Shown: positions 1-64,000 of the stretch, one piece after another
How positions within the stretch are numbered: the stretch's first letter is position 1
How the letters are laid out: each line of letters starts with the position of its first letter
Virus record (IMG/VR): IMGVR_UViG_3300029712_000001
DNA from: a virus
DNA length: 64,000 nt
Reading direction: 5' to 3' (one strand)
Position numbers and translations under genes: made by a program
The notes under the pieces: model-generated
Seen by the model: only the letters and a program-made list of their open reading frames with translations
Database searches by the model: none
What the model was told of the DNA's origin: nothing

Positions 1-477
1 AGAAGAAGGAGACTGTTTGAACTACAACAAACGTATCGTAAAATAAACGATCTTCGATCAGATTTTCAATGGAAATTAGCTCATCAGTTATGCAAACAGT
101 ATGATTATATTTTTATTGAAGATCTAAACATTGAAGGAATGAAACGTTTGTGGGGAAAGAAAGTTTCCGATCTCAGTCATTCTTCTTTTATTGATAAACT
201 TACGTATGTTGCTTCAAAGTATGGAGTGATAGTACACAAGATTGACAAATGGTATCCTTCTTCCAAAACTTGTGAATGTGGCTGCATTAATAAAGGACTG
301 TCGTTACGCGACCGCACGTGGGTATGCCCGTCGTGCGGCGCGGTAAACGACCGTGATGTTCTTGCAGCCCGTAATATACTTCGGAAGGGCATTTCCGAAT
401 TGGAGAGTATGGGTGATTCCGGTTGCAGAAATGCAGGGGTTCCATACGTTTGTATCCAAGAATCCCATTTGCTTTAG
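1..477 (+). CDS. tnpB: TnpB (IS200/IS605-family OrfB RNA-guided nuclease), C-terminal part; 5' end cut by window edge
   Basis: Frame 1 is open from nt 1. About 90% aa identity to the complete 379-aa copy at 19454..20593. Zinc-finger CECGC...CPSCG and a DRDVLAARNIL RuvC-III-like motif. Confidence 0.9.
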   Translation, partial: RRRRLFELQQTYRKINDLRSDFQWKLAHQLCKQYDYIFIEDLNIEGMKRLWGKKVSDLSHSSFIDKLTYVASKYGVIVHKIDKWYPSSKTCECGCINKGLSLRDRTWVCPSCGAVNDRDVLAARNILRKGISELESMGDSGCRNAGVPYVCIQESHLL

Positions 478-496
478 CGATGGGAGTATGTCAATA
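330..496 (+). ncRNA. Putative TnpB omega-RNA (reRNA) scaffold overlapping the tnpB 3' end; 5' limit approximate
   Basis: Position is typical for omega RNA. Stems 408-412/442-446 and 424-427/432-435 (GAAA loop) are kept by compensatory changes in the other copy. Confidence 0.45.
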
Positions 497-500
497 CAAT

Positions 501-755
501 ATGCTCACTTGGAAGAAAAGAGCTATTTCAAACGTGTATGCTGACCCAGCCAAGGAAAGAGAGAAAGGCGTGCGTGCCGGAGCTGAGGCTGTGAGGAAGT
601 CGGCCTGGGATGCGTTCAGGGCGCAGTGCCCGCACATTGCTTTCCCCTATGGAAAAGAATTTCCGATGTGTGACGATCACGAACAAGATCATCCCATGAG
701 AGACTGCATACTTCAGTGTGAAAAAGGTAGAATATTTAAAAACGTATTAAAATGA
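501..755 (+). CDS. Hypothetical 84-aa protein, GC-rich
   Basis: ATG lies 4 nt after the IS right end. ORF runs to the ATGA overlap with the next gene. Contains a 541-665 high-GC patch. Could be the remnant of a disrupted gene. Confidence 0.35.
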   Translation: MLTWKKRAISNVYADPAKEREKGVRAGAEAVRKSAWDAFRAQCPHIAFPYGKEFPMCDDHEQDHPMRDCILQCEKGRIFKNVLK

Positions 756-1021
756 GCACCCCACGTGAATTAAGCAGGATAGCTAATAGGATAGCCGGTA
801 AGATGACTGATGATGGATGGGTCAGTCCCGGTAGAAAGAATCTTGTCTCTGATAAGAAGGTCATGGAATTAATAGATTTGATCTTTAATGAAATATGGAG
901 GGAATTAGATGACGGGAAAAGAGTCCATATCAGGAAACAGATGATTTTCAAAAAGATTTTTGTCAGTAGGCAAAAAGATAAATACTACATACAATGCATA
1001 GAAAAAAGGGACGCCAAATAG
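752..1021 (+). CDS. Hypothetical small basic protein (89 aa)
   Basis: ATG ORF with ATGA overlap upstream, followed directly by a hairpin terminator. Only weak HU/IHF-like resemblance, so not called. Confidence 0.6.
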   Translation: MSTPRELSRIANRIAGKMTDDGWVSPGRKNLVSDKKVMELIDLIFNEIWRELDDGKRVHIRKQMIFKKIFVSRQKDKYYIQCIEKRDAK

Positions 1022-1038
1022 ACGTCCCTTTTCTTTTT
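1002..1038. terminator. Bidirectional intrinsic terminator between convergent genes
   Basis: GGGACG (1008-1013) pairs with CGTCCC (1023-1028). An A-run lies before it and a T-run after it. Confidence 0.7.
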
Positions 1039-1051
1039 CTGTAAGTGATTG

Positions 1052-1708
1052 TTATTTCATCACTTTCCTTACCAACTTAGAAACAGCTTGTGTGATAGTC
1101 CACTTGATGTTTGCATTAACGTTGATAGTCTGAGGAGTACCGTTTGCATCCAAGTTAATTACCTCCTTGTCTATTTCCAAGAACGGATCACCTGCTGTCT
1201 GGGTAATAACCGTATTAGCTGTCCGACCACCGGCGGCCGTCACCTTAAGAGTATTTACCAGATCATTTACATTAGCGTTTTTTGGAATACCGGAGAATAC
1301 GATACTGAAAGCAAATCCCCCTGTTGCACCAGGGTCGCCGGCAATAACAGCACCGTTATTGGTAGCCTTGCCTGCTGCCTGATAGGAGGCTGGTATTTCC
1401 AGCGTCAGAGGATGAGACTTGTCTGGAGTTAAGGAGAACGTTAATTTAGTTGAGTTACTTGTGCCGTTGATTGTTACAGTACCACCTTCTTTCCCTACAG
1501 ATGCAGTAGGATCTATTTTTACGAACTCAGCTACCGGAGCTTGGTTTATGGTAGCACTTTTCTTAACATCCCCGGATTCGGCACCAAATTCTACTTGTAA
1601 CGTACGCTGTACACGACCTTCGTATTTTTCACCTGATACGGTAACCGCCTGATCACCGTCACCTGATCCCGGATTGAAGGTTACAAAACCTATTTTCAAT
1701 TCTGCCAT
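1052..1708 (-). CDS. Ig-like / BACON-like tandem-domain surface or virion-decoration protein (218 aa)
   Basis: Repeated beta-rich segments such as GGTVTINGTSNSTKLTFSL and NGTPQTINVNANIKWTI. It is the lone minus-strand gene here, with its own promoter and terminator. Confidence 0.7.
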   Translation of the reverse strand: MAELKIGFVTFNPGSGDGDQAVTVSGEKYEGRVQRTLQVEFGAESGDVKKSATINQAPVAEFVKIDPTASVGKEGGTVTINGTSNSTKLTFSLTPDKSHPLTLEIPASYQAAGKATNNGAVIAGDPGATGGFAFSIVFSGIPKNANVNDLVNTLKVTAAGGRTANTVITQTAGDPFLEIDKEVINLDANGTPQTINVNANIKWTITQAVSKLVRKVMK

Positions 1709-1743
1709 GACATAAATAATTTTGTAGTTAATTAATATCTTGA

Positions 1744-1751
1744 CAAAGATA
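1744..1751 (-). promoter_or_regulatory. Bacteroidota-type -7 box TATCTTTG for 1052..1708
   Basis: Plus-strand caaagata is TAnnTTTG on the minus strand, about 36 nt upstream of the ATG at 1708. Confidence 0.5.
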
Positions 1752-1851
1752 GATTTATTATACGAAAATCATATTATTCATGTCTATAAATTAAAAGTTA
1801 TCTTTATCCCAAAATAAGACAATCATGAGAAGAAGATTTTTTAACAAAATA

Positions 1852-1868
1852 GGGGGGGGGGGGGGGGG
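1852..1868 (+). repeat. Homopolymeric G17 tract
   Basis: Counted directly: 9 G at 1852-1860 plus 8 G at 1861-1868. Confidence 0.95.
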
Positions 1869-1944
1869 TATTTACCTACTGATAATTTTATAGTTTTTGA
1901 TAAATCTGTATCAGATCCGGCTAATATAACAATAAGCGAAGACA

Positions 1945-2703
1945 GTGATTTTTTTAAATAGGTTGATTACAAGTGGCTTTTATAGAGTTCTTTGCAAGAG
2001 CGCTATGGGAGGAGGAGAGGTTTTTGTATGTAGATTAAAAGATAACGACAGTAATTTATATCTTGATGGCAGTCCGGCTGTTCTTACCGGACAAGAAGGT
2101 GATGTGATGGTCGTTTTCTTAGAATTTTGGTATAAATGGTATAAGGTGGATGATAATAAATTTCTTTATCATTTTGCTGATCATGATATTGACGGCACTT
2201 ACATCCATGTCCCGAAATCTCTTGTTGGAGCATATAAAGGATATGTATCTTTGAATAGATTATATAGCTGGAGTGATGTTACTCCTACGACTAACGTATC
2301 ATTATCTGATTTCAGAAGTTACGCAAAAGCACGTGGTACCGGATACCAGGTGATAGATTTCCAACAACATTGCGTGATTGCTATGATGTTGTATGCTAAA
2401 TACAAAACACGTAACCTGCAAGGCGTATTAGGACCCGGTGGCGCAACCTGTGATCCGGCTACAACAACGGGAAGCAGCAACGCAACCGGTGGTGCGGATA
2501 CCGAAAACGAAAGTTCAAAGTACGTTTGTGGCTTAGGACTTGAAGGCGTATTTGGTGGTATCTGTGAATTTGTTGAAGGTGTAGAAATAAATAACCGAGT
2601 TTGGAAAATAACCGATCCTGACGGTTCGATTCGCAACGTGAACGCCGGGACTGTCAGCGGTTGGATAAAAAAATATAGCAGCCGAAAATGGTCCGTTTTT
2701 TGA
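1945..2703 (+). CDS. Fibre-like protein, central fragment (252 codons)
   Basis: Long ORF with a Gly/Thr/Ser-rich stretch and GLGLEGVFGGICEFVEGVEINN, reminiscent of prophage tail-fibre C-terminal modules. The GTG start is doubtful. Confidence 0.6.
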   Translation: MIFLNRLITSGFYRVLCKSAMGGGEVFVCRLKDNDSNLYLDGSPAVLTGQEGDVMVVFLEFWYKWYKVDDNKFLYHFADHDIDGTYIHVPKSLVGAYKGYVSLNRLYSWSDVTPTTNVSLSDFRSYAKARGTGYQVIDFQQHCVIAMMLYAKYKTRNLQGVLGPGGATCDPATTTGSSNATGGADTENESSKYVCGLGLEGVFGGICEFVEGVEINNRVWKITDPDGSIRNVNAGTVSGWIKKYSSRKWSVF

Positions 2704-2704
2704 T

Positions 2705-2950
2705 GTGGTGCCTACAAGAGTTGGCGGTAACAATTTAAAATATTATTCAGATCGTTATTATCAGGCATCGGACAATTCCCTTGTTTTGGCTCGCTCCTAT
2801 TTTAATTCGAATGAGTATGGCGGCGTGGCGTATTCGGGTGCTGGTAAATATGCGTCGAGCCAGGATTTGACCTACGGTTCGCGTCTTGCTTTCCGTGGGA
2901 CCATATCCGAAGTAAGTCCGGAGCAGTTTAAAAAATTACCAGCATTATAA
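2705..2950 (+). CDS. Fibre-like protein, C-terminal fragment (81 codons)
   Basis: Continues the previous ORF in the +1 frame across the T6 run. Ends ...GSRLAFRGTISEV.... Confidence 0.5.
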   Translation: MVPTRVGGNNLKYYSDRYYQASDNSLVLARSYFNSNEYGGVAYSGAGKYASSQDLTYGSRLAFRGTISEVSPEQFKKLPAL

Positions 2951-2996
2951 TATCATATTTTAACTGTTTTTAAATAGTATTGTTGATATTATTATG

Positions 2997-3004
2997 TATG
3001 TTTG
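2997..3004 (+). promoter_or_regulatory. -7 box TATGTTTG
   Basis: TAnnTTTG match 27 nt upstream of ATG 3031. Confidence 0.45.
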
Positions 3005-3030
3005 CAACATCAATATAAAATATTATAACC

Positions 3031-3441
3031 ATGAAAGTAGATTTTTTTAACAGTAAGGATTTTTTAGGATCTAAAACTAAAGAAAGCAAGATCCGGAAGT
3101 TGTCAATCAGCAAAAGTAAGATAATGACTATCTCTGTCTATAATTTGAATTGGATGGGGGTAACGGATGCGGTTGTTATCGGCTTAGAAGAAGGGAAGGC
3201 ATTTGAAGGAGTTGAAAATACGGTCTTTTATCTGGCTGCTTCTGATGTTGAAGACGAGAGATCGTTTAAGGTAAATAACCTTGGTGTAAAATACAAGAGA
3301 ATTTACTTAAAAGACCTGCTCGATTATCTTGGATGGGATATAGGAGAAAATTCTTATGCTGTGTATGATATTATAAAAGAAGACAGTAATCTATTCCGTC
3401 TTCAGCTTAGGGTAATAAAAAAGAGTAGGAGTGAAAAATGA
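3031..3441 (+). CDS. Hypothetical protein (136 aa)
   Basis: ATG ORF. Its stop overlaps the ATGATG at 3438. Confidence 0.7.
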   Translation: MKVDFFNSKDFLGSKTKESKIRKLSISKSKIMTISVYNLNWMGVTDAVVIGLEEGKAFEGVENTVFYLAASDVEDERSFKVNNLGVKYKRIYLKDLLDYLGWDIGENSYAVYDIIKEDSNLFRLQLRVIKKSRSEK

Positions 3442-3453
3442 TGAACGATATAG

Positions 3454-4317
3454 ATATTAAAAAACAAAAGAATACTGCTATTTGATTTTGACGGGACGCT
3501 TATAGAAACCGCTTCTGGGAATACGTTCGCTACAGACTTGACAGATATAAGGATTAAGATGGATGTGGTGAATAAGGCTCTTGACCTCATGCAGGAGAAC
3601 GGTGTTAAGGTATTTGCTATCGTAAGCAATCAAGGAGGAGTAGAAGCTGGGTTTGTTTCTGGAGCTGATATTGAAGCTAAGATAGAATACGTACTGAGGT
3701 CCGTACATGATCTGGCGGTAAAGAGAGGCATAAGAGGCGTCCTATATGAAAAAAGGTTGTGTTATTCAAATGACGAACAAGATCCGATGAGGAAGCCTAA
3801 CACTGGCATGATTGATGATATTCTTATGAAGTGTAAAGACACGGTAATGCGTGGTATGAACTTTAGTCAACTTAAGGGATGTTCGTTGATGGTCGGGGAC
3901 GCCAGTGGTCTTCCAGGGCAGTTCTCTGATTCGGATAAGGTATGCGCTGAGAAGGCCGGCGTTGACTATATGGACGTTATTCAGTTTCTTGGTAAAGATC
4001 TTGATTTAGAGTATGTATTGTCCAAAGAACATACAAGTGAAGGAATAGTTATTCTCAACAACGATCATATATATATCCTTGAAAATCCATATGGTGTTGG
4101 TCTTAATATAAAAATCACTTTAAAAGATTTTTATAAGATTGAAACCGATGATGGAAAAACTGCAACCGTAGATGATGTGCTGAATATAAGGATTGATAAA
4201 GATCAGAATTTCAATTTATATAGTGATGTTATAAAAATAGAAACATTAAAAGACGGTAGTATCAAATATACAAGTTTGTATCACGAAAGTAAAGAAAACA
4301 GCGATAGTTTATCATAA
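3454..4317 (+). CDS. HAD-IIIA / polynucleotide-kinase-type 3'-phosphatase domain protein with C-terminal extension; start unresolved
   Basis: Motifs LFDFDGTLIETASGNTF (I), VSNQGG (II), RKPNTGM (III) and VGDASG (IV). Motif I lies upstream of the first canonical start (TTG 3538). The ATGATG at 3438 joins this frame only if the A6 run 3459-3464 is A5. Confidence 0.75.
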   Translation: MLKNKRILLFDFDGTLIETASGNTFATDLTDIRIKMDVVNKALDLMQENGVKVFAIVSNQGGVEAGFVSGADIEAKIEYVLRSVHDLAVKRGIRGVLYEKRLCYSNDEQDPMRKPNTGMIDDILMKCKDTVMRGMNFSQLKGCSLMVGDASGLPGQFSDSDKVCAEKAGVDYMDVIQFLGKDLDLEYVLSKEHTSEGIVILNNDHIYILENPYGVGLNIKITLKDFYKIETDDGKTATVDDVLNIRIDKDQNFNLYSDVIKIETLKDGSIKYTSLYHESKENSDSLS

Positions 4318-5242
4318 ATCGGATTTAGATGGCGTTGTATCGGCAGCCATCGCAACCATGTACGAAAACAGTAAAAACAAGGATGTTGTTTATATCCCGT
4401 ATTCGTATGAAGATGATGTTAAGAAAGTTATCAACAAAGTGCGTGACTTAGATGCTGTTTACGTTCTTGACGTGTCTTTTGGGGTCGATTCTAAAACGAT
4501 TTTCAAAAAGTGGCTTGATGAAGGAAAGAGCCTGATGTGGATAGATCACCATAAGGGAATTATCGAAGATAGTAAGACATGGGGGTTCGTAGTTCCAGGG
4601 TTAAGGAGGGTCGGTGTCGGTGCGTGCGCACTTGCCGCCGACCTGCTGATGGGGAAGGTGCCGGCGATAGTCAGGTGCTTATCAGACTACGATGTGTGGA
4701 ATAAAGAATCCGGTTTAGGCTGGGATACGGTAGTAGCCGTCCAGTATGCCTTGAGATCAAAAATAAGATTGAATGTATTAATAGCATTGTCGTATTTGTA
4801 TGATCACTTTAAAGAAAATATGAAGGACAATGAGGTGGATTTAATTTTCTATGATCTCGCTAAAGAAGGACGTGCTATAATTAACTACATGGCTGGTAAA
4901 AACGAACAAGAGGTAAGTGCGTACTCGTTCGAAGCGTATGTTGATGAGGTGAAGGTCGTGGCGATGAATACTACAGAATTTAGCTCTAAAGTATTTGATT
5001 CTCTTACACCGGACTGGTTAGACGGTAGGAAAATTAAAGCCCTGATGCCATTTTGTATCATGCCAAGTGGTAAAGTCCGGTTCTCTCTTTATGAATGCGT
5101 AGAAGACAGCGCGGATTGCTGTGAGGTAAGTAAGAGATTCGGTGGTGGAGGACATGCTGGTGCTGCTGGATTCGTTATAGACGTATCAAGTGACCAGTTT
5201 AAGGACTTCCTTGAAAACCATAAACTTACTTCAATTCAATAA
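4250..5242 (+). CDS. DHH/DHHA1 phosphoesterase (NrnA/RecJ-like); open frame from 4250, first ATG at 4358
   Basis: YHKSDLDGVVSAAI (DHH motif I, nt 4310-4351), WIDHH, and GGGGHAGAAGF (DHHA1). There is no ATG/GTG/TTG in frame between the stop at 4247 and ATG 4358. Confidence 0.8.
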   Translation, partial: KTVVSNIQVCITKVKKTAIVYHKSDLDGVVSAAIATMYENSKNKDVVYIPYSYEDDVKKVINKVRDLDAVYVLDVSFGVDSKTIFKKWLDEGKSLMWIDHHKGIIEDSKTWGFVVPGLRRVGVGACALAADLLMGKVPAIVRCLSDYDVWNKESGLGWDTVVAVQYALRSKIRLNVLIALSYLYDHFKENMKDNEVDLIFYDLAKEGRAIINYMAGKNEQEVSAYSFEAYVDEVKVVAMNTTEFSSKVFDSLTPDWLDGRKIKALMPFCIMPSGKVRFSLYECVEDSADCCEVSKRFGGGGHAGAAGFVIDVSSDQFKDFLENHKLTSIQ

Positions 5243-5262
5243 ATTAATAAGGTCGTGTTTTA

Positions 5263-5297
5263 AATAGGATTGGTTTCTATCAATCCTATTTTTTTTT
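5263..5297 (+). terminator. Intrinsic terminator
   Basis: AATAGGATTG (5263-5272) pairs with CAATCCTATT (5281-5290), followed by a T-run. Confidence 0.85.
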
Positions 5298-5300
5298 GTT

Positions 5301-5509
5301 GTGTGTGAGGTGGGTGGGTATGTGATGGGAGAGAGGGTAAAAGATGTTTATGTAATGTGGGAGATATGTGAGAAAGAGGTTTATGTCATGAGGGATATGA
5401 AAAAATGTTTATGTGATGGGAGAGAGGGGGTACCTATCACGAACCTCCCGCCCCCGAAACGCGTTTTCTCCCCCGCACCCCCTTCGCTGGAAAACCGGAA
5501 ACGCGTTTT
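5301..5509. repeat. Purine-rich repeat block: 19-nt direct repeat x2, about 30-nt tandem units x3, palindrome GAAACGCGTTTT x2
   Basis: TATGTGATGGGAGAGAGGG at 5319-5337 and 5410-5428. GTTTATGT-containing units near 5339, 5373 and 5400. GAAACGCGTTTT at 5456-5467 and 5498-5509. Confidence 0.8.
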
Positions 5510-5531
5510 TACCTAAAACATACAAACCCGC

Positions 5532-5567
5532 TGATTATCAACGGTTTATTTAAATTATTGATAATCA
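5532..5567. promoter_or_regulatory. Inverted repeat TGATTATCAA / TTGATAATCA (candidate operator)
   Basis: Arms at 5532-5541 and 5558-5567. Related TGATWATCA copies at 5586-5595, 5670-5678 and 7732-7742. Confidence 0.4.
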
Positions 5568-5752
5568 ATGTATTATTATAATCTATTGATTATAAGCCAC
5601 TTAAATAAACATATATCCTACATATTAATGTACGCGTATAATACCGCTCTTGTGTGTTTTATAACTTGCTGATAATCAGATAATAGAATCGAAATTAATA
5701 CAAGTTAACAAAAAAAAGATAGCATATATATTTGTAGTATTGATAAATGTAG

Positions 5753-5760
5753 TATATTTG
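5753..5760 (+). promoter_or_regulatory. -7 box TATATTTG (second copy at 5727-5734)
   Basis: TAnnTTTG matches in the AT-rich region upstream of 5908. Confidence 0.4.
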
Positions 5761-5907
5761 CAATGTGTTAAAGCGATAGCACATAGTTGACATGATGAAC
5801 CTATATAGTGTACCCGTTGGGCTGACTATATCTGTATCTGTTAATCGCCTGCGTTGTGGGCTATTAAATTGAATATCATTTGTTTAACAATTAAAATATA
5901 TTGAGTT

Positions 5908-6447
5908 ATGATTACGAAGAAGAACGTTAACAAGCTGCAAAACGCTGTTATCAAAGAGAATGCCTCGAATTTGGTAGGTGCCGTAAAGTTATACAACGCT
6001 TTATTTGCTAATGGAGCTGATCTTAAGTCTATTTGCAAGGCCTTAGAAATACCGGCAGAATACGCCGTAAAGGTTGCAGCCCTCGCCAAGGATAAAAAAC
6101 GCCTGGTAGCTGTGTGTAGCCAAATGTTACCGAAAGTTGACGATACATTTGTTAAATTTGCTTTATACTCTAAAGTGTATAAGGATACCAATGCAGACAA
6201 AGAGAAAGGCGTTGAGGCTAAAACGGCTGATTGGTGCGCTGAGAATGTGGTTTATGGTAGCGAATATAAATCATTTGGTTTTACTACTGCCGAATCATTG
6301 GAGACCAAAAAAAGCACTAAATGGTTGATAAAAGAAAACGACGAGTATAAAGCTACTTATGTGGCTGTTAAGATCAAATATTATTCTATTCGCACTGTGG
6401 CAAAGTGTGTAAGTGAATATCTCGCACATGAAAGCAACCAGCAGTAA
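5908..6447 (+). CDS. Hypothetical protein (179 aa)
   Basis: ATG ORF preceded by TGTTTAACAATTAAAATAT, the same 19-mer found upstream of 8339. Confidence 0.75.
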   Translation: MITKKNVNKLQNAVIKENASNLVGAVKLYNALFANGADLKSICKALEIPAEYAVKVAALAKDKKRLVAVCSQMLPKVDDTFVKFALYSKVYKDTNADKEKGVEAKTADWCAENVVYGSEYKSFGFTTAESLETKKSTKWLIKENDEYKATYVAVKIKYYSIRTVAKCVSEYLAHESNQQ

Positions 6448-7006
6448 CAAGGCACGGAGAGCGCCGTTAAGCTCTCCAAAGGTTTGTCGCGTACCTTAAC
6501 GCGCCTGTACGCCATTGTCAGTGGGTGCACGTCCCGCGTATGCTTTAGACTGAAGCTGACAAAAAGAGAGTTATTTTACATATTGGAGATAGATATACCG
6601 TTGCCCTTGCCGTTGGCAATTAAAGGGCTGGTATTACTGCATGAATCACCCGAATAGGCGTGATTCATGCTAGGTATGTGATTACAGTTTGGAAAACATG
6701 CCGTTGTACGAGGTTTATCTCCAGATCGAAACGTGTCTTACTTGCTTACACGAAAAAATAGAACAAGGCTGTAGATTAAATTACAGGGTACAAGCATGTA
6801 GCCTACCATGTAGGGACGTGCCGTATCAAAGCGCAAGGACACAATCGCCTTTATTTGTGGCTAAGTTGTGTAGCAGACGGAAAATATAATAACAACATAG
6901 TACGGGCCTGTACACAAGAACTACGTACTAATTACGGGCTGTTGGTTGTAGCATAAAATTCGTACAGGATAGGAATGCGCGTTCGGTTCGATTCCGGAGC
7001 AACCTC
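6448..7006 (+). ncRNA. Long hairpin-dense non-coding segment ending in a tRNA-like T-arm; class unknown
   Basis: No credible ORF. Stems 6456-6462/6471-6477, CATGAATCAC/GTGATTCATG near 6641-6670, and 6907-6913/6962-6968. GC is clearly above the flanks. Confidence 0.35.
6982..7006 (+). other. tRNA-like T-arm plus 3' acceptor strand (module 1)
   Basis: ttcGG-TTCGATT-CCgga, then gcaacct-c. Only a 5-6 bp partner (ggttg at 6944-6948) and 32 nt where a tRNA needs about 41. Confidence 0.5.
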
Positions 7007-7029
7007 TAAATTATAAACAATATAATAAC

Positions 7030-7200
7030 ATGGAAAAGAAAGAAATGATCAACGCTTTAACTGAAGCGTTCAATAAATCTAAAAACATCTGCGTAAAAAT
7101 AACATTGCGTAACTATATCGAGACGGTGGAAACACTCAGTGAAAATGAGTATAAAGAGGCGGAGGGTTTCTATATCGAAGCTCTTAACCGCTGGAGTTAA
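7030..7200 (+). CDS. Hypothetical small protein (56 aa), below the ORF-track cutoff
   Basis: ATG 7030 to TAA 7198-7200, translated by hand (MEKKEMINALTEAF...). Starts 24 nt after tRNA-like module 1. Confidence 0.5.
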   Translation: MEKKEMINALTEAFNKSKNICVKITLRNYIETVETLSENEYKEAEGFYIEALNRWS

Positions 7201-7223
7201 TCATAATTAAAGCATAAAGAAAA

Positions 7224-7430
7224 ATGGAAAGGAAATTTAAATCTCATATGGTAGACGTCCGCGGTCTGTCCAGGAAAGAAGCTAAAGAAAAGCGGAAAAG
7301 AGCGTATCGGGAATTTATGTTGTATCGTGATCTCAAAGAAGCGTATCATGCCGATACGGGAAAGGACAAATGCAAGCGTAAAGTTCATACATCACGAACA
7401 TACGTCAAGGAAAATATAAACAGTATTTAA
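7224..7430 (+). CDS. Hypothetical basic protein (68 aa)
   Basis: ATG ORF, Lys/Arg-rich, followed by a nested hairpin at 7433-7485. Confidence 0.55.
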   Translation: MERKFKSHMVDVRGLSRKEAKEKRKRAYREFMLYRDLKEAYHADTGKDKCKRKVHTSRTYVKENINSI

Positions 7431-7535
7431 ATAGGAGTAGGGTTTTTTCGAATATCGGAGCAGCCCTATTTTTGTATCCTACTCTTTCTATTTACGGGTA
7501 TGATATTCTGAGAGTGAACGGCGAATGTGGACAAT

Positions 7536-7675
7536 ATTGGTCTAAAACGAAACAAAAATAGGAGCGTTCGGATATAATGCCGGTATTTTGTCTATATCAT
7601 GTCGTTAAAATTGGTCTAAAACGAAACTTGAGGCGGTTTTCTGACCCAAAATAGGGTGTCGGATGCCGCCTTTTT
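7536..7675 (+). repeat. Tandem duplication of an about 70-nt unit
   Basis: ATTGGTCTAAAACGAAAC at 7536-7553 and 7610-7627. Both units also carry AAAATAGG..TCGGAT..GCCG. Confidence 0.8.
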
Positions 7676-7676
7676 C
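7631..7676 (+). terminator. Intrinsic terminator closing the tandem-repeat unit
   Basis: AGGCGG (7631-7636) pairs with CCGCCT (7666-7671) around an inner GACCC/GGGT stem, then TTTTT. Confidence 0.6.
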
Positions 7677-7801
7677 GTCTCTATGGATTGAAAATTAGGC
7701 TTATTGTATTTTTCTTAAAAATGAGGTATGCTTGATTATCAATTAGTTATGTTTTATAATACCCGTATTTTCGGACATACTTATTGTATTTTTTTTATTT
7801 T

Positions 7802-7969
7802 ATGTGGTGGTTTTTATTAGTAGCTGACTTTTATTTTCTGTCGGTTGGTATTCGCTCTATGTTGGAGTACGGACCGGATCAGTATAATATTGTAATGGTC
7901 TTTTGCTTTTCTTTATTGGCTTTGATTATAGGTTTAAATATCTATTTTGATAGGAGAAGCAGACGGTAG
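7802..7969 (+). CDS. Possible small two-TM membrane protein (55 aa)
   Basis: ATG within the listed 7784 ORF. Two hydrophobic helices and an RRSRR tail. Isolated inside a long non-coding region. Confidence 0.4.
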   Translation: MWWFLLVADFYFLSVGIRSMLEYGPDQYNIVMVFCFSLLALIIGLNIYFDRRSRR

Positions 7970-8160
7970 GGCGTGGGCTGAAGGCTCTCTATTCTCTCTA
8001 TGGAATTATATTATCTCCAAACACCCCACACTTCATGCCAGAGTATAAGCTTGTAGCGCTCTCCGTATGCCTGTGGCGAGGCTGATAGCGCAGGTTCTAT
8101 GCGGAAAGCCGGAGGATTAGCGGGAGTTGGAGAGGGGGAGAGGGAGGGCACTCCCCACCA

Positions 8161-8313
8161 ACAAAATTCAATAGATAAGCGTTTTAAAACAACATTATGT
8201 AGGGTTTTCCCACAAAATTAAGGATTACAGTGCTTTAAAACAGCAAAATGTGAGTTTATTCTACAAAATTCAATAGGTTGAGAGTTGAAAACTATATTCT
8301 ATAGATTGGTGGT
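8161..8313. repeat. Three imperfect tandem 51-nt repeats
   Basis: Units start with ACAAAATT at 8161, 8212 and 8263. Each has TT(T)AAAAC about 25 nt in. Confidence 0.8.
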
Positions 8314-8338
8314 AATCGGAATGTTTAACAATTAAAAT

Positions 8339-8608
8339 ATGGATGGTATGAACGTATATGATTTTGCACCCGATTTAGATTTGAGTAAGGAGGTAGAAGG
8401 TTCTATTTTTGGGGTGAAAGGAATAGAAGGCAGTGATGGTATAGTATATGCTAAGGTAGTTAGCTGTGTAGACGTTAAGGATTACAGTTGTGATAGGTGT
8501 ATTTTTTATGATTGTTATAAGGATAAATGTTTATTATCGCGTAGTGATAGTTGTATAGATGGAGATTGGATTTGTAGGTACGAACAGGCTGCCATAGAGG
8601 GGGAGTAG
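8339..8608 (+). CDS. Small Cys-rich protein, family 1 (paralogs at 9799 and 38218)
   Basis: FAPDLDLSKEVEGSIF...CDRCIFYDC...C pattern shared with the two other ORFs. Confidence 0.75.
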   Translation: MDGMNVYDFAPDLDLSKEVEGSIFGVKGIEGSDGIVYAKVVSCVDVKDYSCDRCIFYDCYKDKCLLSRSDSCIDGDWICRYEQAAIEGE

Positions 8609-8711
8609 GCGGCGCCTTGGGCTAAGGCCTGCGGTTGTAGGTGGAACGTAGGTCGGAGCAGAGCCTGGACAGTTTATTGTGGAACGTAAAAAAGAAGGAG
8701 GAGATAGCGAT

Positions 8712-8891
8712 ATGAAAAAGGCATTTAAGATATTTTTTATTATGTTTGTCATAGAAATAGTGCTGATAGCTATTTTAGATGCTATGGCGCAAGTGAGAAA
8801 AATTTCTTCATTAATTTTCTTATGCTTTAGACAAAGTGCTCCCGTCTGCGAAGATCGGAGCACTTGCTTTATGGGATTCATGGTGCGGTAG
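8712..8891 (+). CDS. Doubtful small hydrophobic ORF (59 aa)
   Basis: GGAGG lies 10 nt upstream of ATG 8712 and the N-terminus is TM-like. However, the ORF runs through a strong hairpin (8835-8864) and stops exactly at tRNA-like module 2. Confidence 0.3.
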   Translation: MKKAFKIFFIMFVIEIVLIAILDAMAQVRKISSLIFLCFRQSAPVCEDRSTCFMGFMVR

Positions 8892-8916
8892 GTCGGTTCG
8901 ATTCCGGCGATCTCAC
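8892..8916 (+). other. tRNA-like T-arm plus 3' acceptor strand (module 2)
   Basis: gtcGG-TTCGATT-CCggc, then gatctca-c. The best 5' partner (gtgaga, 8793-8798) is 124 nt away. Confidence 0.5.
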
Positions 8917-8945
8917 ACAACATTAAAAACAAAGGAGGAAAGAAA

Positions 8946-9293
8946 ATGAAAGATGGTATTAAATTGCATCCAGAACACGGATTGAATCCGTCTATAGAAG
9001 TCTGCATGATATGTGGCGAAGAGATGGGGATTGCTTTATTAGGGAATAATATCAAAGGGCAGGCACCGCATCATATATGCACGGGCGGAGTATGTGACAA
9101 TTGCAAAAAGATAATAGATGACGGAGGCTGTTTTATTATCGAAGTCGAGGATGGATCAGATCAAAAGAATCCGTATCGTACAGGGAGATATTGTGCGATA
9201 AAGAAAGAGGCAGCAAAGAAAATACTTGGACAGGAGCATAGTATTGTGTACATGGAAAAGTCTGCATACAGTCAAATAATACCACAAAAATAA
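8946..9293 (+). CDS. Zinc-ribbon-like protein (115 aa)
   Basis: CMICG...CDNC motifs. AAGGAGGAA lies 7 nt upstream of the ATG. Confidence 0.75.
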   Translation: MKDGIKLHPEHGLNPSIEVCMICGEEMGIALLGNNIKGQAPHHICTGGVCDNCKKIIDDGGCFIIEVEDGSDQKNPYRTGRYCAIKKEAAKKILGQEHSIVYMEKSAYSQIIPQK

Positions 9294-9301
9294 AGAAGGA
9301 T

Positions 9302-9625
9302 ATGTTTACAAAAGAAGAGCGATTATTTATTTGGAAAGAAGCATATAGGGAAATCGAAGAATTACGTACTGGAGAATATATATGCGTTGCATTGAAACAT
9401 GCAGTATTTAAATTTTTTGTAACTCCTAAAAATTCCGGAACTTTTTATGGGATGCCTTTATATGAACTGGTGAGAACATATTTCCCGGAATTGGAGAAAA
9501 AGAAAAGTATGGCTACAGAACCAGAAGGAAAATGGGGTATGTATGGATGGTTTGGCTGTATTAGTCCAGAAACGAGGGAGGTGAGGCTAAATATCGTAAA
9601 AGACATTATAAAAGAATTAGAATAA
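9302..9625 (+). CDS. Hypothetical protein (107 aa)
   Basis: ATG ORF 8 nt after the previous stop, followed by a terminator. Confidence 0.75.
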   Translation: MFTKEERLFIWKEAYREIEELRTGEYICVALKHAVFKFFVTPKNSGTFYGMPLYELVRTYFPELEKKKSMATEPEGKWGMYGWFGCISPETREVRLNIVKDIIKELE

Positions 9626-9671
9626 TATTTTTGTTAATCTATTTTATTCATCAAATTAAGTTTTGGGTTTT

Positions 9672-9710
9672 GGCATGTCGGTTCGTGAGGATAGACATGC
9701 CTATTTCTGT
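9672..9710 (+). terminator. Intrinsic terminator
   Basis: GGCATGTC (9672-9679) pairs with GACATGCC (9694-9701), then tatttctgt. Confidence 0.6.
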
Positions 9711-9753
9711 ATCATAGAGGGATGACGCGGCGTGCCGGTGCGTATGTGCCGGT

Positions 9754-9778
9754 TCTGGTTCGATTCCAGGAATCTCAC
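9754..9778 (+). other. tRNA-like T-arm plus 3' acceptor strand (module 3)
   Basis: tctGG-TTCGATT-CCagg, then aatctca-c. The 3' tail ATCTCACA.AAC.AT is shared with module 2. Confidence 0.5.
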
Positions 9779-9798
9779 AAACAATAAATCATAATCAT

Positions 9799-10047
9799 AT
9801 GGAAGTAATAACATTCGGTCCGGATATGGATTTGTCTTCTAAAAAAGCAGGAGATGTATTTAGATTAAAATTGTATGGCATAGAGCATGATGTCAAAGTA
9901 GTTGGTGACGATGAAGATCCTCTTATGTTCTGCAAAGATTGTATATTTTTTAACAACTCCGAACGGTGTTCACTCTCAGAATCGCAAGACTGGTGCTTAA
10001 AAAAGCAAGTTGTTTACTGTAAAATAAGACATGATGGGGGAATTTAA
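9799..10047 (+). CDS. Small Cys-rich protein, family 1 paralog (82 aa)
   Basis: FGPDMDLSSKKAGDVF...CKDCIFF...C aligns with 8339..8608. Confidence 0.75.
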   Translation: MEVITFGPDMDLSSKKAGDVFRLKLYGIEHDVKVVGDDEDPLMFCKDCIFFNNSERCSLSESQDWCLKKQVVYCKIRHDGGI

Positions 10048-10222
10048 TGCGAAAGACGCCAATTTCTTATGGCGTCAAATTGGTAGGATTGATGGGGTGA
10101 TAGAAACTCTGAACCGTACCGAAGGAGAGATGCCGGAAATTATAGCTGGAGTGCTAAAAAGAATAAGAGATGATATAGATAAGTTTGTAGATAATAAAAC
10201 AAAAGATTATGAGAATATATAA
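10031..10222 (+). CDS. Hypothetical protein (63 aa)
   Basis: ORF in an overlapping co-directional chain. No motif recognised. Confidence 0.5.
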   Translation: MMGEFNAKDANFLWRQIGRIDGVIETLNRTEGEMPEIIAGVLKRIRDDIDKFVDNKTKDYENI

Positions 10223-10439
10223 AAATGATATTATAAAGGCGTCAGCAATAAGCACCGGCGCCGACAGAGGTGTGTTGCTGTGTTCAATAACAGATTCAGG
10301 ATTCACGTCTATAGCGGGCGTAATATCGGCTGTTAAAGATAAGTTACCAGGCAAAGATCATAAGAAGATGATTTTTGAAATACGGAATGATGGAAGAAAC
10401 GAATATGGCAGATATAATAATTGTGGAGGAAAAATATGA
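10209..10439 (+). CDS. Hypothetical protein (76 aa)
   Basis: ORF in an overlapping co-directional chain. No motif recognised. Confidence 0.5.
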   Translation: MRIYKNDIIKASAISTGADRGVLLCSITDSGFTSIAGVISAVKDKLPGKDHKKMIFEIRNDGRNEYGRYNNCGGKI

Positions 10440-10648
10440 AATACAGAGGTCTGTTGCTCCCTATGATATTAGCTGCAATGTGTGGAGATGATGCCTTTAT
10501 GTTAAATACTAAAAGGGGAAAAGGAATGCAATCTACATATAGAAGAGAAAAGATTGTCAGAACAGAAAAAGAATTTGATATTAATGGCACTAAAGTAATG
10601 GCATACTCAAGAAAGGATGCCATTAAAAGATTAAAACATAAGAAGTAG
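10436..10648 (+). CDS. Hypothetical protein with N-terminal hydrophobic segment (70 aa)
   Basis: Internal ATG of the listed 10421 ORF with GGAGG upstream. Begins MKYRGLLLPMILAAMC. Confidence 0.5.
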   Translation: MKYRGLLLPMILAAMCGDDAFMLNTKRGKGMQSTYRREKIVRTEKEFDINGTKVMAYSRKDAIKRLKHKK

Positions 10649-10757
10649 AAAACGGATTTTTATGTTAATGTTAGTTTTTTCATTTTTATTGAAAGGAGCG
10701 CCGGCCTGTGAAGGTATGCGCTCTTTGTATTTGTATAATACATAAAACAATAATAAT

Positions 10758-11012
10758 ATGACAGATAATAACATAGATGTGAATATCGTACCTGTAAAGA
10801 ATGGTGCGAAACGTGTTGTGGTATCATATTACCATTATTCGCGCAAGGACAAAAATCACATGAGTTCCCAAACGGATTACGTGTGGGAAACAAAGAATGA
10901 AGAAATGTTTAAATACTTTGAGGCCAGGAGGACAAAAGTATTTTATAGTCAGATTCGTGCCATGTGTAGATTCTATGGCAAGAAAAATGTACGTAAATAC
11001 AAAAAGCTGTGA
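10758..11012 (+). CDS. Hypothetical protein (84 aa)
   Basis: ATG ORF. Its stop overlaps the next start (GTGA). Confidence 0.6.
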   Translation: MTDNNIDVNIVPVKNGAKRVVVSYYHYSRKDKNHMSSQTDYVWETKNEEMFKYFEARRTKVFYSQIRAMCRFYGKKNVRKYKKL

Positions 11013-11818
11013 TATTAAAAACGACAACCAACGAGTTTTGTTTCATTAACGTAAGTTTCTATGAAACAATAGCGGATCCTCGCTATTTCTTTGAACAAGA
11101 TTATGAAGAGATGCCGGAATATGAGGAAGAATCGGATTTTGATTTTGATTCTTATTGCAATAAGTTTATTCCTTTTGTACAGGAATGGGCGAATGAGGTA
11201 AGTGAATACCTTTACGGATATGGTGTGAATAACATGAAGGTAATATCGGTCGGACATCCAAAAGAGTACAATTATGGTACTGATTGGATGGATGTAAGGG
11301 TAGAGTTTTGTGATGAATGGAGGCAAAAGATGTTATCTAACATTGGTAAGATTGCCAATGATGATAAATGCAAGAAGTATGCGGAGGCTAATTGCCGGTC
11401 GGTATCAGGATACATCTTTTTAGGGCCTGAAGATTTAAAGGAATTTGAAAAGGAAATAATAGAAAGAAAGTCGGATTCGGAATATGATGTAACAATATTA
11501 TTAAATATGTATCTAACTTTGGCTTTTGTAAAAGAATTTGGATTTAAAGCCGGAGAAGCATGGAGTGAAATAACAGAATATGCTTACGGATGTTTGTCGT
11601 ATTCTGATTTTGCAACAACAGAGATACTTATACCAGAAGGTTCGGAGCATTTGTTCAAAGACATTTACACGGCAAAGGCCGACGAATTATATCATCATGT
11701 CCTGGATAAATTCGGATGGGCGTGGCGTGATCCGAAATATAAGTCAGAAACAGAATTATGCGCGATGCTAAAGTGGGCAAAAGAAAAAGGCTTGACCATT
11801 GAAGAGTTAAGTATTTAA
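11009..11818 (+). CDS. Hypothetical acidic protein (269 aa)
   Basis: Long ORF with Glu/Asp-rich N-terminal third. The GTG start is uncertain. Confidence 0.7.
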   Translation: MILKTTTNEFCFINVSFYETIADPRYFFEQDYEEMPEYEEESDFDFDSYCNKFIPFVQEWANEVSEYLYGYGVNNMKVISVGHPKEYNYGTDWMDVRVEFCDEWRQKMLSNIGKIANDDKCKKYAEANCRSVSGYIFLGPEDLKEFEKEIIERKSDSEYDVTILLNMYLTLAFVKEFGFKAGEAWSEITEYAYGCLSYSDFATTEILIPEGSEHLFKDIYTAKADELYHHVLDKFGWAWRDPKYKSETELCAMLKWAKEKGLTIEELSI

Positions 11819-11881
11819 TTGTTAAACATAAGGCAGTAGTGGTGCGTGAGTATAGGTGCTGCCGTTAAAATATTTTATAAG

Positions 11882-12130
11882 ATGAAAAAAGAAGAGATTC
11901 AAACTATTTTATACACAATCAAAGAAGGAGACAGTATTAAGATCAAAGTACAAGACAAAAGTGAAGAGATAAGACTGCGAGATCATGTAAGAAGAGTACA
12001 GAAATACGGATACAGGTTTTGTTTGTCTCATTTACATGATGGAATTTTCTATCTGGAGAAGTTGAAAGAAGGGGATAAGGATAAATACTATAGAGTAATA
12101 AACAGAGGAAATGGAAAGACCGGAGTATAA
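11882..12130 (+). CDS. Hypothetical protein (82 aa)
   Basis: First ATG inside the listed 11846 ORF. Confidence 0.55.
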   Translation: MKKEEIQTILYTIKEGDSIKIKVQDKSEEIRLRDHVRRVQKYGYRFCLSHLHDGIFYLEKLKEGDKDKYYRVINRGNGKTGV

Positions 12131-12404
12131 TAAGCTACGCAAAATGGCTAAGACTACTCCAGGTCTGATAGTGGACGAGGCGCAAAACATGATGCGTGTA
12201 TCGCTATACGATAATGGGGAACTTAAGAAGGTGGTAGTAGTAATGAAATGCGATTCTTTTTTACAATCAAAAAGTAACATAGAAAAGATAATGTTATTAT
12301 CATCTTCTATAGAAGATAGAAAAAACAAAGAAAAAAATAAAACAAAATCAGAAAATGAACAGAATAACAAAAATAAGAGAAGAAATAGGAGGAAAACAGG
12401 TTGA
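12111..12404 (+). CDS. Hypothetical protein with Lys/Asn-rich tail (97 aa)
   Basis: ATG ORF. The C-terminus is low-complexity and A-rich. Confidence 0.5.
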   Translation: MERPEYNKLRKMAKTTPGLIVDEAQNMMRVSLYDNGELKKVVVVMKCDSFLQSKSNIEKIMLLSSSIEDRKNKEKNKTKSENEQNNKNKRRNRRKTG

Positions 12405-12738
12405 TTTGACATTTTACGGGCGCTTTTGCAGCCTTATCGAAGGTGATAGAAAGATAATACTAAGAGCGATAAAAAACGGTCGTAAAAAAGGCGTAATCGG
12501 AGCCATTCAGCCTGGGAGACATGATAGAATTTGGACCACATGGTCTATTGCTTTTGATGATCTGAAGGTAGGGGATACGGTAGAGTTCAGTACATCTGGA
12601 AAATACAATCCCGGATTTCATTCTACAGAAAAGTATGTAGGGTGTGTAGAATGGATAAAAGGATCGGAATGTGCGATAAAAACCGGCAATGGAATAGCAG
12701 TAGTATTAATTAAACATGTAGAAAGGGTGGTAAAATAA
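12355..12738 (+). CDS. Hypothetical protein (127 aa)
   Basis: ATG ORF overlapping neighbours in the co-directional chain. Confidence 0.65.
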   Translation: MNRITKIREEIGGKQVDLTFYGRFCSLIEGDRKIILRAIKNGRKKGVIGAIQPGRHDRIWTTWSIAFDDLKVGDTVEFSTSGKYNPGFHSTEKYVGCVEWIKGSECAIKTGNGIAVVLIKHVERVVK

Positions 12739-13019
12739 TGGATTTAAGGATGTTTATAGACCTATTTCAGGAGATTGAGGTAGAGAACTTGTTTAAAGCG
12801 TTAGATTTATGTATGGAATATGTAAGATTAGATTTACATGTGTTTAATGTAGGAGCTTATGTAACGTGTTCATACAGTAATGATCTTGAATCTCTTTCAC
12901 AGGCAGAAGGTTGTAATGTGAATATGATAATAGAGGTACCCCACTTATTCGAAGCATTCATGGAATATGCTTCACCGGAAATGAAGTTGTATTATGAAAA
13001 ACTAACAGAGATAGTATAA
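12738..13019 (+). CDS. Hypothetical protein (93 aa)
   Basis: ATG overlaps the previous stop (TAATG). Confidence 0.65.
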   Translation: MDLRMFIDLFQEIEVENLFKALDLCMEYVRLDLHVFNVGAYVTCSYSNDLESLSQAEGCNVNMIIEVPHLFEAFMEYASPEMKLYYEKLTEIV

Positions 13020-13020
13020 T

Positions 13021-13494
13021 ATGAAAGAAGAAGTAGAACGGATAAAGAAGTTGGTAGGCATAGATCATAACAGATGGGAGCAACCTTGTACATGTGATAA
13101 ATGTAAAAACATGTGTAAAGTTCCTTGTATTGGTACGCCAAAAGACATAGAGGCTATCATAGATGCCGGATACGCTGACAGGTTAAAAGAAACAATGTGG
13201 ATGGTAGGGTATCTTGCGGTGAAAGAAAAACCAATAGCGATGATCCAGCCAACAGAGAAAGACGGGTGGTGCGCATTCCGCCAGCCGGACGGTCTCTGCG
13301 AGCTGCATGACCGAGGACTAAAGCCGACCGAAGGAGTTCTGGCTTCTTGCAAGGTGGTTGAAGAAGACGATATTCCGACATACGAAACATCCGTACTTAG
13401 AGCAGTAGCTCACGAGTGGGTTAAGGTGGAGAACTTTGGAAATGTAATGAAGGTCGTTTTTAAATTTTTGCATGAAAATGAACGTAGAAAATAA
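13021..13494 (+). CDS. Cys-rich putative metal-cluster protein (157 aa)
   Basis: CTCDKCKNMCKVPC and WCAF...GLCELH motifs. Contains GC island 13261-13345. Confidence 0.7.
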   Translation: MKEEVERIKKLVGIDHNRWEQPCTCDKCKNMCKVPCIGTPKDIEAIIDAGYADRLKETMWMVGYLAVKEKPIAMIQPTEKDGWCAFRQPDGLCELHDRGLKPTEGVLASCKVVEEDDIPTYETSVLRAVAHEWVKVENFGNVMKVVFKFLHENERRK

Positions 13495-13882
13495 ATTAAA
13501 TAAAGTGGTTAAGATCCTAAAAGAAAAAGGATTCGTAGTATATAGAAAGGGCGGGAAGGAGCCAGGTGTATTTTATGCCAAAGAAGGTGACAGCCGGATA
13601 GGATTCGTTTATCCAAACAACGGATATATATACGACAGGATAAAAATGTGGTCTTTTTCAAGGGTATATAAACCACATAAGAAAACCGGATCTTCGTGTT
13701 TAATGTGTGTCAGCGACGAATTTACTATAGAGAATGCGATTAAGAGCATAGAAGATAGACTGTGGGTAAATTATATAAAAGACGGTAACAGAAAACGACC
13801 AGAAGAATATAAAAATATAAGAGAATTTGTTGGTAGCTTCACTAAATTCTACAGCTCTGTAGAATTAGTTGAAGTAAAATAG
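13472..13882 (+). CDS. Hypothetical protein (136 aa)
   Basis: ATG ORF followed by a strong terminator. Confidence 0.7.
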   Translation: MKMNVENKLNKVVKILKEKGFVVYRKGGKEPGVFYAKEGDSRIGFVYPNNGYIYDRIKMWSFSRVYKPHKKTGSSCLMCVSDEFTIENAIKSIEDRLWVNYIKDGNRKRPEEYKNIREFVGSFTKFYSSVELVEVK

Positions 13883-13903
13883 TTTTCCATGTAAGTTAGT
13901 TAC

Positions 13904-13939
13904 CGGCACTGGTCTGCGAAGATAGGTGCCGTTTTTTTT
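13904..13939 (+). terminator. Intrinsic terminator with GTCTGCGAAGAT loop
   Basis: CGGCAC (13904-13909) pairs with GTGCCG (13926-13931), then T8. The loop shares 12 nt with the hairpin loop at 8844-8855. Confidence 0.85.
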
Positions 13940-13960
13940 ATTCAAGAAAAGAGGACAAAT

Positions 13961-14212
13961 ATGGAGAAAAGAGACAAGAAGATGCCTTACGAGGTAGTCA
14001 TACAGGAAAGAAAAAGAGTGGATTTGTACGGTAACGTAGTGTATTATATCCATTGGTTTGATAAATATGGGTACAATATCACAAACGAATGGAAATTCTG
14101 GAGCAAGGGTCCGAAAAAGAAATACGATAGAGTTAATCGTTATCTAACGGATAGTTGGTTGAAGGAATACTGTGGGAATAACGATTTAAAGATAAGGAGA
14201 ATAAAGGAATGA
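13961..14212 (+). CDS. Hypothetical protein (83 aa)
   Basis: ATG ORF. ATGA overlap with the next gene. Confidence 0.65.
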   Translation: MEKRDKKMPYEVVIQERKRVDLYGNVVYYIHWFDKYGYNITNEWKFWSKGPKKKYDRVNRYLTDSWLKEYCGNNDLKIRRIKE

Positions 14213-14724
14213 AAAAGATAAAAGTAGACAAAGTGATATTATATTACATGGATCGGGTAGACCCTGACGGGAACCTATACCGGTTCTATGTATATAAAGG
14301 AATGGCATCTGAAATAGAATACTTTTGCACGGAAGAGGCAGGTAATATGACCATACCAATCGGAGAAGGAGAGTATGTCAAGATTGTACCAAAAGAAATA
14401 AAGAAAATACCGGTAAGGGGATATAGGAAGCTTACTGGAATATGGAATCGTGAAACATGTAACGGGAAGGGATGGTATAGGCTTTTTAATTATTTCAAAT
14501 ACAAGCCGACCCTATGTTATTTTAAAAAAGCGGGACATGATGAAAATGGGAACACAAGATACGAAATATCATTATTTAACAACATTATAAATGTGACAAG
14601 GTATTTTAATCTGTGGAGAATGAAGCCAGGAAAGTATGCTATGGTAACAAACGAGTGTGGCGCCTTGGATGTTATAAAAGAAAAATTTGACAACATAAAT
14701 ATAGTGGAATATGGATCTGAATGA
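14209..14724 (+). CDS. Hypothetical protein (171 aa)
   Basis: ORF in an overlapping co-directional chain. Confidence 0.7.
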   Translation: MKKIKVDKVILYYMDRVDPDGNLYRFYVYKGMASEIEYFCTEEAGNMTIPIGEGEYVKIVPKEIKKIPVRGYRKLTGIWNRETCNGKGWYRLFNYFKYKPTLCYFKKAGHDENGNTRYEISLFNNIINVTRYFNLWRMKPGKYAMVTNECGALDVIKEKFDNINIVEYGSE

Positions 14725-15079
14725 ATTGTACAAAGAAATAGAAAAAGCAGAGGTTGATCTGAATGCAAAAAGATTAAAGTACATCAAAGAGGCATTAGTG
14801 GAGAACGGTGGAAGTATAAAGCTAAAATTCAAAGAATTTAAAGAGTTTAAAGAAACTAATGATGCGTTTGACTTCGATGATCAGTTTCCGGTGATAATAG
14901 AAATTGCTGGGATTCCTATGTATTTAACGGAAGTGTATGTCAAAAAAAACGATTTTCGTATAGTTCTGCTGGATTATGATGATATGACTTTAGGTGATTA
15001 TGATAATACAGGGGAAAATGAACAGGTTGCTTATTTTATTAACTATTGTTTAAATCAAGACAAAGATGGGAAAGAGTAG
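14711..15079 (+). CDS. Hypothetical acidic protein (122 aa)
   Basis: ORF in an overlapping co-directional chain. Confidence 0.65.
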   Translation: MDLNELYKEIEKAEVDLNAKRLKYIKEALVENGGSIKLKFKEFKEFKETNDAFDFDDQFPVIIEIAGIPMYLTEVYVKKNDFRIVLLDYDDMTLGDYDNTGENEQVAYFINYCLNQDKDGKE

Positions 15080-15254
15080 AAAAGATTATGAGAAGTTTCT
15101 TAACTCCATATCTCCAGATAGAGACGATGAAACATGGATCATTGGAGGAAAGAACAGGTATTGCGGTAGAGAGAATTACGGCACTATGATCAAAAGGTAT
15201 GATCCTATTGGTTTTAACGTAGGGTACAGAGAGTGGGTAGAACAGCCAGAGTAA
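15066..15254 (+). CDS. Small protein, family 2 (paralog of 18168..18359)
   Basis: WIIGGKNRY...YDPIGFNVGYREW aligns with WIIGGKDRS...HDPIAFEVGYKEW. Confidence 0.7.
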   Translation: MGKSRKDYEKFLNSISPDRDDETWIIGGKNRYCGRENYGTMIKRYDPIGFNVGYREWVEQPE

Positions 15255-15385
15255 GGTGGCGCCTGCCCTGCCATGAGGTCGGCCTGGCTGTCTGTGGCCA
15301 GGGTCGTATATTAGTCAGATAGTGAACAATGAAAACGATACAAATATTATGAATTTAGGCAATCATATACCTAAAATAATAGTTT

Positions 15386-15700
15386 ATGACATTCAAAGAA
15401 TTTATGAAAGAAGTAGGCTATGATCTGATGACTACCTTTTGGGAAGATTTCAGCATAGCTGATAAGTATGGTATAGCAGGTGTCAAAGATACCTACAAAC
15501 GTGCGTTTGATGAATGGAAAGGTAATTATAAGTTCTTCACAGAATTGGTGATTGTGTTGAATCATAAAATCTGGCAGCATTATGAAAGCAATCGTGAACT
15601 GGCTGCATTGTATGACCGGTTGTGGCGAGAAGCTGACGAGTATGCCATGAACAATTTTAAGGGAGAAGAACTTGATTATTATTACAGAATAACCGATTAG
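15386..15700 (+). CDS. Hypothetical protein (104 aa)
   Basis: ATG ORF after a 130-nt spacer that begins with a GC-rich element. Confidence 0.7.
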   Translation: MTFKEFMKEVGYDLMTTFWEDFSIADKYGIAGVKDTYKRAFDEWKGNYKFFTELVIVLNHKIWQHYESNRELAALYDRLWREADEYAMNNFKGEELDYYYRITD

Positions 15701-15702
15701 CT

Positions 15703-15879
15703 ATGTTATACCCGTTTTCATTGACGCTTGACTTATATATACAAGCCGAATCGTTTGAAGAAGCCAAGAATTTAGCGGAAGCATACGTTCAAGATGCTTC
15801 GTTAGATACAACTGACTATCCGGAAATAGTGCAGGATGTATTGGAAGTAGCAGAGTATGAAATAACCGATGTAGAATAA
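15703..15879 (+). CDS. Hypothetical small acidic protein (58 aa), below the ORF-track cutoff
   Basis: Hand translation MLYPFSLTLDLYIQAESFEE...EITDVE fills the gap between 15700 and 15895. Confidence 0.5.
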   Translation: MLYPFSLTLDLYIQAESFEEAKNLAEAYVQDASLDTTDYPEIVQDVLEVAEYEITDVE

Positions 15880-15894
15880 CAAATAACCAATATT

Positions 15895-16308
15895 ATGGCA
15901 GTAATATGTACAAAATGTGGCAGCACGGATGTTTTGTGTGAAGCCCTTGTTAACCCGAATACCGAAAAAGTGGTAAGTTATCATGATGGAGCCTTTATGT
16001 ACGGCTTCTGTGAAAATTGTAAGGACGAATCAGTGATAACAGATACAAATGGTGTCAAATGTGATATGGAAATCAGTTACCTGAAGTTCTGTAAAGTCGA
16101 GAAGAAAGAGCCGGATTATGCGGAATGTCAAATCGTCTGGAAAGAAGACGGGAAAGACGAGAGGGTGAGAATCAAATTATCACAGAATGTAGATGAAGCC
16201 ACGGATGATACAATCTTTTTCTATTGCAACGGATTGGAAGAATTGAAATCCCTTGCAGAATTTGGTGGGGAAGATTTTATAGTGACGGATTTTTGGAAGT
16301 TTTATTGA
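15895..16308 (+). CDS. Zinc-ribbon protein (137 aa)
   Basis: CTKCGS...CENC motifs. Confidence 0.7.
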   Translation: MAVICTKCGSTDVLCEALVNPNTEKVVSYHDGAFMYGFCENCKDESVITDTNGVKCDMEISYLKFCKVEKKEPDYAECQIVWKEDGKDERVRIKLSQNVDEATDDTIFFYCNGLEELKSLAEFGGEDFIVTDFWKFY

Positions 16309-16322
16309 TAAATCAGATAATC

Positions 16323-16535
16323 ATGGAAGAAAAAATTAAAATTGCCGTATTGTGTCTCGATGTCTTGGATGTCGATATTATCACAGTGGACAAATCGTTT
16401 ATTGACGAAAACTTTGGTGGGGACATTGAAGCGTTCCTCATTGAGCATTGCCAATATGACCTTGATAATGTTCAGTGGATGTCTGGCGAGAATATTAATG
16501 TGAACTTGGATATGACTGAAGAGTCTTTTGGTTGA
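16323..16535 (+). CDS. Hypothetical protein (70 aa)
   Basis: First ATG inside the listed 16224 ORF. Confidence 0.55.
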   Translation: MEEKIKIAVLCLDVLDVDIITVDKSFIDENFGGDIEAFLIEHCQYDLDNVQWMSGENINVNLDMTEESFG

Positions 16536-16591
16536 ATTAAAAACAATGATTATGAAAAAGACAGCGATAACCGATGATTTGATAGTATTTA

Positions 16592-17050
16592 GTGACGGAT
16601 TTGTTTGGAAAAGATTATCCAGAAAAAACCGCAGAAGCACTTTGGAACTCTGTTATAAGTCATGAGTTAGAATTGTATTGGGTGCGGACTGATGATGAAT
16701 CCGAAGCTGCAATTGAGAGGTTTAAGGACATGGAAAGAGCGTTTGAATGTGGTGATTATGTGTGTATAGAAGTTGGGAAGTTACCATACAATATGGCTTT
16801 TGGATATATCCACAATTTGCAGGAAATCTCATCACAGGCTATAACCCGTTTAACAGACACTAAGGATTGGAGTCGTGATGTGGCTTTTGCCATGATTCGT
16901 GTATGGGCAAAAGAGTTTACTGAGAAGTATGAGGATTATAAATTTGATGGAGATTATTACGATTTGGTGGATGAATTTATTGATGGGAAATTAAGCGATT
17001 TAGACAACTATGAAACGAACTTTGAAAGAATTACAAGAACTCTGGGATAA
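16592..17050 (+). CDS. Hypothetical protein (152 aa); start uncertain
   Basis: GTG start leaves a 56-nt gap. An ATG at 16546 in frame 1 would join if one A were removed from the A-run near 16610. Confidence 0.65.
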   Translation: MTDLFGKDYPEKTAEALWNSVISHELELYWVRTDDESEAAIERFKDMERAFECGDYVCIEVGKLPYNMAFGYIHNLQEISSQAITRLTDTKDWSRDVAFAMIRVWAKEFTEKYEDYKFDGDYYDLVDEFIDGKLSDLDNYETNFERITRTLG

Positions 17051-17204
17051 ACTTGGCGATATTCCAGTAAACAATGATGATGAGATAGAAGAAGACTTTC
17101 TCAATTTCCCAGCCGGAACCTCAAAGTTTGATGTGTGGCATTGGTTTGATGAACGATGCCCGAACGGAGTAGCAGAAGATTTGATGTATAACACTGAAGA
17201 ATGA
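17010..17204 (+). CDS. Hypothetical protein (64 aa)
   Basis: ATG ORF overlapping the previous gene by 41 nt. Motif WHWFDERCPNG. Confidence 0.55.
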   Translation: MKRTLKELQELWDKLGDIPVNNDDEIEEDFLNFPAGTSKFDVWHWFDERCPNGVAEDLMYNTEE

Positions 17205-17210
17205 ATAATT

Positions 17211-17765
17211 ATGAGACATACCGATTTTTACAAACTAATAGAAGAAATCAAGTTACAGGAACAATGTGAATTAAAAGCAGCCATCAAATCTGTCGGTGGT
17301 TGCTATATATGGGATATATATGATGGTGAAGCCGAATATCCAATCATAGCAGTAAACATGGATAGTATATCTCTGAATCCGACAGATGTGGAGATATATG
17401 AAGTTCAAATTGTGAACAATGTGCTTAAAATAAAGGGAAGAGACAAAGAAAGCAGAGAAGTAGTAGAATTTGAACCGAACGATGTATTTGCCGGACACTT
17501 GTCGTACATCATAGATTATCTGCCTGATGATGAAGATGTATCCCAAGTATTTGATACCAGAGTATTATTTGGAGAGGATGCTTGTGCAGCTTTTGAATGT
17601 GGCGAATTTGATAAGTACAAAAAGACTGAAGGTTATGGTTATGAGGAGCGTCAATTCAATACAGAAGCGGAGCAACAAGCTTATTTATTAGGTCTGTGTG
17701 ATACGGAAGGGTGGAATAGATACCATGTCTTGAATGATAACGAACAATTGACAACGGAGGATTGA
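17211..17765 (+). CDS. Hypothetical protein (184 aa)
   Basis: ATG ORF in the co-directional chain. Confidence 0.7.
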   Translation: MRHTDFYKLIEEIKLQEQCELKAAIKSVGGCYIWDIYDGEAEYPIIAVNMDSISLNPTDVEIYEVQIVNNVLKIKGRDKESREVVEFEPNDVFAGHLSYIIDYLPDDEDVSQVFDTRVLFGEDACAAFECGEFDKYKKTEGYGYEERQFNTEAEQQAYLLGLCDTEGWNRYHVLNDNEQLTTED

Positions 17766-17767
17766 AT

Positions 17768-18184
17768 ATGGCAACAAAGAAATTTGATAGAACCGTGTGG
17801 CATGGTACGGATTGTGATAAAGTTACCAGCCTTTTTGAGTATGGGTTATTGGTGAGATATATTACCAAAGAAAAAAGCTGGCAATGTATATATCGTAATC
17901 CTTATGAACCAAATAAGTTTTCGTACAGTTGGGTAAGCGAGGAAGATATGCGTGAAATGTTTTTGACCGGTTGGGCAAAAGATGATTTGAAGTCGTTTTG
18001 TTCCTATGTCGGTGATACTTGGAATGATTGGCTGCTTCGTCCGGTCGCTACAAGAATATATGATTTGGTTTCCTATTATGGAGCGGAAGAGATATTCGGA
18101 AACAGTTACCGGACTTACACAGCAAAGGAAGTTTGTCTCAGTCTGCATATAAAATATATGGAAGAGTATGAAACAGCGTGCTAA
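17768..18184 (+). CDS. Hypothetical protein (138 aa)
   Basis: First ATG inside the listed 17762 ORF. Confidence 0.7.
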   Translation: MATKKFDRTVWHGTDCDKVTSLFEYGLLVRYITKEKSWQCIYRNPYEPNKFSYSWVSEEDMREMFLTGWAKDDLKSFCSYVGDTWNDWLLRPVATRIYDLVSYYGAEEIFGNSYRTYTAKEVCLSLHIKYMEEYETAC

Positions 18185-18359
18185 TACCCGAAAAGCATTT
18201 GAGTCATATCTGGATGGAATCGGTCTCAGCTTGTCTTCCGAAGAATGGATAATAGGTGGTAAAGACCGGTCACGCTCTCTGTATTATGGCAGGATGCTTA
18301 GAAAACATGACCCGATAGCTTTTGAGGTCGGATATAAAGAATGGTTGAATAGAAAATAA
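18168..18359 (+). CDS. Small protein, family 2 paralog (63 aa)
   Basis: See 15066..15254. Confidence 0.7.
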   Translation: MKQRANTRKAFESYLDGIGLSLSSEEWIIGGKDRSRSLYYGRMLRKHDPIAFEVGYKEWLNRK

Positions 18360-18366
18360 TAGTAGT

Positions 18367-19056
18367 ATGGAAAATGACTATAAAACAATAGAATATCGTG
18401 GGTATAATATCAATATCAAATATGATTCTGACTCACGAAGCCCTCGTGAATGGGATAACTTAGGAGTTATTTACTCGAATCATAGAAATTATAGTCCAGA
18501 CGATCACAGTATCGAAGAACTATTGGAGCAAGAATGTTACCAAGATGATAATTACAGATTCTCCCCAGACAAGTTTAGCGAGGATTATATCTGGCTTCGG
18601 ATATACGCTTATATTCATGGTGGCATCACTATTAGTTGCGGTGAATCTTGTCCGTATAATGACCGCTGGGATTCAGGTTTGTTTGGTATCATTGCGGTGG
18701 ATAAAAATATAGTCAAAAAGGAATATGGATGTACTCAGATAAGCGATGAAATTCGGAATAAGGTTATAGGTGTTTTGAAATCCGAAGTAAAAACTCTTGA
18801 TGATTATTATACTGGTTCTGTATATGGTTTTGAAGTAACGAAAATTGACAATGACGATGTTCTCGATTCCTGTTGGGGCTATTATGGTGACGATAGCGTG
18901 GAGGACATTGAGGCAGAGTGCAAGTCTGTGATTGATGGTTTTGTCAAAGAAGAAAAACAAGCCCGGCTTAATTATTTGAGACAGAAAATTAGAAAGAAAG
19001 GTCTTCAATTGCGCCTACCGTTTTTAGATTATCCACAAATAAAAGTAAGTATATAA
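18367..19056 (+). CDS. Conserved hypothetical protein with SPREWDNLG motif (229 aa)
   Basis: DSDSRSPREWDNLGVIYSNHRNY and YYTGSVYGFEV. From memory, this resembles a family seen in plasmid and phage early regions. Function unknown. Confidence 0.7.
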   Translation: MENDYKTIEYRGYNINIKYDSDSRSPREWDNLGVIYSNHRNYSPDDHSIEELLEQECYQDDNYRFSPDKFSEDYIWLRIYAYIHGGITISCGESCPYNDRWDSGLFGIIAVDKNIVKKEYGCTQISDEIRNKVIGVLKSEVKTLDDYYTGSVYGFEVTKIDNDDVLDSCWGYYGDDSVEDIEAECKSVIDGFVKEEKQARLNYLRQKIRKKGLQLRLPFLDYPQIKVSI

Positions 19057-19457
19057 TGAAAACACAAAAAGAATATGCCTATAAGATTGGTGAAATCGTT
19101 CTCAGGGATGTGGAAAGTTGCCAGAGTGACTGGTTCCTTATTGATCAGGAAATATTTATGCTTCCTGAAAACCGGAACAAGGCATTTATTTTGGGAACCC
19201 GGAAGACCGGATGTGATTTAATAATACTGGGTGGCACTAATTGTGATGAAGGTAGTATGGATTGGCTTTTCGGTTGCCTTGGCAATGAAAACTTCTATGT
19301 ATGCCAGCCAGTATCTTTCTATAAATCACAACAAGAAATCCAGAAAGTAAATCCGCTTTATGCTTTCAAGGTGGCCACTGCTTATTTTAGAGAACAAGGG
19401 AAGGTTCCGGTATTTGAAGATAGTAACTGTAGATTATTGACATACTCCCATAGCTAA
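19056..19457 (+). CDS. Hypothetical protein (133 aa) whose last 7-8 codons and stop come from the IS right end
   Basis: The IS boundary at 19434/19435 lies inside the ORF. The C-terminal residues LTYSHS and the stop codon are read from IS sequence. Confidence 0.65.
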   Translation: MKTQKEYAYKIGEIVLRDVESCQSDWFLIDQEIFMLPENRNKAFILGTRKTGCDLIILGGTNCDEGSMDWLFGCLGNENFYVCQPVSFYKSQQEIQKVNPLYAFKVATAYFREQGKVPVFEDSNCRLLTYSHS

Positions 19458-19605
19458 AGCAAATGGGATTCTTGGATACAAGCGCAAGAAACCCCGATGT
19501 TGCTATCGCTGGAATTACTCTTGCTCTCCAATTCGGAAATGCCCTTCCGAAGTATATTACGGGCTGCAAGAACATCACGGTCGTTAATTGCGCCGCACGC
19601 TGGGC
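19435..19605 (-). ncRNA. Putative omega-RNA scaffold of the complete copy; 5' limit approximate
   Basis: Stems 19485-19489/19519-19523 and 19495-19498/19505-19508 covary with copy 1. Confidence 0.45.
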
Positions 19606-20593
19606 ACACCCACGTGCGGTCGCGTAACGACAGTCCTTTATTAATGCAGCCGCATTCACAAGTTTTGGAAGAAGGATACCATTTGTCAATCTTGTGTATC
19701 GTTACTCCATATTTTGAAGCGACATACGTAAGTTTATCAATAAAAGAAGAATGACTAAGATCAGAAACCTTCTTTCCCCACAAACGTTTCATTCCTTCAA
19801 TGCTTAGATCTTCAATGAAAATATAATCATATTGTTTGCATAAATCATGAGCTAATTTCCATTGAAAATCTGATCGAAGATCGTTTATTTTACGATACGT
19901 TTGTTGTAGTTCAAACAGTCTCCTTCTTCTATTATTGGATCCTTTCTTTGCATTAGAAAGCCGTTTGTTTAGTTTTCTAATCCTGTTTTGATATTGTTTG
20001 AAGAATAATGGAGACCCAATTTTGCTACCATCACTTTTAGTTAGATAAGTTTTCAGTCCAAAATCCAATCCGATAGATGCACCATCATGTGTCTTTCTAT
20101 AAGAGTTTGAATGATTATGATCTGTAACTACAATCAAACTAAAACGGGAACAGGTTTCTCTAACTATTCTAATTTGTTTAACATTACCTTCGTAGCCTCT
20201 ACTGTATGAGAATCTAAATCGTTTGTTTCCTTTGTTAATTGTTAGACAATTCCCATTTAGGGTAAACCCACCTTGTTTGAAAACAAAAGAGTTGAATTTC
20301 TCCGGTGATTTAAACTTAGGAGGTCGTTTAGCTAACTTCTTAAAGAAACGATTATAAGATTCATCAAGACGTTCAAGTATTTCTTGTGTTGTTTGAGAAT
20401 GAAGTAGATTTCTTTTAATTCTTTTGGCAAAATACTTCTTCATTTTACCAATTGATATATATTTCCCAAATAGTTTGTAGTATCTACGTTGTAGAGCTAA
20501 CGCATGATTCCATACAAAACAACATTCACGAAGCATCTTTTCCAGATACTTCGTTTTCCTGGAATGGTATATGTTGTATTTGTATGAAATCAT
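19454..20593 (-). CDS. tnpB: TnpB RNA-guided nuclease (379 aa)
   Basis: Full-length OrfB-type ORF with an IEDL RuvC-type motif, zinc finger CECGC...CPACG, and DRDVLAARNIL. Confidence 0.92.
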   Translation of the reverse strand: MISYKYNIYHSRKTKYLEKMLRECCFVWNHALALQRRYYKLFGKYISIGKMKKYFAKRIKRNLLHSQTTQEILERLDESYNRFFKKLAKRPPKFKSPEKFNSFVFKQGGFTLNGNCLTINKGNKRFRFSYSRGYEGNVKQIRIVRETCSRFSLIVVTDHNHSNSYRKTHDGASIGLDFGLKTYLTKSDGSKIGSPLFFKQYQNRIRKLNKRLSNAKKGSNNRRRRLFELQQTYRKINDLRSDFQWKLAHDLCKQYDYIFIEDLSIEGMKRLWGKKVSDLSHSSFIDKLTYVASKYGVTIHKIDKWYPSSKTCECGCINKGLSLRDRTWVCPACGAINDRDVLAARNILRKGISELESKSNSSDSNIGVSCACIQESHLL

Positions 20594-20686
20594 TTTTTTA
20601 TCTGTAATTTTGATTCAAAATTAATCAAACCAATTCATCTACCTACTAAAGTATGGTGGTTTTGTTGGTTAAATAATCATAAAACT

Positions 20687-21094
20687 ATGAGCATAAAAGT
20701 AATAAGATACAGGTTGCCATCTTGTTGGGCTTGTCCGTTAATCAATGATGATTACACTGGATTAACGGATGAAGAATGTGAGGAAATCCATAAAATACAA
20801 GATATGGAAAGATTGAATTTTGAAACATTGTTTCGTATCGTAAGATGGGATTACAACCGTTGCTTTAAGGATGAATCACTGGACAAGGATTTGTTCGTAG
20901 AAAAATACGGACGGGTAATGGGTGAACATTATTATAACAAGTTTGTCCATGAATTTGACGGAAATATTCTGAAGATGGTTGGTTACTTCAGAGGTTCCGA
21001 AAAAGAGGGGCAAGTCTTCTGCGATATGATAACCGAACGTATTGAAAAATACGAAAAGAGAATGTCATATGATAAAGGTAAGTTAAACAATTAA
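20687..21094 (+). CDS. Hypothetical protein (135 aa)
   Basis: ATG ORF. CPLINDDYTGLTDEECEEI motif of unknown function. Confidence 0.7.
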   Translation: MSIKVIRYRLPSCWACPLINDDYTGLTDEECEEIHKIQDMERLNFETLFRIVRWDYNRCFKDESLDKDLFVEKYGRVMGEHYYNKFVHEFDGNILKMVGYFRGSEKEGQVFCDMITERIEKYEKRMSYDKGKLNN

Positions 21095-21106
21095 AAAGAT
21101 ATTTAT

Positions 21107-22168
21107 ATGAACAATTCAATGGTCGCTCACTTGTGGGCTCATGAACAAGAAGAATCAGCATCAGGGAGCAATTTCTTCTTTGAAGGTACAAGTATTTATT
21201 CTTATGGGTATCACTTTGAAGTCGGGAGAATAGTAAAAAACAAACAAGGGAAGAAAGCATACCTGATAAATGAAGATTATTATTCTGCTACCACGAGCAA
21301 ATATCAATGCTATGTTCGTAATGCGATACCAACTCAGGCAATGGTTTTCAGTGTAGGGGATAATATATCGGATACTGGTAATATGAGGTTTGTTGCCAGC
21401 AAACTGGAATCAATTAAGAAGTCTATTGAAAAATACAAAAGAGCTAAAACAGAATTATCTTATACAGATATTTGGGGCGCTTTTGGGAATATGATGGATT
21501 ACATTCAGTTCTTTAACATGGGAACTGCTAAGAGTATCCTTAAAAAGGGTGCTAATGATTGGCTTGGAACCAATCATGAATTATCCAAAAGCGAAGATAG
21601 TATCAAGCGTAAGCACGTACATGAATTAAAACGCATCTTTCAAATTTTATTGGATCATCAAGGATTAAAAGTGTTAGGGACCGTAAATGTGATTGTTGAT
21701 GAAGTTTGCGGGGAAGGTACATGGATTAAGTATTCAGAAAGATCTGAAAGATGGAGAAAGGGTGAGGAAGAAAGAGAAAGAATAAAATTAGAGAGATTAA
21801 GAAAGGAAGAAGAAGCCCGTTACAAGGATTTTGATGAAAAACTGGAAGAGTGGAAGTCAGGAGAAATCAATTTCTTGAATACACCTTTCTATATTCCTGG
21901 TGAAAAACCTAACGCCTGGATTCGTATAAAAGGAAATATTATTGAGACAAGTAAACAGATAAAGATTGGAATAGCAGAAGCCAGAAAACTGTGGCGGGCT
22001 GTGTCGGCAATGCACCGGGGCGCCGAGTTTCGGCACGGTCTGGTGGAGGACATCACCGGTCACCAGTGGAGTCTAAATCGGTACAAAAACGATTTGCTAA
22101 CCGCTGGATGTCATAGGATAGCATATAACGAAATGGAGAGAATAGCAAAACAACTGGGATGGGTTTAA
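21107..22168 (+). CDS. Hypothetical protein with central charged coiled coil (353 aa)
   Basis: Long ORF preceded by AACAATTAAAA, with a terminator at its stop. Contains GC island 21990-22072. Confidence 0.8.
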   Translation: MNNSMVAHLWAHEQEESASGSNFFFEGTSIYSYGYHFEVGRIVKNKQGKKAYLINEDYYSATTSKYQCYVRNAIPTQAMVFSVGDNISDTGNMRFVASKLESIKKSIEKYKRAKTELSYTDIWGAFGNMMDYIQFFNMGTAKSILKKGANDWLGTNHELSKSEDSIKRKHVHELKRIFQILLDHQGLKVLGTVNVIVDEVCGEGTWIKYSERSERWRKGEEERERIKLERLRKEEEARYKDFDEKLEEWKSGEINFLNTPFYIPGEKPNAWIRIKGNIIETSKQIKIGIAEARKLWRAVSAMHRGAEFRHGLVEDITGHQWSLNRYKNDLLTAGCHRIAYNEMERIAKQLGWV

Positions 22169-22185
22169 GTAACCCATCTTATTTT
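22158..22185 (+). terminator. Intrinsic terminator
   Basis: GATGGGTT (22158-22165) pairs with AACCCATC (22171-22178), then ttatttt. Confidence 0.75.
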
Positions 22186-22208
22186 ATAACAATTAAAAAC
22201 GAAAAGAT

Positions 22209-22946
22209 ATGGAAAATCCAATTATTGTTCCGTTTGATTTAAATACGGCGAGAAAAATCAAAAGCGGAGAAATAGAAGGTTCGGTATTAATTAATGATAT
22301 TGAAATAGAATTTGTATATGAGTCGAAAAACTGTGCAAGTCCTTATAATTTGCTTTTTGTAAAAAAAGATGGATATGGGATAAGCGCTATATATGCTAAC
22401 ACAGAAGGTTGTACTTTTGCTGACGCCACTCTGGAATTGAGGGTAGAGGCTGGAGCGTATTTTAAGAAAGGAGATGTATTAACAAGCACTAAAGGATGTC
22501 AATTTATATATGATGGACTTATTACCAAAGGGGTAATGGGAAGTATATGTGGAATGGTAACATCTGGAGATATTGGGTTTGATTGCAAATTATGGACTGA
22601 TGTGTATGATGGATATAAAAAACGGCATGTAAGAAAGGCTATAGAAGAAGAGAAGAAATTTTTAGCAGAAAAGATTATAAAAGTCGAAGACAGTAGAAAA
22701 ATAGATATAATAAAACGATATTTAAGTGAATATGAGTATCTGTTAGATGAGATGCCGAAACATGACTTCAAACCATTTGAACGAGTATTGGTAAGAAGAA
22801 CTAACCAAGAGAGGTGGAAATTGCATTTATTTTCCAGAGAATCAGGAGAAGATAATAAATACGAATGCTTAGGAGGGGTAGGATTTAGTCAGTGTATCCC
22901 ATACGAAGGAAACGAACATCTTTTAGGAACCAATAAAAACAAATAA
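22209..22946 (+). CDS. Family 3 protein (245 aa), tandem paralog A
   Basis: PFDLNTARKI...DFKPFERVLVR...YEGNEHLLGT aligns along the full length with 22951..23688. Confidence 0.8.
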   Translation: MENPIIVPFDLNTARKIKSGEIEGSVLINDIEIEFVYESKNCASPYNLLFVKKDGYGISAIYANTEGCTFADATLELRVEAGAYFKKGDVLTSTKGCQFIYDGLITKGVMGSICGMVTSGDIGFDCKLWTDVYDGYKKRHVRKAIEEEKKFLAEKIIKVEDSRKIDIIKRYLSEYEYLLDEMPKHDFKPFERVLVRRTNQERWKLHLFSRESGEDNKYECLGGVGFSQCIPYEGNEHLLGTNKNK

Positions 22947-22950
22947 GATT

Positions 22951-23688
22951 ATGGAATATAAAATGGTAACAATCCCGTTTGATTTAGAAACGGCAAAAAA
23001 AATAAACATAGGGGAAAGAGTAGGTCAGATTGTGACAGAGAAAGGACGAAATAGAGCAGAAATAGTATATGAAGACAATTCGTCAATTTGTCCGTTATTG
23101 GTTGTAATTCATTCTATTTCTGTATCGGCAGATTGGTTTTCTGCTACAGGAAAAGCATTTAGCAGCGAAAATCGCCTCCTTCTTGAAGTCCCGGAATATA
23201 CTACATTTAAAGATGGAGATGTGTTAAGCAACGAAGAAGGAAATTTTATTTTTATCTTAAATACTAATGGGAAATATTTAACATCTTTGTATGCGAGTCT
23301 TGCAGCGGGAACAAGTCTTAATATATCGGATAATATTGCTGCACACGAAAACCACATAGAATGTTATAGACTTGCAACAGATTCGGAAAAACAGAAGATG
23401 ATTAAAGCGTTAAAGAAAAGCGAAAATCCTAAAGCAAAAGAATATCTGAAACGCTTCTTCGGGATTAAAGAAGAGCCGAAATATGATTTTAAGCCGTTTG
23501 ACAAAGTGCTGGTAAGAAAAGAAGGAAATAAAAAATGGAATATCAGTTTGTTTGCAAGGGAAATTGTGGACGATTATAATGGATTGCCTTATAAGTACGA
23601 ATGTTCCAATGGAACATTATGGGATTATTGTATTCATTTTGAGGGTAATGAATGTCTTTTAGGAACTACTGAAAATCCAGAAAAATGA
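22951..23688 (+). CDS. Family 3 protein (245 aa), tandem paralog B
   Basis: PFDLETAKKI...DFKPFDKVLVR...FEGNECLLGT. Confidence 0.8.
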   Translation: MEYKMVTIPFDLETAKKINIGERVGQIVTEKGRNRAEIVYEDNSSICPLLVVIHSISVSADWFSATGKAFSSENRLLLEVPEYTTFKDGDVLSNEEGNFIFILNTNGKYLTSLYASLAAGTSLNISDNIAAHENHIECYRLATDSEKQKMIKALKKSENPKAKEYLKRFFGIKEEPKYDFKPFDKVLVRKEGNKKWNISLFAREIVDDYNGLPYKYECSNGTLWDYCIHFEGNECLLGTTENPEK

Positions 23689-23784
23689 AAACAAGTAAAT
23701 CAAGGAGCAAAATCAGCGATGTAAATACGGCGTAATCACTATCAGTTTCGACGTTTATAAACATCATATTAAAATCATAAAAAC

Positions 23785-24039
23785 ATGAATGAGGATATTT
23801 TAAGCAACATGTTAGGATGTCAGACATATTGTATATCAGACAGTCCTTCGAATAGATACTGTCTTATTGGGCCTATTGAGTGCAATGAGAAGTTAATAGA
23901 AGTGTTTAAGAAGGGGATAACAGTAAAACTCAAATACGTGGAAAAACGAGTCCTGGATACATTTACGGACAACGGAATCGACCTGAGCAATTACACTCAC
24001 TGTATTATTGTGAAGCGGAATTTTTATCTCGCTTGGTAA
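23785..24039 (+). CDS. Hypothetical protein (84 aa)
   Basis: ATG ORF. Confidence 0.6.
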   Translation: MNEDILSNMLGCQTYCISDSPSNRYCLIGPIECNEKLIEVFKKGITVKLKYVEKRVLDTFTDNGIDLSNYTHCIIVKRNFYLAW

Positions 24040-24057
24040 CAGTAAAATACAAACAAT

Positions 24058-24720
24058 ATGAATAATTTTGTAATAGATACTCCAGATAATTTCTGGCAAA
24101 TAAGATGGCTTGACAAGTATATGGAAGGTCACAAAGGGTTCATAGCTGGTGGATGTTTTAAAAATATCCTTTCCGGAGAAAAAGTAAAAGACATTGATAT
24201 TTTCTTTGAAAGTGAAAGCGATTTTCAGGAAGCTGTTGATTTGTTCAATGATGAAAAACATCAGAAAGAAGGATGGAAATTTAAGTACAGGAATGAGAAG
24301 GTATGTGCGTTCCAGAAAGAGGGAGAAAAGGTATGGGTAGAGTTCATAGAGTCAGAGTTCGGAAAGCCAGAAGCGATTCTCAGGAGCTTCGACTTTACTG
24401 TAGCAAAAATGGCTTACTACAAGGAGCCTAAATACGAAGAAGAGGAAGATGATTATTTTCCATTCTCATCTGCAAGTATAGTAGCATACGAGTACAAACT
24501 ACTCTACCATGAGAAATTCTTCGAACATCTTCATATGAAGAGGCTGGTCATTGACGAAAATATTCCTTTTCCAGTAAGCACATGGGAACGCTCATATCGG
24601 TATAAAGGATATGGTTACAATATGTGCCGGGAGACAAAGAAAAAACTTCTACAGGCTCTTAAAGATGTAAATGTAGAGGAGGAAGATGTATCTTTGTATG
24701 CTACTGGAGGATGGGATTAA
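24058..24720 (+). CDS. Class II nucleotidyltransferase head-domain protein (CCA-adding / poly(A) polymerase family-like), 220 aa
   Basis: IAGGCFKNILSGEKVKDIDIFF fits the GG..R..L.G....DxD pattern. RSFDFTVAKMAY resembles RRDFTINAMA. Confidence 0.6.
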   Translation: MNNFVIDTPDNFWQIRWLDKYMEGHKGFIAGGCFKNILSGEKVKDIDIFFESESDFQEAVDLFNDEKHQKEGWKFKYRNEKVCAFQKEGEKVWVEFIESEFGKPEAILRSFDFTVAKMAYYKEPKYEEEEDDYFPFSSASIVAYEYKLLYHEKFFEHLHMKRLVIDENIPFPVSTWERSYRYKGYGYNMCRETKKKLLQALKDVNVEEEDVSLYATGGWD

Positions 24721-25178
24721 CCTATAAAACAAAATTGCTTATGAAAACATTAGAACAACTTAAAGAATTAACATCAAAATGTTTAGACGGTAGAGATTTT
24801 AATAGACTGGCTAAATTTGTTCCATATAGCATGATAAAGGATTTCGGTATGGAGCCGAATGAAGAATATGATAACGAGGAAAAGTGGAACAGTACTGTAG
24901 TTGAATTTACCAGAGAAAATGTCCTGAAACAGCTTGAAGAAGACGTGAGATTCGGTTTTGAAAAGGCATTAAATCAGAGAGGAATATCAGCCAGTTTGAT
25001 GTTTGAATGTGTGATGATGTGGAACTACATTCTGGAAGAAGGTCTTGAAGGCTGGGGTGAGGATGATTATGCATTTTATGGACTCCCTCTATTTAAAGCT
25101 ACGGCTGTAAAATATGGATGGGACAATCCGATAGGGGAAGACAGTGGGAGAGAAAGAAAATATGATTCACAATATTAA
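24711..25178 (+). CDS. Hypothetical protein (155 aa)
   Basis: ATG ORF overlapping the previous gene by 10 nt. Confidence 0.7.
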   Translation: MGLTYKTKLLMKTLEQLKELTSKCLDGRDFNRLAKFVPYSMIKDFGMEPNEEYDNEEKWNSTVVEFTRENVLKQLEEDVRFGFEKALNQRGISASLMFECVMMWNYILEEGLEGWGEDDYAFYGLPLFKATAVKYGWDNPIGEDSGRERKYDSQY

Positions 25179-25189
25179 ATCGGTATATT

Positions 25190-26044
25190 ATGAGCACAAG
25201 TAAAGAATACAAGGCAGTAAGGAACTGTATATTGAATGAACTTCACCTTACCAAAGAAGATATAATAAAAAACATAGAGCCATTATTGGAAAAACTCGTA
25301 AAACAGTGTATGCTTAATACATACGGAGGAAACAATCAGATAGAAAACTGGATCAGATGCATGGTGAATGATGAACTCAAACGAAGAGATCATGATTTTG
25401 TAAGAAAAGCGTGCGAGAGCGTCATCAGGGATCATGTATTAAATGAGTTGAATATAATCGTAAGATCCAAAAGTGAGAAATGTACATGTGAAAACAGAGT
25501 ACCATCCGAAGAGGATAAGAAAGAGTCAACTGACGGACTGTATATAATCTACAAAGACGGACATGCAGAGCCGTTTACCGGCGATAACTCCAAAGATTGT
25601 GTACGATACATTGGGTTGAAGCACAGATACATGTCATTTGCAATCTCACTGACGGAGCATGATATCATACAATTGCTTGACGATGATAGCCGTGAAGAAT
25701 CCGGAAGTGGGACATATTACGAACGTGAATGTGATGCGCTGTTTGACATTGACGGACGCGGCAATACGGAACGCCTTGTAACCAGAAATCCAAAATTGAG
25801 AAATCTGCTGGAAGATGGCGAGTATATACCATCTCTTGGTCAATTAAATTTAATGGCCCATTATATGAACGAACTAAACAAAGCATTCGCTTATGTTTCG
25901 GCATCTCCCCTCTCCTCGACGTGGTATTGGTCCAGTACTGAGAGCAGCCAGGCCGTCGCGTGGTACGTGGTCTTCTCCAATGGCCTCACGGGCACTGGCA
26001 ACAAGCACATCGGAGACATGGTTAGGGCGGTAATTGATTTTTAA
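25190..26044 (+). CDS. DUF1566 (Lcl C-terminal, C-type-lectin-like) domain protein, 284 aa
   Basis: C-terminus STWYWSSTESSQAVAWYVVFSNGLTGTGNKHIGDMVRAV fits the YWSST...AW..F..G......VR signature. Confidence 0.75.
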   Translation: MSTSKEYKAVRNCILNELHLTKEDIIKNIEPLLEKLVKQCMLNTYGGNNQIENWIRCMVNDELKRRDHDFVRKACESVIRDHVLNELNIIVRSKSEKCTCENRVPSEEDKKESTDGLYIIYKDGHAEPFTGDNSKDCVRYIGLKHRYMSFAISLTEHDIIQLLDDDSREESGSGTYYERECDALFDIDGRGNTERLVTRNPKLRNLLEDGEYIPSLGQLNLMAHYMNELNKAFAYVSASPLSSTWYWSSTESSQAVAWYVVFSNGLTGTGNKHIGDMVRAVIDF

Positions 26045-26056
26045 AAAGGATTACAT

Positions 26057-26863
26057 ATGATAACATCAGTAAAAATAAAAGACAATACAAAAACTCCATT
26101 TGAATATGTTTCGGACATAGAAGCGTTTGAAAATGGCAGAGAATTTATTTTCAAGCCAGGAGTGAATGTGATTATAGGTGAAAACGGTAGTGGAAAATCG
26201 ACCTTACTTAATATCATATCAATGTATGCGTTATGCGAGAAGTCTATGTGCTCTGAAATACCGATCGAGGCACTGGATTTTCCACCTATATTTGATGATG
26301 ATGACAAGGTTCTTGATGGGATTGACATATTATCCGATTATGCAGGAAAGGTATTCCGTTTATTGCCATCGGCGGAGATGAATCGAGATAGCGTATTGAA
26401 AAACATCAGCAACTTAGATTTGTATGTGAATAATATTCGAAGATCTTATGGAGAGAAAGTGGTGTTATCATTGGAATCACTTTTCAATTTAATGTTCGGT
26501 CAAAAGGATTATACATTTCCAATACAAAATCTTGTAGAATACAAGAAAAAATCAAATGCGTTTTGGATTAAAAGAATTGATAACCTGTTGAAGTATTATG
26601 AAAGAAACCGCATAACATTAACAGAAAGCAGTTTTGAATACACGGTTCTCATGGATGAGCCAGATAGGAATCTTGACATTGACAACATAATGCAAATTTA
26701 TAATGTATTGTCATTCCATAAACCACAAACACAAATTATAGCCATAGTACACAATCCGGCATTGATTTACAAGTTAAGCAAATTAGATTGTGTGAATTTC
26801 ATAGAGATGACAGAAGGATATCTAAAGGATGTTGTCAATTTCATAAGTGAAACAAATAAATGA
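26057..26863 (+). CDS. ABC-type / AAA_21-like P-loop ATPase (268 aa)
   Basis: Walker A GENGSGKST, Walker B VLMDEPDRNLD, and a following IAIVHN segment. Confidence 0.75.
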   Translation: MITSVKIKDNTKTPFEYVSDIEAFENGREFIFKPGVNVIIGENGSGKSTLLNIISMYALCEKSMCSEIPIEALDFPPIFDDDDKVLDGIDILSDYAGKVFRLLPSAEMNRDSVLKNISNLDLYVNNIRRSYGEKVVLSLESLFNLMFGQKDYTFPIQNLVEYKKKSNAFWIKRIDNLLKYYERNRITLTESSFEYTVLMDEPDRNLDIDNIMQIYNVLSFHKPQTQIIAIVHNPALIYKLSKLDCVNFIEMTEGYLKDVVNFISETNK

Positions 26864-26869
26864 AAGAGG

Positions 26870-27223
26870 ATGAGAAAAGAACTGAAAATAATAGGATCAA
26901 GAGAACGGCACGTATTTACAGCGACATTCATTCGTTTTGGATTCAGGGATGGGTATAAAGGACCTGTAAAGACAATACTTTTACAAGACGTGTTACTCGA
27001 TGGTAAAATAGTAACAGATCATTTGTGGTTTGATTTGACAAAAGGATTCGAAAGCGCCGATTTATTACCAGGCGATGTGGTTGAGTTTTGTGCAAGGGTT
27101 AGTATTTACGAGAAAGGATATAAAGGATATAGGAATGACGTATTCGATAGGCCGATAGAAAAGGATTATCGATTGTCAAGACCAACAAAGATTAAAAAGA
27201 TTGGGAAGAAATCAATAGATTGA
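26870..27223 (+). CDS. Hypothetical protein (117 aa)
   Basis: ATG ORF 6 nt after the ATPase gene. Possibly OB-like, not established. Confidence 0.65.
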   Translation: MRKELKIIGSRERHVFTATFIRFGFRDGYKGPVKTILLQDVLLDGKIVTDHLWFDLTKGFESADLLPGDVVEFCARVSIYEKGYKGYRNDVFDRPIEKDYRLSRPTKIKKIGKKSID

Positions 27224-27261
27224 CATACTACCGCGAACTTTAGGTGTGGGAGTATGTCGAA
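27220..27261. other. Hairpin whose two arms both match the IS right-end terminus
   Basis: TTGACATACTACC (27220-27232) and GGGAGTATGTCGAA (27248-27261). TGGGAGTATGTC (27247-27258) is identical to nt 481-492. Confidence 0.6.
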
Positions 27262-27293
27262 GAGATGACAGAAGGGCATCTTAGTAAAACTTG

Positions 27294-27301
27294 TATATTT
27301 G
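27294..27301 (+). promoter_or_regulatory. -7 box TATATTTG
   Basis: TAnnTTTG match 23 nt upstream of ATG 27324. Confidence 0.45.
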
Positions 27302-27323
27302 TGTCTAATTAATTAAAGGCGAG

Positions 27324-27638
27324 ATGAACTGGAAGAAATTCAAAGAGGAAAAACCTTCAGAGGGAGAAGAAGTGTTGGCTTATCACCCAAGTTGGATAGA
27401 TGAAGATTTCAACCCAAGAGGTATAAGAATAGGGTTTTGGAATGGAGGAGACGATTTTAAATCGGCTCATTGGTGGGATTATCAAGATTGTTATATCACA
27501 ATCTCTCATTGTGATTGTGATGATAATTCTCTTTTCAGTGATAGAATAAAAAACAGCATAGAGCCAGAGTTATGGATATCACTTGATGTTATTACAAATT
27601 GCTTACCTAACATAAAACAAAATCACTTATCACAATGA
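27324..27638 (+). CDS. DUF551-like protein (104 aa)
   Basis: The N-terminal W..F.EEKP...EEVL pattern is typical of DUF551 (from memory). Confidence 0.6.
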   Translation: MNWKKFKEEKPSEGEEVLAYHPSWIDEDFNPRGIRIGFWNGGDDFKSAHWWDYQDCYITISHCDCDDNSLFSDRIKNSIEPELWISLDVITNCLPNIKQNHLSQ

Positions 27639-28018
27639 GCTATTTTATATTAATGGGAAGAAGAATCCCCAAGCAAGCCATAACAGGCTTCAAATTTCAA
27701 AATGAAACAGATAACATTCGTCCTTTTTTGTCAATCAGGATAAGGGGAAAGGACGAAATTATACCTTTCAAAGATAAAAAGGAGATACAGTCTGTAAAAG
27801 CGCATCTGTGTTCTATCTTTTCTGGGTTTGTAAAAATAGGTGACTGGTATCTCAAGATGTCGGAAGTTAAGGAATATAGGCCGGTGACTGCCGAAGACAT
27901 GAACCCCTACATCTTATTCAAAACATCTAAGTTCGGAAACATAAAAGTTCGTTTCCCGAAAGATGAAGATATGGATGCCGAATTATTGGTGTTAGATCAA
28001 CTTTTTGATGTAGAATGA
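27635..28018 (+). CDS. Hypothetical protein (127 aa)
   Basis: ATGA overlap with the previous gene. Confidence 0.65.
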   Translation: MSYFILMGRRIPKQAITGFKFQNETDNIRPFLSIRIRGKDEIIPFKDKKEIQSVKAHLCSIFSGFVKIGDWYLKMSEVKEYRPVTAEDMNPYILFKTSKFGNIKVRFPKDEDMDAELLVLDQLFDVE

Positions 28019-28042
28019 ATTATTAATCATCTTTTAAAAATC

Positions 28043-28294
28043 ATGACCTGGAAAGAATTAAAAGACAAAATATCCCTTATGACAGAAGAAGAGCAACAGC
28101 AAGAAGTTGCAGTTTGGGGAGAAAATATGAATCTAATGAAAGATTGTTCCTTGGAGAAAACAGACGAGGATTTGTACTATAATACTGAATGGGATTATAC
28201 TTGTGAAGAGAGTGAATTGGAACCGGAAGACAAGAATGACCCTGATGTACATAAGGTATATGAAGCAGGAATGCATTATATTTATTCAAATTGA
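28043..28294 (+). CDS. Hypothetical acidic protein (83 aa)
   Basis: ATG ORF. Confidence 0.6.
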   Translation: MTWKELKDKISLMTEEEQQQEVAVWGENMNLMKDCSLEKTDEDLYYNTEWDYTCEESELEPEDKNDPDVHKVYEAGMHYIYSN

Positions 28295-28312
28295 TTTAAA
28301 AAAGATCTGATT

Positions 28313-29059
28313 ATGGCAGTATTAACAACACTAAATATAACGAAAAAGAACGCTAATAACAGTTTGTCTGTAACTGTTAAAGTGAATATCACCAAAGAAG
28401 GAGTGTTTACCACTACCTTGTCAAAAGAAGATGTGGATAAGATTCATTCTTATGGGATCAAATTACCTACAAACAGATTAGGTAACGAAGGATATTTCAA
28501 TAGCACATCATTTTCTGATCTGGTGAGTCAAATCAGGGACGTTCTGAAGAGATGTTTGAGTTATAAAATAGTAGAAGAAGTGCCTGTTATTAAGTATCAA
28601 CTGGAAACGAATTGCATGTTTTCATATGACAAAAACGGAAATATTGTCCCTAACCCCTCTAAGGAATGGACAGGAAATGATGAGAATGGAAAATGGAGGG
28701 ATGGAACTTCTCGTTTAGATGCCTTAAACACCCAACCTTTCGGTTTTAGTATTTATGCAAAACCATTTCTAAAAAGAGTAATTAAATATGGAGATGGAGA
28801 GACAAAAGTAGAATACGGCAGGTTAAATACGGAAAAAGGAACTTATGCGCACTGGCTGAATTGTGTAACGAGCATATCATACAATAGACATAAACCGGTA
28901 ATGGAAGTTGAATGCAACGAATGCACCTCAAAATTATTCGTTGATATGATCAAATCTATTTGTAAGATAAGTGAACAAATCAAGAGTTTTATCAATCCAG
29001 AACAAATAAAAGCAATTGCGGAGTCAAACGAATCGCTTTTATCTCTATCCAATAACTAA
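28313..29059 (+). CDS. Hypothetical protein (248 aa)
   Basis: ATG ORF. No motif recognised. Confidence 0.75.
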   Translation: MAVLTTLNITKKNANNSLSVTVKVNITKEGVFTTTLSKEDVDKIHSYGIKLPTNRLGNEGYFNSTSFSDLVSQIRDVLKRCLSYKIVEEVPVIKYQLETNCMFSYDKNGNIVPNPSKEWTGNDENGKWRDGTSRLDALNTQPFGFSIYAKPFLKRVIKYGDGETKVEYGRLNTEKGTYAHWLNCVTSISYNRHKPVMEVECNECTSKLFVDMIKSICKISEQIKSFINPEQIKAIAESNESLLSLSNN

Positions 29060-29083
29060 AGATATTAATTTAACAAAAGAAAA

Positions 29084-29410
29084 ATGGAAATAGATGATAT
29101 TGAAAAAGCAGCAAAGCATTATCAAGAAAAAGATCATGATATCTGGACAGATAAAGGCATGGCAACAGAATTACAAAAAGCCTTCAAAGCTGGTGCAAGC
29201 TGGCGCATAGGCAGCGTGTGGCACGATGCAAGAGAAAAGCCAGACAAAGGGAAGTTGCTCATCGCGGAGGATATTGACAGTGCTTATGATTTGGTCTATT
29301 CAACCAAGAGCAAGCCATGGGAAGAACTTTCGGAAGAGAATCATTATATGCGCTGGGCATGCATCGAAGACTTGCTCCCATGCAAAGAAGAAGGGGGGGG
29401 GGATGAATAA
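29084..29410 (+). CDS. Hypothetical protein (108 aa) ending in the G10 tract
   Basis: Ends ...PCKEEGGGDE, with the three Gly codons read from G10. Confidence 0.65.
   Translation: MEIDDIEKAAKHYQEKDHDIWTDKGMATELQKAFKAGASWRIGSVWHDAREKPDKGKLLIAEDIDSAYDLVYSTKSKPWEELSEENHYMRWACIEDLLPCKEEGGGDE
29393..29402 (+). repeat. Homopolymeric G10 tract at a gene junction
   Basis: Counted directly: 8 G at 29393-29400 plus 2 G at 29401-29402. ATG of the next gene is at 29403. Confidence 0.95.
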
Positions 29411-29660
29411 AAGATTAAGAAATGCCATAAAGAAAGCAGAAAACAAACAAAATGAAGCAGACATTGCACTGCAATCCATTTGTAAATATCTTGCTTTCTC
29501 AGGATTTAAAGATGATAATGAGCCTATTTTAAGCATGGCTTCAGGAAATGAAATCATACTTGAATGGAACTGTTCAGAAATGGATGCGAATGAGATTATA
29601 GACTGTATGGAATCAGCAGGATATATAACTCCCGATGATTTTATTGGAGTGTTAGATTAA
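29403..29660 (+). CDS. Hypothetical protein (85 aa)
   Basis: ATG immediately follows G10. A G9 tract would fuse it in frame to 29084..29410. Confidence 0.6.
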   Translation: MNKRLRNAIKKAENKQNEADIALQSICKYLAFSGFKDDNEPILSMASGNEIILEWNCSEMDANEIIDCMESAGYITPDDFIGVLD

Positions 29661-29671
29661 AGTATAAAATT

Positions 29672-29749
29672 ATGAAGAGAGAAAATATTGAAAAAGCTGC
29701 AAAGATTTATCAAGAAAAAGACATGATATCTGGGCAGGTAAAGGCTTAA
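29672..29749 (+). pseudogene. Degenerate duplicate of the 5' end of 29084..29410
   Basis: MKRENIEKAAKIYQEKD matches IEKAAKHYQEKD. A 1-nt deletion relative to copy 1 (aaagacatgat versus aaagatcatgat) causes an early stop. Confidence 0.6.
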
Positions 29750-29768
29750 GAAGAAAATTTGAAAGGTT

Positions 29769-29972
29769 ATGACTGACAGAGAACTTCTTGAAGAAAACAA
29801 TAAGATGTTAAAGGAAATTCTAAGTTTTGTGAGAAAAGTTGATTCTGCTGAATACAGGGATCATCAAGACTTTATGGAATTTCTTAGAAATGTGGCGGCC
29901 GATATATGGGTAGAATATACGGAGCCTGAACAAAGAAGTAAGTTGTTTAATTTAATAAATAAAGAAAAATGA
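29769..29972 (+). CDS. Hypothetical protein (67 aa)
   Basis: ATG ORF. ATGA overlap with the next gene. Confidence 0.6.
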   Translation: MTDRELLEENNKMLKEILSFVRKVDSAEYRDHQDFMEFLRNVAADIWVEYTEPEQRSKLFNLINKEK

Positions 29973-30637
29973 AAACAGTTTTTGATTTAAGCAGAGATGA
30001 GATTGTGGCATTGACAGACGAAGACATAAGTCTGTATATAGACAAAGAGCTTGCTAATAAAGGTATTCCAATTGAAGCTAAAAACTGGAATATAAAGAAC
30101 AAAAAAGAAGTCGTGTATCCAAGAACTGGAGTTCCGGTATTTATGTTAAAAGATATCGGCATCGGTTTTAGAACCATAGAAGGTGCAACTGAGGTGGCTA
30201 ATTTGCTTGTCAAGTATAATGCATTTAAAACAGAATCGAGATATCTGGCAGGATCGTATGAACAGTTTTGGATCATGAAGGAGGGTGTTTGCCCGGCTGT
30301 TAAAGGAGAAACAGGATATAGCAAGGAAGAGTTTGATAAGATAAATGAGAAAAATAAAAACCCTGAATTGACAAGTATAAATACCTTCAATGACACCGTG
30401 AAAAAAGCCAATGAAATTAAAGACAGGGTGTTGAAATGCGTGTACAACATAAAACAAGAGCGTTCATATAACAATGACCTGGTTGGTATCTTTGAAAGGT
30501 ATAAAGATATAGCAGACGGTGATATGGAGGTAGCTATGAATTTTATTAAGGAAGCCTATCCATTCAATGAAGAAACAGAGTCGTTTATCAGAAAAAAGTT
30601 TGACATGCCTATACCGGACGAATCAAAAGAGCAGTAA
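29969..30637 (+). CDS. Hypothetical protein (222 aa)
   Basis: ATG ORF. Confidence 0.75.
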   Translation: MKTVFDLSRDEIVALTDEDISLYIDKELANKGIPIEAKNWNIKNKKEVVYPRTGVPVFMLKDIGIGFRTIEGATEVANLLVKYNAFKTESRYLAGSYEQFWIMKEGVCPAVKGETGYSKEEFDKINEKNKNPELTSINTFNDTVKKANEIKDRVLKCVYNIKQERSYNNDLVGIFERYKDIADGDMEVAMNFIKEAYPFNEETESFIRKKFDMPIPDESKEQ

Positions 30638-30684
30638 TTAAGCTAAATTAAATCATTTTGAATCTTTTTTATTATCAAAAGACA

Positions 30685-30692
30685 TATCTTTG
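30685..30692 (+). promoter_or_regulatory. -7 box TATCTTTG
   Basis: TAnnTTTG match 20 nt upstream of ATG 30712. Confidence 0.5.
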
Positions 30693-30711
30693 CCCAAAAA
30701 AAACAAACATA

Positions 30712-30966
30712 ATGGAAGAAAAAGAGATAAAAGAAGCTATGATTGAAGCCCTGACGCACTTAGAGGGGTGTAAGTATTTCGTGGCTACGATAGTAAATGA
30801 AGAGGAAAGAAGATTTGATATGAGCCAACGAATGTCACAGCATCAATTGGCGTTAGTTATAAAAGGTATCTTATCTAATAATGAGATGATGATGATGGAC
30901 ATTTTGCAGTGGTGTTCTGAAAGATTTAAAAACAGTATAGAGAAAGGAAAGAAATCAACTAATTAA
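30712..30966 (+). CDS. Hypothetical protein (84 aa)
   Basis: First ATG of the listed 30658 ORF. The upstream part overlaps the promoter box. Confidence 0.65.
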   Translation: MEEKEIKEAMIEALTHLEGCKYFVATIVNEEERRFDMSQRMSQHQLALVIKGILSNNEMMMMDILQWCSERFKNSIEKGKKSTN

Positions 30967-30977
30967 ATATTAATACA

Positions 30978-31448
30978 ATGAATCGCTGGTTTGAAATTAC
31001 GGTAAAAGCCGAGATTGATAATATCGAGAACGGCAAAAAAAAGAAAGTAACTGAAAAGTATTTGGTGGATGCCTTGTCTTATACAGAGGCAGAATCAAGA
31101 TCGTTGGAGATCTTTAAGGATTTGTACAATTCTTTCGAGGTTGTAAAAATTAACCCTATTAAAGTGTCAGAAATCTTTTTCAACGGAGAAGCTGAGTACT
31201 GGTATAAGTGCAAGGTGAATTACATTACACTGAATGAAAAGAAAGGTAAAGAAAAGAAAACGCCATGCTATATGTATGTCCAAGCCGGCAATCCTAAAGA
31301 CGCCGAAGCTGTGTTGACTAAAGGTATGCAGGGTACGTTGGGAGACTGGAATTGCGAGTCTATTGCTGAAACAAAGATCATTGAAGTGTTTAAATACGAT
31401 CTGCAAAAAGGTGTAGAAAAATTGGGAGAAAAGAAAACTGATGAGTGA
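30978..31448 (+). CDS. Hypothetical protein (156 aa)
   Basis: ATG ORF. Resembles a Bacteroidota/phage DUF family from memory only. Confidence 0.7.
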   Translation: MNRWFEITVKAEIDNIENGKKKKVTEKYLVDALSYTEAESRSLEIFKDLYNSFEVVKINPIKVSEIFFNGEAEYWYKCKVNYITLNEKKGKEKKTPCYMYVQAGNPKDAEAVLTKGMQGTLGDWNCESIAETKIIEVFKYDLQKGVEKLGEKKTDE

Positions 31449-31671
31449 TGTTGTTTCCCGTGTAGCACTTGCGACGGCAATTGTATTATTGGTAGTAGCA
31501 GGTGCTACTTTGCTGATAGTGATTAAGACCGAAGAAGTACCGAGATGGTTAATGAACTTACCATATACGTTATCTTTAACGGCAGTATCCTTTTCAATTA
31601 TATCACTTGTATTGAAATATAGAGAGTGGAAAAGAAATTGTACGTCTGCGAAAGATGCGGACGAAAAGTGA
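31441..31671 (+). CDS. Small two-TM membrane protein (76 aa)
   Basis: Hydrophobic helices VALATAIVLLVVAGATLLIVI and LSLTAVSFSIISLVL. Confidence 0.6.
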   Translation: MSDVVSRVALATAIVLLVVAGATLLIVIKTEEVPRWLMNLPYTLSLTAVSFSIISLVLKYREWKRNCTSAKDADEK

Positions 31672-32144
31672 TGATAAGAAGTCATGGCTTATGCCAGGCT
31701 TGCAGGAGTAAAGAGTTGACTCCGAAGAAAAAAGACAGAATTACATCCATTAAAAACAGCAGCAAGAAGAAAAAGTTAGAGAACACGGATTTATCCGTGT
31801 TTTTTCGTCTTATGCTGGAAGAGTTAAATAATAGTCGGATGTCTATGACCGGTAAGGCTATTCATTTTCCTACAGTATGTAACGTCTGTCACATACTTCC
31901 GAAAAGGATATATAAGTCGGTTGCTACTTGCAGGGATAATATAGTTTTCCTTCATGAATCGGAGCATACGGTATTCGACATGTATCTTGACCGGATGGAA
32001 TTTGATAAACTTGAAACAGAATTTCCTTTTGTGTGGAAGTATGCGGTAAAGAAGGTACTGGATATGGAAAGCAGAGGAATGATCAAGGAAAGAGGTAGGT
32101 TGATTATTGAAATAATTGATAGGTATGATAGAAGAAAAGATTAA
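31626..32144 (+). CDS. Zinc-finger / HNH-like (NinG-like?) protein (172 aa)
   Basis: CERCG...CQAC at the N-terminus, and CNVCHILPK...HESEH. Confidence 0.55.
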   Translation: MEKKLYVCERCGRKVMIRSHGLCQACRSKELTPKKKDRITSIKNSSKKKKLENTDLSVFFRLMLEELNNSRMSMTGKAIHFPTVCNVCHILPKRIYKSVATCRDNIVFLHESEHTVFDMYLDRMEFDKLETEFPFVWKYAVKKVLDMESRGMIKERGRLIIEIIDRYDRRKD

Positions 32145-33444
32145 AATATTAATAGATTTAGGGTTTGTACCTATGGTGGAAGGAGAAGGAAATACGTTGT
32201 TTAGAATGAACGACGTTGTGATGTCGGTGTCAGATCCTAACCAAACACCAGAGCAGTTGAAGAAGGAGGTTATGTCTTTAATAAAGAACAGAGACCTAGC
32301 AGAAAGAGGCGGACAGGTTCCAGTAGTTGAAGAGCCGGCGCCTGAGCCAGAGCCGGTCCAGGGAGAGGAACCGGAAGCTCCGGCGGAGGAAGCCGCTCCT
32401 AACCCTGGAGAAGAAGATTCGAATCCGTTTACAGAAAATCAGGAAACATTAGAGCCGTTTTATATCTGTGATGAGTTAAAGAAGATTGAGACCCCCAAAT
32501 TCGTAAGATTGACATTAGACGATAATCGTTTTTATGTAAGAAAGATGGATGATGGGACGGCTAAGATATATGCTTCGGTAACAACCTTAATCAAAGATGG
32601 GTATGTGGACGATAAGACAGCACTTCAGGAATGGAAGCAAGAGATAAAGATGCTTGGTCGCAATCCAGAAGAGGTGGCGCAGTATGAAGCCGATAAGGGA
32701 ACGATCATGCACTACTTATACGGATTGTACCTAACAGGTAGAGATATGGTCTTAAATCGAAGCTTTGTGGTTAAGACAGTGCAAGAAGGCAAGCTGAAGA
32801 TATCTAAGAAAAATCTTGATCGGTTCTTTAATAGCATAGATGATCTTGACGATATGATTGTCAGGGTCATGAAGTTTGCCAAATTCTGTTCTGATTACAA
32901 GGTGAAACCGATGATGATAGAAAGAATCCTTTCTTTAGAGGATTACCTTGTAGCAACACCTATTGATGCGATGGTTAAAATGACATTCAAATACAAAGAA
33001 GAAGGTTATTTTGGAGCCGTGTATCAAAGGGCTACCGGACAGTTCAAAAAAGGTGATCCGAAGAAGGAAGTAAGAGAAGTGGAAAAAGAAAAAGTGGTCA
33101 TTCTTGACTTTAAATCGGGAGGAATATGGGAATCATATGCATTCCAATTGGAAGCTGAAAGAAGAATGGTTAAAGCATGGTATGGCATTGATGCACGTAT
33201 TATGAACTTTTCTCCAAAAAGCACGAGCAGTAAAGGATATACGCTGAAAGAATGGACAGAAGACAGTGTAGCACTTGAAAAGGCGGACTGTGTGTTCCAA
33301 CAAGGTATGTTGAATCACCTTAGAAAAGATAAGAAGTTTAAAGTGAGAAAAGGAGTGCTGAATATCAATAAGCCGTACAATGAAGAGGATCATATTGTCG
33401 TATATGATATTGCTGAGGAAATGTCTAAAAGATTCGTAATATGA
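32125..33444 (+). CDS. PD-(D/E)XK nuclease-like protein with acidic Pro/Glu-rich linker (about 439 aa)
   Basis: GTIMHYLYG, PIDAMV, VILDFKSG and YAFQLEAE occur in the order expected for RecB/YqaJ-type nucleases. Confidence 0.55.
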   Translation: MIEEKIKILIDLGFVPMVEGEGNTLFRMNDVVMSVSDPNQTPEQLKKEVMSLIKNRDLAERGGQVPVVEEPAPEPEPVQGEEPEAPAEEAAPNPGEEDSNPFTENQETLEPFYICDELKKIETPKFVRLTLDDNRFYVRKMDDGTAKIYASVTTLIKDGYVDDKTALQEWKQEIKMLGRNPEEVAQYEADKGTIMHYLYGLYLTGRDMVLNRSFVVKTVQEGKLKISKKNLDRFFNSIDDLDDMIVRVMKFAKFCSDYKVKPMMIERILSLEDYLVATPIDAMVKMTFKYKEEGYFGAVYQRATGQFKKGDPKKEVREVEKEKVVILDFKSGGIWESYAFQLEAERRMVKAWYGIDARIMNFSPKSTSSKGYTLKEWTEDSVALEKADCVFQQGMLNHLRKDKKFKVRKGVLNINKPYNEEDHIVVYDIAEEMSKRFVI

Positions 33445-33674
33445 GTGATATTGTTATTCCTAAAGGAGATTATGTGGAAATCGTAAAACCGATATGTATC
33501 AATCCTTTTGGTAATTGTTTTATTAACATCAAAAGGGGTTCAAGATTAAGATTATCGAAAGATTTGAAAATAGGGGATAAGTATGCAATATGCATACTCA
33601 CATCTTACGAGAAATATGGCAAGACTGTTAATGTGACAATGCCTATACTGGTTAGAAACACAAGAATAGTATGA
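33441..33674 (+). CDS. Hypothetical protein (77 aa)
   Basis: ATGA overlaps on both sides. Confidence 0.6.
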   Translation: MSDIVIPKGDYVEIVKPICINPFGNCFINIKRGSRLRLSKDLKIGDKYAICILTSYEKYGKTVNVTMPILVRNTRIV

Positions 33675-34021
33675 AAAGAAAAATTAGAAGAACCGGGGAG
33701 ATAATAGACGTAATCACCTTCAGTGGTTCAACTATAAGAAGTGACTATGACCAAATACAATTCTATGACAGCAACGGAAGTGTGATAAATGAGAGTTTAA
33801 ATTATTATCTCGATACCCTTCCTGTGGATGATGAGAACAAAGATGTAGACTGGGAACAACGTAGATTCGATCTTGTTAAGGCTTATTCTATTGAGTTCAT
33901 TAAAATGCAAGATAGAAAAGGAGAAATAGATTGCGGAGTATATATACCAGATGTGGTGTCATGGTCTATAACTATAGCGGATAGAATCATAGAAGCAATG
34001 AGAGGAGTTAAAAATGCTTGA
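33671..34021 (+). CDS. Hypothetical protein (116 aa)
   Basis: ORF in the overlapping chain. Confidence 0.65.
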   Translation: MKRKIRRTGEIIDVITFSGSTIRSDYDQIQFYDSNGSVINESLNYYLDTLPVDDENKDVDWEQRRFDLVKAYSIEFIKMQDRKGEIDCGVYIPDVVSWSITIADRIIEAMRGVKNA

Positions 34022-35027
34022 TTTCAGAAGATACGAAAACGTACCCCGGTTTCAACTTGACCGCAGGCCCGGAAGGAGCCGGCTGAAGCTAACCTGCCCG
34101 GCTTGCGGAAAAAGCCGGTGCCTCACTCCTTATATTGATGTGGCAACAGGTCAGGTTGTTGGCAACGAGTTCGGAAGATGCGATCATGAACGGACTTGCG
34201 GTTACGATAAACGACCTACTGGTAAGGATGTAGGTGACAAAGATCTTTGGATTTCGGGAAACAAGTGTATAAGAGCTTATCGTCCTCCTGTAAATCCTGA
34301 CGTTGTAAATTACATACCTTTTAGCGAGTTTGAGAGGACTGTGGTTCCAGACGACAGAAACACCGTATTTAGATTTTTATCGTCTCTATGGGGAAAAGAA
34401 AGGGTATCTGATGTATTCAGGAGGTATCATGTCGGAACAATGGACTTATGGGGATGGAAAGGGTGTTGTATATTCTGGCAGATAGACAAAGATTTTGTAT
34501 GTAGAACCGGCAAGATCATGGACTTTTATATAAAGACCGACAGCCAGGGGAATGAGATTGATGTAAAAAGAGTGAAGGAAAAAGACGGTGACAATGAGCG
34601 ACCTCATGTCATGTTTTATCACTCGTTGCATGCAAGAGACTTCTTGTTTAGACAATGCCTGTTCGGAGAGCATCTTTTAAGCCAGTATCCGGATAAGGTA
34701 GTTAATTTGGTGGAGTCAGAGAAGACGGCTATTATATGCGCCGTGAATAAACCGGATGAGTTATTTGTAGCTACCGGTGGGTTGCAGAACTTAAGACCGG
34801 AAGTGATAGATGTTTTAAAAGATAGAAAGACTGTAGCTTTTCCGGACAAAGGACAAGCATTTGACACATGGAGTAAAAAGATAGATGGGATGATGATGAA
34901 GTCAAGGATAAAAGTATCGGACTATCTTCAGAGTGTTGAGAATGTAGGAGACGGAGATGATGTGGCAGATTTGATAATTAATAACAAAGTAAAAGAGAAA
35001 TATTATGAGCCTGGACGTTTATATTAA
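34014..35027 (+). CDS. Primase-like protein (zinc finger + Toprim-like), 337 aa
   Basis: CPACGKSRC...C.HERTCGY zinc finger, VESEKTAIICA (Toprim Glu), and AFPDKG / GDGDDVADL acidic motifs. Confidence 0.6.
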   Translation: MLDFRRYENVPRFQLDRRPGRSRLKLTCPACGKSRCLTPYIDVATGQVVGNEFGRCDHERTCGYDKRPTGKDVGDKDLWISGNKCIRAYRPPVNPDVVNYIPFSEFERTVVPDDRNTVFRFLSSLWGKERVSDVFRRYHVGTMDLWGWKGCCIFWQIDKDFVCRTGKIMDFYIKTDSQGNEIDVKRVKEKDGDNERPHVMFYHSLHARDFLFRQCLFGEHLLSQYPDKVVNLVESEKTAIICAVNKPDELFVATGGLQNLRPEVIDVLKDRKTVAFPDKGQAFDTWSKKIDGMMMKSRIKVSDYLQSVENVGDGDDVADLIINNKVKEKYYEPGRLY

Positions 35028-35358
35028 GAGCAAGAAGAAAGAAGAGGATCGTGAATGGGTTGCAAACATCACCCACAACATGAACAAGATGGCACAAAAA
35101 ATATTCGTATCAGAAAACAAAGAAACACTATACGATTATGTTTGGAGACCGGAAGAATTGGGCAGGGAAATAGATACTAAGGAGATGGTGAAGATACTCA
35201 CAAAAGGTATATATATTATGATCTCCAAGAGAAAAAGTCTTTTGAGATACGAACCAGAAAACGGATGGGGGTCTTATGATTCATTTCTTAAGTTTCTTAT
35301 CAAATACAAAGAGGCGTGTGAAGATCATCCGGGTTATATAATTGAAGCAAGTAGATAA
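35005..35358 (+). CDS. Hypothetical protein (117 aa)
   Basis: ATG ORF in the replication block. Confidence 0.65.
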   Translation: MSLDVYIKSKKKEEDREWVANITHNMNKMAQKIFVSENKETLYDYVWRPEELGREIDTKEMVKILTKGIYIMISKRKSLLRYEPENGWGSYDSFLKFLIKYKEACEDHPGYIIEASR

Positions 35359-35362
35359 CAAC

Positions 35363-35620
35363 ATGGAAAATTATAAAAATACTTTAAATGAGGTAGTGGT
35401 GATCGAATCGTCACCAGAAACGTATTTTGTTTACGCTATTCGTAATGCTATTCGTATCTCTAAATGTGCGTATCCGACAGCCAAGAAAGTAATTTTCAAA
35501 AGAGAGGACGTAGAGGTAGAGATCTCAGAAATGGAAACTGAAAGCAGTTTGTATGAAAAGTTTAAAGAAAAACAAAAGAATAGGGTATGGAACTTAATGA
35601 GCGCCAACAACGGGTTTTAA
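35363..35620 (+). CDS. Hypothetical protein (85 aa)
   Basis: First ATG of the listed 35342 ORF. Confidence 0.6.
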   Translation: MENYKNTLNEVVVIESSPETYFVYAIRNAIRISKCAYPTAKKVIFKREDVEVEISEMETESSLYEKFKEKQKNRVWNLMSANNGF

Positions 35621-36153
35621 GAGGCGAAATTTGTCCTTATTGCGGAAGAGAAACTGAGCTGGTAAATGCCGATAAAATATATAGCAGAAAAGGCTTAGGG
35701 ATGGTTATGATGTGCAAACCATGCAACGCTTATGTCGGTGTTCATGAATCAGGGCCGAATAAGGGAAAGGCTAAAGGCCGGCTTGCGGGGCCATCACTGA
35801 GGTCTCTTAAGATAAGAGTCCATGCCGAACTTGACAGATTATGGTCTACGCCGGAGGAACGGGAAAGGATGTATAAAGATTTATCTGAATTTCTATCTAT
35901 ACCGGAAGAGTACACACATATAGGTATGTTTGGCGAGAAGACGATGGGAAAAGTCTTTCAATTCTGTCATGTAAACAAAGAGCGATCAGGTTCGAGAATA
36001 GAATGGCATAAACCTGGAGATAAGTGCCCTAATAAAAACAATCAAATAGTGTCAGGAAGTAGCGCATGTAGAGGATGTCCTGAGTATCTCCATGATGAGA
36101 AAGATGGGTATGTCTGGTGTGATCCTGATATGAGCTACGGCAGGTTGAAATAG
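35587..36153 (+). CDS. Zinc-finger protein (DUF3268-like), 188 aa
   Basis: CPYCG...CKPCNAYVGVH N-terminal zinc ribbon plus a C-terminal Cys cluster. Confidence 0.6.
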   Translation: MELNERQQRVLRGEICPYCGRETELVNADKIYSRKGLGMVMMCKPCNAYVGVHESGPNKGKAKGRLAGPSLRSLKIRVHAELDRLWSTPEERERMYKDLSEFLSIPEEYTHIGMFGEKTMGKVFQFCHVNKERSGSRIEWHKPGDKCPNKNNQIVSGSSACRGCPEYLHDEKDGYVWCDPDMSYGRLK

Positions 36154-36166
36154 GACGCGAATTACC

Positions 36167-36174
36167 TATCTTTG
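36167..36174 (+). promoter_or_regulatory. -7 box TATCTTTG
   Basis: TAnnTTTG match 32 nt upstream of ATG 36206. Confidence 0.45.
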
Positions 36175-36205
36175 TGCTATTATTCATCAAAAAAAATATA
36201 AGCAC

Positions 36206-36484
36206 ATGGGTAGATCGACAGAGTACTACAGGACTCATCCCGAAGCCAGGAAGAAAAAGGCTAAAAAGGACAAGGAGATAAATGCCAGACCGGAACAGAA
36301 AGCCAAACGCCGGGAGCTTGGTCGTAAAAACTACGAAACGGACAAGAAGAAAGGCAAAAGCTGGAGGAAAGGCAAAGATTGTTCTCATACCAAAAACGGT
36401 CTTAGGTATAAATCAGTAAAAGCTAATAGGGGATCCAAATCGGATACAAAAGGTGACAAAAATGCACGAGGAGATAGCAAATAG
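36206..36484 (+). CDS. Highly basic Lys/Arg-rich protein (92 aa)
   Basis: ATG ORF with about 40% K+R. Confidence 0.6.
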   Translation: MGRSTEYYRTHPEARKKKAKKDKEINARPEQKAKRRELGRKNYETDKKKGKSWRKGKDCSHTKNGLRYKSVKANRGSKSDTKGDKNARGDSK

Positions 36485-37586
36485 GATAGATATAAGAAGG
36501 ATATTCAAAACCTCCAAACAGGTTATGGAAGAGGCGTATGAGAATATCTTAAAATACAGGCGGGGAGAGCTTATCCCCGCTAAAACCGGATACGATTATA
36601 TTGATGAGGCTTTGCTTGGAGGTATTTTCCCTCAGCACGCTATTGCCATAGGAGCCCGGCCATCTGTGGGTAAATCGTATGTGGCCCAAAAGATATTGGA
36701 AAATGTGATGAATCCGATGATCAACCCACAAGCAGAAGATTATTTTCTTGTCAATTGCGAGTTCGAAATGAATCCTCAGGATCTTCTTCTTCGCAGAATG
36801 AGTCAGGATATGAAAAAACGGGCTCCTGAAATATTAAGAAGGCAAGATTCTAATACAGTAGAAGAGATGAGGATGTTTGAAATCCTTCAAGGTGAAATCA
36901 GGAATAATATAATATACATCGATGCTCCGTGTACGGTAAAAGAGTTTGAGGCGGCTGTATATCATATAGCTACTAAGCATAAAGACAAACGTCTTATAAT
37001 ATTTAAAGTCGATCATATTGCTTTGATAAAAAGAATGGGATTGGATCCTAAGTCGGCTATAGATGATTTGGTGGCGGTTATGAACGAAGCTAAATTAGTA
37101 TATAAAAACATATTTTTCCTCATCATATCCCAATTCAACAGAGAGATAGAAGGAAGGATAAAAAGCCCTCAAGAGCAGCCTCCCCGTCTTTCTGACTTTT
37201 ATCAGTCTGATACGCTGGGGCAACTATGTACGTTAATGATAGGTTTGCATAATCCTCGCAGATACGGGCTGGACAAGTATATGATATTTGGGAAAGACTG
37301 GTATCAGACTCTTGACCGGTTTAAAACTGAAAACAAAACATCATTCAGGACAGCCGGACTGGTGTTTCATCATATACTGAAGGTAAGGCAAGTTAGTATG
37401 GAAGAGCTTACTAATACAATCCACCCAGAGATCCTGCCGGGGCATGGATGGATGTACGGGGAGGGAGGGACGAAGTTCGTGAACCCCAACCAGCCGCCGA
37501 CGCCGCCCAAGCTCTATACTGTGGAAGACGTTACGAACAATCAAGATCAAGAACAAGAGGTAAAGGAAGAACAGTCAGTATATTAA
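36462..37586 (+). CDS. DnaB-like replicative helicase (C-terminal ATPase domain type)
   Basis: Walker A GARPSVGKS, Walker B IIFKVDHI, and ISQFNRE (DnaB H4-like). Confidence 0.75.
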   Translation: MHEEIANRIDIRRIFKTSKQVMEEAYENILKYRRGELIPAKTGYDYIDEALLGGIFPQHAIAIGARPSVGKSYVAQKILENVMNPMINPQAEDYFLVNCEFEMNPQDLLLRRMSQDMKKRAPEILRRQDSNTVEEMRMFEILQGEIRNNIIYIDAPCTVKEFEAAVYHIATKHKDKRLIIFKVDHIALIKRMGLDPKSAIDDLVAVMNEAKLVYKNIFFLIISQFNREIEGRIKSPQEQPPRLSDFYQSDTLGQLCTLMIGLHNPRRYGLDKYMIFGKDWYQTLDRFKTENKTSFRTAGLVFHHILKVRQVSMEELTNTIHPEILPGHGWMYGEGGTKFVNPNQPPTPPKLYTVEDVTNNQDQEQEVKEEQSVY

Positions 37587-37599
37587 AAAAAAGAAACGT

Positions 37600-38202
37600 A
37601 TGAGACTTACCGTAGAAGAAAACGAATACCTGATAAGTAAGTTCCTTTTGGTTCTTACTGAGTTCGCAGGGGATGAAAGAGAGATGTTTTTAATCAACTC
37701 CATACATGATAAAGCAGTAGCGGATATGAATTATCGTCTTCCGTCTTTAATAAGCAGAGAACGCAAAAGACGAGTCATTGAGCTTCTTAAAGAAGGGACC
37801 AGAATAATCAAAGACTTTTCTGGTTATGCAGGTGATATGGGTATGATTAACGAATACGATCGTCTAAAGAAAGAAATAGGTACCGTCCAAGACCAGCTTG
37901 GTGACGTAGAAGGTCAACTTCGGGCAGCAGGAGAAGTTATTAAAAAAGAACTTGATATGATTGCTGACCGGATCAAAGAAGACCTTCTCGACCGAGAGCT
38001 GGCTAAAAGTAATGCCGAGGCTGAAAGAAAAGCCAAAGTGGATCCGAGATACGAAGTAGCTTTAGGTGATTACAAGGAGATGCTGGAAGTGATTTTTACA
38101 ACCAGAAACAAGTATTCTACGGTAGATTCTGTACATGACGATCTTCGACAGTCGGTATCTACCGGTAGAAATTCGATTATCAAAGAAGGGTACAACAGTT
38201 AA
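37600..38202 (+). CDS. Coiled-coil protein (200 aa)
   Basis: ATG ORF with heptad-like charged repeats. Confidence 0.7.
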   Translation: MRLTVEENEYLISKFLLVLTEFAGDEREMFLINSIHDKAVADMNYRLPSLISRERKRRVIELLKEGTRIIKDFSGYAGDMGMINEYDRLKKEIGTVQDQLGDVEGQLRAAGEVIKKELDMIADRIKEDLLDRELAKSNAEAERKAKVDPRYEVALGDYKEMLEVIFTTRNKYSTVDSVHDDLRQSVSTGRNSIIKEGYNS

Positions 38203-38217
38203 AAACAAGGAGGAAAT

Positions 38218-38424
38218 ATGGAAAAGAAGGAATTTAAAGTAGGAGAAGTGTTTGATGCCGGACTTGTGAGATTAAAATGTGTGGAACCTACGGCGCCAAA
38301 TGCAGGATGTGAAGGATGTATATTCAATTACTTTACATGCGGGGCAGTGGATGTGATTGCAGGTCCGTGTAGTCACGCGGAGAGGGAGGATAATAGAGAT
38401 GTTATTTTCATTAAAGCTGATTAG
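38218..38424 (+). CDS. Small Cys-rich protein, family 1 paralog (68 aa)
   Basis: GEVF...CEGCIFNYFTC...C. AAGGAGGAAAT lies before the ATG. Confidence 0.7.
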   Translation: MEKKEFKVGEVFDAGLVRLKCVEPTAPNAGCEGCIFNYFTCGAVDVIAGPCSHAEREDNRDVIFIKAD

Positions 38425-38426
38425 GA

Positions 38427-39140
38427 ATGTACATCAATTTCAGACAACTTACAGCATCAGACATGACTCCTAATGATCTCGCTAATCTTCTTGCCATAAG
38501 ACAGAAGGATTCGGTTATGATCGAAGCCATACCGGAAGAAGATGCTGGTAGATATATAGAGCTTGGCCTGGTTGAGAAATTAAAATCAGGCGTGATGAGA
38601 TTAACCAACAAAGGAACGTCTTTTGTGAATTATATAGAGACACCGGAAATGACGGACGAGGTTCTGGAAACGTTGAAGATTATGATAGGAATGTACGAAT
38701 CGTATTCAAAAGACATAGGTGTCAGCAGAAAAGAAGCGGAATCCAGGTTGTGTTGGTTTATGGGTAACACCTCATTCAAGAAAGAGGTCATACTTCAGGT
38801 AACGGAATCTTATATAGCAGAGTCAGGAGATTATACAATGAGCTTATGTAACTTTATATGGAAACCGCCTTCTCAGGCTTTTTCAGTCCATATGAACCTT
38901 AAAAACTCAAAGCTCTTCGACTTAATAGCTGAAAAATTCAAGATCGCTACCGAGCCTTATTTGGAGTCTAAGAAGAATAAGGAAATGGATTGGTTGTTTG
39001 CCGTATCTAAATTGCCTACGCCGCCGGCTAAAGGCAATCCGGATTATTTGTTTACCGGAAGTTCTGAAACAGACAAAGAGAGATTGAAAAACATAAAAAC
39101 GTATTTATTTAACAAAATTAGAAAGCAATGGAAAAAGTAG
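38427..39140 (+). CDS. Hypothetical protein (237 aa)
   Basis: ATG ORF directly upstream of the ACP-like gene. Confidence 0.75.
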   Translation: MYINFRQLTASDMTPNDLANLLAIRQKDSVMIEAIPEEDAGRYIELGLVEKLKSGVMRLTNKGTSFVNYIETPEMTDEVLETLKIMIGMYESYSKDIGVSRKEAESRLCWFMGNTSFKKEVILQVTESYIAESGDYTMSLCNFIWKPPSQAFSVHMNLKNSKLFDLIAEKFKIATEPYLESKKNKEMDWLFAVSKLPTPPAKGNPDYLFTGSSETDKERLKNIKTYLFNKIRKQWKK

Positions 39141-39379
39141 AAATCAGAAAGATTATAGAGGATATAATTATTATTCAGTTTCTTAATTCAGAAATGGATA
39201 TAGTTCATGAAGAAGATGTGACGTTTAAAGAACTTGGATTAGATTCTCTTGATCAAATTGAACTTGAAATGATGGTGGAACAAAAATTCAATATTGTTAT
39301 TATTGATTATAATATGGAGACCATCAAAGATATGACTGATCTTGTTTACAAAACAATAACAGAAGGATATGGGAAGTGA
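39128..39379 (+). CDS. Acyl-carrier-protein-like protein (83 aa)
   Basis: FKELGLDSLDQIELEMMVEQKFNIVI matches the ACP phosphopantetheine-attachment helix (DSL Ser). Confidence 0.7.
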   Translation: MEKVEIRKIIEDIIIIQFLNSEMDIVHEEDVTFKELGLDSLDQIELEMMVEQKFNIVIIDYNMETIKDMTDLVYKTITEGYGK

Positions 39380-39863
39380 TATAATTTTATGCATGGCTTT
39401 AATAGCGTCATTTGCTTTTGTTATACAGTTTTTGTTGTCGATATTAGGATCTGATCTGGATACGGATATTGACATTGACAGTGCTTCTGATTTAAGCATG
39501 TCTTTGTCGGACATCATATCATTCAAGGGCATAACACATTTCATTCTTGGATATAGCTGGACTACTTACTTTTCGGGTTCCCATTTAGTAGGGGTTGTGA
39601 TAGGGTCGTTTTTCTTTATCGTTTTGTTTTACGTATATAAGTTACTTCTTAAGTTAAAGCAAGAAATGGTGTACGAATGTCCGGAAGATTTAAATGGCCG
39701 AGAGGTGGAGATAGTGTTTAGATCAGGGAAGAATCATTATATGGTAAATATTTCGAAAAATGGAAGACAGGAGCAAATGAGAGTAAGATGCTTGTCTGGA
39801 AAAACTTACAAAAACGGTGACAAGGTGAATATAAAATATGAAGAAGGAGAATTAAGTATCTAA
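39369..39863 (+). CDS. NfeD-like membrane protein (164 aa)
   Basis: Three N-terminal hydrophobic helices plus a C-terminal OB-like segment (GREVEIV...GDKVNIKYEEGELSI). Sits directly upstream of a flotillin gene, as in yqiJ-yqiK and yuaF-floT. Confidence 0.65.
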   Translation: MGSDIILCMALIASFAFVIQFLLSILGSDLDTDIDIDSASDLSMSLSDIISFKGITHFILGYSWTTYFSGSHLVGVVIGSFFFIVLFYVYKLLLKLKQEMVYECPEDLNGREVEIVFRSGKNHYMVNISKNGRQEQMRVRCLSGKTYKNGDKVNIKYEEGELSI

Positions 39864-39894
39864 TTTTTTTATCAACAATTAAATTTTAAAAGTT

Positions 39895-41595
39895 ATGACA
39901 ACAATCATGTACGTGTCAGCTATATTAGCTGTAGTGATTATTTTGACAATCATCGGAGTCTTATCAAGGTATCGTAGATGTAAGCCTAATCAGGTCTTGG
40001 TCGTTTATGGTAAGACAGGTGGGGAAAAGAAGTCGGCGAAATTATATCATGGTGGAGCGGCATTTGTCTTACCTATTATTCAAAGCTATGATGTTTTGTC
40101 AATGGAGCCTATGCAAATAGATTGCAAGCTTACCGGTGCTTTGTCATCTCAGAATATTAGAGTAGATGTACCTACAACCATTACAGTAGCTATCAGTACA
40201 AATCTCGAAATCATGCAAAATGCGGCAGAAAGACTTTTGGGGATGGATACCGAATCTACTGAAAATCTTATTACGGACATCGTTTACGGTCAGATGCGTT
40301 TGATTATTGCTGAAATGACAATCGAAAAACTTAATTCTGACAGGGATGAGTTTTTGGATAAGGCAAGAAAGAACATTGATAACGAGCTTAACAAGTTAGG
40401 TCTTTACCTCCTGAACATCAACATCAGTGACATCAGAGACGAAGCCGGTTATATTATGAACCTTGGTAAGGAGGCTGAAAGTAGGGCTCTGAACGAGGCA
40501 CAGGCTAATATCGAAGAACAGGAGAAGCTGGGTGCTATTAAGATTGCTGTACAGCAGAAGGAGAAAGAAACGGCTGTGGCTAATACCAAAAAAGAGCAAG
40601 AGATTCAAATTGCTTGTACTGAAAAAGAAAAGGAAACGATAGTAGCTGAAACGAAGAAAGAAAAAGAAATAGCTTTAGCTTTAACCGATAAAGAGAAACA
40701 GATCGGTGTAGCTCAAGCAGATAGAGACAGGGCTGCGGTTATCGCAAAAACTTTAACCGACAAGGAATCGGCGATCGTAAGATCTAAGGCAGAACTTGAA
40801 GTAAATAAAGCCGAGGCTGAAAGAATGGAAGAAGTCGGAAAGAATAAGGCTGAAGCTGACAAGGAAGCAGCTATAGCAATACAAGACTCTGAAGCTCAGA
40901 TTAAGAAGGCTGAGGCTGAGAAAAATGCGTCTATAGGATACAACAATGCCCAGAAGGAGGTTGCTGTATCAGTATCAGAACTACAGATCATCAAAGCTCA
41001 ATCAGAGAAGAAGGCCGGAGAAGAAAAAGTTAAATCGGAAGCGGCTGTAAAAACAGCAAAAGAGCTTGCCGACAAAGAAGTGGAAGAAGCTAAGGCTAAG
41101 AAAGTTCAGGCTGCGCTTAAGGCTGAAAAGATTGTGCCGGCTGAAACCCAGAAGGAAGAGGCTATCTTGCAAGCTGATGCCGAGGCCGAGAAGATCAAAC
41201 GCCGGGCTGAGGCTGAGGCAGCAGCACATTTGGCAAAAGCTGAGGCGGAGGCAAAAGCTATTCAGATGAAGCTGGAGGCAGAAGCCGAAGGTAAGAAAAA
41301 GTCGTTAATGGCAGAAGCCGACGGATTTAAGGCCATGGTGGAAGCAGCAGAATCCAATCCTCAGATCGCCATCCAATACAAGATGGTTAATCAGTGGAAA
41401 GAAATTGCCGGAGAACAGGTTAAGGCGTTCGAGCACATCAATCTCGGAAATATCACGGTATTTGACGGCGGTCAGAACAGTACCGGTAATTTCCTTAACA
41501 ATGTTGTCAAGACCGTCGCTCCGGCATTGGGAGTCATTGATCAGCTTCCGATTGCAGATACTTTAAAGAAGCTAAAAGGAGATGACAAAAAATAA
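39895..41595 (+). CDS. Flotillin / SPFH (band 7) family protein, YqiK/FloT-like (566 aa)
   Basis: N-terminal TM, then CKPNQVLVVYG...GGAAFVLPIIQ...IRVDVP...AAERLLG...GQMRLIIAEMTIEKLNSDRDEF...ISDIRDEAGY. A long Ala/Glu/Lys coiled coil follows. Confidence 0.9.
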   Translation: MTTIMYVSAILAVVIILTIIGVLSRYRRCKPNQVLVVYGKTGGEKKSAKLYHGGAAFVLPIIQSYDVLSMEPMQIDCKLTGALSSQNIRVDVPTTITVAISTNLEIMQNAAERLLGMDTESTENLITDIVYGQMRLIIAEMTIEKLNSDRDEFLDKARKNIDNELNKLGLYLLNINISDIRDEAGYIMNLGKEAESRALNEAQANIEEQEKLGAIKIAVQQKEKETAVANTKKEQEIQIACTEKEKETIVAETKKEKEIALALTDKEKQIGVAQADRDRAAVIAKTLTDKESAIVRSKAELEVNKAEAERMEEVGKNKAEADKEAAIAIQDSEAQIKKAEAEKNASIGYNNAQKEVAVSVSELQIIKAQSEKKAGEEKVKSEAAVKTAKELADKEVEEAKAKKVQAALKAEKIVPAETQKEEAILQADAEAEKIKRRAEAEAAAHLAKAEAEAKAIQMKLEAEAEGKKKSLMAEADGFKAMVEAAESNPQIAIQYKMVNQWKEIAGEQVKAFEHINLGNITVFDGGQNSTGNFLNNVVKTVAPALGVIDQLPIADTLKKLKGDDKK

Positions 41596-41734
41596 ATACA
41601 ATGGCCCAAGGTTACACTTGGGCCTAATTGAAGAAATAAAAGCAGCATTCATAGATTTCCTGCCTGCTGGAACAGTGATTTTAAGTGCTTTACTAATTAC
41701 GATATTTTTAACATGGATTTTGGACAAGATTTAG
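41582..41734 (+). CDS. Possible small single-TM protein (50 aa), below the ORF-track cutoff
   Basis: ATG overlaps the flotillin 3' end by 14 nt. Hand translation MTKNKYNGPRLHLGLIEEIKAAFIDFLPAGTVILSALLITIFLTWILDKI. Confidence 0.4.
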   Translation: MTKNKYNGPRLHLGLIEEIKAAFIDFLPAGTVILSALLITIFLTWILDKI

Positions 41735-41819
41735 AACCAGAAGAACTGACCAAGCATTATGATCAGTGTTATAACCCCAAATAGTATTAAACCAATATAA
41801 TTCTATTATAAAAGTTTAA

Positions 41820-42085
41820 TACATCTCTTTAAGAGATCGGGTTATTAGCCTAAGCCTTGAAACAAAGGCTACGTTATTTAAGAATAGATAGTTACCTACG
41901 GATGTTTACCCAAGTCTGTAGCTCTAAGGTAAGTGATTAAACAGTTCTGGTATTCAGGAACAGTGTTGCTTATTCAAAACCTTAAATAACATTGGCGATG
42001 GGTACTTACAGGAGAAATCCTGACTTATCCCTAACGGGATTTACATCTACCAAGGAGACCGAAAGGTCTCCGAGGGGATGTATTA
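41820..42085 (+). ncRNA. Structured RNA candidate with several GNRA-capped helices; class unknown
   Basis: Hairpins at 41823-41837, 41853-41870 (loop GAAACA), 41896-41921, 42009-42022 (GAAA), 42027-42040 and 42054-42071 (7 bp + GAAA). The last is enclosed by 42042-42047/42077-42082. No ORF present. Confidence 0.45.
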
Positions 42086-42128
42086 AAACATACGAATAGC
42101 TTTAAATATATTTAATAGAATATGGGAT

Positions 42129-42476
42129 ATGGAATTGATTTTGAAACAGAAGAAGAGGAGGATGAAGAGTATGACTGATGAGGAATTTGTATTGGATAAT
42201 AAGAAAAAGGTTGTTGCAAGAAAAAGAATATCTTATTTAAACAAAGGTGATAAAGTATGGATCGTGTCTTCCGACGGGTATCTGCTACACACGGACGTAG
42301 TTAGAGCCGAACGCGGATGGTCTTATGTGGAGATAGACGGGATTCTGTATTGGAAGCGAGGATTAGATGGCAAGCATCGTAATCGTAATAACTACATGCA
42401 GTTTGCCATGACACCAGAAGACGGTAAGAAGTATGTCGTATATTACCCGGAAGGATTTAAAGACAATGACTTATGA
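42129..42476 (+). CDS. Hypothetical protein (115 aa)
   Basis: ATG ORF. ATGA overlap with the next gene. Confidence 0.7.
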   Translation: MELILKQKKRRMKSMTDEEFVLDNKKKVVARKRISYLNKGDKVWIVSSDGYLLHTDVVRAERGWSYVEIDGILYWKRGLDGKHRNRNNYMQFAMTPEDGKKYVVYYPEGFKDNDL

Positions 42477-43492
42477 TGGTCCCGGAAACACATTTGCTAT
42501 ATAAGGAGTTTAATGGTGTGAAACGTCTTGCCATATCTTATTCCCAGATAGATACGTTTCTTACTTGTCCAATGAAATGGTATAAGACTTACGTAGAGGG
42601 TAAAAGGTCTACAGAAAAACAAGAAGCTACATCTTATGGTACGGTTATCCATAAAACACTGGAATACTTCTTTAAGAACGGAAGACAGCCTTCTGGTAAA
42701 GACCTTGGAGAAGCGATAAGTTACTATTCCTATCAAGAAGACATACCTTGGCAATCACCGGAAAATATGATGATAGCCATGAAACAATCTGGGGAGCTTC
42801 TTGCTTGGATTGTGGATCTGTTCAAAAAAGACGGCAATAGGTTTATGATAGCTGATAGTGATCTTAATCCCTGTGAGAAACTTATCAGACACGGCGCTAT
42901 AATTGGAGTCGAAGAAGATTTTGTGCTGCCGTATCGTCTTCCTAAGCCTGTTGATATAAATGGTGACGTTCATACACATGTGTACATAGTAGGATCGGTA
43001 GATCTTCATCTGGCTATAAAGAGCAAGAACGTAGTTCACCATTATGTCATAGATTGGAAATCAGGTAATAAGGTTTTTGATTCTAAGAAGTTGGAAACGA
43101 ATTTACAGCATCCTATATATTCGTTTTACATCTATAGAAAATATGGTGGGGTTCTACCAGATATGAACATCTATTTCTTTACCAGAACCAGGCAGTACCA
43201 AAAGGTTAAGATAGATGAAGAGCGTAAAACAAAATCTATAGAAATGCTAAATGACACTTTGTCTAAAATGTATGATTTTGAAGATAATAGTGTAAAAACA
43301 TTTCAAGCGTACATCCAGGGAGCAGAAGAAGCCAGGTATAGCAAGCGGCGCGCCACCCTAAGCCAGCCTGTTTCGCAAAACAAGCTACCCTGCCCGTCGG
43401 CGCTGTGTTATTATTGTGACTTTGGATTACATAACAAAAACGAATGCCCTTTCTCTTCAGATTGGGATCCGTCTAAAAAGATAAAACGATGA
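42473..43492 (+). CDS. Cas4-like PD-(D/E)XK exonuclease with Cys cluster (339 aa)
   Basis: LTCPMKWY (N-terminal Cys), GTVIHKTLEYF, GSVDLHL, VIDWKSG and LQHPIYSFYIY. C-terminal CPSALCYYC......C. Confidence 0.7.
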   Translation: MMVPETHLLYKEFNGVKRLAISYSQIDTFLTCPMKWYKTYVEGKRSTEKQEATSYGTVIHKTLEYFFKNGRQPSGKDLGEAISYYSYQEDIPWQSPENMMIAMKQSGELLAWIVDLFKKDGNRFMIADSDLNPCEKLIRHGAIIGVEEDFVLPYRLPKPVDINGDVHTHVYIVGSVDLHLAIKSKNVVHHYVIDWKSGNKVFDSKKLETNLQHPIYSFYIYRKYGGVLPDMNIYFFTRTRQYQKVKIDEERKTKSIEMLNDTLSKMYDFEDNSVKTFQAYIQGAEEARYSKRRATLSQPVSQNKLPCPSALCYYCDFGLHNKNECPFSSDWDPSKKIKR

Positions 43493-43659
43493 AATACGAG
43501 GATGTTCAAAAGTTAAGAACGAAATACCGGCAAGATCCGGAAGTTATAAACGTAGAATACATGAGAGACGTTGCTGTAAGATGCGGGAATTTCAAGAAAG
43601 CGTTTGAGCTTCAGGAGAAGCTGGAGGATATATGGTTCAACTATTTAAAAGGAGTGTAA
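43489..43659 (+). CDS. Hypothetical small protein (56 aa), below the ORF-track cutoff
   Basis: ATGA overlap upstream and TAATG overlap downstream. Hand translation MKYEDVQKLRTKYRQDPEV.... Confidence 0.5.
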   Translation: MKYEDVQKLRTKYRQDPEVINVEYMRDVAVRCGNFKKAFELQEKLEDIWFNYLKGV

Positions 43660-43982
43660 TGAAAGAAGATCTAATATGTGGAGTAGCGATCCTTTTGTAT
43701 TTAGTTTTATTATACTTACTCACGACAGCTTTCATAAAAACAGGTAGAGCAGTAGAGCGTTATAAGATGAAGAAGAAAACTGACAAAATCAAAGTAGGTC
43801 AAAGATACGAACATAAGAGCTACTTTGAGGATCCATTTGAAAGAGGCAAGCATGTGATTAAGATATTAGACATAAAAGAAGGGTACGCTCTATATGAGTA
43901 CGAAGAAAAACTATATATACGTTCTTCTGTGAGTCTTGAAGATATTGCTAAAATATATGTTTTAATTACTGATATAAAATAA
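43659..43982 (+). CDS. Membrane-anchored hypothetical protein (107 aa)
   Basis: Internal ATG of the listed 43632 ORF. TM segment ICGVAILLYLVLLYLLTTAFI. Confidence 0.6.
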   Translation: MKEDLICGVAILLYLVLLYLLTTAFIKTGRAVERYKMKKKTDKIKVGQRYEHKSYFEDPFERGKHVIKILDIKEGYALYEYEEKLYIRSSVSLEDIAKIYVLITDIK

Positions 43983-43988
43983 GGGATT

Positions 43989-44375
43989 ATGGAAAAGAAA
44001 GTCACAATCAAAGAAGGAATGGATATTTTTTACAAAAATGCAGGGAAAGGTATATGGGTCTATATTGGACTTTTTGGAAATAAAGTGCTATCCATTTTAA
44101 AAAACAAAGGTGTTATTGCATGCGAAAACGATGCTGAATATTGCGTGTTGATGGATGGAGAAGATCATTTCATAAGTATAGCAAAAGACATGAGTCACGA
44201 CTATTGTTGTGAGTACGTTGTAGAAAGAGCAGAAGCCTACAGAGACTACCCCTCCAAAGGTGCTACATGCAGTGTATGCCTGTTTGAAGATAATGAGAAT
44301 AAGGCAAGGGAGATGTTGAAAGAGGCGATAATAGAACTTTCAAAAAATAATATAATAGATTGTGATGGGCTTTGA
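43989..44375 (+). CDS. Hypothetical protein (128 aa)
   Basis: ATG ORF. Confidence 0.7.
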   Translation: MEKKVTIKEGMDIFYKNAGKGIWVYIGLFGNKVLSILKNKGVIACENDAEYCVLMDGEDHFISIAKDMSHDYCCEYVVERAEAYRDYPSKGATCSVCLFEDNENKAREMLKEAIIELSKNNIIDCDGL

Positions 44376-45786
44376 ACTTAGACCTTACCAAAAAGAGGCA
44401 GTAGATGCCGGGCTTAAGTTTCTTACAGGAAGATCTAAGAAGCCTGGCATAATCGTAGCTCCATGCGGATGTGGAAAGAGCCTTCTGATATCCAAGATAG
44501 CACATGAAATAAATAGACCGACATTAGTATTACAGCCCTCAAAAGAGATTCTGGAGCAGAATTATGCGAAGGCCGTATCATTCGGTTCTGAACCTACTAT
44601 ATATTCTGCTTCATGTGGTATAAAGGAGCTGTCGGCTATGACTTATGCAACATTAAAGAGCATAAAGAAAGATGTAGCGAGGTTGAAGGATATAGGGATA
44701 GATACCTTATTGATAGATGAATGTCATTCAGGATATTCTCCTGAAGAAGGTTCTGAATTTATGGAGTTTATGAACGGGTTTCCAGAGGCGAAGGTGCTGG
44801 GCTTCACCGCCACTCCCTGCCGCCTCCGAACCTACAGTTCCATGCTGGAAGGAAACTATAGCAAGCTCAATATGCTGACGAAAGACGAGCATAATTTCTT
44901 CAAGAAAATAGTTCATGTGACTCAAATACAAGAACTAACCTCTCAAGGGTTTTGGTGTCCACTTAAGTACGAACGATGGTCGTTTGATGAATCGGCTCTG
45001 ATGTTAAACAGTACCGGAGCTGAATACACCAACGAATCTATTAAAGAAAGTATTGTAAGAAATGGCTTAAACAACTCTATCTACAAGCGCCTTCTTCAAC
45101 TTATGAACGAACGTAAAGCCATTTTGGTTTGCATGGATTCTATCGAATCATGTAATAGAATATCAGAGTTTATGAATGCCAAGATGGGAGCCATAACCGG
45201 TGTCGTAACATCGCTAACAACCAAAAAGAAAAGAGAACAAATTATATCAGATTTCAAAGAAGGTAAGTTGAAGGTGGTTTTTAATTATTCAACGCTTGCT
45301 ACCGGATTTGATTTTCCTGAACTTGATTGTGTGATGTTTGGTCGACCAACTTTCTCATATTCAACTTATTACCAAATATTAGGCCGCGCCGTCCGCATCC
45401 ATCCTGACAAGAAAGAGGCGCTGATAGTTGATTGCTGCGACAACATGAGACGCTTTGGTCGGATAGAAGACCTGACAATCGAGCAATTCCCTTCTAAGGG
45501 CTGGTGTATGTTTGCTGGCGATCAACTTCTGTCTAATATAAGGATGGGTGATATTATTACCAAAGACGAGATCCTTCGCCGGGCAGCCTCGCTTAAATCT
45601 GTGAATGGAGATGGTAGGAGAGAAGACGATCTTGACAGCATAATAATGTGGTTTGGAAAATATGAAGGAATTAGATTCAAGGACATACCGGTGTCGTATT
45701 TTAGGTTCTTGGCTGAGAATATGGCAGTAAAACCAGGAGACAGGAAAGAAAAGATTATCGAATATTATAATAGGATAAAGGCATGA
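44362..45786 (+). CDS. SF2 DEAD/DEAH-box (DECH) helicase, 474 aa
   Basis: Walker A APCGCGKS, LIDECH, GFTATP and QILGRAVR. C-terminal MWFGKYEGIRFKDIP tail (DUF3820-like). Confidence 0.85.
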   Translation: MMGFELRPYQKEAVDAGLKFLTGRSKKPGIIVAPCGCGKSLLISKIAHEINRPTLVLQPSKEILEQNYAKAVSFGSEPTIYSASCGIKELSAMTYATLKSIKKDVARLKDIGIDTLLIDECHSGYSPEEGSEFMEFMNGFPEAKVLGFTATPCRLRTYSSMLEGNYSKLNMLTKDEHNFFKKIVHVTQIQELTSQGFWCPLKYERWSFDESALMLNSTGAEYTNESIKESIVRNGLNNSIYKRLLQLMNERKAILVCMDSIESCNRISEFMNAKMGAITGVVTSLTTKKKREQIISDFKEGKLKVVFNYSTLATGFDFPELDCVMFGRPTFSYSTYYQILGRAVRIHPDKKEALIVDCCDNMRRFGRIEDLTIEQFPSKGWCMFAGDQLLSNIRMGDIITKDEILRRAASLKSVNGDGRREDDLDSIIMWFGKYEGIRFKDIPVSYFRFLAENMAVKPGDRKEKIIEYYNRIKA

Positions 45787-46139
45787 ACAACAAGAGAAGA
45801 AAAAAAATATCGGATGTTATTAACAACGTAAATAAGTATAAAACAGATTTTGAATACATCAAATCAAAGTTATCGGAGTTGAAGTACAACATAAATTCAG
45901 CCAAAGATGATGTTGATATGATTTTAGATGAAGAGACTGAGGCGAGAGATAATATACCAGAATCGTTACAAGACTCAGAAAGATATTGGGAATCAGATCA
46001 GGCTGTAACTGATATGGAGGAGGTGGTTGATGACATGGAAGGCATTATAAATGATATAGATGATGTGATTTCAACCATAGATGGGAGCATTAAAACCATA
46101 AATGGTTCTATAAAAGTAAATTTAGAAGGAATAATGTGA
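45783..46139 (+). CDS. Acidic coiled-coil protein (118 aa)
   Basis: ATGA overlap with the helicase gene. Confidence 0.7.
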   Translation: MNNKRRKKISDVINNVNKYKTDFEYIKSKLSELKYNINSAKDDVDMILDEETEARDNIPESLQDSERYWESDQAVTDMEEVVDDMEGIINDIDDVISTIDGSIKTINGSIKVNLEGIM

Positions 46140-46172
46140 GTCTATAAAAACACTATAAGTAAAATTTAACAC

Positions 46173-46238
46173 AATACGCTTGTATTAAAGTTACACAATC
46201 TATATTTTTACGTCGTGTAATTTTAATACAAGCGTATT
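46173..46238. terminator. 66-nt near-perfect palindrome (likely bidirectional terminator or operator)
   Basis: 17-nt arms at 46173-46189 and 46222-46238, with inner TTACAC/GTGTAA (46191-46196/46215-46220), then tttt. Confidence 0.6.
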
Positions 46239-46259
46239 TTATTAAATAATTTAAAAGTT

Positions 46260-46997
46260 ATGATTTCTAAAGACAGGTTATTGTATGGAGTGGTAATCAG
46301 ACAGGACATTAAAACTTCCTTTATGTCATTAACTGGATTACAAGAGGCATATACAAGAAAAAGAGTGGAGATGGGGTGGAATGATAAGAGAATAGAAAAT
46401 ATTCTTTCGAACAAGGAGAGTGCAGAAAGGATATTTTATATTCTTAAAAAACAGAAATACATAAAAAGTGAAACCTTGAAAGAGTTTATGGATATAGTGG
46501 AAAACAACTCTTTGATAAAAGTAATGAAGTGGTATAATGCCTATAAGACTACAGGAAGAGGAACAAACAGAAATGTTATGTGTGATCCCTACATATGGGT
46601 ATTAGTCGCTATAGAATTAAATCCTATGCTGTATGCAGAAGTTACTGGATGGTTAAATGATAAACTTATTTTGGATAGAATAGAGATAGGGGATAAATAC
46701 AATACTCTTTCAAGGTCTGTATCAAAATTTGAAGATGTTGATTATATAGAAATGGCTGATAAGTTAAACTGGATTGTATTCAATAAACATAAATATGTTT
46801 TAGATAACAGAGCAACTCAAGAGCAGTTAAAAGAACTTGAAATGCTTCAATCCAATCTTGCATTTTGTATAGAAATGGGAACCATATCTTCTTTTTCTGA
46901 TTTAATAAACATGATGGGGGCTATATATAAGAAAAAGTGGGGATCAGGAGCAGTATCTTCTAAAAATATAAAATCTTCAAATAATGGAAACAAATGA
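46260..46997 (+). CDS. KilA-N-like DNA-binding domain protein? (245 aa)
   Basis: The N-terminal VIRQDIKTSFMSLTGLQEAY...GWNDKRIENIL pattern is reminiscent of KilA-N. Weak call. Confidence 0.4.
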   Translation: MISKDRLLYGVVIRQDIKTSFMSLTGLQEAYTRKRVEMGWNDKRIENILSNKESAERIFYILKKQKYIKSETLKEFMDIVENNSLIKVMKWYNAYKTTGRGTNRNVMCDPYIWVLVAIELNPMLYAEVTGWLNDKLILDRIEIGDKYNTLSRSVSKFEDVDYIEMADKLNWIVFNKHKYVLDNRATQEQLKELEMLQSNLAFCIEMGTISSFSDLINMMGAIYKKKWGSGAVSSKNIKSSNNGNK

Positions 46998-47289
46998 ATT
47001 AAGGGAAATACTTAAATTGTATGGTCTTCAACATGATGTTGTTATCAACAAAAGTTCAAGAAGGTATTCTATTATCTTAGATAATAACATAATAGGAACC
47101 AATCACGACAAAGAGAGGGTGGTTGTGTTCCGTCCTATACCGGAAGGGAAAAACACATTCTGCATGGAGCGAGATAGGTTCTACACGGAGTTTGAAGAAG
47201 CTTTTGATGATGATAAAGCCATAGAAGCCGTAAGACAATATTTTGAAAACAATAAAACAGAAAGTCATGAACGAAAACGAAATATTTAG
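46984..47289 (+). CDS. Hypothetical protein (101 aa)
   Basis: ORF in the overlapping chain. Confidence 0.65.
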   Translation: METNELREILKLYGLQHDVVINKSSRRYSIILDNNIIGTNHDKERVVVFRPIPEGKNTFCMERDRFYTEFEEAFDDDKAIEAVRQYFENNKTESHERKRNI

Positions 47290-47608
47290 ATTAAAGGGCA
47301 GAATAGCCATATCCAACCTATCACGTGAGGACAAGGATATGATAAATAGCATCCTTGATGGTATCAATAAAAAGGATGAAGAAGAAAAAGGATATCTCTA
47401 TACCGTGAGAGTAAAACTAAACAACGGAAGGGTTGTGCATGCTACTTTATTTTTTAAAGACAAGAAAGGCCCTACATTTGAAGATTTAAAGAAGGAGCTT
47501 GATGACATGGGAGTTAAAAATGATAGTTATAGCAATAACGGCATAATTATCATTAACCGCATTGTCATGAGCGGAGAAGAATTTGACCGCTTTGCAAAAG
47601 AAAAATGA
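47267..47608 (+). CDS. Hypothetical protein (113 aa)
   Basis: First ATG of the listed 47243 ORF. Confidence 0.6.
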   Translation: MNENEIFRLKGRIAISNLSREDKDMINSILDGINKKDEEEKGYLYTVRVKLNNGRVVHATLFFKDKKGPTFEDLKKELDDMGVKNDSYSNNGIIIINRIVMSGEEFDRFAKEK

Positions 47609-47652
47609 TGGACTATATTATTATATCAAATAATTAAAACAACGATAAAACA

Positions 47653-48210
47653 ATGGAAAAGATGGACAATAATACTAAAAACATCCTTTATCCAAAAGGA
47701 TCTATTTTTCGCATGTTGGAAAGTGATGTAATCAGTTCCGAATTAGAAATAGCCAGAGGAGCTATAGTGGAGGCAGTATCAGACATAGAGGTAGATGATG
47801 AATATGCTGAGGTTTGTTGCAATGGAGAGACGTTTATCGTAGGAACGGACATTATGGGTATTATTCCTGTCAAAGTATCCAGAGAAAACAAATCGGTGAA
47901 AAATGACATCATTGATGATAAACTACGATGGGATTTGCTTCCAATGGAAGAGATTGAGGACATTGTAAAAGTCTATCATGCCGGAGCCAAAAAGTACGAT
48001 CCTAATACTTGGCAGAACCTTGACAACGGGTTTGAACGGTACCGTGCTGCGATGTTTCGACACCTGATGGAATACATGAAAGGGGAAAGAATAGACTCAG
48101 ATACAGGATGTTTTCATCTTGCACAATGTGCATGGAACTGTATAGCTATGCTGTGGTATGACAAGCATGGAAAAGGGTTGATACCATTAAACAAGGAGGA
48201 AAAGAAATGA
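47653..48210 (+). CDS. dATP/dGTP diphosphohydrolase N-terminal-like (DUF5664-type) domain protein (185 aa)
   Basis: RWDLLPMEEIEDIVKVYHAGAKKYDPNTWQN...YRAAMFRHLMEY...D..TG.FHLAQCAWN matches my memory of that family. Confidence 0.5.
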   Translation: MEKMDNNTKNILYPKGSIFRMLESDVISSELEIARGAIVEAVSDIEVDDEYAEVCCNGETFIVGTDIMGIIPVKVSRENKSVKNDIIDDKLRWDLLPMEEIEDIVKVYHAGAKKYDPNTWQNLDNGFERYRAAMFRHLMEYMKGERIDSDTGCFHLAQCAWNCIAMLWYDKHGKGLIPLNKEEKK

Positions 48211-48515
48211 CAATAGAACAACTAAATTATTTATTAAGAAACGAGCTTTATGCTATAAAAAATCATAAAGACAATATTGATAGAATCAAAAAAGAATATT
48301 TTGATTCCAATTATGGGTTAAAAGAAGGAGATAAGATCCGTATTTTACACGAAACAGGAGATGAAATGATAGGCTTCTTGAAAAAAGTTGAAGTATGTGA
48401 AGACGGAGATCTGTACTTGACAATCCAAAAACAAAACGAAAAAGGTGACAGAGGCAGAAGAACATGGAATATGTATCTATCATCAAAATCAATTAAAATT
48501 GAAAAATGTGTATAA
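48207..48515 (+). CDS. Hypothetical protein (102 aa)
   Basis: ATGA overlap upstream. Confidence 0.65.
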   Translation: MTIEQLNYLLRNELYAIKNHKDNIDRIKKEYFDSNYGLKEGDKIRILHETGDEMIGFLKKVEVCEDGDLYLTIQKQNEKGDRGRRTWNMYLSSKSIKIEKCV

Positions 48516-48519
48516 TGCC

Positions 48520-49695
48520 ATGAGAGTGTTAAGTTTATTTGACGGAATGTCATGTGGTCAAATAGCGTTAAAAGAAATAGGGATTACACCTGAAGTATAT
48601 TATGCATCAGAAATAGATAAGTTTGCTATTAAACAAACGCAATTAAATTTCCCTAATACGATACAAGTAGGAGATGTAAGGGATTTGAATGTAGAAGATC
48701 TTGGACACATAGATCTTATTTTAGCCGGCAGCCCATGTACGGATATGTCCTTTTCTGGAAAAAGAAAAGGGTTGTCTACCGTAGAAGGAATAGAAATCAA
48801 ATCACTTAATGAGTATCTTGAATTAAAAAAACAAGGATTTGAGTTTTCCGGTCAGTCTTACTTATTCTGGGAGTTTATCCGTATTTTGAATGATGTAAGA
48901 AAAACTAATCCCGATGTGTTGTTTCTTCTTGAGAACGTTAAGATGGGAAAGAAATGGGAGCCGGTATTTGATGATGCTATAGGGTGTAAAGGCAATCATA
49001 TTAATTCAGCACTTGTTTCCGCTCAAACCAGGAAACGTATTTATTGGACTAATATTCAAGGCGGCATTATCCCTCAGCCTAAAGACGAGGGTTTGACCAT
49101 AAGTGATATATCTGAATATGAAGTAGATGAAAAATATTACTTATCTGAAAAAGTTTTAAACAATTTAGCTTTTCACTTGAAAAGAAATCACGACAAGGGA
49201 AATTATTATGGAGCTAATATTAAAACAAAAGATGAAAAATCCAATACTGTTACCGTAAAGGGTAAATACATGTACGATCTTATTTGTATAGCAATGAGAG
49301 GCAGGAATCCAGAAAAACCTACATGTAGAGAATCTGGTCTTAAAACAGTTCAGATGATTGAATTTAAAAACGATGGAAAAACCAATTGTCTCACAACAGT
49401 TCAGAAAGATAATCTTATTTTCCAAATACCAAGAGGATTTAACAAAGGTGGATTTCATGAAGATAAGGCTCCAACATTATCTTGTAATTCATATGATAGA
49501 AACAATTTTATCATACAGAGAGCATTACATGGAGATTTCAGAATAAGAAGATTAACCCCTACAGAGTGCTCCAGGTTACAGACTGTACCAGATTGGTATA
49601 AATGGGAATGCAGCGAAACCCAACAGTACAAGATGTTGGGAAACGGATGGACTATTAAAGTGATTGAACATATACTTAAAAGAATAAAAGAATAA
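48520..49695 (+). CDS. dcm: DNA (cytosine-5)-methyltransferase (391 aa from ATG 48520)
   Basis: LFDGMSCG (motif I), GSPCTDMS (PC motif IV), ENV (VI), and RLQTVPDWY / GNGWT (IX-X). Confidence 0.9.
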   Translation: MRVLSLFDGMSCGQIALKEIGITPEVYYASEIDKFAIKQTQLNFPNTIQVGDVRDLNVEDLGHIDLILAGSPCTDMSFSGKRKGLSTVEGIEIKSLNEYLELKKQGFEFSGQSYLFWEFIRILNDVRKTNPDVLFLLENVKMGKKWEPVFDDAIGCKGNHINSALVSAQTRKRIYWTNIQGGIIPQPKDEGLTISDISEYEVDEKYYLSEKVLNNLAFHLKRNHDKGNYYGANIKTKDEKSNTVTVKGKYMYDLICIAMRGRNPEKPTCRESGLKTVQMIEFKNDGKTNCLTTVQKDNLIFQIPRGFNKGGFHEDKAPTLSCNSYDRNNFIIQRALHGDFRIRRLTPTECSRLQTVPDWYKWECSETQQYKMLGNGWTIKVIEHILKRIKE

Positions 49696-50237
49696 TGATT
49701 AGAACAAGATTTTACATTAAAAAATCCGACTGCGATAACGACTGCCGTCCAGTCAAATGGCCTATAAAATATCCATATTGGTGTAGTGGTGAATCCGATG
49801 ATTCATTCATACTTGTAGCGTATGCCGAAGACGAAGACAGCATAAAAGAGCTGTGGCCGGAAGCATACGATATTAATGTCTTAGAAAAAGATACTGAGGT
49901 TAAATTCACATTAAGATTTCCTAAGCCTAAATGGTATGAATTGCAAGAAGAGAGATTAGAAGAGTATGATAAATTATATGGTAAATTCGTATGGGTTACG
50001 GACATGTGTCTAAAAGATGGGAAAATAAGAAAGGTAAAAGCCAGAATAGAAGATTGTGGTGGTCTTTTATTAGCCGACACTCCTGGTCGTTACACCCCTT
50101 ATCAGATAGGGGATTGTGCTTTTGAAAGCAAGGAAGAGGCTTTAAAACATGCAGAGGAACAGAGAACGGATTTAATTAAGTCTCTTAGGTTACAAATACT
50201 CGAACTTGAAAATCTAAAATTCGAATACGATGATTAA
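49695..50237 (+). CDS. Hypothetical protein (180 aa)
   Basis: TAATG overlap with dcm. No nuclease motif recognised. Confidence 0.7.
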   Translation: MIRTRFYIKKSDCDNDCRPVKWPIKYPYWCSGESDDSFILVAYAEDEDSIKELWPEAYDINVLEKDTEVKFTLRFPKPKWYELQEERLEEYDKLYGKFVWVTDMCLKDGKIRKVKARIEDCGGLLLADTPGRYTPYQIGDCAFESKEEALKHAEEQRTDLIKSLRLQILELENLKFEYDD

Positions 50238-50943
50238 TTACGCGGCAAAAGCCAGAAAAGCTTATTTGATAAACAATTTCGATAAGATTCTTAACAGTCT
50301 CAACACGCTTCATTCAACGGTTGAGACCATGACGTTATTCGTAAACGACCAGGCTTATAATTACATTCTTAAGCTGAAGGAAGTAATTAAGGGTGGTCCT
50401 ATGTACAGACATAATGTCAAACGATTCTTGAATGACATGGACAAAGAGATAAAGAGGTACAATGCTTCTATCTACTACATAAATAAAGAGCGTAGTGAGG
50501 TTATAGCTGATATAACACAAGCGATGGAAGATTGCCTCATGCCATACATAGACGACCTGGCCGGCGCTATAAGGGCAGCCGTGTGGTCGAGGGGTGTGTC
50601 CGAGGAGCGGACGGAAGCGGCGGTACTGTCCCTAATCGTATCCTCCTTGGCCATGACATCAGGCAGACTTATTTCAGGTGGATATCAGATCATGAAAGAA
50701 ATGGGTGGTGGCTGGGGTGGTAATCCATTTACGTTTATGAGCATTGATAAGATAAGACACTTATCTACATCATTATCTGATGCTACTACCGGTGGGGAAA
50801 TAGCTCTTGAAGAAAAAGAAGCCAATGACATAACTAAGGCAATGGATATTTTTATTGAGAAAATGTCTGATTCGGATATTGTTGATAAGGTGATCAGCAT
50901 ACTTGAAGAGGCTGAATCTAAAAATAAGGAGGAGCGATCGTGA
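50230..50943 (+). CDS. Hypothetical protein (237 aa)
   Basis: ATG ORF. Contains GC island 50551-50655. Confidence 0.7.
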   Translation: MINYAAKARKAYLINNFDKILNSLNTLHSTVETMTLFVNDQAYNYILKLKEVIKGGPMYRHNVKRFLNDMDKEIKRYNASIYYINKERSEVIADITQAMEDCLMPYIDDLAGAIRAAVWSRGVSEERTEAAVLSLIVSSLAMTSGRLISGGYQIMKEMGGGWGGNPFTFMSIDKIRHLSTSLSDATTGGEIALEEKEANDITKAMDIFIEKMSDSDIVDKVISILEEAESKNKEERS

Positions 50944-51131
50944 ATTATTTGGATGGGTATGTAGAAGAAGTTCTTTCTGAGCCGTACTATGATGATTACG
51001 GATCTGGGATTTTTAGGTGGTGGGTGAAAGTATCTTACGTTTGCGAAGGCATAGGAGCTGTCACTACCTTAATGTTTGATACGAGAGAAGAAGCGGAGAC
51101 AGTAAAACCAGGTTACAAATTTTTATGCTGA
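50940..51131 (+). CDS. Hypothetical protein (63 aa)
   Basis: GTG start overlapping the previous stop. Confidence 0.5.
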   Translation: MNYLDGYVEEVLSEPYYDDYGSGIFRWWVKVSYVCEGIGAVTTLMFDTREEAETVKPGYKFLC

Positions 51132-51138
51132 AAATAAT

Positions 51139-51375
51139 ATGAAGTATTTTATTTTATTGATGGCACTTGTGTTATCATCATGTTCGCATGATGATAGTCA
51201 GGTTAATAACGGATGGGTTATATATAATCTACGTCCTTTAGAAGATGGATGTATAATGTATTATGGTGAAGACGAAAGAATTTCAATATTTTATAATAAT
51301 AGGCTTATAAAATTCGTTGGATACCAAGGGGAATACAATATAGGAGATTCTATTAAAATCGTAAAAGTGAAATAA
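51139..51375 (+). CDS. Small lipoprotein (78 aa)
   Basis: MKYFILLMALVLSSC is a signal peptide with lipobox LSSC. Confidence 0.75.
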   Translation: MKYFILLMALVLSSCSHDDSQVNNGWVIYNLRPLEDGCIMYYGEDERISIFYNNRLIKFVGYQGEYNIGDSIKIVKVK

Positions 51376-51376
51376 T

Positions 51377-51865
51377 ATGAAAAATAATTTAAAACTCGTA
51401 TGTCCAAAATGTGGCACCCCTCACCAGCCTCATTCTCCGCACACGATGGATGCAGATGGATTTGAAAGGTGTGAGATAAGAACGGTCATGGAAGACAGGG
51501 GATGGTGCTACGAATGCTCTTTTTGGCAAAATATGTACGACAAACACAAAGACGATCCGGGATGGGTTAGGATAGACGGTGAAAGCTGGGTGCTTAAGCC
51601 TATGGTGGAAAACGTACCGAGCGGATGGAACAGCCTTGGATGTGGTGGAAGAAAAATGTATATCAATATCGAAGGGAAAGGCATTGTTGTATCAAATAAC
51701 TGCTGGTGCCAAGGTGATGTTTCGGACGCATTCAAGGATCTGATGCCTGATAATGCTACTTGGGCTACGAAGGAGGAATTTGACAAAGCTCCTGTAGTAG
51801 GACATATCATAGAAGGTATTGGTTTAGTTTTCACAGATAGGGAAGGTCATGAAGTTAATGCTTAG
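51377..51865 (+). CDS. Cys-rich hypothetical protein (162 aa)
   Basis: CPKCG...C...C motifs. Last gene of the rightward block. Confidence 0.7.
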   Translation: MKNNLKLVCPKCGTPHQPHSPHTMDADGFERCEIRTVMEDRGWCYECSFWQNMYDKHKDDPGWVRIDGESWVLKPMVENVPSGWNSLGCGGRKMYINIEGKGIVVSNNCWCQGDVSDAFKDLMPDNATWATKEEFDKAPVVGHIIEGIGLVFTDREGHEVNA

Positions 51866-51908
51866 AAACTTATTTCATGTTCTGCTTATATAAGAAAAGA
51901 TGGTAACT

Positions 51909-51955
51909 ACAACAATCCCCAACCATACAATAGGCGTACGGTTGGGGATTGTTGT
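51909..51955. terminator. Bidirectional terminator at the convergence point
   Basis: 16-bp perfect stem ACAACAATCCCCAACC (51909-51924) / GGTTGGGGATTGTTGT (51940-51955). Confidence 0.8.
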
Positions 51956-52635
51956 CATATCGTAAAATTAAGTGTTTTTTCTAATATCAGATATTCAGTA
52001 TGAACTTTACTTCCGCCATCATCTATCAAGTCCAAACTAATATAAGCTGTATATGATACATGATGATCACCAGGAGCAAGACGTTTCATTTCTGATAAGA
52101 ACATAGAATTTAAACCTTGGCCAGACCATGATTCTGGATATGGCAAAGGTGTAAAGTCGGCGTCTGTACATCTTACAACCCAAGTAAGATTAGGATCTGC
52201 CCTAACTATTCTATCATGAGGTCCATCAATTACAAGATCTGGCATCTTATATTGGTAACTATCATAATTAAGGACAATAGGATCACCAAAGTTTACACTG
52301 TATATAGCAGCAGGTGGAGTAAAGCTTGTTATTAAAAGGGTTCTATTAATCCTATTGGTTGTTCTTAGCGTAAACTCATCAGGTGCTATCACACTTACTC
52401 CAAATCCATAATAAGGAGAGGTTGTTAAAGCAATAGCAAGAACCACCGAATCCTGTTCAAGCAATTCCTCTGTCGTATCAACCTGACTATCGATCTCTTG
52501 CCTATCTTCCATTGGAACACCGCCTTGGACACTTATGGAATCCAGCCGTTCTTTTTTAGACAGAAAGATAAATTGCCCGCCCTGTGGAATGGTGCCTACT
52601 TTCTTTCCTTCTACGATTACCCCCCCCCTATACAA
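51955..52635 (-). CDS. Fibre / receptor-binding-like protein C, long ORF (226 codons from TTG); natural ATG is out of frame at 52691
   Basis: Beta-rich ORF directly after gene B. The MRRRF-encoding ATG at 52691 reads ...CIGGG then stops, and joins this ORF only with G10 instead of G9. Confidence 0.7.
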   Translation of the reverse strand: MYRGGVIVEGKKVGTIPQGGQFIFLSKKERLDSISVQGGVPMEDRQEIDSQVDTTEELLEQDSVVLAIALTTSPYYGFGVSVIAPDEFTLRTTNRINRTLLITSFTPPAAIYSVNFGDPIVLNYDSYQYKMPDLVIDGPHDRIVRADPNLTWVVRCTDADFTPLPYPESWSGQGLNSMFLSEMKRLAPGDHHVSYTAYISLDLIDDGGSKVHTEYLILEKTLNFTI

Positions 52636-52691
52636 TTGCTAACTATCTTATACTCATATAGTTTAGCATTATTTTCAAATCTTCTTCTCAT
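52617..52691 (-). other. 24-codon MRRRF leader ORF ending just after the G9 tract
   Basis: atgagaagaagatttgaaaat...tgtata-G9-taa. The first 15 nt are identical to the leader at 1825. Confidence 0.8.
52620..52628 (-). repeat. Homopolymeric G9 tract (C9 on the plus strand)
   Basis: Counted directly: c52620 plus 8 c at 52621-52628. Confidence 0.95.
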
Positions 52692-52695
52692 AATT

Positions 52696-53313
52696 TCATA
52701 AAATTAATTCGGTAAAGGGGCGGACATAACGTGGATTACTCCTTGTACTTGTATCCAAATGATCCCCTTGGATGTTTATATCATAATACCACGAATAGGT
52801 AGATTGTGTAGATTGAGTGGATGTCCACATTTTATTACTCATTATCGTACCTCCTACCATTAAAAGGCATTCGTTTATTTCATTAGCATACAATGATATC
52901 AAAAAAAACTCTCCGGCGCCACCTACATATCCATTTTGACCATTTTTAAATAAATAGCTATTAGCTTTATTAAAAGCGTAATTTTCATTACTGGTATCAT
53001 ATTCAAGATACGCATTCTGATTTTCACGCCCCCAATAATCCTTTTTAACGGTCTCCATATAAGAACTATTTTGTGCAAATACATTGTCTACTCTTCCATC
53101 CTTACCCCAACGAAATGTGCCAATATATTCGGTGGCTATAACAAAACACACTTTATCTACAAGAGCTATTCCATTGTATAGATCATTGGAATATCCTTTA
53201 TTAGACCAATTTTCTTTTGTATATAATCCTCCATCTACATGTTGGATGTATATGCCTTTATTGATTATAAGCGAGGGATTTACCCCCATCCCTGTTTGAA
53301 ATCTTCGTCTCAT
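52696..53313 (-). CDS. Fibre / receptor-binding-like protein B with DUF1566-like C-terminus (205 aa from ATG 53313)
   Basis: Starts MRRRFQTGMGV. C-terminal MWTSTQS...SWYYDI..G......YVRPF. The listed N-terminal extension (to 53400) overlaps a terminator hairpin. Confidence 0.75.
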   Translation of the reverse strand: MRRRFQTGMGVNPSLIINKGIYIQHVDGGLYTKENWSNKGYSNDLYNGIALVDKVCFVIATEYIGTFRWGKDGRVDNVFAQNSSYMETVKKDYWGRENQNAYLEYDTSNENYAFNKANSYLFKNGQNGYVGGAGEFFLISLYANEINECLLMVGGTIMSNKMWTSTQSTQSTYSWYYDINIQGDHLDTSTRSNPRYVRPFTELIL

Positions 53314-53345
53314 GATTTTTGTTTGCAAGATAGCAATAATTGACA

Positions 53346-53390
53346 ACATAAAAGAAACCGGTTCCCTATCATCTCTGACTGAGAACCGGT
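53346..53390 (-). terminator. Intrinsic terminator after the giant gene
   Basis: ACCGGTTC (53357-53364) pairs with GAACCGGT (53383-53390). A U-rich run follows on the minus strand. Confidence 0.65.
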
Positions 53391-53527
53391 AAGAAAACAA
53401 TTTCAGAAAAAATTAAACCTACATAATCTTTCAAGTAAGAACAAAAAAACGTACAATCTACTCTTTGACGATGCTAATATAGCATATTGGAATCATACAA
53501 AAACAATGCAAGTCCGATATTCTTCGT

Positions 53528-56500
53528 CTATTTGTAACTAACATCATCGTCTCCTTCCGAATCAGGAGTGGCGCCGATGAAGAACATCATTGACTTGTTG
53601 TTCGTCTGCTGCCACCAATTATAGGCGCGCGCTACGTCTTCCGGCGTCTTGATATTATACCATTGTTTGATAAACGTCTGTTTGGCGAGTTGCCTAAATA
53701 ACTTAAACTCTCCTTTGTATGTACCGGACGTCACCTTATCAAGTGAGTAGTTCCTAAGATCGGTAAGATCCTTAAGTTTCCGTCCCATAACAAACGGGTC
53801 GTTAATGATATCTACCACATTAAGCTCCATAATAAACGGCATCTGTGAAGCTATTTCATTTATGGTTCTGAATCCGACGTAGGATCCGAATTGAGTAAGC
53901 CAACTTTCCTCGTTTTCATCATCATCACGCCATCCGGCAAGAAGCATAGATACGGCTTGCATGATAAGGAACGTGCCGGCATAGACACTGAGACGTTTTA
54001 TATTGGTTTTCTCTACCTCATTCATATTATCTTTATTTTCGTTCCAGGCATCTATGATGTTTTTCATACCAGACTCGGAAGCTAAGCTAAATGTTTTGGC
54101 TATCATATTCTTTAACGTAATTGACAGTCCTTCCTCTTCTTGCATTGTTTGGAAATTGAAGCCACGTCTTTTCCACAGGCGTTGAGCTGCCAGCACCAGC
54201 CAGCCTCGGTGGGCGGTCATGAACCTGGCTATCCAGTTGCGCGATGCGGCAGTTCGGTTTTCTTCATTCAAAGATCCGTTACATATCTGCGACAAGCTAC
54301 GGACTTGATTCCTGGTTATAGCCATCTGGGTTTCAACTTCCTCAACAGTAACACCCGATCCCGGCTTTACAACCACCTTTCCATCCACGACGTCTACCAT
54401 ACTCCATAAAGTGCGATCTTTTAATGCATCCCATTCTCTTTTTATGGTACTCTGTTCTTTATTGCGTTCTTTTTCCATCTTGAAATCTTGGAACGTATAG
54501 AACCGGCCTTTGTAATAACGAACATTGTCCATAGTAGCAATCATAACCTGCGGATCAAGAGGGTAGTTCAGGATTTCCATAAAAGCATACATAGGCGAAC
54601 GCATTAAGGTCCTGGCCACTCTATTATATCCGGCACCATACATACGATTTCGGATATTGAATATCCCCATTCTCTCACCTATGACATATAATTTGCTTTT
54701 CCTATCTATGTCTCCGGTTTCTGCTATACAAGATGGAGCAAGGCGTGAAAATTCAGCCGATGCGTATTTAAGGGAGTCTTTGCTTATATACTGTCCTACG
54801 GCAGATTCCATGATGAGGTTGATATGACCTGTCAGGGCGCCGGTAGCTGCCACAAACGGGGACAGCGCCAGGTTCATGACCGACATAAATCTTTCAACGG
54901 CCATCATTATCCTGGTAAGGTCTACTGTGTATCCACCGATGTTTACCGTCAGTTTTTTGGTGTTCATTCTAATGCCATAATAATGGTCATTGAAGAAGTC
55001 CCTGAACATCTGATATGCTTGGGTTGCTTCAGCTTTCTTCCCGCCTTCAAATTGCTTATTCAGTAACATCTGCTCCAGTCCTTGGGCAAGCTCTATAGAT
55101 TTCTGCTTTTCGTTGTATAATGATGATTGCATCATAAGCATCGAATAAGAGTAACCAAAATCATGAGATACGTCATCTTGGTTCTCTAATTCATATATGT
55201 AGTATTTAGGTATGGACCGAACCCTATCTTCCGGATCATATACCTCACCCTGGCGTGTTTTACCATACAGGGAGTCATCTACGCGGTCAAGACATAAGTC
55301 GGATACGAAGTTCCTGACCGTACTTTTAAGGCTGATACCTAACCCTTCTATACGTTCTATATCTTGTTTGGATATCTGTGGAATAGCATACAGGTTCGGG
55401 CTCTGCTCTTTGTATAGATCAAGGGATTGTCTTTTTATTTCCTTGAGTTTTTGAATCATATTCCACTGCTCTACGTTTTTAGTAGCGACCTCATTACCAT
55501 CAGCATCATATTTGATACCAAAGTCATTGAGATACGATTCATCACGATACAGGCTTTTCTTAGGCATGCGATGACCATACCCATGATCTTTTACATAATC
55601 AGGATTACGACCGCTATTTTCGGCTTCAGATTCAGCCACCCATGCCCTTGCAGGGTCGAAAGACAGGTACGATATGTCCATGCCATAATCTTGGGTGGAT
55701 GTACCGTTTTGTACGTCCTTAACCATCTGCGCCACATCTATCTCACCTCGACCAATTTTGTCGATCATAGCCGCATATCCGGTAGGCGCCATGCGTTTAT
55801 AATACGAAAAGACCTGGCTCCTGGCAAATTCATTAACAATAGCATTAGCTTCTTCTATGCCCGCTTTTATGTCAGCTTCTATACCCTCTTCTCTTGTATT
55901 ATTTAAAAATAAGCTGGCCATCTTAGTATTAACAGCATTCCTGAAATCTCTACCGTCTAATTCTTTGCTTATACCGAGCTTTTCTGACAGGTAGTTGGTT
56001 TCAGATACGGTAAACAGATATCGGTTATCAGCAGCCTTAAACAGCTTATCCCTTAAAGCCTGAATCCTTTTTGCTTTCTTTGCCGTAGTATGACGTTGCA
56101 CAAACTTCCATTCCACTTCCTTGGAGTCAGCAAGAGCATTTAAATAAGACTGATTTACTTCGTTTTCAGCCTTACTGCTTTTAGTAAGGTACTTATCAAT
56201 ATCTTCAAGACCCACCATCTTAGCATAATCTATTAAGATAGCGTAATCAGCTTCAATAGCTTCAGATGCGGCCCTAAAAGCATCTCTTTCAGATGAGGTA
56301 AATGTCGCTTCGTTAATTTCTCCGATATCAGCCACATCTCGGTTGTTTCCGATTATTTCCTTGATAATGGCCTTATTTTTTTCTATATCTTTCACAATCG
56401 AATCCACGTCAGTCGCATCTCTATCACTTGTCGTAGAACTAATGATATCATGCGCCATTTTAAGATACGAAGCCTTGTTATTTGATTCGGTACGTGCCGA

Positions 56501-59500
56501 CTGTTCCGATTCTACATCATTCCAAAACCGATCATTAAATGACAGGTGACCTCCCAACATAAGCGTCTTCAGCGCAGCTTCTCCTCCAGACTCGCTCTGA
56601 ATCGTTCTTAATTTTTGCAAAAACGATTCTGATACGGCATTAGTGGCATTATTTGATTCTTTTCTCCAAACTTCATTTATGGCTTGTATTTCTTTGGCCA
56701 TCTTAAGTTGGTCGCCGGTTTTTTCCACTCTCCTGGTTCCTACATATATGTATTCTGAAGCTGCTTCCTTACGTTGTTTACGAAGCAGTCCTTCTTCTTC
56801 GTAATTGCTGCTTTTAAAATAGGCAACCTCATCAAAATTACCACCGCTATCAATAAAAGGCTGCCTCAATATCCGTTTTTGCCGGGATAGGGCATTAAGG
56901 TATTCTTTGGTTGTTTGAGAAACCGGATACCCTAATTCTTCTTCAGCCTTTTTGTATATGGATTCCATTCTTGTGGCATAACTTTCGCTAAATTCCAGTT
57001 CCGAATTTTCAGCATCCCACTTTTCCATCTGCTCTGTATAGATCTTTTCCTGCTCGATGGTAAAAATATCGGTATTAACCCTATCAGACGATGGTTTGAA
57101 TTTAGCGTTTTCAGTAACCGTATTTCCATCCTTGTCAACTACTTCTCTTTTAAATACGTAATTACGGTTATTGTCAACCACATCACCAATTTCTTGTTCT
57201 GATATCTCTATGTTCATGGCAGTCGCAAACGCTCGCATCTGCGCCAGCTTCTTATTACGATCGTATTTAGCCATATCAAGAGCACTACGAAGGTAATTAG
57301 AAGTTTTGCCGTCTACTTTCTGAAGCAGTTTTTCAAATTCAGATTTGTTAAAACCATGTTTTTTAGCATATGCCAGGAAGTCGGATATGGCGGGCTGGGC
57401 ATTCACCATCGCATTGTAATTGTCTTTGGCAATCATAGCTCCAAGAGCGTTATTGAACGGACTGGAAGAATGCTCTAATATACCAAACCACCTACTTATC
57501 CAAGAAACATCGTGTTGAACCTTGTCGAAAAATTCTTTTACTCTCTTTACCTTATCTGCCGGCACATGAAGTTCGTTCATTAACTTATCAAGCAACGTAC
57601 TTTCATCAAGGTCTTGTACTGATTTAATATCAGACTGAATACCATTGATGTCGGCAATGACGGTATTGATCCTATTTGTATAATCCTGCTTTTCACGTTC
57701 ATCAAATTCGGTACTTCTGTTACGGATATATCCTCGAAGATCGTTCATGATCGGAAGAACCTGATTGTTGATAATATCTACGTTCTTTCGATCATTGGTA
57801 TTGAAATGAAGCTTACCGTCTTTGGTATCACCATGAAGGATAGTATTTACTACGTTGCTTAAGTATCTAACCTGAGCTTCGGCTGTAGAGATCATGCTGT
57901 TCATGGCAGCCGCCATCTCATTCTTGTCTATTTCGGTCTCTACCTTATTTATCTTATCTTCTATAGTCTTAAGCTGAGCAAGGGTCATAGACGTAGTTAC
58001 AGCCCTATCAGAGCTTATCTGACGTAAGTCTCTTAATGTTTTCCTTAATGCCAGGATCTTAGACTCAAGAAACTTGTTCTTGTTCATAGAAGAAAGGGAG
58101 TATAATGTAAAGTCATTATCCTTTAACAGAGAGGTGTCAAATCCTTTATCTATGTCAGTAATGGCAAGATCACGAATGTTTTTAATAACGTTATTCAAAT
58201 CTTGTCTTTGGGTTGATAAAGCTGATTTAAGCCAGCTTACGATTCCAGAGAAAAGCTGCCGGACGCGCCCCAGGAAGGAGGTGGGCTCTACCGGCGCCTG
58301 TGCTGTGCCGGTCTGCATCTCCCTGGCGAGGATCTTTCCAAGAATTTCTCTCCTAACAGCATTATCAAGCTCAGCTCCTTCATATACCTTACCGTATGTA
58401 TTATAATACTGACCTGCATACTGGTTCCACTCTTCCGTACCTTCTACATCTTGCAGAACAGCCTCAACAGCATTCTGATCTCTGTATGCCTCTACAAGGA
58501 AGTGGGCTGTTTCTTCTACTAAATCAGATAAAGTAGCATCTTCACCAACTGCTATTACGTTATTAGCAATATCCGCCAATGCCTTAGCAGAAGGTTCATG
58601 CCCGTATTTGGTTTGGTACTTCTCTATATAGTCGGTCATACCTATGACACTAACGCCAAGAGTTTTCAGTATCTCGACAATAGAATTTCGTTGGTCACGT
58701 TCCTGCCTGCTATAATCTGATACGATCTTAGCTTTAGTATCAGCATAAAGATCGTTGTCCTCTAATATGAATGAAACTACAAGCGCATCAAAATGATCGT
58801 ACTTGGCGTCCAATTCATTGTATCTTCCAGACTTAAGATCGTTCTTTATCTGTTCCCTACTAACCCTTTCCGTTCCTCCGGTGGCGAGTCTCATAGTTAC
58901 CTTACTGTTATCCAACGAGCTTATGGTTATCATACCTTGGTCGTTCATGGAAACATCGGAACCAAAATGATTACGGAGCTCGGTGTATGATAAGGCTGAA
59001 TTGAAAAGTCTAATTTGTCCTGTATGACCTTCTCCTGTAAGATAATAGCTTCTTGTTTCAGGATCGAATATCTTAGATCCTGACAAAAGACCTTTCTTTA
59101 TAAGGTAGTTAATTATACCACCTTTTGTTGATAAAGAAGTAGAAGCAGAAGCGGTCATGACCGGTATAAAAGATTTGGGGTTGTTAAGAACATACTTTCC
59201 AGCTTTGTAAGTAATGTCTGCCACGCCATCCACGGCAGATTCTTGAACGGTGCCTGATAAGAACCCTATTCTAATATCATTCCCGCCAGAGCGAAGAGCT
59301 TCTCCGTAATCTTCAAATAATTGGCTACGATCGTTCATGAAAAACAAACGAGGCTCTCCGGTCTGATACGTTACACCCACAGGATTAGAATCTGTTTCTG
59401 GTAGCTCTTCTGGGCTAAATATCTTAAGACCGTCTTTTATAACCATATAATTAACACCCTTATCCTGTACCATAGATACGGGAGTGAAGTCTGAAGATAT

Positions 59501-59974
59501 GGTATCTTGTAGATACTGCCCGGCGTCTATTCCAGGTCCTTCCGGTACGGAAATACTTGACGGGACCATAGCATCCACCAACATAATATTATCACCCAGA
59601 TTTTGGCTGTAGAATCCAAAGCCCGATTCTTGGATTTCATAAGGTGCATCTGATTTTGACACAAGAACAGGGTTACTCATCTTAGAAGCCTTATCCAGCA
59701 CCCTTTCCCTATAGGCTTCCGGAATAAGATCGATGTTGGATTTCACCTTATTGTAGGCCTGTTTATTAACAGGTACATTCCTTCTCCAGTCGCCAAAAGC
59801 CTTTAAGAACTTATTAGAAAATACGGTTTTAAAAACAGTAGTAGCCCGTTCCCTGTTCTCCATAAGAGGAATAGATGCTATTTTATCAAACAACATAGAC
59901 CTGTCCCCTGATCTGGTAGAGACAGAAACAACTTTCTTTTTATTATCTCTTTTAATAATACACGTTGATACCAT
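53528..59974 (-). CDS. Giant 2148-aa virion-associated protein (tape-measure / ejection / polyvalent-type; function unresolved)
   Basis: Uninterrupted 6447-nt ORF with its own promoter and flanking terminators. Mostly helical and charged. C-terminal hydrophobic segments (SPFVAATGALTGHINLIM, VYAGTFLIMQAVSMLLAGW). Upstream of the fibre-like genes. Confidence 0.9.
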   Translation of the reverse strand: MVSTCIIKRDNKKKVVSVSTRSGDRSMLFDKIASIPLMENRERATTVFKTVFSNKFLKAFGDWRRNVPVNKQAYNKVKSNIDLIPEAYRERVLDKASKMSNPVLVSKSDAPYEIQESGFGFYSQNLGDNIMLVDAMVPSSISVPEGPGIDAGQYLQDTISSDFTPVSMVQDKGVNYMVIKDGLKIFSPEELPETDSNPVGVTYQTGEPRLFFMNDRSQLFEDYGEALRSGGNDIRIGFLSGTVQESAVDGVADITYKAGKYVLNNPKSFIPVMTASASTSLSTKGGIINYLIKKGLLSGSKIFDPETRSYYLTGEGHTGQIRLFNSALSYTELRNHFGSDVSMNDQGMITISSLDNSKVTMRLATGGTERVSREQIKNDLKSGRYNELDAKYDHFDALVVSFILEDNDLYADTKAKIVSDYSRQERDQRNSIVEILKTLGVSVIGMTDYIEKYQTKYGHEPSAKALADIANNVIAVGEDATLSDLVEETAHFLVEAYRDQNAVEAVLQDVEGTEEWNQYAGQYYNTYGKVYEGAELDNAVRREILGKILAREMQTGTAQAPVEPTSFLGRVRQLFSGIVSWLKSALSTQRQDLNNVIKNIRDLAITDIDKGFDTSLLKDNDFTLYSLSSMNKNKFLESKILALRKTLRDLRQISSDRAVTTSMTLAQLKTIEDKINKVETEIDKNEMAAAMNSMISTAEAQVRYLSNVVNTILHGDTKDGKLHFNTNDRKNVDIINNQVLPIMNDLRGYIRNRSTEFDEREKQDYTNRINTVIADINGIQSDIKSVQDLDESTLLDKLMNELHVPADKVKRVKEFFDKVQHDVSWISRWFGILEHSSSPFNNALGAMIAKDNYNAMVNAQPAISDFLAYAKKHGFNKSEFEKLLQKVDGKTSNYLRSALDMAKYDRNKKLAQMRAFATAMNIEISEQEIGDVVDNNRNYVFKREVVDKDGNTVTENAKFKPSSDRVNTDIFTIEQEKIYTEQMEKWDAENSELEFSESYATRMESIYKKAEEELGYPVSQTTKEYLNALSRQKRILRQPFIDSGGNFDEVAYFKSSNYEEEGLLRKQRKEAASEYIYVGTRRVEKTGDQLKMAKEIQAINEVWRKESNNATNAVSESFLQKLRTIQSESGGEAALKTLMLGGHLSFNDRFWNDVESEQSARTESNNKASYLKMAHDIISSTTSDRDATDVDSIVKDIEKNKAIIKEIIGNNRDVADIGEINEATFTSSERDAFRAASEAIEADYAILIDYAKMVGLEDIDKYLTKSSKAENEVNQSYLNALADSKEVEWKFVQRHTTAKKAKRIQALRDKLFKAADNRYLFTVSETNYLSEKLGISKELDGRDFRNAVNTKMASLFLNNTREEGIEADIKAGIEEANAIVNEFARSQVFSYYKRMAPTGYAAMIDKIGRGEIDVAQMVKDVQNGTSTQDYGMDISYLSFDPARAWVAESEAENSGRNPDYVKDHGYGHRMPKKSLYRDESYLNDFGIKYDADGNEVATKNVEQWNMIQKLKEIKRQSLDLYKEQSPNLYAIPQISKQDIERIEGLGISLKSTVRNFVSDLCLDRVDDSLYGKTRQGEVYDPEDRVRSIPKYYIYELENQDDVSHDFGYSYSMLMMQSSLYNEKQKSIELAQGLEQMLLNKQFEGGKKAEATQAYQMFRDFFNDHYYGIRMNTKKLTVNIGGYTVDLTRIMMAVERFMSVMNLALSPFVAATGALTGHINLIMESAVGQYISKDSLKYASAEFSRLAPSCIAETGDIDRKSKLYVIGERMGIFNIRNRMYGAGYNRVARTLMRSPMYAFMEILNYPLDPQVMIATMDNVRYYKGRFYTFQDFKMEKERNKEQSTIKREWDALKDRTLWSMVDVVDGKVVVKPGSGVTVEEVETQMAITRNQVRSLSQICNGSLNEENRTAASRNWIARFMTAHRGWLVLAAQRLWKRRGFNFQTMQEEEGLSITLKNMIAKTFSLASESGMKNIIDAWNENKDNMNEVEKTNIKRLSVYAGTFLIMQAVSMLLAGWRDDDENEESWLTQFGSYVGFRTINEIASQMPFIMELNVVDIINDPFVMGRKLKDLTDLRNYSLDKVTSGTYKGEFKLFRQLAKQTFIKQWYNIKTPEDVARAYNWWQQTNNKSMMFFIGATPDSEGDDDVSYK

Positions 59975-59997
59975 GATAAAACATTTTTGTTATGAGA

Positions 59998-60005
59998 CAA
60001 AGGTA
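59998..60005 (-). promoter_or_regulatory. -7 box TACCTTTG for the giant gene
   Basis: Minus-strand TAnnTTTG about 24 nt upstream of ATG 59974, with a TTG about 16 nt further upstream. Confidence 0.55.
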
Positions 60006-60020
60006 GTTAAAAATCAAGCA

Positions 60021-60064
60021 TATCATAAAAAATAAAGCCATCTAACTTCTCAGTCTGATGGCTT
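60021..60064 (-). terminator. Intrinsic terminator
   Basis: AAGCCATC (60035-60042) pairs with GATGGCTT (60057-60064). A T-run follows on the minus strand. Confidence 0.7.
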
Positions 60065-60116
60065 AAAAATGATATGAAAAAAAATTATAATCTGACGAAA
60101 AATCGTCAAGTTCAGC

Positions 60117-60440
60117 TTATATGTAATGCATGTACCCATCTCGGTGTATAAACCTTCCCGATTCAAAGCGCTCAATATCTTCAGGGCAAATAGGGCCCGA
60201 ATCCTCTCTCCTGGCTTCAAACCAAAGCCCCGGCTTACGAAGTCGGCAAGTTATGATATAATTGAAGCAATTGTGCGTAAAATGGAAAACAGATCCTACA
60301 GGGAAATACCTATCAGCTTGAAATACGATTCTTTTTCGTTTAGTATCAAACGTGATATCCCCTACTATCTTAGCCACGTAATAGCTTCTGCCATTTAACG
60401 TTTCATCTGTCTGCGGTATCCAATAATAACCTCTTGCCAT
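60117..60440 (-). CDS. Hypothetical protein (107 aa from MARGYYW)
   Basis: The listed 130-aa ORF extends over a terminator and another ORF. The internal ATG at 60440 follows a TATATTTG box. Confidence 0.65.
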   Translation of the reverse strand: MARGYYWIPQTDETLNGRSYYVAKIVGDITFDTKRKRIVFQADRYFPVGSVFHFTHNCFNYIITCRLRKPGLWFEARREDSGPICPEDIERFESGRFIHRDGYMHYI

Positions 60441-60453
60441 GCCACAAATATAT

Positions 60454-60484
60454 AAAAAAAGTCGGACAAGACACATGCCCGACT
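60454..60484 (-). terminator. Intrinsic terminator
   Basis: AGTCGG (60460-60465) pairs with CCGACT (60479-60484). T7 follows on the minus strand. Confidence 0.6.
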
Positions 60485-60489
60485 TTATA

Positions 60490-60660
60490 TTACTTTGATT
60501 CATTTTCAAACCGCTTTATAAGAGAAGCAATATCATCACCACAAATAAACATCATTCGACGTTCTTCTTTTGGTTTATGAGACACTGGAATGGTTTTGTT
60601 TATCTTAATCTGATTTGCCAGACCTCTACCTAAACGAATATCAACTTTTTTACCTTTCAT
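60490..60660 (-). CDS. Hypothetical small protein (56 aa), below the ORF-track cutoff
   Basis: Hand translation MKGKKVDIRLGRGLANQIKINK.... Its start overlaps the stop of 60650..60967. Confidence 0.5.
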   Translation of the reverse strand: MKGKKVDIRLGRGLANQIKINKTIPVSHKPKEERRMMFICGDDIASLIKRFENESK

Positions 60661-60967
60661 GAATTATTTGTTTAAACAGATCAATTCCATCTATTATAAT
60701 ATGACCGCTTTGCATACGACCATTATTAGGATTGTAAAGAAAGTTGAAACCACTTTCTTTTTCCTGTCTTTCAAAAAAACTGATATCCTTTCCTCTACGG
60801 GCTCTTTCAAAAGCTTTCTTGAACAACTTGCCTCTAAAGGTCTTGACGAGGTTCTTGGTAGCGTTATTGCCGGCTCTTACCATTGCTTTCCTTGCCTGGT
60901 CCTCCGAGACAAAACTGCTTCGGAAAATATACGATGTTGCTGCTTGTATATCTTGCTTGGTGATCAT
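60650..60967 (-). CDS. Hypothetical basic protein (105 aa)
   Basis: ATG ORF in the leftward chain. Confidence 0.7.
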   Translation of the reverse strand: MITKQDIQAATSYIFRSSFVSEDQARKAMVRAGNNATKNLVKTFRGKLFKKAFERARRGKDISFFERQEKESGFNFLYNPNNGRMQSGHIIIDGIDLFKQIIHER

Positions 60968-61314
60968 ATGACAAACATTTCTTTCAAGATACTGATATTT
61001 ATTGTGTATATCATTTTCATTTCATCTTTATCATATACGTCAAAAAAGGATTTACTTAAGTCCTTTGAATCTTCGCTCAATTGAATTATGCAATTACCAG
61101 TATAAACCTTAAGCTTGTAATTATCGGAATATATATCATGCATGGTTTCAAATGTCTCAATTAAATTTTCAACAAGTGCTCTGTTAAATGAAAAAGATTC
61201 TTTACCATCACCTTTAAATGTGATATGATCTAAATCCCTGTTGTCAAATTCATACTTTAATTGATTGCCGTCCATCATATCATAAAATATTGACTTTCTG
61301 ATTATAAATCCCAT
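60964..61314 (-). CDS. Hypothetical protein (116 aa)
   Basis: ATGA overlap with the downstream gene. Confidence 0.7.
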   Translation of the reverse strand: MGFIIRKSIFYDMMDGNQLKYEFDNRDLDHITFKGDGKESFSFNRALVENLIETFETMHDIYSDNYKLKVYTGNCIIQLSEDSKDLSKSFFDVYDKDEMKMIYTINISILKEMFVI

Positions 61315-61331
61315 ATTGTTTTATTTTTTAG

Positions 61332-61637
61332 TTAATACAAATCTTCTGAATACAACTGTTCTCTAATGGCATTTCTATCTACCACCATCTCCTGATTATT
61401 GTTTCTAACAAGTTCAGACGCTTCCTCTCTTGTTAAAAACCGATTCTTGCTTGTCAAAAATCCTTGAACACTGCGGTTTTTATGAGCTATTCCGTATGCC
61501 GCAAGTTGCGATATTATGGAACAGTGTCTCAATCCACAAAATACGGTTCCGAATGGTATATTTACTGGACCGTGAGGCTTGTTCTTGTGATCTTGAACCC
61601 ATATAGCTGCACATACAACAATTTCCTTATCACACAT
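61332..61637 (-). CDS. Conserved hypothetical phage protein (101 aa)
   Basis: VCAAI...GTVFCGLRH...GFLTSKNRFLTREEA pattern is seen in many phages (from memory). Function unknown. Confidence 0.7.
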   Translation of the reverse strand: MCDKEIVVCAAIWVQDHKNKPHGPVNIPFGTVFCGLRHCSIISQLAAYGIAHKNRSVQGFLTSKNRFLTREEASELVRNNNQEMVVDRNAIREQLYSEDLY

Positions 61638-61640
61638 AAT

Positions 61641-61916
61641 TTACATATTTAAAATACCGTTTTTACCAATATGCTTCTTCTCTTCTTCAGTAGGCCATTC
61701 TTTCTTGAACTTACCATGCCACGTTCCAGGAACTACCACCACTTCGTCTCCCTTACTATATTCAATAGCGGCACATTCAGAACAAAGAGGCTTGCCTTCA
61801 TATCCCTTTAGCGACTTATCGTAAATACGATTCTTACAAGGTCTTATAAGAGCCCAATAACAGGATGTGGCTGTATTATCTATACAGCCACATTTTGAAC
61901 AAACAAACAAACTCAT
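61641..61916 (-). CDS. Zinc-ribbon protein (91 aa)
   Basis: CSKCGC...CSEC motifs. Confidence 0.7.
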   Translation of the reverse strand: MSLFVCSKCGCIDNTATSCYWALIRPCKNRIYDKSLKGYEGKPLCSECAAIEYSKGDEVVVVPGTWHGKFKKEWPTEEEKKHIGKNGILNM

Positions 61917-62776
61917 CCCGCAATCTCCCAGTCATTAGACATAATATCATGTTCGGTTGGATTCCAATTTGATGCCACTTTTTGACCTGTATCTATCATC
62001 AATATATTTACGTCAAACATACAGATATACTTTTTACCCCAATCGATTCTTTTTATCTTACGACCTAATTTAAGCCGTTCTAAAGCCTGTTCGAATGTCA
62101 TGCCATGACGAGGCAGTTTGAGATACTTTTCAAGTCTGTCGGAGGCTTCATTTGGTGTATGGCCATCGTATTCGAAAGCGGTTTCTCTTTCAGGAACATC
62201 AAACAAATCCCAGTATTTGCTTTCATAGTGATTAGATACCTGACCGGTAGGTAGGATCGCCATCACAATAAACCAATCATCAGAACCGAAGCATTTTTCT
62301 CCGTCGCTGTGTCTCCTTGATTTGCAAACTTCAACCTGTCCGCTTCTGGCTAATAGATTAAAGAAGGCAGCGTTATACAACATGCGATACCGATACAATT
62401 CATTGAAAGTGTGGTATCCGTCAGAGACTTCTCCCACGTCTACAGGCTTCTTGTTTTGAATACTACCCAAAATATTCTCTATATAGAGCTGTATTTTATA
62501 CATACCCATTTCGGTGTGGCCGTATTTGTTCAAGATATTATTGACATCGTATTGTATATTAAAATCTTTTTCAAATTCTACTTCAGGATGATTAGGATAG
62601 TAGTAATCTACTGATGCTTCTAACACAGACTTGATATGCTCTACTATCCTCGTGGCATCATCATGTTTTAAGAAATTCTTGAATCCCTCAACGAATTTAA
62701 TATCTTCTTCGATTGTTGATTCGAACTCTTCTTTTGTCATTACTCTAACCACATCTTTAAAATCTTTTAATTCCAT
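61913..62776 (-). CDS. Multi-domain protein with C-terminal DUF2829 (Tad2-like) domain (287 aa)
   Basis: C-terminus MTFEQALERLKLGRKIKRIDW...WNPTEHDIMSNDWEI fits M.F.EA...LK.G.K..R..W....W.P...D....DWEI. The central DGYHTFNELY...EYDGH segment is WDGH-like. Confidence 0.6.
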   Translation of the reverse strand: MELKDFKDVVRVMTKEEFESTIEEDIKFVEGFKNFLKHDDATRIVEHIKSVLEASVDYYYPNHPEVEFEKDFNIQYDVNNILNKYGHTEMGMYKIQLYIENILGSIQNKKPVDVGEVSDGYHTFNELYRYRMLYNAAFFNLLARSGQVEVCKSRRHSDGEKCFGSDDWFIVMAILPTGQVSNHYESKYWDLFDVPERETAFEYDGHTPNEASDRLEKYLKLPRHGMTFEQALERLKLGRKIKRIDWGKKYICMFDVNILMIDTGQKVASNWNPTEHDIMSNDWEIAG

Positions 62777-62799
62777 GATTTGTTTTAAATTAATTGTTA

Positions 62800-63435
62800 C
62801 TATACTTTCTTTATCCTACAATACAAACCCCACAAAAACTCAGCGGAGAAACTATCCCATACATTATTCTTCTGCCAAAGTTCTACTTTGTTAACAAACC
62901 AAGACCATGTGGGACCCTCATATGAAGAATCAGATGATGATCCCAATCCGATTTTCTCCATTTCATTCGCCACATCAGAATAAGGATCTAAATCGACTCC
63001 CCTAATCATGTTAATAATATCATCCTTGTCTAACGTAAATTGAAACCGCTCCTTGTTAGTAGGCGGATCTTGATTCAATTTACCAGTCGCAAGCCATTTT
63101 CCATCATGATACAATTCGGCAAGTTTCTTTACCTTATTTTTAAGAAAAGAATACTCTTGTGTGACTTCTATAAAATCAGCTTCGTTAGCTTCACCCTCTA
63201 TGAAGATAACGGTTTTGCTTCCAGGTCTATGATCGTCTAAGCTTGCCGGGATTCCCAATATCGTCCATCCTTTAAACTCAGCTATCTTAAAACGCATGAC
63301 ATCAAACACCTTATAGAAATCATCACAATCTACAGATTCTATTACCTTAATATCCTCTTCTGTGAATTTACCTCGTATTGGAATAACGTGATGACCGGGG
63401 CAGCCATCGGTTCCGAAATATGCGATTCTAACCAC
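62800..63435 (-). CDS. Hypothetical protein (211 aa)
   Basis: ATG ORF. Confidence 0.75.
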   Translation of the reverse strand: MVRIAYFGTDGCPGHHVIPIRGKFTEEDIKVIESVDCDDFYKVFDVMRFKIAEFKGWTILGIPASLDDHRPGSKTVIFIEGEANEADFIEVTQEYSFLKNKVKKLAELYHDGKWLATGKLNQDPPTNKERFQFTLDKDDIINMIRGVDLDPYSDVANEMEKIGLGSSSDSSYEGPTWSWFVNKVELWQKNNVWDSFSAEFLWGLYCRIKKV

Positions 63436-63455
63436 GATATTTACAATATTTTAAT

Positions 63456-63671
63456 TTATTTTGCTAAAACATTCATATAACATGGCACATCTACCACATC
63501 TCTTCTACGAAGTCCCTTATCAAAATAGGAAACCATATAAGTATTTTTACCTTCGTGATCAGGTCTGGGATCAAAACATTCAAAAACGAATCTTGTTATA
63601 CCTTCCAAATGACCAAGCATGAAAACAAATTCGCCACTGTATCTTTTATTAGCCAATTCTTCTACAGTCAT
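63456..63671 (-). CDS. Hypothetical protein (71 aa)
   Basis: ATGA overlap with the upstream gene. Confidence 0.6.
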   Translation of the reverse strand: MTVEELANKRYSGEFVFMLGHLEGITRFVFECFDPRPDHEGKNTYMVSYFDKGLRRRDVVDVPCYMNVLAK

Positions 63672-63895
63672 AATCTGTCCCCTCCTAATCCTGAATTGAT
63701 GCTAACGTACTTAACACGGACATCATTTCCACGTCCAAGCTGACCCCAGCCGGGCGACGGCGTTCCCTTGGCCGGAGCAGGGACAGCCCTAAGCCGAGAC
63801 CAGTCCTGCTTTTGCCTCATGGCTTCAGCCTCTTTGTAATACCGGTTACACAGTTCTTGATCTTCGTAACCAACGTAATCTTCCTTATTTTCCAT
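63668..63895 (-). CDS. Hypothetical protein (75 aa)
   Basis: First gene of the leftward unit. Contains GC island 63729-63810. Confidence 0.6.
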   Translation of the reverse strand: MENKEDYVGYEDQELCNRYYKEAEAMRQKQDWSRLRAVPAPAKGTPSPGWGQLGRGNDVRVKYVSINSGLGGDRL

Positions 63896-63912
63896 AAAAA
63901 ATACTTTTTCAA

Positions 63913-63920
63913 CAAAAGTA
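63913..63920 (-). promoter_or_regulatory. -7 box TACTTTTG
   Basis: Minus-strand TAnnTTTG 18 nt upstream of ATG 63895. A minus-strand terminator hairpin (cccgat.cg/cg.atcggg) lies at the window end. Confidence 0.5.
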
Positions 63921-64000
63921 CGACATTCATGAATTAATTAGATTTAAAATAAAACAATATGAATTAAAATAAAAACCCGATACGTTAAAATCGCATCGGG

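Follow-up and report, generated by a model that had tools for sequence, protein, structure and literature searches.

Fletchervirus phages of Campylobacter carry hypermutable poly-G tracts in genes for receptor-binding proteins (Sorensen et al. 2021, Cell Rep 35:109214, cited through PMC11959909 and PMC12823448), and a 2025 review calls poly-G switching in these phages "an exceptional case." The original prediction made for the DNA analyzed here likewise held such tracts to be established in Campylobacter phages and, as far as its author knew, not in phages of the Bacteroidota type. Our literature search agreed: in the literature it covered, Fletchervirus was the only phage example. Queries combining crAss with homopolymer or phase variation gave nothing relevant, and the papers on crAssE-Sib and zeta-crAss make no mention of homopolymers or frameshifts. 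Judged by that literature, a poly-G switch candidate in the crAss-like group is so far new, Campylobacter Fletchervirus being the case previously known in phages. The locus described below lies in a Bacteroidota-associated crAss-like phage.

The window is the whole 64,000-nucleotide stretch of IMG/VR record IMGVR_UViG_3300029712_000001 that was analyzed. Its closest, and sole, GenBank relative by megablast is phage crAssE-Sib (OR575929, deposited under the name "csAssE-Sib"), a 151-kb epsilon crAss-like phage from the human gut placed in the proposed genus Epsilonunovirus, a group predicted to infect Bacteroides, Parabacteroides, and Porphyromonas (PMC11054128). The window aligns collinearly with OR575929 from ~100.6 to 151 kb and from 1 to 8.7 kb, at 87–98% identity over most of its length, and on this collinear nucleotide similarity we assign it to the epsilon crAss-like phages (Epsilonunovirus). 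Positions 1756–2988 (plus strand), which hold the entire gene A cassette with its tract, are missing from crAssE-Sib; since that phage does without it, gene A is dispensable. The cassette is flanked by a divergently transcribed 218-aa gene (1052–1708, minus strand) on one side and a conserved 136-aa gene on the other.

Several further features were recorded along the window. A TnpB/IS605 OrfB gene (PF07282, PF01385) occupies 19454–20593 on the minus strand, and a second copy is cut by the window start, because positions 1–496 are a 92% inverted copy of 19435–19930. A match to the HEARO RNA (Rfam RF02033, 112 bits), an RNA linked to HNH/IscB-type elements, lies at 41771–42009 on the plus strand; a 50-nt inverted repeat (41776–41825 / 42077–42126) stands around this region, part of which (41842–42011) recurs at other genome positions in relatives. 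Three direct repeats of ~42 nt, spaced 51 nt (ACAAAATTCAATAG…), are found at 8161–8304.

Gene A starts at ATG 1825–1827 (plus strand) and continues AGA AGA AGA TTT TTT AAC AAA ATA (MRRRFFNKI) before entering, at codon 10, 17 consecutive G at 1852–1868. This is the longest homopolymer of the window, the next G/C runs being G10 (29393–29402) and C9 (52620–52628), and because the window is ~22% G it is not expected by chance. The original prediction had placed G17 directly after an MRRRF start, with the ATG frame closing shortly behind it, and the sequence bears this out: at G17 the frame ends at TAG 1891–1893, the same stop that closes it at G8 and G11. Its further reading, that G18 or G15 would open YLPTDNFIVFDKSVSDPANITISEDSDFFK, also agrees with translation. 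The segment read only at these lengths (1869–1961, plus strand; YLPTDNF...SDFFK) adds just 30 codons, however, and stops at TAG 1959–1961, so that it does not lead toward the long ORF as had been supposed: that ORF (1945–2703) shares the frame of the ATG, not that of G18. An alternative start in the G8/G17 frame was discarded, since this frame is closed by TAA 1842 and offers no start codon ahead of the tract. Stop-codon reassignment was likewise set aside, since the intervening stops include TAA and the window has no tRNA genes.

Comparison with relatives changes how this tract is read. Related contigs were gathered by an exact-flank scan of IMG/VR (29 contigs) and from metagenome assemblies (15), giving 44; a looser-flank viral scan added one further contig (L162), held outside the run-length counts, and a scan of genome contigs for this site (site A) gave no match. 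A G-run stands at exactly the gene A position in 44/44 of these independent assemblies, in line with the original prediction that an internal poly-G is unlikely to be a two-color Illumina end artefact. Nor do the relatives start the gene elsewhere: the MRRRF start is kept, with ACG in place of the ATG in two of them (L017, L020). Run lengths were G6 in 1, G7 in 6, G8 in 21, G9 in 6, G10 in 9, and G11 in 1 contig, none exceeding G11, with the consensus of G8–G11 runs possibly off by one in low-coverage contigs. Seven relatives are in frame, 15 carry G7/G10, and 22 carry G8/G11; thus 37/44 are out of frame, including the modal G8, and the "ON" state is the minority.

Run length also differs between genomes that are otherwise almost the same. 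Among near-identical pairs at site A (≤3 mismatches over at least 800 nt; 0.8–1.5 kb compared), 19/29 have unequal runs, and one pair (L027 and L064) shows 0 mismatches in 1484 nt yet carries G7 and G8. Nearby homopolymers do not behave in this way: the T6 run corresponding to window 1949–1955 is constant in 44/44 relatives, and the A6 run corresponding to 2667–2673 in all 24 relatives aligned there. Since near-identical pairs differ in tract length while T6 and A6 stay constant, the run mutates far faster than its surroundings. It is almost never interrupted by another base.

Behind the run lies a real and selected gene. An unbroken 359-codon ORF begins right after it in 22/29 IMG/VR relatives (4 run off the contig and 3 are broken), and in relatives run length alone sets the frame of this ORF against the ATG, with G6 and G9 in frame. 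Across the 29 intact relatives, variable sites in codons 47–280 fall 50/47/107 on first, second, and third codon positions; this excess at third positions shows that purifying selection acts on the ORF in the relatives. The last 79 codons present a different pattern (34/40/43), with first and second positions as variable as third, which indicates diversification.

Protein collections add further support for the start and the reading frame. Full-length 371-aa in-frame proteins beginning MRRRFFNKIGGGYLPTDNF are common in a large protein collection; one of them (P0001; 98% identity) belongs to a cluster of 877 members. Homologues at 45–60% identity keep MRRRF, followed by a short variable linker and V/IFDKSxSDPANITI without a Gly run (e.g., MRRRFTNQTISGIPDESFMTFDKS and MRRRFHSRQSGGPYVSVIFDKS). 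Because MRRRF is thus conserved from 98% down to 45% identity, ATG 1825 is the genuine start, and because the distant homologues have no Gly run, the poly-G is a derived and maintained feature. By this alignment it is best described as a derived insertion in a linker tolerant of length change, in-frame alleles encoding GG, GGG, or GGGG. The same collection holds 352-aa entries that start after the tract, which are probably gene callers' annotations of out-of-frame alleles; in most assemblies these genes are split or truncated by gene callers (352-aa and 226-aa calls).

The copy in the window is another matter, for it carries two frameshifts besides the tract. A T7 at 1949–1955 is a window-unique +1 insertion relative to the T6 of the relatives, and an A7 at 2667–2673, a window-unique +1 relative to their A6, produces the third shift; the correct reading there is SGWIKNIAAENGPFFDVVPT. 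Owing to the A7, the main body of gene A (1945–2703, plus strand, in the ATG frame), which encodes the N-terminal beta domain and the first part of the lectin-fold domain, is closed by TGA 2701–2703, and the C-terminal hypervariable part of that domain (2705–2950, plus strand; 81 codons; …GGVAY…GSRLAFRG…) lies in a third frame. A third frameshift had also been considered at T6 2695–2700 and was dropped, the alignment with relatives placing the shift at the A7. Repair in the window therefore needs three events (G17 to G18 or G15, T7 to T6, and A7 to A6), and no change to G18 or G15 could bring the protein back, given the two further shifts at T7 and A7. The original description of the gene as one G short of an open frame accordingly fits the gene family and fails for the window copy: a length change alone toggles between full-length and truncated product in the relatives, not here. 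The most economical reading of these alignments is that the window allele is a decayed or locked-off pseudogene rather than a switchable one, unless T7 and A7 are assembly errors, and that its tract has drifted or expanded to G17, past the G6–G11 range of the relatives.

That proviso amounts to an explanation of its own, in which G17, T7, and A7 are homopolymer miscalls, the true run is shorter, and the gene is intact. Its appeal is that G17 is an outlier against relatives with no run above G11, and that all three lesions are +1 changes or expansions in homopolymers and unique to the window, which has further unique homopolymer indels at 6561, 6753, and 9525–9537. Those other indels, however, fall in a region without ORFs, and the remaining ~50 kb compared with crAssE-Sib is almost without frame breaks, which makes pervasive homopolymer error unlikely; the window is sometimes the more intact genome. 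A 2148-aa virion structural protein, for example, is one ORF in the window (53528–59974, minus strand) and two annotated CDS in crAssE-Sib (OR575929 103085–109487), so that the frame break lies in the GenBank record and not in the window. For the tract itself, whose presence in every relative is incompatible with a two-color poly-G end artefact, a sequencing origin is excluded; for its exact length and for the T7 and A7, miscalls in this assembly are still conceivable. Overall we consider it unlikely that sequencing or assembly error accounts for the lesions.

Two other stretches of the window show irregularities of their own. A conserved stretch at ~6450–7000, in which the A-run indels at 6561 and 6753 lie, contains no ORF conserved in relatives; it may be a structured RNA, and it matched no Rfam family at gathering score. 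At 9698–10219 the frame changes twice relative to a 176-aa crAssE-Sib ORF, with window-unique short indels just outside (9525–9537 and 10392–10400), and this may be another broken gene.

Gene A is not the only MRRRF gene with a tract. Three genes in the window start with MRRR(F/Y), at 1825 and, on the minus strand, at 52691 and 53313, and five do so in crAssE-Sib (L078 positions 13285, 14017, and 42029; L080 positions 9702 and 10324); several of them come directly after giant structural genes. Gene C (51955–52691, minus strand) combines an MRRRF start with a G9 tract at 52620–52628, 60 nt after ATG 52691 (MRRRFENNAKLYEYKIVSNCI), which is followed by an immediate TAA. G10 would fuse the MRRRFENNAKLYEYKIVSNCI start to a 221-codon ORF and yield a 245-aa protein, and such 245-aa in-frame products are abundant in the protein collection. 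At this position (site C), 24 relatives carry G8 (1), G9 (9), G10 (12, three interrupted by A), or G11 (2); the tract differs in 13/24 near-identical pairs, and no relative has a break in the ORF behind the run, which spans 220–222 codons where the contig is long enough. Gene B (52696–53313, minus strand), the third MRRRF-start gene, encodes 205 aa and has no long tract.

At the gene C locus, crAssE-Sib has another gene body behind the same MRRRFEN start, without a tract, and this swap immediately after MRRRFEN suggests exchangeable cassettes that have an N-terminal module in common. A third tract lies elsewhere in crAssE-Sib, where a G11 (L078 13256–13266, equal to OR575929 63256–63266) precedes by ~18 nt the ATG of an MRRRF gene whose product is rich in glycine. 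A strict-flank scan for this upstream tract found one contig; in relatives gathered by a protein-based locus search (L082–L158) it ranges from G7 to G11, and some lineages have no tract. The flanks of the three tracts are alike (ATA-Gn-TA(A/T)T), and no shared promoter is evident upstream of the three MRRRF genes. A further candidate, the G10 at 29393–29402, was rejected as a conserved tract, since eight relatives carry GAGGGAGGGGGTGATA or GAGGAGGGGAGGGTGATA instead. It sits at a two-gene junction (…CKEEGGGDE* / ATGAATAAA…) where G9 would fuse both genes. Near it, paralogous small genes lie 588 nt apart at 29068–29177 and 29656–29764, the second frameshifted by a 1-nt deletion.

Length variation of this kind need not be functional. 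A slippage-prone run in a dispensable, often inactive gene would vary as mutational noise accompanied by decay, and the site A lengths fit a mutational distribution centered on 8 as well as they fit a functional switch; selection for expression is hard to reconcile with a modal G8 that is out of frame. The 37 out-of-frame relatives, the copies broken in other ways (the window, L004, L024, L030, L067, and L075), the two lost ATG codons, the absence of gene A from crAssE-Sib, and the three lesions of the window allele all point in this direction. Point mutations should, though, break up a neutral run over time, whereas the run at site A is almost uninterrupted; the 359-codon ORF is intact in 22/29 IMG/VR relatives and broken in three, with its variation concentrated in third positions; two other MRRRF genes have similar tracts at their 5′ ends; and the distant homologues imply that the run arose later and has been maintained. 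Taken with these points, a purely neutral hot spot seems to us very improbable.

The same lengths could instead feed programmed recoding. If RNA polymerase stutter added one G, or the ribosome slipped −1 on G GGG GGN, then genomes one G short (G8 and G17 at site A, G9 at site C) would make some full-length protein, with the tract setting the ratio. The commonest out-of-frame lengths are indeed one G short at both sites (G8 in 21/44 relatives, plus the window's G17; G9 in 9/24, plus the window), and the ORF is under purifying selection though most genomes are out of frame. A recoding site would nevertheless be expected to hold to one slippery length, and here the run varies freely from G6 to G11, site A shows each of the three frame classes (7, 15, and 22 relatives), and in-frame alleles are common at both sites. 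No stable RNA structure follows the tract, the 92 nt downstream folding no better than shuffled sequences (z +0.70), and recoding could not rescue the window copy, in which the G18 frame stops after 30 codons. We therefore regard recoding as quite unlikely.

Of the readings considered, frame switching by changes in tract length is the one we hold probable: slipped-strand changes in the coding poly-G would turn an accessory binding protein on and off across the lineage, with the copy in the window dead. Slipped-strand mispairing during phage DNA replication would add or remove G residues. Multiples of three (G6, G9, G12, and so on) would place MRRRF in frame with the 359-codon body and yield the 371-aa protein, and at other lengths translation would end after ~20 residues. 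Since the run codes for 2–4 glycines of a disordered linker, in-frame changes would be tolerated. A DNA polymerase gene is reported to be missing from epsilon crAss-like phages (PMC11054128), which would leave the host replisome as the place where slippage happens. Both slippage as the cause and on/off control of protein level are proposals drawn from the comparison of genomes. On them, gene A across the lineage would be a simple-sequence contingency, or phase-variable, locus, and an equivalent tract would sit in gene C, which also begins with MRRRF (52691, minus strand). The original prediction of a contingency switch is thus partly supported: it fits the relatives, where the homopolymer lies within the ORF (as it does in the window), the run is hypervariable and changes faster than its flanks, and the gene is intact and selected; it does not fit the window copy, with its two additional frameshifts.

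Structure prediction gives the protein a more specific identity than the "fibre-like" label first attached to it. Modeled by AlphaFold2 with 30 homologues, P0001 reaches a mean pLDDT of 90.9, disorder (pLDDT < 50) being confined to residues 1–11. The best Foldseek match in the PDB is the Thermus diversity-generating retroelement (DGR) variable protein TaqVP (5VF4, E 2.7e-10); formylglycine-generating enzymes (FGE) and Treponema TvpA (2Y3C) come next. On this model the gene A product is a C-type-lectin/FGE-fold binding protein of the DGR-diversified kind and not a classical fibre. The gene A protein matches phrog_14959 (unknown function) and phrog_5302 (tail protein) in PHROGs, proteins B and C match nothing there, and none of the three matches Pfam. 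Fusions to fimbrillin-like (PF13149) or BACON (PF13004) domains occur in some of the homologues from Bacteroidales genomes. From its fold, we take the protein as a probable virion appendage that binds a ligand or receptor, and it may act in host range.

The kinship with DGR targets raises the question of how gene A is diversified. By tblastn, it matches Bacteroides hankyphage proteins at places that the annotation gives as variable or template repeats of DGRs. A template repeat for gene A (2601–2960) was found neither in the window, nor in ~10 kb flanks of the relatives, nor in the crAssE-Sib template repeat (TR), which matches neither gene A nor any other part of the window. Comparison with crAssE-Sib likewise showed nothing in the window that corresponds to the DGR region of that phage, and no reverse transcriptase was identified in the window by this comparison. 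Because none of these places holds a matching template repeat, DGR targeting of gene A is not established.

The several MRRRF loci invite a wider, tentative proposal. In it, a set of poly-G switches, at three loci or more, may control interchangeable MRRRF-start appendage genes of epsilon crAss-like phages, with two of the tracts within ORFs and one ~18 nt upstream of a start. Slippage on the host replisome would then give each phage stock a mixed repertoire of receptor-binding proteins, alongside DGR diversification. We regard this as possible rather than probable. If it is true, a stochastic switch on lectin-fold binding proteins would constitute a second host-range hedge besides DGRs, and poly-G switching in phages would reach past the single Campylobacter example. 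CrAss-like phages are the most abundant human gut viruses, and their hosts, which evade them by capsule phase variation, live alongside them for years; the proposed set would be a phage-side counterpart to that capsule phase variation of the Bacteroidales hosts.

Set beside known systems, the gene A locus shares elements with four of them. The sites of transcriptional slippage or −1 frameshifting in dnaX, IS elements, and the paramyxovirus P gene, where G insertion occurs, likewise involve a run that needs one extra base or a −1 slip; unlike those sites, the run here is unconserved in length, occurs in all frame classes, and has no downstream stimulatory structure. Bacterial contingency loci, with poly-G/C tracts in surface genes of Campylobacter, Neisseria, and Haemophilus, have in common with it a homopolymer near the 5′ end of the ORF, a surface or interaction protein as the product, expression that depends on the frame, and tract lengths that vary among near-identical genomes. 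The gene A locus differs in sitting in a virus. Bacteroidales hosts themselves phase-vary mainly by invertible promoters.

DGR variable proteins (TaqVP 5VF4, TvpA 2Y3C, and Mtd; also the crAssE-Sib receptor-binding protein with its VR, TR, and RT) have a fold like that predicted for the gene A protein, whose C-terminal patch is likewise hypervariable among relatives. In contrast to their retrohoming, gene A would diversify by 5′ frame switching. The nearest parallel is Fletchervirus. As the citing articles describe that system, both have poly-G inside the coding region of putative receptor-binding genes with length setting the reading frame, and both have several tracts per genome whose length is polymorphic between close phages. 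Measured against the same descriptions, switching here is a proposal drawn from genome comparison, and the setting is a different one: a ~150-kb phage of the epsilon group of Crassvirales, with hosts predicted in the phylum Bacteroidota, in which the target is a C-type-lectin/FGE-fold protein of the DGR variable type and the tract occupies a disordered linker right behind a shared MRRRF N-terminus.

Follow-up and report, generated by a model that had tools for sequence, protein, structure and literature searches.

In plant mitochondria, t-elements, found through the motif GGTTCRANYCC, have ends that coincide with mRNA ends made by RNase Z and RNase P (Forner et al., 2007; PMC1920247). These tRNA-like structures are non-canonical and do not decode; they lie within mRNA precursors, upstream or downstream of genes, and it is thought, or has been shown, that they direct the cuts by which mRNA 5' and 3' ends are made (PMC1920247). 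The phage elements described here share the T-arm motif, the embedding and the lack of a decoding role, and may be cut in a similar way; t-elements, however, are organellar, are not homologous to them and are mostly degenerate cloverleaves, whereas the phage elements are compact (about 45 nt of acceptor, linker and T arm) and stand at a very regular distance from a start codon. YrlA-type Y RNAs are tRNA mimics of bacteria and phages, some of them substrates of RNase P and of CCA addition (Chen et al., 2014; PMC4201824). They likewise combine a T arm, D-loop features and an acceptor-like stem without anticodon function, but they are free-standing non-coding RNAs of about 100 nt beside rsr (Ro60), with a Ro-binding stem replacing the anticodon stem and a full D arm, whereas the phage modules have no Rfam match, no D stem and no Ro60 gene among the scanned ORFs, and lie between protein genes. 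In animal mitochondrial transcripts and in MALAT1-mascRNA and MEN-beta (cf. PMC11693755), a tRNA or tRNA-like fold within a long transcript allows RNase P and RNase Z to separate RNAs, and the lncRNA-mascRNA arrangement resembles that of module 1 below, with which a long structured RNA ends. These systems are eukaryotic or organellar and mascRNA has a cloverleaf with an anticodon-like arm, while in the phage the processing is a proposal.

The tRNA-like domain of tmRNA also joins an acceptor stem to a consensus T arm with no anticodon arm, and a distal-pairing model of module 1 would similarly bring the 5' and 3' ends of a large RNA together beside the T arm. Unlike tmRNA, the modules lack CCA, a conserved G3.U70 and any credible reading frame for a tag, and they are not called as tmRNA by ARAGORN or Rfam; in modules 2 and 3 the 5' strand lies 13-29 nt from the T stem. 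RNase P, RNase Z, the CCA-adding enzyme and AlaRS all accept the synthetic acceptor-T-arm minihelix, and RNase P also has substrates from phages, for example phi80 M3 RNA and the P1/P7 C4 RNA precursor. With these the elements share a minimal geometry, a coaxial helix of 12 bp (acceptor plus T stem) capped by a T loop, although minihelices are laboratory constructs. To our knowledge, the natural phage substrates of RNase P are single cases, with no widespread family before start codons.

The window, i.e., the whole 64-kb stretch of gut-phage DNA analysed, contains three exact copies of GGTTCGATTCC (6985, 8895, and 9757), all on the + strand, spanning less than 2.8 kb and the only exact copies in the 64 kb; with up to one mismatch, shuffled sequence held 0.81 sites on average and never 5. 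In each copy a 5-bp T stem leads to an acceptor-like strand and then to an ATG, 25, 29, and 20 nt 3' of modules 1, 2, and 3, respectively. The features are as follows.

6480-6943, + strand: conserved, highly structured body of a large non-coding RNA, terminating in module 1
6944-7005, + strand: module 1, a tRNA-like domain without D arm or anticodon
6944-6949 and 6999-7004, + strand: acceptor of module 1, GGUUGU/GCAACC, a perfect 6-bp partner
6951-6954 and 6975-6978, + strand: internal arm of module 1, GCAU/AUGC, enclosing the hairpin AUUC-GUACA-GGAU (6958-6970)
6982-6998, + strand: T stem of module 1, TTCGG/CCGGA, read from the sequence
7006-7200, + strand: A-rich leader (7006-7029) and 56-aa gene (ORF 7030-7200), 3' of module 1
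8836-8863, + strand: hairpin accessory to module 2, its 12-bp stem interrupted by one C-C mismatch and capped by a GCGA tetraloop
8872-8916, + strand: module 2, a 45-nt mini tRNA-like element (minihelix)
8872-8878 and 8909-8915, + strand: acceptor of module 2, UGGGAUU/GAUCUCA, 7/7 positions paired
8879-8891, + strand: linker of module 2, CAUGGUGCGGUAG, 13 nt, separating the acceptor 5' strand and the T stem
8892-8908, + strand: T arm of module 2, T stem GTCGG/CCGGC read from the sequence; the discriminator of the module is C8916
8917-9293, + strand: leader (8917-8945) and 115-aa zinc-ribbon-like gene (ORF 8946-9293), 3' of module 2
9672-9701, + strand: hairpin upstream of module 3, GGCAUGUC/GACAUGCC, with loop motif CGUGAGGAUA (9684-9693)
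9719-9778, + strand: module 3, a mini tRNA-like element with an inserted hairpin
9719-9723 and 9772-9776, + strand: acceptor of module 3, GGGAU/AUCUC
9734-9753, + strand: hairpin inserted in the linker of module 3, which consists of ACGCGGCGU plus this hairpin
9754-9770, + strand: T arm of module 3, T stem TCTGG/CCAGG read from the sequence
9779-10047, + strand: leader (9779-9798) and 82-aa Cys-rich gene (ORF 9799-10047), 3' of module 3

The first-pass annotation had reported three T-arm/acceptor modules with proper 5-bp T stems, each followed by an ATG (7030, 8946, and 9799), and both statements were verified, the start codons opening ORFs of 56, 115, and 82 aa; no further T arm of the same kind was found on either strand of the window. 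That the modules are not complete tRNAs was also borne out: ARAGORN called no tRNA or tmRNA gene in the window and gave nothing but artefacts with lowered thresholds, in intron mode or in mitochondrial mode, and Rfam had no match in the module region at gathering score or at E <= 10, the tRNA and tRNA-Sec models giving nothing significant. Both tools detect the ordinary tRNAs of related phages, including, for ARAGORN, a Met/Gln/Arg/Cys cluster in related contigs. The modules are thus genuine RNA structures, conserved among relatives, each imitating no more than the top half of a tRNA.

In module 2 the 7-bp acceptor and the 5-bp T stem form a 12-bp stack with a consensus T loop, matched over its full length (25 bits, E = 1.6e-4) by covariance model R1, which was trained on 14 elements from unrelated phages only. 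Module 1 follows the same plan with a longer linker that holds an extra hairpin; the 32 nt previously counted between its acceptor partner and the T stem is exact, with GGTTGT (6944-6949) as the 6-bp partner. The acceptor of module 3 has 5 bp in the window, with mismatches on either side, and 6 bp (GGGAUG/CAUCUC) in most relatives. Partners for modules 2 and 3 had been placed 93-124 nt away, but TGGGATT (8872-8878) and GGGAT(G) (9719-9724) are far closer, and two variants contradict the distal pairing: L017 carries a compensatory GGAAUG/CAUUC in the module 3 acceptor that leaves the distal GUGAGG partner broken, and L063 has three altered bases in the 3' strand of module 2 with every proximal pair kept. 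The tail said to be common to modules 2 and 3 is real, provided that one gap is admitted per copy (ATCTCACA(C)AAC(A)AT).

Over 100 contigs of related gut phages retain the modules, with compensatory and G.U-preserving changes in T stems, inner hairpins and proximal acceptors. Acceptors of different element types are unlike in sequence and still complementary (GGUUGU/GCAACC, GGGACG/CGUCCC, GAUAUG/CAUAUC, GGGAUU/GAUCUC). Compensatory changes were found in the T stem of module 1 (CG 33/UA 4; CG 26/UG 10/UA 1) and in its inner hairpin (CG 17/UG 12/UA 8), and every change in the T stem of module 3 among relatives preserves pairing. The hairpin at 9672-9701 shows pair-preserving changes only (GC 24/GU 18; UG 37/UA 5), and the one at 8836-8863 occurs in compensatory variants (GUGCUCC/GGAGCAC, AUGCUCC/GGAGCAU, ACGCUCC/GGAGCGU, AUGCUAC/GUAGCAU). 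Judged from these substitutions, the pairing is under selection. The hairpin inserted in module 3 is precisely missing from L041 and L074, and the CGUGAGGAUA motif also stands upstream of different tRNA-like elements in L039, L214, and L238. An AT-rich stretch upstream of module 3 (9626-9665) is nearly invariant.

The genes downstream, by contrast with the modules, vary: alternative genes follow each module, the modules lie at mosaic junctions, and recombinants between modules 2 and 3 exist (L048 and L099). Similarity with the window breaks off at about 7041 in 13 related contigs, so that the gene 3' of module 1 has been swapped there; in csAssE-Sib and others a different gene is inserted right after ...ACACAACAUUAAAA; and at least two alternative genes follow module 3 in relatives. 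The 82-aa gene of the window has a paralogue at 8339-8608. The modules are not followed by an encoded CCA, and neither is the phage tRNA-Cys of relatives, so that 3' processing and CCA addition are already left to the host in this phage group. Module 1 also has a trailer (U-CUAAA) similar to the one of the phage tRNA-Cys.

Together with its 460-nt upstream body, module 1 forms a non-coding RNA of about 525 nt whose ends can pair, AGGUU (6480-6484) with AACCU (7001-7005). The fold of 6448-7029 has z = -3.6, equalled by none of 100 shuffles, and an alignment of 37 sequences gave 151 consensus pairs, 99% paired. Compensatory changes occurred at 22 pairs, against 10.8 in shuffles (0/500) and 1-6 in slid controls, and G.U alternates with A-U or G-C at many pairs, a sign that the RNA is read from the + strand. 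Rfam gave no match to this RNA at E <= 10.

Elements of the same kind occur in unrelated phages. A sample picked from IMG/VR by ATGGT-N9-11-GGTTCGATTCC, blind to the acceptor, comprised 79 unique elements, and in 51 of them a complementary 7-mer flanked the motif, compared to 14.4 +/- 3.3 with a shuffled 3' strand. The 12-bp stack with a consensus T loop was found in 22 elements from unrelated phages, and R1 matches L238 at E = 3e-7. Short linkers have an (A/C)AUGGU-like D-loop sequence in common, in a set unselected for that sequence; one covariation table is partly circular, its elements having been selected for complementarity. These elements are situated between co-directional genes and all are oriented with them: an ATG-initiated ORF starts 14-41 nt downstream on the same strand in 26 of 54 unrelated elements (9.9% of random positions), the co-directional ORF upstream stops at a median of 65 nt before the element (<=18 nt for 18 elements), and only 1/60 lies inside a same-strand ORF. 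The genes downstream belong to many unrelated families.

On this analysis, the best reading is that the modules are intercistronic RNase P/RNase Z processing signals comparable to the t-elements, a view that we hold tentatively and at slightly less than an even chance. Punctuation of transcripts by these enzymes had been among the first suggestions, and it is the one best supported by anatomy and context (12-bp stack, consensus T loop, place between co-directional genes close to the next start), although for transcription, cleavage and insulation alike we rely on inference. In each element the acceptor stem stacks on a T arm whose loop is the consensus UUCGAUU, and a short linker containing G-G replaces D arm, anticodon arm and variable region. 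The elements would be transcribed within polycistronic phage mRNAs, after one gene's stop codon and ahead of the following start codon, and host tRNA-maturation enzymes would handle them as pre-tRNAs. RNase P would cut at the acceptor 5' end (before 8872, before ~9719, and before 6944 or 6480) and RNase Z or an equivalent after the discriminator (~8916, ~9778, ~7005), releasing a small tRNA-like RNA or, with module 1, possibly the whole 525-nt structured RNA, and the upstream message would gain a defined 3' end. Some features sit less well with processing. Under the proximal model modules 1 and 3 have 5-6 acceptor pairs and an 11-bp stack, sub-optimal for RNase P; module 3 of the window has mismatches flanking its acceptor; and the RCCA tail that would engage bacterial RNase P RNA is missing. 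A bare cleavage signal, moreover, does not need the 8836-8863 hairpin, the 9672-9701 hairpin with CGUGAGGAUA or the 460-nt body, and the alternative distal partners of the 3' acceptor strand are left unexplained. These distal partners hint at a more elaborate function, e.g., a switch or a tertiary fold.

The fold might instead stay uncleaved on the mRNA as a cis-acting 5' leader, either as a stabiliser blocking 5'-end-dependent RNases or as a ribosome-contacting or standby structure promoting initiation about 25-35 nt downstream, which we consider unlikely but worth weighing. The tight spacing to the next start codon (mode 22-41 nt, just beyond the 30S footprint), the A-rich unstructured leaders and the rarity of Shine-Dalgarno sequences in this phage (6/49 genes) agree with such a role, as does the possible promoter-like AT-rich block upstream of module 3; were 9626-9665 a promoter, module 3 would be part of a primary 5' leader and not a site between cistrons. 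A precedent on record is yjdF (PMC9142559), a tRNA-like fold in a bacterial 5' UTR through which translation is regulated. Elements of other phages, however, also precede genes with strong Shine-Dalgarno sequences (L157, L309, L230) and so do not replace these; many begin 0-18 nt from the upstream stop codon, a position characteristic of sites between cistrons, not of primary 5' ends; and a stabilising hairpin need not copy the exact 12-bp substrate geometry of tRNA-processing enzymes.

That the modules are genes for small, stable tRNA mimics acting in trans, i.e., ~45-nt RNAs and the 525-nt RNA, excised, perhaps CCA-tailed and acting alone, appears rather improbable. Such RNAs might be decoys or inhibitors of tRNA-binding host factors (e.g., acceptor-end-targeting defence toxins, the CCA-adding enzyme or EF-Tu), or, as has been suggested for bacterial Y RNAs, the tRNA-like module might keep exonucleases off the large RNA. 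Module 1 closes a large covarying RNA with pairable ends, in a topology like that of tmRNA and MALAT1-mascRNA, and the conserved accessory motifs exceed the needs of a cleavage signal; RNA-end-repair genes (PNK3P phosphatase, DHH phosphoesterase) lie nearby, where relatives have the tRNA cluster, and the YrlA mimics, which occur in phages, include substrates of RNase P and CCA addition (PMC4201824). L251, an element from elsewhere, even encodes G3.U70 plus ACCA. The earlier idea of tRNA-mimic 3' ends keeps its footing chiefly for module 1, but G3.U70 is lost in L063 and absent from most family members, and strong coupling to the next start codon is not expected of free-standing sRNA genes. No Ro60/TROVE protein was found in the 30 ORFs scanned, and the ORF at 24058, previously named a CCA-family nucleotidyltransferase, has a weak PHROG 'nucleotidyltransferase' match (5.7e-9) and no Pfam or PDB match, which leaves its CCA-adding identity unconfirmed.

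We give little credence to DNA-level features devoid of RNA function, whether decayed tRNA genes, attP-type tRNA 3' fragments or linkers promoting cassette recombination. The place of the modules at mosaic breakpoints, the recombinants, the tRNA-consensus T loop and the tRNA-Cys-like trailer of module 1 would fit such an origin, and the modules probably descend from tRNA genes. Simple decay nevertheless finds no support, given their retention in the related contigs with compensatory changes and pairing preserved via G.U intermediates on the + strand only, and an att-type fragment would not need the 5' acceptor strand, which is present and co-varies; no integrase was seen among the 30 ORFs scanned, and all elements are oriented with genes. 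None of the tRNA genes of 185,579 species-representative bacterial and archaeal genomes carries or ends in the 23-mer, whose sole true copy there is in a 3.9-kb phage-like contig. Decoding tRNAs missed by software, with large introns or armless, are extremely improbable: the 'tRNA-Val' called in ARAGORN intron mode (8873 to 9778) has an 816-nt 'intron' containing two conserved protein genes and joins the 5' strand of module 2 to the 3' end of module 3 solely because both share the acceptor sequence, no anticodon arm exists, the one candidate loop, in the inner hairpin of module 1, varies in its middle triplet among close relatives and is therefore not a conserved anticodon, and the Rfam tRNA and tRNA-Sec models give no significant match, although both tools detect the ordinary tRNAs of related phages.

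Under the processing reading, the downstream gene would be left with a brief A-rich leader, unstructured and about 20-30 nt long, irrespective of what stands upstream. The modules would then act as a portable gene-start punctuation or insulator, which would account for their presence where gene cassettes are exchanged. As repeated sequences they are themselves also sites of homologous recombination.

Exactly three perfect copies of GGTTCGATTCC occur in the window, at 6985, 8895 and 9757, all on the + strand and within a span of less than 2.8 kb; one-mismatch sites reached a mean of 0.81 per 64 kb in shuffled sequences, and five were never reached. A 5-bp stem closed by a 7-nt UUCGAUU loop is built around each copy; no further T arm of this type was found on either strand of the window, and each copy is followed by the ATG of a small ORF (7030, 8946 and 9799), at 25, 29 and 20 nt from modules 1, 2 and 3, respectively. 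The first-pass annotation, made from the sequence alone, had reported three T-arm modules with start codons after them and no ordinary tRNA, and the searches confirmed it: ARAGORN returned 0 tRNA or tmRNA genes in the whole window, Rfam gave no match at the gathering score in the region of the modules, and at E ≤ 10 its families yielded nothing in 6300-10100 apart from a 17.6-bit partial match to tRNA-Sec. Both programs detected the true tRNAs of related loci; in related contigs a cluster of ordinary tRNAs (Met/Gln/Arg/Cys), located by ARAGORN, precedes module 1 by about 7 kb. Just downstream of the site of that cluster, a protein with a polynucleotide kinase 3'-phosphatase domain (3538-4317, +) adjoins a DHH/DHHA1 phosphoesterase (4358-5242), which suggests an RNA-end-repair neighbourhood at 3538-5242. 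The structural features of the modules are the following.

6480-6943 (with 6944-7005): conserved non-coding RNA of about 525 nt, 26 helices, 22 compensatory pairs
6944-6949 / 6999-7004, + strand: acceptor of module 1, GGUUGU / GCAACC
Linker of module 1: 32 nt, with its own arm GCAU/AUGC around a small hairpin AUYY-loop-RRAU
8836-8863: hairpin upstream of module 2, GCGA tetraloop, four compensatory variants
8872-8878 / 8909-8915, + strand: acceptor of module 2, UGGGAUU / GAUCUCA, 7/7 positions paired
Linker of module 2, + strand: 13 nt, CAUGGUGCGGUAG, between the 5' acceptor strand and the T stem
9672-9701: hairpin upstream of module 3, its loop holding CGUGAGGAUA
9719-9724 / 9771-9776, + strand: acceptor of module 3, GGGAU(G) / (C/A)AUCUC, 5 bp in the window and 6 bp in most relatives
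9734-9753: linker hairpin of module 3, 20 nt, precisely absent from two relatives (L041 and L074)

In module 2 the acceptor and the 5-bp T stem add up to the 12-bp coaxial helix of the tRNA "top half". The 32-nt spacing noted earlier in module 1 was correct, while the acceptor partners proposed for modules 2 and 3, lying 93-124 nt away, have to be replaced by strands close to the T stem. The distal GUGAG(A/G) partners fit most sequences, but two natural variants, L017 (GGAAUG/CAUUC) and L063 (GGGAUU/AAUUCC), keep the proximal pairs intact and disrupt the distal ones, so that the distal pairing is possible as an alternative conformation at most. Other module types of the same phage group carry acceptors that are very different and yet complementary, such as GGGACG/CGUCCC in contig L039 and GAUAUG/CAUAUC in contig L004, and T-stem substitutions in relatives always preserve pairing, often via G.U, a pattern indicative of a + strand RNA. 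The inner hairpin of module 1 shows compensatory changes as well (CG 17, UG 12, UA 8), and its loop is not conserved and hence is not an anticodon.

Module 1 stands at the end of a much larger structure. The stretch of about 580 nt from the stop of ORF 5908-6447 to the ATG at 7030 folds far better than its shuffles (z = -3.6), and an alignment of 37 distinct homologues supports 151 consensus pairs, 99% paired, with compensatory changes in 22 pairs as against 10.8 in column shuffles (0/500 reaching that value) and 1-6 in slid controls. No Rfam family matched 6440-7030 alone at E ≤ 10, and this RNA of about 525 nt, absent from Rfam, possibly represents a novel structured phage RNA of large size. 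RNAalifold closes the whole molecule by pairing AGGUU 6480-6484 with AACCU 7001-7005, a model in which the T stem is extended to 7 pairs and the 12-bp stack is formed again; a third option pairs ACAAC 6892-6896 with GUUGU 6945-6949, and covariation cannot choose among the closed, proximal and third pairings because all of them rest on invariant bases. The closed topology resembles that of tmRNA; the set of features that defines a tmRNA (a tRNA-like domain with G3.U70 and CCA, pseudoknots and a tag reading frame) was not found, and the Rfam tmRNA models matched only an 11-nt T loop in the window, at 7 bits. Directly after the stop of ORF 5908-6447 a separate hairpin (6455-6477) covaries between GGAGAGC/GCUCUCC and GGCGGAC/GUCCGCC; about half of the relatives have it, and from the others it is cleanly missing.

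The motif cGUGAGGAWA recurs in the window (9684-9693 and 8794-8803) and in the compared contigs L039 (10949-10958), L214 (498-507, - strand) and L238 (2065-2074), in each case 30-60 nt upstream of mini tRNA-like elements that otherwise differ, and it sits in a hairpin loop wherever this could be checked. For modules 2 and 3 there is complementarity, too, between the motif and the 3' acceptor strand; a role as a switch, a tertiary contact or a protein site is conceivable. The conservation of the accessory hairpins, the recurrence of the motif and the alternative distal pairings together suggest a function that exceeds a bare cleavage signal. In the window a small hydrophobic ORF (8713-8891, +) runs through the module 2 RNA. 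Its counterpart in the phage csAssE-Sib (L001, annotated CDS 1196-1315) ends at TAA 1313-1315, right before GTGAGA, and the C-terminal part of the window ORF is for this reason probably non-coding.

Elements of this kind are common in unrelated phages, as three scans of IMG/VR revealed. A first scan, for the T loop with an ACAAA tail, gave 64 T arms uncalled by ARAGORN, many with a complementary 5' strand nearby, and among those with short linkers the linker began with a common (A/C)AUGGU-like sequence, a feature that had not been selected for. A second scan, for ATGGT-N9-11-GGTTCGATTCC with the acceptor unconstrained, gave 79 unique elements, in 51 of which a flanking 7-mer could pair with the bases that follow the T stem; shuffling of the 3' strand lowered this number to 14.4 ± 3.3 (maximum 25). 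A complete design, with an acceptor of 7 bp, a linker of 10-15 nt and a T arm, was displayed by 22 elements. From 14 of these 22, the phage group of the window being left out, we built a covariance model (R1); its pair table is partly circular, since the sequences were chosen for complementarity. The family is defined by 6-7 bp acceptor strands flanking a 10-15 nt linker that starts near AUGGU, a 5-bp T stem, a UUCGAUU loop and a 3' acceptor strand abutting the T stem. R1 has its best match in the window at module 2, which carries the family structure over its full length (25 bits, E = 1.6e-4), and it also matches the element of L238 (E = 3e-7). In modules 1 and 3, with their long linkers of 32 and 29 nt, the match is for that reason limited to the T arm (15.2 and 12.4 bits); their proximal acceptors come from direct search and natural variants, not from R1, and they are expanded variants rather than typical family members. 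Rfam found nothing beyond a T-loop fragment in the mini elements of nine other phage loci, and every true tRNA was found in the control locus of that run. Individual members show peculiarities of their own: an element in L251 (~3200-3245) has G1-C72, G2-C71, G3.U70, A73 and an encoded CCA, that is, an alanine-type acceptor; the 5' part of one in L185 (~5870-5945) resembles a tmRNA 5' end; and L280 (1637-2429) carries three tandem mini elements with the same 21-nt sequence after each.

The genomic position of the elements is equally regular. Of 54 unique elements from unrelated phages, 26 are followed at 14-41 nt by the ATG of a same-strand ORF (≥40 aa), whereas within these loci a randomly placed position has such a start in only 9.9% of cases; the distance from the end of the upstream co-directional ORF has a median of 65 nt, with 18 cases at ≤18 nt, and only 1 of 60 elements falls inside a same-strand ORF. 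The typical layout is therefore the stop of one gene, 0-60 nt, the mini element, 20-40 nt and the start of the next gene, and the three modules of the window conform to it, lying between co-directional genes about 15-40 nt before a start. Only 6 of 54 elements are within 1 kb of a tRNA gene, and the genes downstream of 37 elements encode proteins of many unrelated groups, a diversity too great for a gene-family-specific regulator. As for promoters, 19 sigma-70-type sites were counted in 5200-10400 against 18 in shuffles, the host probably lacking that promoter type, and the Bacteroidota-type TTTG-N17-23-TAnnTTTG was not enriched (5 vs. 3.2) and did not occur upstream of the modules of the window. 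A Shine-Dalgarno-like sequence precedes 6 of 49 window genes and leaders are A-rich, features that would fit a Bacteroidota-type host.

The anatomy of the modules is that of a minimal substrate for tRNA-end processing and, together with their intercistronic context, it leads us to favour, tentatively, a separation of cistrons by RNase P and RNase Z. Host RNase P would cut at the 5' edge of the element, and host RNase Z, or an equivalent enzyme, after the discriminator; the cuts would separate the cistrons, leaving the downstream gene with a short standard leader, and at module 1 they would define one end of the large RNA. Such cuts are also the presumed mode of action of plant-mitochondrial t-elements, whose discovery relied on the same T-arm motif and whose borders coincide with mapped mRNA ends (PMC1920247); among bacterial tRNA mimics, one with an acceptor of 7 bp is cleaved by RNase P RNA and gains CCA (PMC4201824). 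The same position ahead of start codons would also suit an uncleaved stabiliser of the 5' leader or a translation element, which we regard as rather unlikely given the processing-substrate anatomy. Stable tRNA mimics or decoys acting in trans, to which the gain of CCA by the bacterial mimic lends some plausibility, appear less likely again. CCA is not encoded after the modules, nor after the phage's own tRNA-Cys in relatives, and the ORF at 24058, previously read as a CCA-family nucleotidyltransferase, matches nothing in Pfam or PDB and is only weakly similar to a PHROG annotated "nucleotidyltransferase", so that a CCA-adding enzyme is unconfirmed there.

Within the phage group of the window, mosaic junctions coincide with the modules. 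An IMG/VR pattern scan recovered at least 119 stretches with modules 2 and 3, in gut-phage contigs of mostly 80-170 kb, and 43 T arms of module 1 type in those stretches; in GenBank a single phage matches the region, namely csAssE-Sib (OR575929; human gut, 151 kb, 89% identity), and a literature search on csAssE gave nothing relevant. The same module precedes different genes in different relatives, and the contigs L048 and L099 are deletion recombinants in which module 2 has been joined to module 3 or the gene after it, with the crossover in the shared T loop or tail, whereby repeated modules mediate cassette loss. Such behaviour would also suit DNA-level remnants, attP fragments (the att-type tRNA 3' fragments suggested in the first-pass annotation) or recombination linkers, a reading that we consider improbable: changes preserve pairs in a strand-specific way, and the 3' acceptor strand does not stand alone, its complementary 5' strand being present and selected. 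Moreover, a scan with the 23-mer pattern over one genome per species (185,579 species) returned 7 matches, none in a tRNA gene, 6 of them by chance and one in a 3.9-kb phage-like contig bearing module 2 itself, and on this result an attP site or a copy of a host tRNA was rejected. No integrase domain was encoded by the 30 ORFs scanned, among them every ORF located between 1 and 12 kb of the window.

That the modules are odd but functional tRNAs is scarcely credible, as the default, low-threshold, intron and mitochondrial modes of ARAGORN gave nothing or artefacts, namely an intron-mode "tRNA-Val" with two protein genes inside its 816-nt intron, and a pair of weak "mtRNA" calls lacking any T arm. 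Only the T arm and the acceptor of the canonical cloverleaf (RF00005, ARAGORN) are present, and no module has a conserved anticodon: the loop in that position of module 1 (6962-6966) reads GUACA, GUAUA, CUAUA or AUAUA in close relatives, and modules 2 and 3 have no hairpin there. Module 1 as a tRNA split by a group I intron was likewise rejected, the candidate 5' half (6480-6512) lacking a GG D loop and matching the acceptor poorly, with a variable "anticodon" and no match to an intron model. G3.U70 is found in modules 2 and 3, but it is replaced by G-C in the variant L063 and most family members are without it, so an alanine identity was discarded.

T-elements, tRNA punctuation, mascRNA, YrlA and the tRNA-like domain of tmRNA are already-known kinds. 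With plant-mitochondrial t-elements the modules share a GGTTCRANYCC T arm in a non-canonical tRNA-like fold embedded in a presumed mRNA precursor, a likeness of functional class and not of homology (PMC1920247). YrlA lies beside rsr (Ro60, TROVE domain) and has a Ro-binding helix and a tRNA-like domain with a D arm (PMC4201824); by comparison with the features in that paper, the modules have no D stem and no Rfam match to bacterial Y RNA, and no TROVE protein is encoded by the same 30 ORFs. A compact anticodon-less design occurring as a widespread phage family before start codons was not found described in full-text searches of the literature, nor is the design present in Rfam 15; the closest survey lists many unnamed tRNA-like candidates in IMG/VR, none with this architecture (PMC10690425). 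It is possible, if doubtful in its entirety, that the three modules belong to a widespread, hitherto undescribed class of phage RNA, anticodon-less mini-tRNAs of about 45 nt (acceptor, D-loop-like linker, T arm), placed between genes and excised by host RNase P and RNase Z, serving as portable punctuation or insulators that provide the gene after them with a short leader of standard form, and as recombination joints for the shuffling of cassettes, with module 1 capping a paired-end 525-nt RNA and the excised forms perhaps acting as CCA-tailed decoys against tRNA-directed defences.

Several other features of the window were recorded. The Cys-rich small proteins encoded at 8339-8608 and 9799-10047, the latter placed after module 3, are paralogous to each other (68 aa aligned at 37% identity, E = 2e-7). 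Two short direct repeats, AUUGGUCUAAAACGAAAC (twice) and UUUAAAACA(A/G)CA..AUGU(A/G)G (several times), lie at 7530-7630 and 8160-8290, in the 900 nt of non-coding sequence that separate the module 1 operon from ORF 8339, and terminator-like hairpins lie at ~7440-7475 and ~7653-7680. A 112-bit Rfam match to HEARO (IscB omega-RNA family) at 41771-42009 (+) has no adjoining IscB- or HNH-like ORF and is flanked by an SPFH/flotillin protein (39895-41595) and a PD-(D/E)XK nuclease (42473-43492). A TnpB-like ORF with OrfB_IS605 and Cas12f1-like TNB domains (19454-20593, -) is on the strand opposite to nearly all genes, and an ORF at 61913-62776 (-) has WDGH and Tad2-like (Thoeris anti-defence 2) domains.

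Phage annotation now overlooks sites such as these or takes them for tRNA fragments or hypothetical ORFs, as with 8713-8891, and it would improve by their recognition as RNase P/Z sites. The elements, if cut in this way, would offer compact natural parts for synthetic biology, and the 525-nt structured RNA absent from Rfam would be flagged for structural study. If the modules are cut by RNase P and RNase Z, the recurrence of a conserved sequence at mosaic junctions would be explained, and many phages from many environments would split their polycistronic messages with the tRNA-maturation enzymes of the host, a use of tRNA enzymes that is established in mitochondria and unrecognised as a general phage strategy.

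Follow-up and report, generated by a model that had tools for sequence, protein, structure and literature searches.

A probable Bacteroidota-derived flotillin operon and a separate acyl carrier protein gene in the replication block of a crAss-like gut phage

In bacteria, NfeD is encoded by the first gene of flotillin operons and binds the flotillin coiled coil through its OB-fold, and the resulting pair stabilizes unfolded membrane proteins (PMC11222466). In the B. subtilis YuaF-FloT (YuaG) and E. coli YqiJ-YqiK pairs the partner gene directly precedes the flotillin gene, as it does in the phage analyzed here, and YuaF and YqiJ have been tied to NfeD by structure (PMC2636767). Flotillins are very rare among deposited phages, where they appear in 11 of 50,697 records, mostly as fragments, and no paper linking flotillin to crAss-like phages was found in the literature searched.

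The locus studied here lies in a stretch of viral DNA of 64,000 nucleotides (hereafter, the window) that is ~97% identical to phage csAssE-Sib (OR575929.1), the record of which already annotates both an acyl carrier protein (ACP) and a flotillin. The phage is an abundant crAss-like phage of the human gut, ~150 kb long and belonging to the csAssE-Sib group, a lineage so common in human-gut metagenomes that single protein variants are found on at least 1000 contigs. Four open reading frames, with the sizes, plus-strand orientation and coordinates first described for them, encode an ACP of 83 aa (39128..39379), an NfeD-like (YqiJ/YuaF-like) flotillin partner of 164 aa (39369..39863), a flotillin of 566 aa (39895..41595) and a doubtful product of 50 aa (41582..41734). 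The first-pass annotation had presented all of them as overlapping and co-oriented. They are co-oriented, and frames do overlap between the ACP and a 237-aa gene upstream (13 nt), between the ACP and the partner (11 nt) and between the flotillin and the 50-aa frame (14 nt), but the partner and the flotillin are separated by a gap of 31 nt. The block had also been placed downstream of the replication genes; a DnaB-like helicase gene (36453-37586; PF03796) indeed precedes it, but it sits within a replication-gene cluster that goes on to encode a PD-(D/E)XK exonuclease (42473-43492) and a ResIII/Helicase_C helicase (44362-45786). The ACP, partner and flotillin genes are all present in 80 of 80 IMG/VR relatives, and they are adjacent, with overlapping frames, in a sister phage lineage as well. 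Tad2-like and Lar domains, both related to conflict, are encoded elsewhere in the window.

The last frame of the block had been put forward as a possible 50-aa transmembrane peptide. The frame, the start of which overlaps the flotillin stop, and its hydrophobic C-terminal segment (residues 29-47) do exist, but as a gene it is a weak and doubtful candidate, because 27 of 80 close relatives have it cut to 34 aa, ahead of the hydrophobic segment, and because its positional counterpart in the sister lineage, a 52-aa frame, is only 34% identical to it (dN/dS 0.89). In addition, the 50-aa product has no family match in Pfam, PHROGs, NCBIfam or PADLOC and is missing from the 80 bacterial loci surveyed.

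The identification of a flotillin/SPFH protein is borne out by matches to PF01145 (Band_7; residues 30-211, 89.7 bits versus a cut-off of 23.6) and PF15975 (Flot; residues 450-559, 38 bits versus 27), both above the Pfam cut-offs. As read from the sequence, a hydrophobic anchor at residues 7-28 precedes the SPFH domain and a coiled-coil stretch rich in E, A and K (approximately residues 216-445) leads to the Flot domain, an order that matches that of E. coli YqiK in a full-length alignment. Against the NCBIfam FloT equivalog model (NF058507) the protein scores 145.9 bits, below the cut-off of 700, and its sequence suggests a member of the flotillin family that is not a FloT equivalog. Over their full length, chromosomal flotillins of Bacteroides, Parabacteroides, Phocaeicola and Prevotella are 64-67% (tblastn) or 66-69% (MAFFT) identical to it, and in the MAFFT alignment this identity reaches 78-80% in the SPFH domain and 76-79% in the Flot domain, with 44-47% in the coiled coil. 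The protein is 82% identical between the two phage lineages, at saturated synonymous sites, and presents a nonsynonymous-to-synonymous polymorphism ratio (N/S) of 0.20 within the population. The flotillin is hence under strong purifying selection.

The assignment of the preceding gene to NfeD is less straightforward. In AlphaFold2 (AF2) models the protein has helices at residues 2-25, 52-69 and 72-101, followed by a β-domain, and with its three transmembrane helices and acidic DxDxDxD loop it fits the layout of N-terminal transmembrane helices and a C-terminal five-stranded OB-fold. Modeled alone, the β-domain reached a pLDDT of 84.8 and its structural matches were exclusively OB-folds. The top full-length match in the PDB (Foldseek) was YbbJ in the QmcA-YbbJ complex (8z5g), with an E-value of 6.7e-3 and TM-scores of ~0.3, and YuaF (2k14) gave a TM-score of 0.61 on the target. 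A profile of the partner family found YuaF as its top PDB match, weakly (E 0.035), and hhalign comparisons were likewise weak (YbbJ, E 8.6e-4 with a probability of 23.5%; YqiJ, E 0.035). NfeD is nevertheless the sole Pfam family matched at E ≤ 0.01 by more than one of the 83 family members, PF01957 being hit by two of them at that threshold (best 6e-5) and by four at E ≤ 1. Public annotations run in a similar vein, labeling the phage protein DUF1449, as they do E. coli YqiJ, and the Bacteroides homolog as a 'membrane protein implicated in regulation of membrane protease activity'. The NfeD-like label thus finds support in domain layout, conserved gene order and weak remote similarity, but the PF01957 search that had been proposed as its check found nothing: neither this model nor PF21001 (YqiJ_N) or PF07290 (YqiJ_OB) matched the phage, sister-lineage or Bacteroides partners at E ≤ 0.1, whereas YbbJ and YqiJ, used as positive controls, pass the curated NfeD/YqiJ HMMs. 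Since these HMMs fail, every fold E-value exceeds 0.001 and the isolated β-domain matches generic OB-folds, we regard homology to NfeD as probable, not proven, for what is probably the NfeD-type partner of the flotillin. A Bacteroidales family of flotillin partners, with at least 408 representatives at 50% identity, therefore escapes the current Pfam NfeD/YqiJ models.

A homolog of the partner gene lies directly upstream of the flotillin gene in 79 of 80 Bacteroidales loci, the lone exception being a sequence that ends 50 bp upstream. Because the flotillin that follows this homolog shares 64-69% identity with that of the phage, the pair appears to be a captured Bacteroidales operon, and it constitutes a rare phage-borne example of a known operon type. 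In neighbor-joining trees of the partner and of the flotillin alike, the phage clade branches outside the Bacteroidales that were sampled. A common host cassette carried as cargo, which the first-pass annotation had named as the case against its own proposal, is a description that fits the pair but not the three genes together. The pair also appears to be functional, given that the two phage lineages have diverged to saturation at synonymous sites and yet retain 82% identity in the flotillin and 62% in the partner, with N/S ratios within the population of 0.20 and 0.38, respectively.

We therefore consider it likely, if still well short of certain, that positions 39369-41595 hold a flotillin operon of two genes, the first for an NfeD-like partner and the second for an SPFH2-type flotillin, that was acquired as one unit from a Bacteroidota host and resides as an accessory cassette in the replication block, the ACP gene being separate. 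If the pair works like its characterized bacterial counterparts, the N-terminal helix and the SPFH domain would hold the flotillin in the cytoplasmic membrane and the EA-rich coiled coil would mediate its oligomerization; the cytosolic OB-fold of the partner would bind this coiled coil and stabilize the oligomer, and together the two proteins might form a membrane-microdomain scaffold or an ATP-independent holdase. Within an infected Bacteroidales host, the phage flotillin could then supplement, replace or co-assemble with that of the host, and the likely effect would be to maintain membrane proteins and membrane integrity during infection. The benefit of the cassette appears to be conditional, since loss-of-function alleles segregate in nature, and it may even be marginal, as alleles with a truncated or missing flotillin are not uncommon (clusters with 348 and 172 members, versus 2433 for the full-length protein). 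Frequent loss of an accessory cassette is typical of conflict genes, and a role of the pair in superinfection exclusion, counter-defense or defense, instead of general membrane support, would also agree with its encoding membrane proteins and with the Tad2-like and Lar domains of the same window. We find such a role very unlikely, however, because PADLOC matches none of the four proteins, because the flotillin is under strong purifying selection and highly host-like in its SPFH and Flot domains, unlike fast-evolving conflict genes, and because the pair is a near-universal chromosomal operon of housekeeping type in the Bacteroidales.

The identity of the ACP is supported as well. The protein matches PF00550 (PP-binding) with 26.8 bits versus a cut-off of 20.8 (32.7 bits for its sister-lineage counterpart) and PHROG 5934, 'acyl carrier protein', with an E-value of 2.3e-10, and ACPs account for 87 of its 87 PDB sequence matches. 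Its attachment motif, LGLDSLD, with Ser40, aligns with the DSLD of E. coli AcpP in an alignment that runs through helix II, and both the DSLD motif and an acidic helix II are retained. It falls below every NCBIfam AcpP equivalog cut-off (best score 36.6 versus 92), and its sequence is that of a divergent stand-alone ACP, apparently not an equivalog of the AcpP of fatty-acid synthesis. In this it resembles the small type-II-like ACPs with a DSL motif known from other phages (PHROG 5934; g153 of the Yersinia jumbo phage fHe-Yen9-04), for none of which a function was reported in the literature searched; the identity to g153 is 45%, over 49 residues only. ACPs of the fHe-Yen9-04 type likewise reside in a large phage without obvious partner enzymes. 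As first noted for the immediate neighborhood, no phosphopantetheinyl transferase (PPTase) or acyl-transfer enzyme was detected with Pfam (E ≤ 1e-3) among the 75 window ORFs of at least 95 aa and the local ORFs, and neither a PPTase nor an acyltransferase is annotated in a 151-kb relative. If the protein is a carrier at all, it would have to depend on host AcpS and host enzymes.

The functional tie between this ACP and the flotillin/NfeD pair that had been suggested from their adjacency is not borne out. A neighborhood survey, of the kind proposed to reveal further triads, found no ACP within 4 kb of the flotillin operon in any of 80 bacterial loci, nor one beside the flotillin of Vibrio phage KIT04, and the three-gene arrangement is confined, among the genomes examined, to two phage lineages that are sisters with common synteny, with no independent lineage presenting it. 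Moreover, in natural phage variants the losses of ACP and flotillin occur independently of one another: several flotillin deletions or truncations keep the ACP intact (three mapped deletions leave it with Ser40), and genomes with a Ser-less ACP often retain an intact flotillin. Their selective regimes differ approximately tenfold, with an N/S of 2.27 for the ACP (odds ratio 7.6 versus its neighbors, p 3e-11) and of 0.20 for the flotillin, and the ACP is only 40% identical between the two lineages. The ACP is hence a fast-evolving, phage-specific and weakly constrained gene that is probably outside the cassette, and its position next to it would be a consequence of where the cassette lies in the phage genome and not of a three-part mechanism.

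A true functional triad, in which a phage ACP modified by host AcpS and loaded by the host would bring acyl chains to flotillin/NfeD microdomains and thereby remodel lipids for replication or assembly, could account for the adjacency and overlapping frames kept in both lineages despite 60% ACP divergence, for the preserved DSLD motif and acidic helix II and for the joint presence of the three genes in all 80 IMG/VR relatives, and conservation of synteny around ACPs of 40% identity may reflect a functional link. The two lineages may, however, share one ancestral arrangement, in which case their synteny counts as a single event, and the bacterial cassette without an ACP, the reciprocal losses, the contrasting N/S ratios and the lack of any PPTase, acyltransferase, ketosynthase or ligase among the 75 window ORFs or in the annotation of the related genome render a three-part reading unsupported and, in our estimation, unlikely.

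Variation at the attachment site raises a different question, namely whether the protein carries anything. Ser40 is kept in the window, in csAssE-Sib, in the sister lineage and in 71 of 71 IMG/VR copies, but 21 of 119 listed ACP variants have Pro, Phe or Tyr in its place, on at least 81 contigs and 15 haplotype backgrounds that include near-complete genomes of 145-154 kb. In the same protein-database set, positions 39-41 gather 53 of 271 minority calls (~10 expected), and positions 39-51, except 42, present 3-6 alleles each, most other positions presenting 1-2. Together with the raised nonsynonymous polymorphism, these replacements, which leave the listed ORFs at full length, would suit a protein ligand with a dispensable prosthetic group and a fast-evolving surface, that is, a mimic or decoy of host AcpP directed at an ACP-partner enzyme or a defense sensor and independent of the flotillin pair. 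The invariance of Ser40 in the 71 IMG/VR sequences, where helix II shows no significant excess of variation over the remaining gene (Fisher p 0.52), argues against this, as does the fact that relaxed constraint also yields N/S values near 2.3. Furthermore, a list of distinct sequences overstates rare alleles, and the apparent intactness of the ACP frame may reflect the choice of top-scoring matches, among which truncated ACPs would not figure. We hence deem a decoy quite improbable, and we give the same low credence to its extended form, in which a non-carrier mimic of AcpP diversifies its DSL motif and helix II, repeatedly discards its serine and perhaps acts together with a phage flotillin co-assembling with that of the host. 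If true, such a mimic would imply an arms race, the opponent being an ACP-binding enzyme or an immune sensor of the host, and one small block of genes would let a very abundant gut phage target two host hubs, membrane microdomains and ACP-dependent metabolism.

Returning to the host-derived pair, its phage lineage is extremely common, and the phage flotillin is strongly constrained and, judging from its similarity, near enough to that of the host for co-assembly. It should therefore provide a tractable natural handle both on bacterial flotillin-NfeD function and on the management of the host membrane by crAss-like phages. Comparative work can draw on mutants that nature already supplies, namely the deletion, truncation and Ser-less alleles.

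Among known systems, YuaF-FloT and YqiJ-YqiK share with the phage pair the architecture of both proteins, N-terminal transmembrane helices and a C-terminal OB-fold in the partner and a membrane anchor, SPFH domain, EA coiled coil and Flot domain in the flotillin; they differ from it in sequence, the partner showing marginal similarity (E 0.035) and no YqiJ_N, YqiJ_OB or NfeD Pfam match, and the flotillin remaining far below the FloT equivalog cut-off. E. coli QmcA-YbbJ (8z5g) and S. aureus FloA-NfeD provide the mechanistic template, with an OB-fold sitting on the coiled coil of an SPFH protein (PMC11222466), and the phage partner finds its best full-length structural match in YbbJ; QmcA, however, is a stomatin-type SPFH protein, unlike the phage flotillin, and its gene precedes ybbJ. 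The other complete, annotated phage flotillin is the flotillin family protein with an SPFH domain of KIT04 (Demerecviridae), a lytic phage. It is 29% identical to the window protein over half of its length, lacks a Flot domain match and has neither an NfeD-like nor an ACP neighbor, and it represents an independent acquisition. The closest counterpart is the Bacteroidales operon itself (e.g. that of Bacteroides xylanisolvens XB1A), with a 165-aa partner and a flotillin of ~550 aa in the same order and orientation, and with a partner that shares the layout of transmembrane helices, DxDxDxD loop and OB-fold. The phage partner is 33-44% identical to these partners, and for both proteins the phage copies form a clade beyond all sampled bacterial copies, which are 82-99% identical to one another. 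Unlike the Bacteroidales operon, the phage pair is surrounded by replication genes of the phage and has an ACP gene and a small ORF on its two sides.

The four ORFs of the module are co-oriented on the + strand between 39128 and 41734, as the first-pass annotation had described them: an 83-aa acyl carrier protein (ACP) at 39128-39379 (+), a 164-aa partner at 39369-39863 (+), a 566-aa flotillin at 39895-41595 (+) and a small 50-aa ORF at 41582-41734 (+). That annotation had also taken all of them to overlap, which holds for the ACP and partner ORFs (11 nt) and for the flotillin and 50-aa ORFs (14 nt), but not for the partner and the flotillin, between which lies a gap of 31 nt; a 237-aa upstream gene overlaps the ACP ORF by 13 nt. 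The surroundings consist of replication and recombination genes, with a DnaB-like helicase at 36453-37586, a PD-(D/E)XK exonuclease at 42473-43492 and a ResIII/Helicase_C helicase at 44362-45786. The module region is 96.9% identical to that of csAssE-Sib (OR575929.1), a close annotated crAss-like relative whose record, a 151-kb Caudoviricetes genome from the human gut, encodes crAss-type ring and muzzle proteins, BACON-type carbohydrate-binding proteins and a diversity-generating retroelement. Since this record already labels the three larger genes 'acyl carrier protein', 'transmembrane protein' and 'flotillin family protein', the ACP and flotillin calls, taken singly, are known and not new, and a literature search on csAssE-Sib and on crAss-like flotillin found no paper mentioning either.

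The assignment of the 566-aa protein as a flotillin is borne out by matches above cut-off to PF01145 (89.7 bits) and PF15975 (38 bits), in the same domain order as YqiK. Chromosomal flotillins of Bacteroides, Parabacteroides, Phocaeicola, Prevotella and relatives share 64-67% full-length identity with it, and a MAFFT alignment of the phage and Bacteroidales proteins gives 66-69%, distributed by region as 78-80% in the SPFH domain, 76-79% in the Flot domain and 44-47% in the coiled coil; by this measure, the SPFH and Flot domains of the phage flotillin are host-like. Directly upstream of its flotillin, B. xylanisolvens encodes a 165-aa protein that has in common with the phage partner an IFLIQFxLS helix, a DxDxDxD run, an SFKGxxHF motif and a beta-domain, and such a partner is present at 79 of 80 bacterial loci, the lone exception ending 50 bp upstream of the flotillin. 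The bacterial flotillins are 82-99% identical among themselves, and neighbor-joining trees of both genes place the phage pair as a clade outside the sampled bacterial copies, a pattern consistent with one joint capture of the pair and a long stay in the phage thereafter. Among 50,697 deposited phage records, only 11 have a flotillin-like gene. The coiled coil (about 40540-41230, residues about 216-445) also presents in-frame length polymorphism in close relatives, with forms of 467-595 aa in which neither the SPFH nor the Flot domain is lost, and two bacterial-type relatives (P0159 and P0169) carry internal duplications.

The gene identities of the first-pass annotation prove largely correct, the NfeD identity proposed for the middle gene standing only in part. 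The partner matched neither PF01957, the profile by which the first-pass annotation had suggested checking it, nor the YqiJ models, nor any NCBIfam, PHROG or PADLOC model, while the positive controls YbbJ and YqiJ passed the NfeD/YqiJ profile test; with nothing from Pfam, NCBIfam, PHROGs or PADLOC, direct HMM proof was dropped. A profile of seven close homologues found nothing among PDB sequences, and in the first sequence searches the partner seemed limited to this phage lineage; an exhaustive profile search recovered a family of at least 408 representatives (at 50% identity), mostly of 155-190 aa. AlphaFold predicts three membrane helices followed by a C-terminal beta-domain, and the best full-length PDB fold match of this model is YbbJ, the NfeD subunit of QmcA-YbbJ (8z5g; E 6.7e-3, 119 aligned columns), with a TM-score of 0.61 on the target against YuaF (2k14). 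Modelled alone (pLDDT 84.8), the beta-domain matched only generic OB-folds, and the search for an NfeD-specific match through the isolated domain failed. The top PDB sequence match of the partner-family profile is again YuaF, over the entire beta-domain (E 0.035); in a Pfam scan of 83 family members, NfeD was the only family to which more than one member matched at E <= 0.01 (2/83, best 6e-5); and aligning the family profile to single sequences of YqiJ and YbbJ with hhalign gave weak matches. Public pipelines name the Bacteroides homologue 'membrane protein implicated in regulation of membrane protease activity', and one MAG record labels the phage partner DUF1449, the label of YqiJ in the E. 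coli record. Flotillin partners are defined by such architecture and operon position (PMC11222466, PMC2636767). Weak singly but agreeing, these lines suggest that the partner is probably NfeD-like, that is, a remote homologue with an NfeD-type mode of working. The Bacteroidales partner family itself (loci L088-L167; for instance 3471-3968 of L118, B. xylanisolvens XB1A), which NCBI names 'hypothetical protein', matches neither Pfam NfeD nor YqiJ_N nor YqiJ_OB, and represents a gap in present family models.

At least four independent deletions (about 39641-41334) take away part or all of the flotillin, and three of them also the C-terminal half of the partner. Two of these three belong to this lineage (about 39695-41334 and 39641-41222) and the other, with a 9-bp overlap at its junction, to a sister lineage with the same gene order; all three take most of the flotillin and leave untouched the ACP with Ser40, its attachment serine. 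On the L180 contig the flotillin is wholly gone and the partner kept. Loss alleles were seen at loci L173, L175, L176, L177, L180, L183 and L184, and some deletions have generated in-frame partner-flotillin fusions (protein variants P0020, P0028, P0031 and P0033). In some contigs the flotillin is split into 470 + 95 aa; premature-stop alleles fall at about 425, 470, 500 and 507 aa, and the premature-stop clusters P0161 and P0129 comprise 348 and 172 members, respectively, against 2433 full-length ones. With deletions and truncations segregating, the pair is evidently dispensable in some settings; strong purifying selection acts on full-length copies and indicates that the phage uses it.

The possible 50-aa transmembrane peptide of the first-pass annotation does exist as an ORF with a hydrophobic end, and the sister lineage has a 52-aa ORF at the same position, also with a terminal hydrophobic segment, but its status as a gene is doubtful: the two are 34% identical with a dN/dS of 0.89, and the ORF of 27 out of 80 close relatives ends at 34 aa, ahead of the hydrophobic part. 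It is absent from the bacterial loci and matches no family. An A6 run at 41585-41590, in GACAAAAAATAA, lies at the flotillin stop and the start of this ORF, and rare variants have the flotillin extended ('...DDKKINTMAQGYTWA') or fused to the 50-aa ORF frame ('...KAAFIDFLPAGTVLY'), the pattern expected from +1/-1 changes in the run. Phase variation as a common mechanism was ruled out, A6 being present in 87 of 88 loci.

Directly downstream, the gap at 41735-42128 harbors a full-length HEARO RNA (Rfam RF02033; 41771-42009, +; 112.2 bits, gathering score 83, E 2e-23) that has no HNH/IscB ORF next to it. Some 355 bp around it (about 41773-42127) are missing from the relatives L173, L177, L179, L180 and L183, and only ~25 nt separate the two flanking genes in csAssE-Sib, suggesting that an ORF-less HEARO element is inserted here in some genomes and not in others. 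TnpB-type fragments, at 139-474 (+) and in one more ORF within 139-30634, match a Cas12f1-like TNB domain (E 1.1e-21) and OrfB_IS605 (E 4.1e-18), in line with the annotation of TnpB transposases in csAssE-Sib. Within 30658-63435, a Tad2-like (Thoeris anti-defence 2-like, PF11195) domain occurs in one ORF (E 7e-11) and a weak Lar restriction-alleviation match in another. With a C-5 cytosine methyltransferase and a dATP/dGTP diphosphohydrolase in addition, these suggest a set of genes for counter-defence and DNA modification close to those for replication.

The ACP assignment was confirmed by PF00550 (26.8 bits; cut-off 20.8), by the PHROG 'acyl carrier protein' (E 2.3e-10) and by PDB sequence matches, all 87 of which are ACPs; the alignment with E. 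coli AcpP spans the DSLD motif and helix II. Its score falls far under all NCBIfam AcpP cut-offs, and hence the 83-aa protein is, as judged from sequence, a divergent ACP rather than an AcpP orthologue. In the IMG/VR population its ratio of nonsynonymous to synonymous polymorphism reaches 2.27, against 0.08-0.49 for other neighbors (odds ratio 7.6, p 3e-11), the flotillin and the partner standing at 0.20 and 0.38. Of 119 listed ACP variants, 21 have Pro, Phe or Tyr in place of Ser40 (codon TCT, 39245-39247). These come from at least 81 contigs on 15 haplotype backgrounds, among them genomes of 145-154 kb and one NCBI record; several of these genomes keep an intact partner and flotillin. Ser40 is unchanged in all 71 IMG/VR copies. 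Helix II appeared as a variation hotspot in protein-database allele counts, but not significantly so at the IMG/VR DNA level (p 0.52), and only relaxed or diversifying evolution across the whole gene is robust. Relaxed constraint or diversifying selection could account for both the Ser40 replacements and the high ratio. A literature search on phage ACP function yielded nothing informative, and it is this polymorphism, together with the abundance of the phage, that lends the module moderate interest.

The ACP had been proposed to form a linked, unfamiliar combination with the NfeD/flotillin pair. All 80 IMG/VR relatives do have the ACP-partner-flotillin order, as does the sister lineage (identities of 82% for the flotillin, 62% for the partner and 40% for the ACP), but such common synteny may reflect one ancestral arrangement. 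Relatives that might date the ACP with respect to the capture were sought among deposited phages, IMG/VR and protein-search listings, the latter two filled by near-identical copies: among the matches listed there was no close phage relative without flotillin, the nearest deposited ones being 25-29% identical in DnaB, and the 237-aa upstream gene gave no other match. The neighborhood survey did not recover the triad, as none of the 80 bacterial loci has an ACP homologue within 4 kb of the flotillin cassette, and KIT04, a Vibrio phage with the only other complete, annotated phage flotillin, has neither an NfeD nor an ACP neighbor. No phosphopantetheinyl transferase or acyltransferase had been recognised nearby from the sequence: neither these nor ketosynthase or ligase domains were found in 75 window ORFs of 95 aa or more, and none is annotated in csAssE-Sib. 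Taken together, the bacterial loci, KIT04, the natural losses, the contrast in polymorphism and the lack of acyl enzymes point to the ACP as a gene of the phage's own that incidentally flanks a captured operon. The linkage is best explained by insertion of a host operon next to a phage ACP with no relation to it; the module is a rare phage-borne case of a known operon type.

A role for the pair as a defence system was rejected, there being no PADLOC matches. Most likely, the flotillin would insert into the membrane through its N-terminal helix and SPFH domain and form oligomers via its EA-rich coiled coil, to which the OB-fold of the partner would bind, stabilizing an assembly that may serve as a membrane-microdomain scaffold or holdase. 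We infer that the phage flotillin may supplement, replace or co-assemble with that of the host. This model of the pair is based on the FloA-NfeD, FloT-YuaF and QmcA-YbbJ systems (PMC11222466, PMC2636767, PDB 8z5g).
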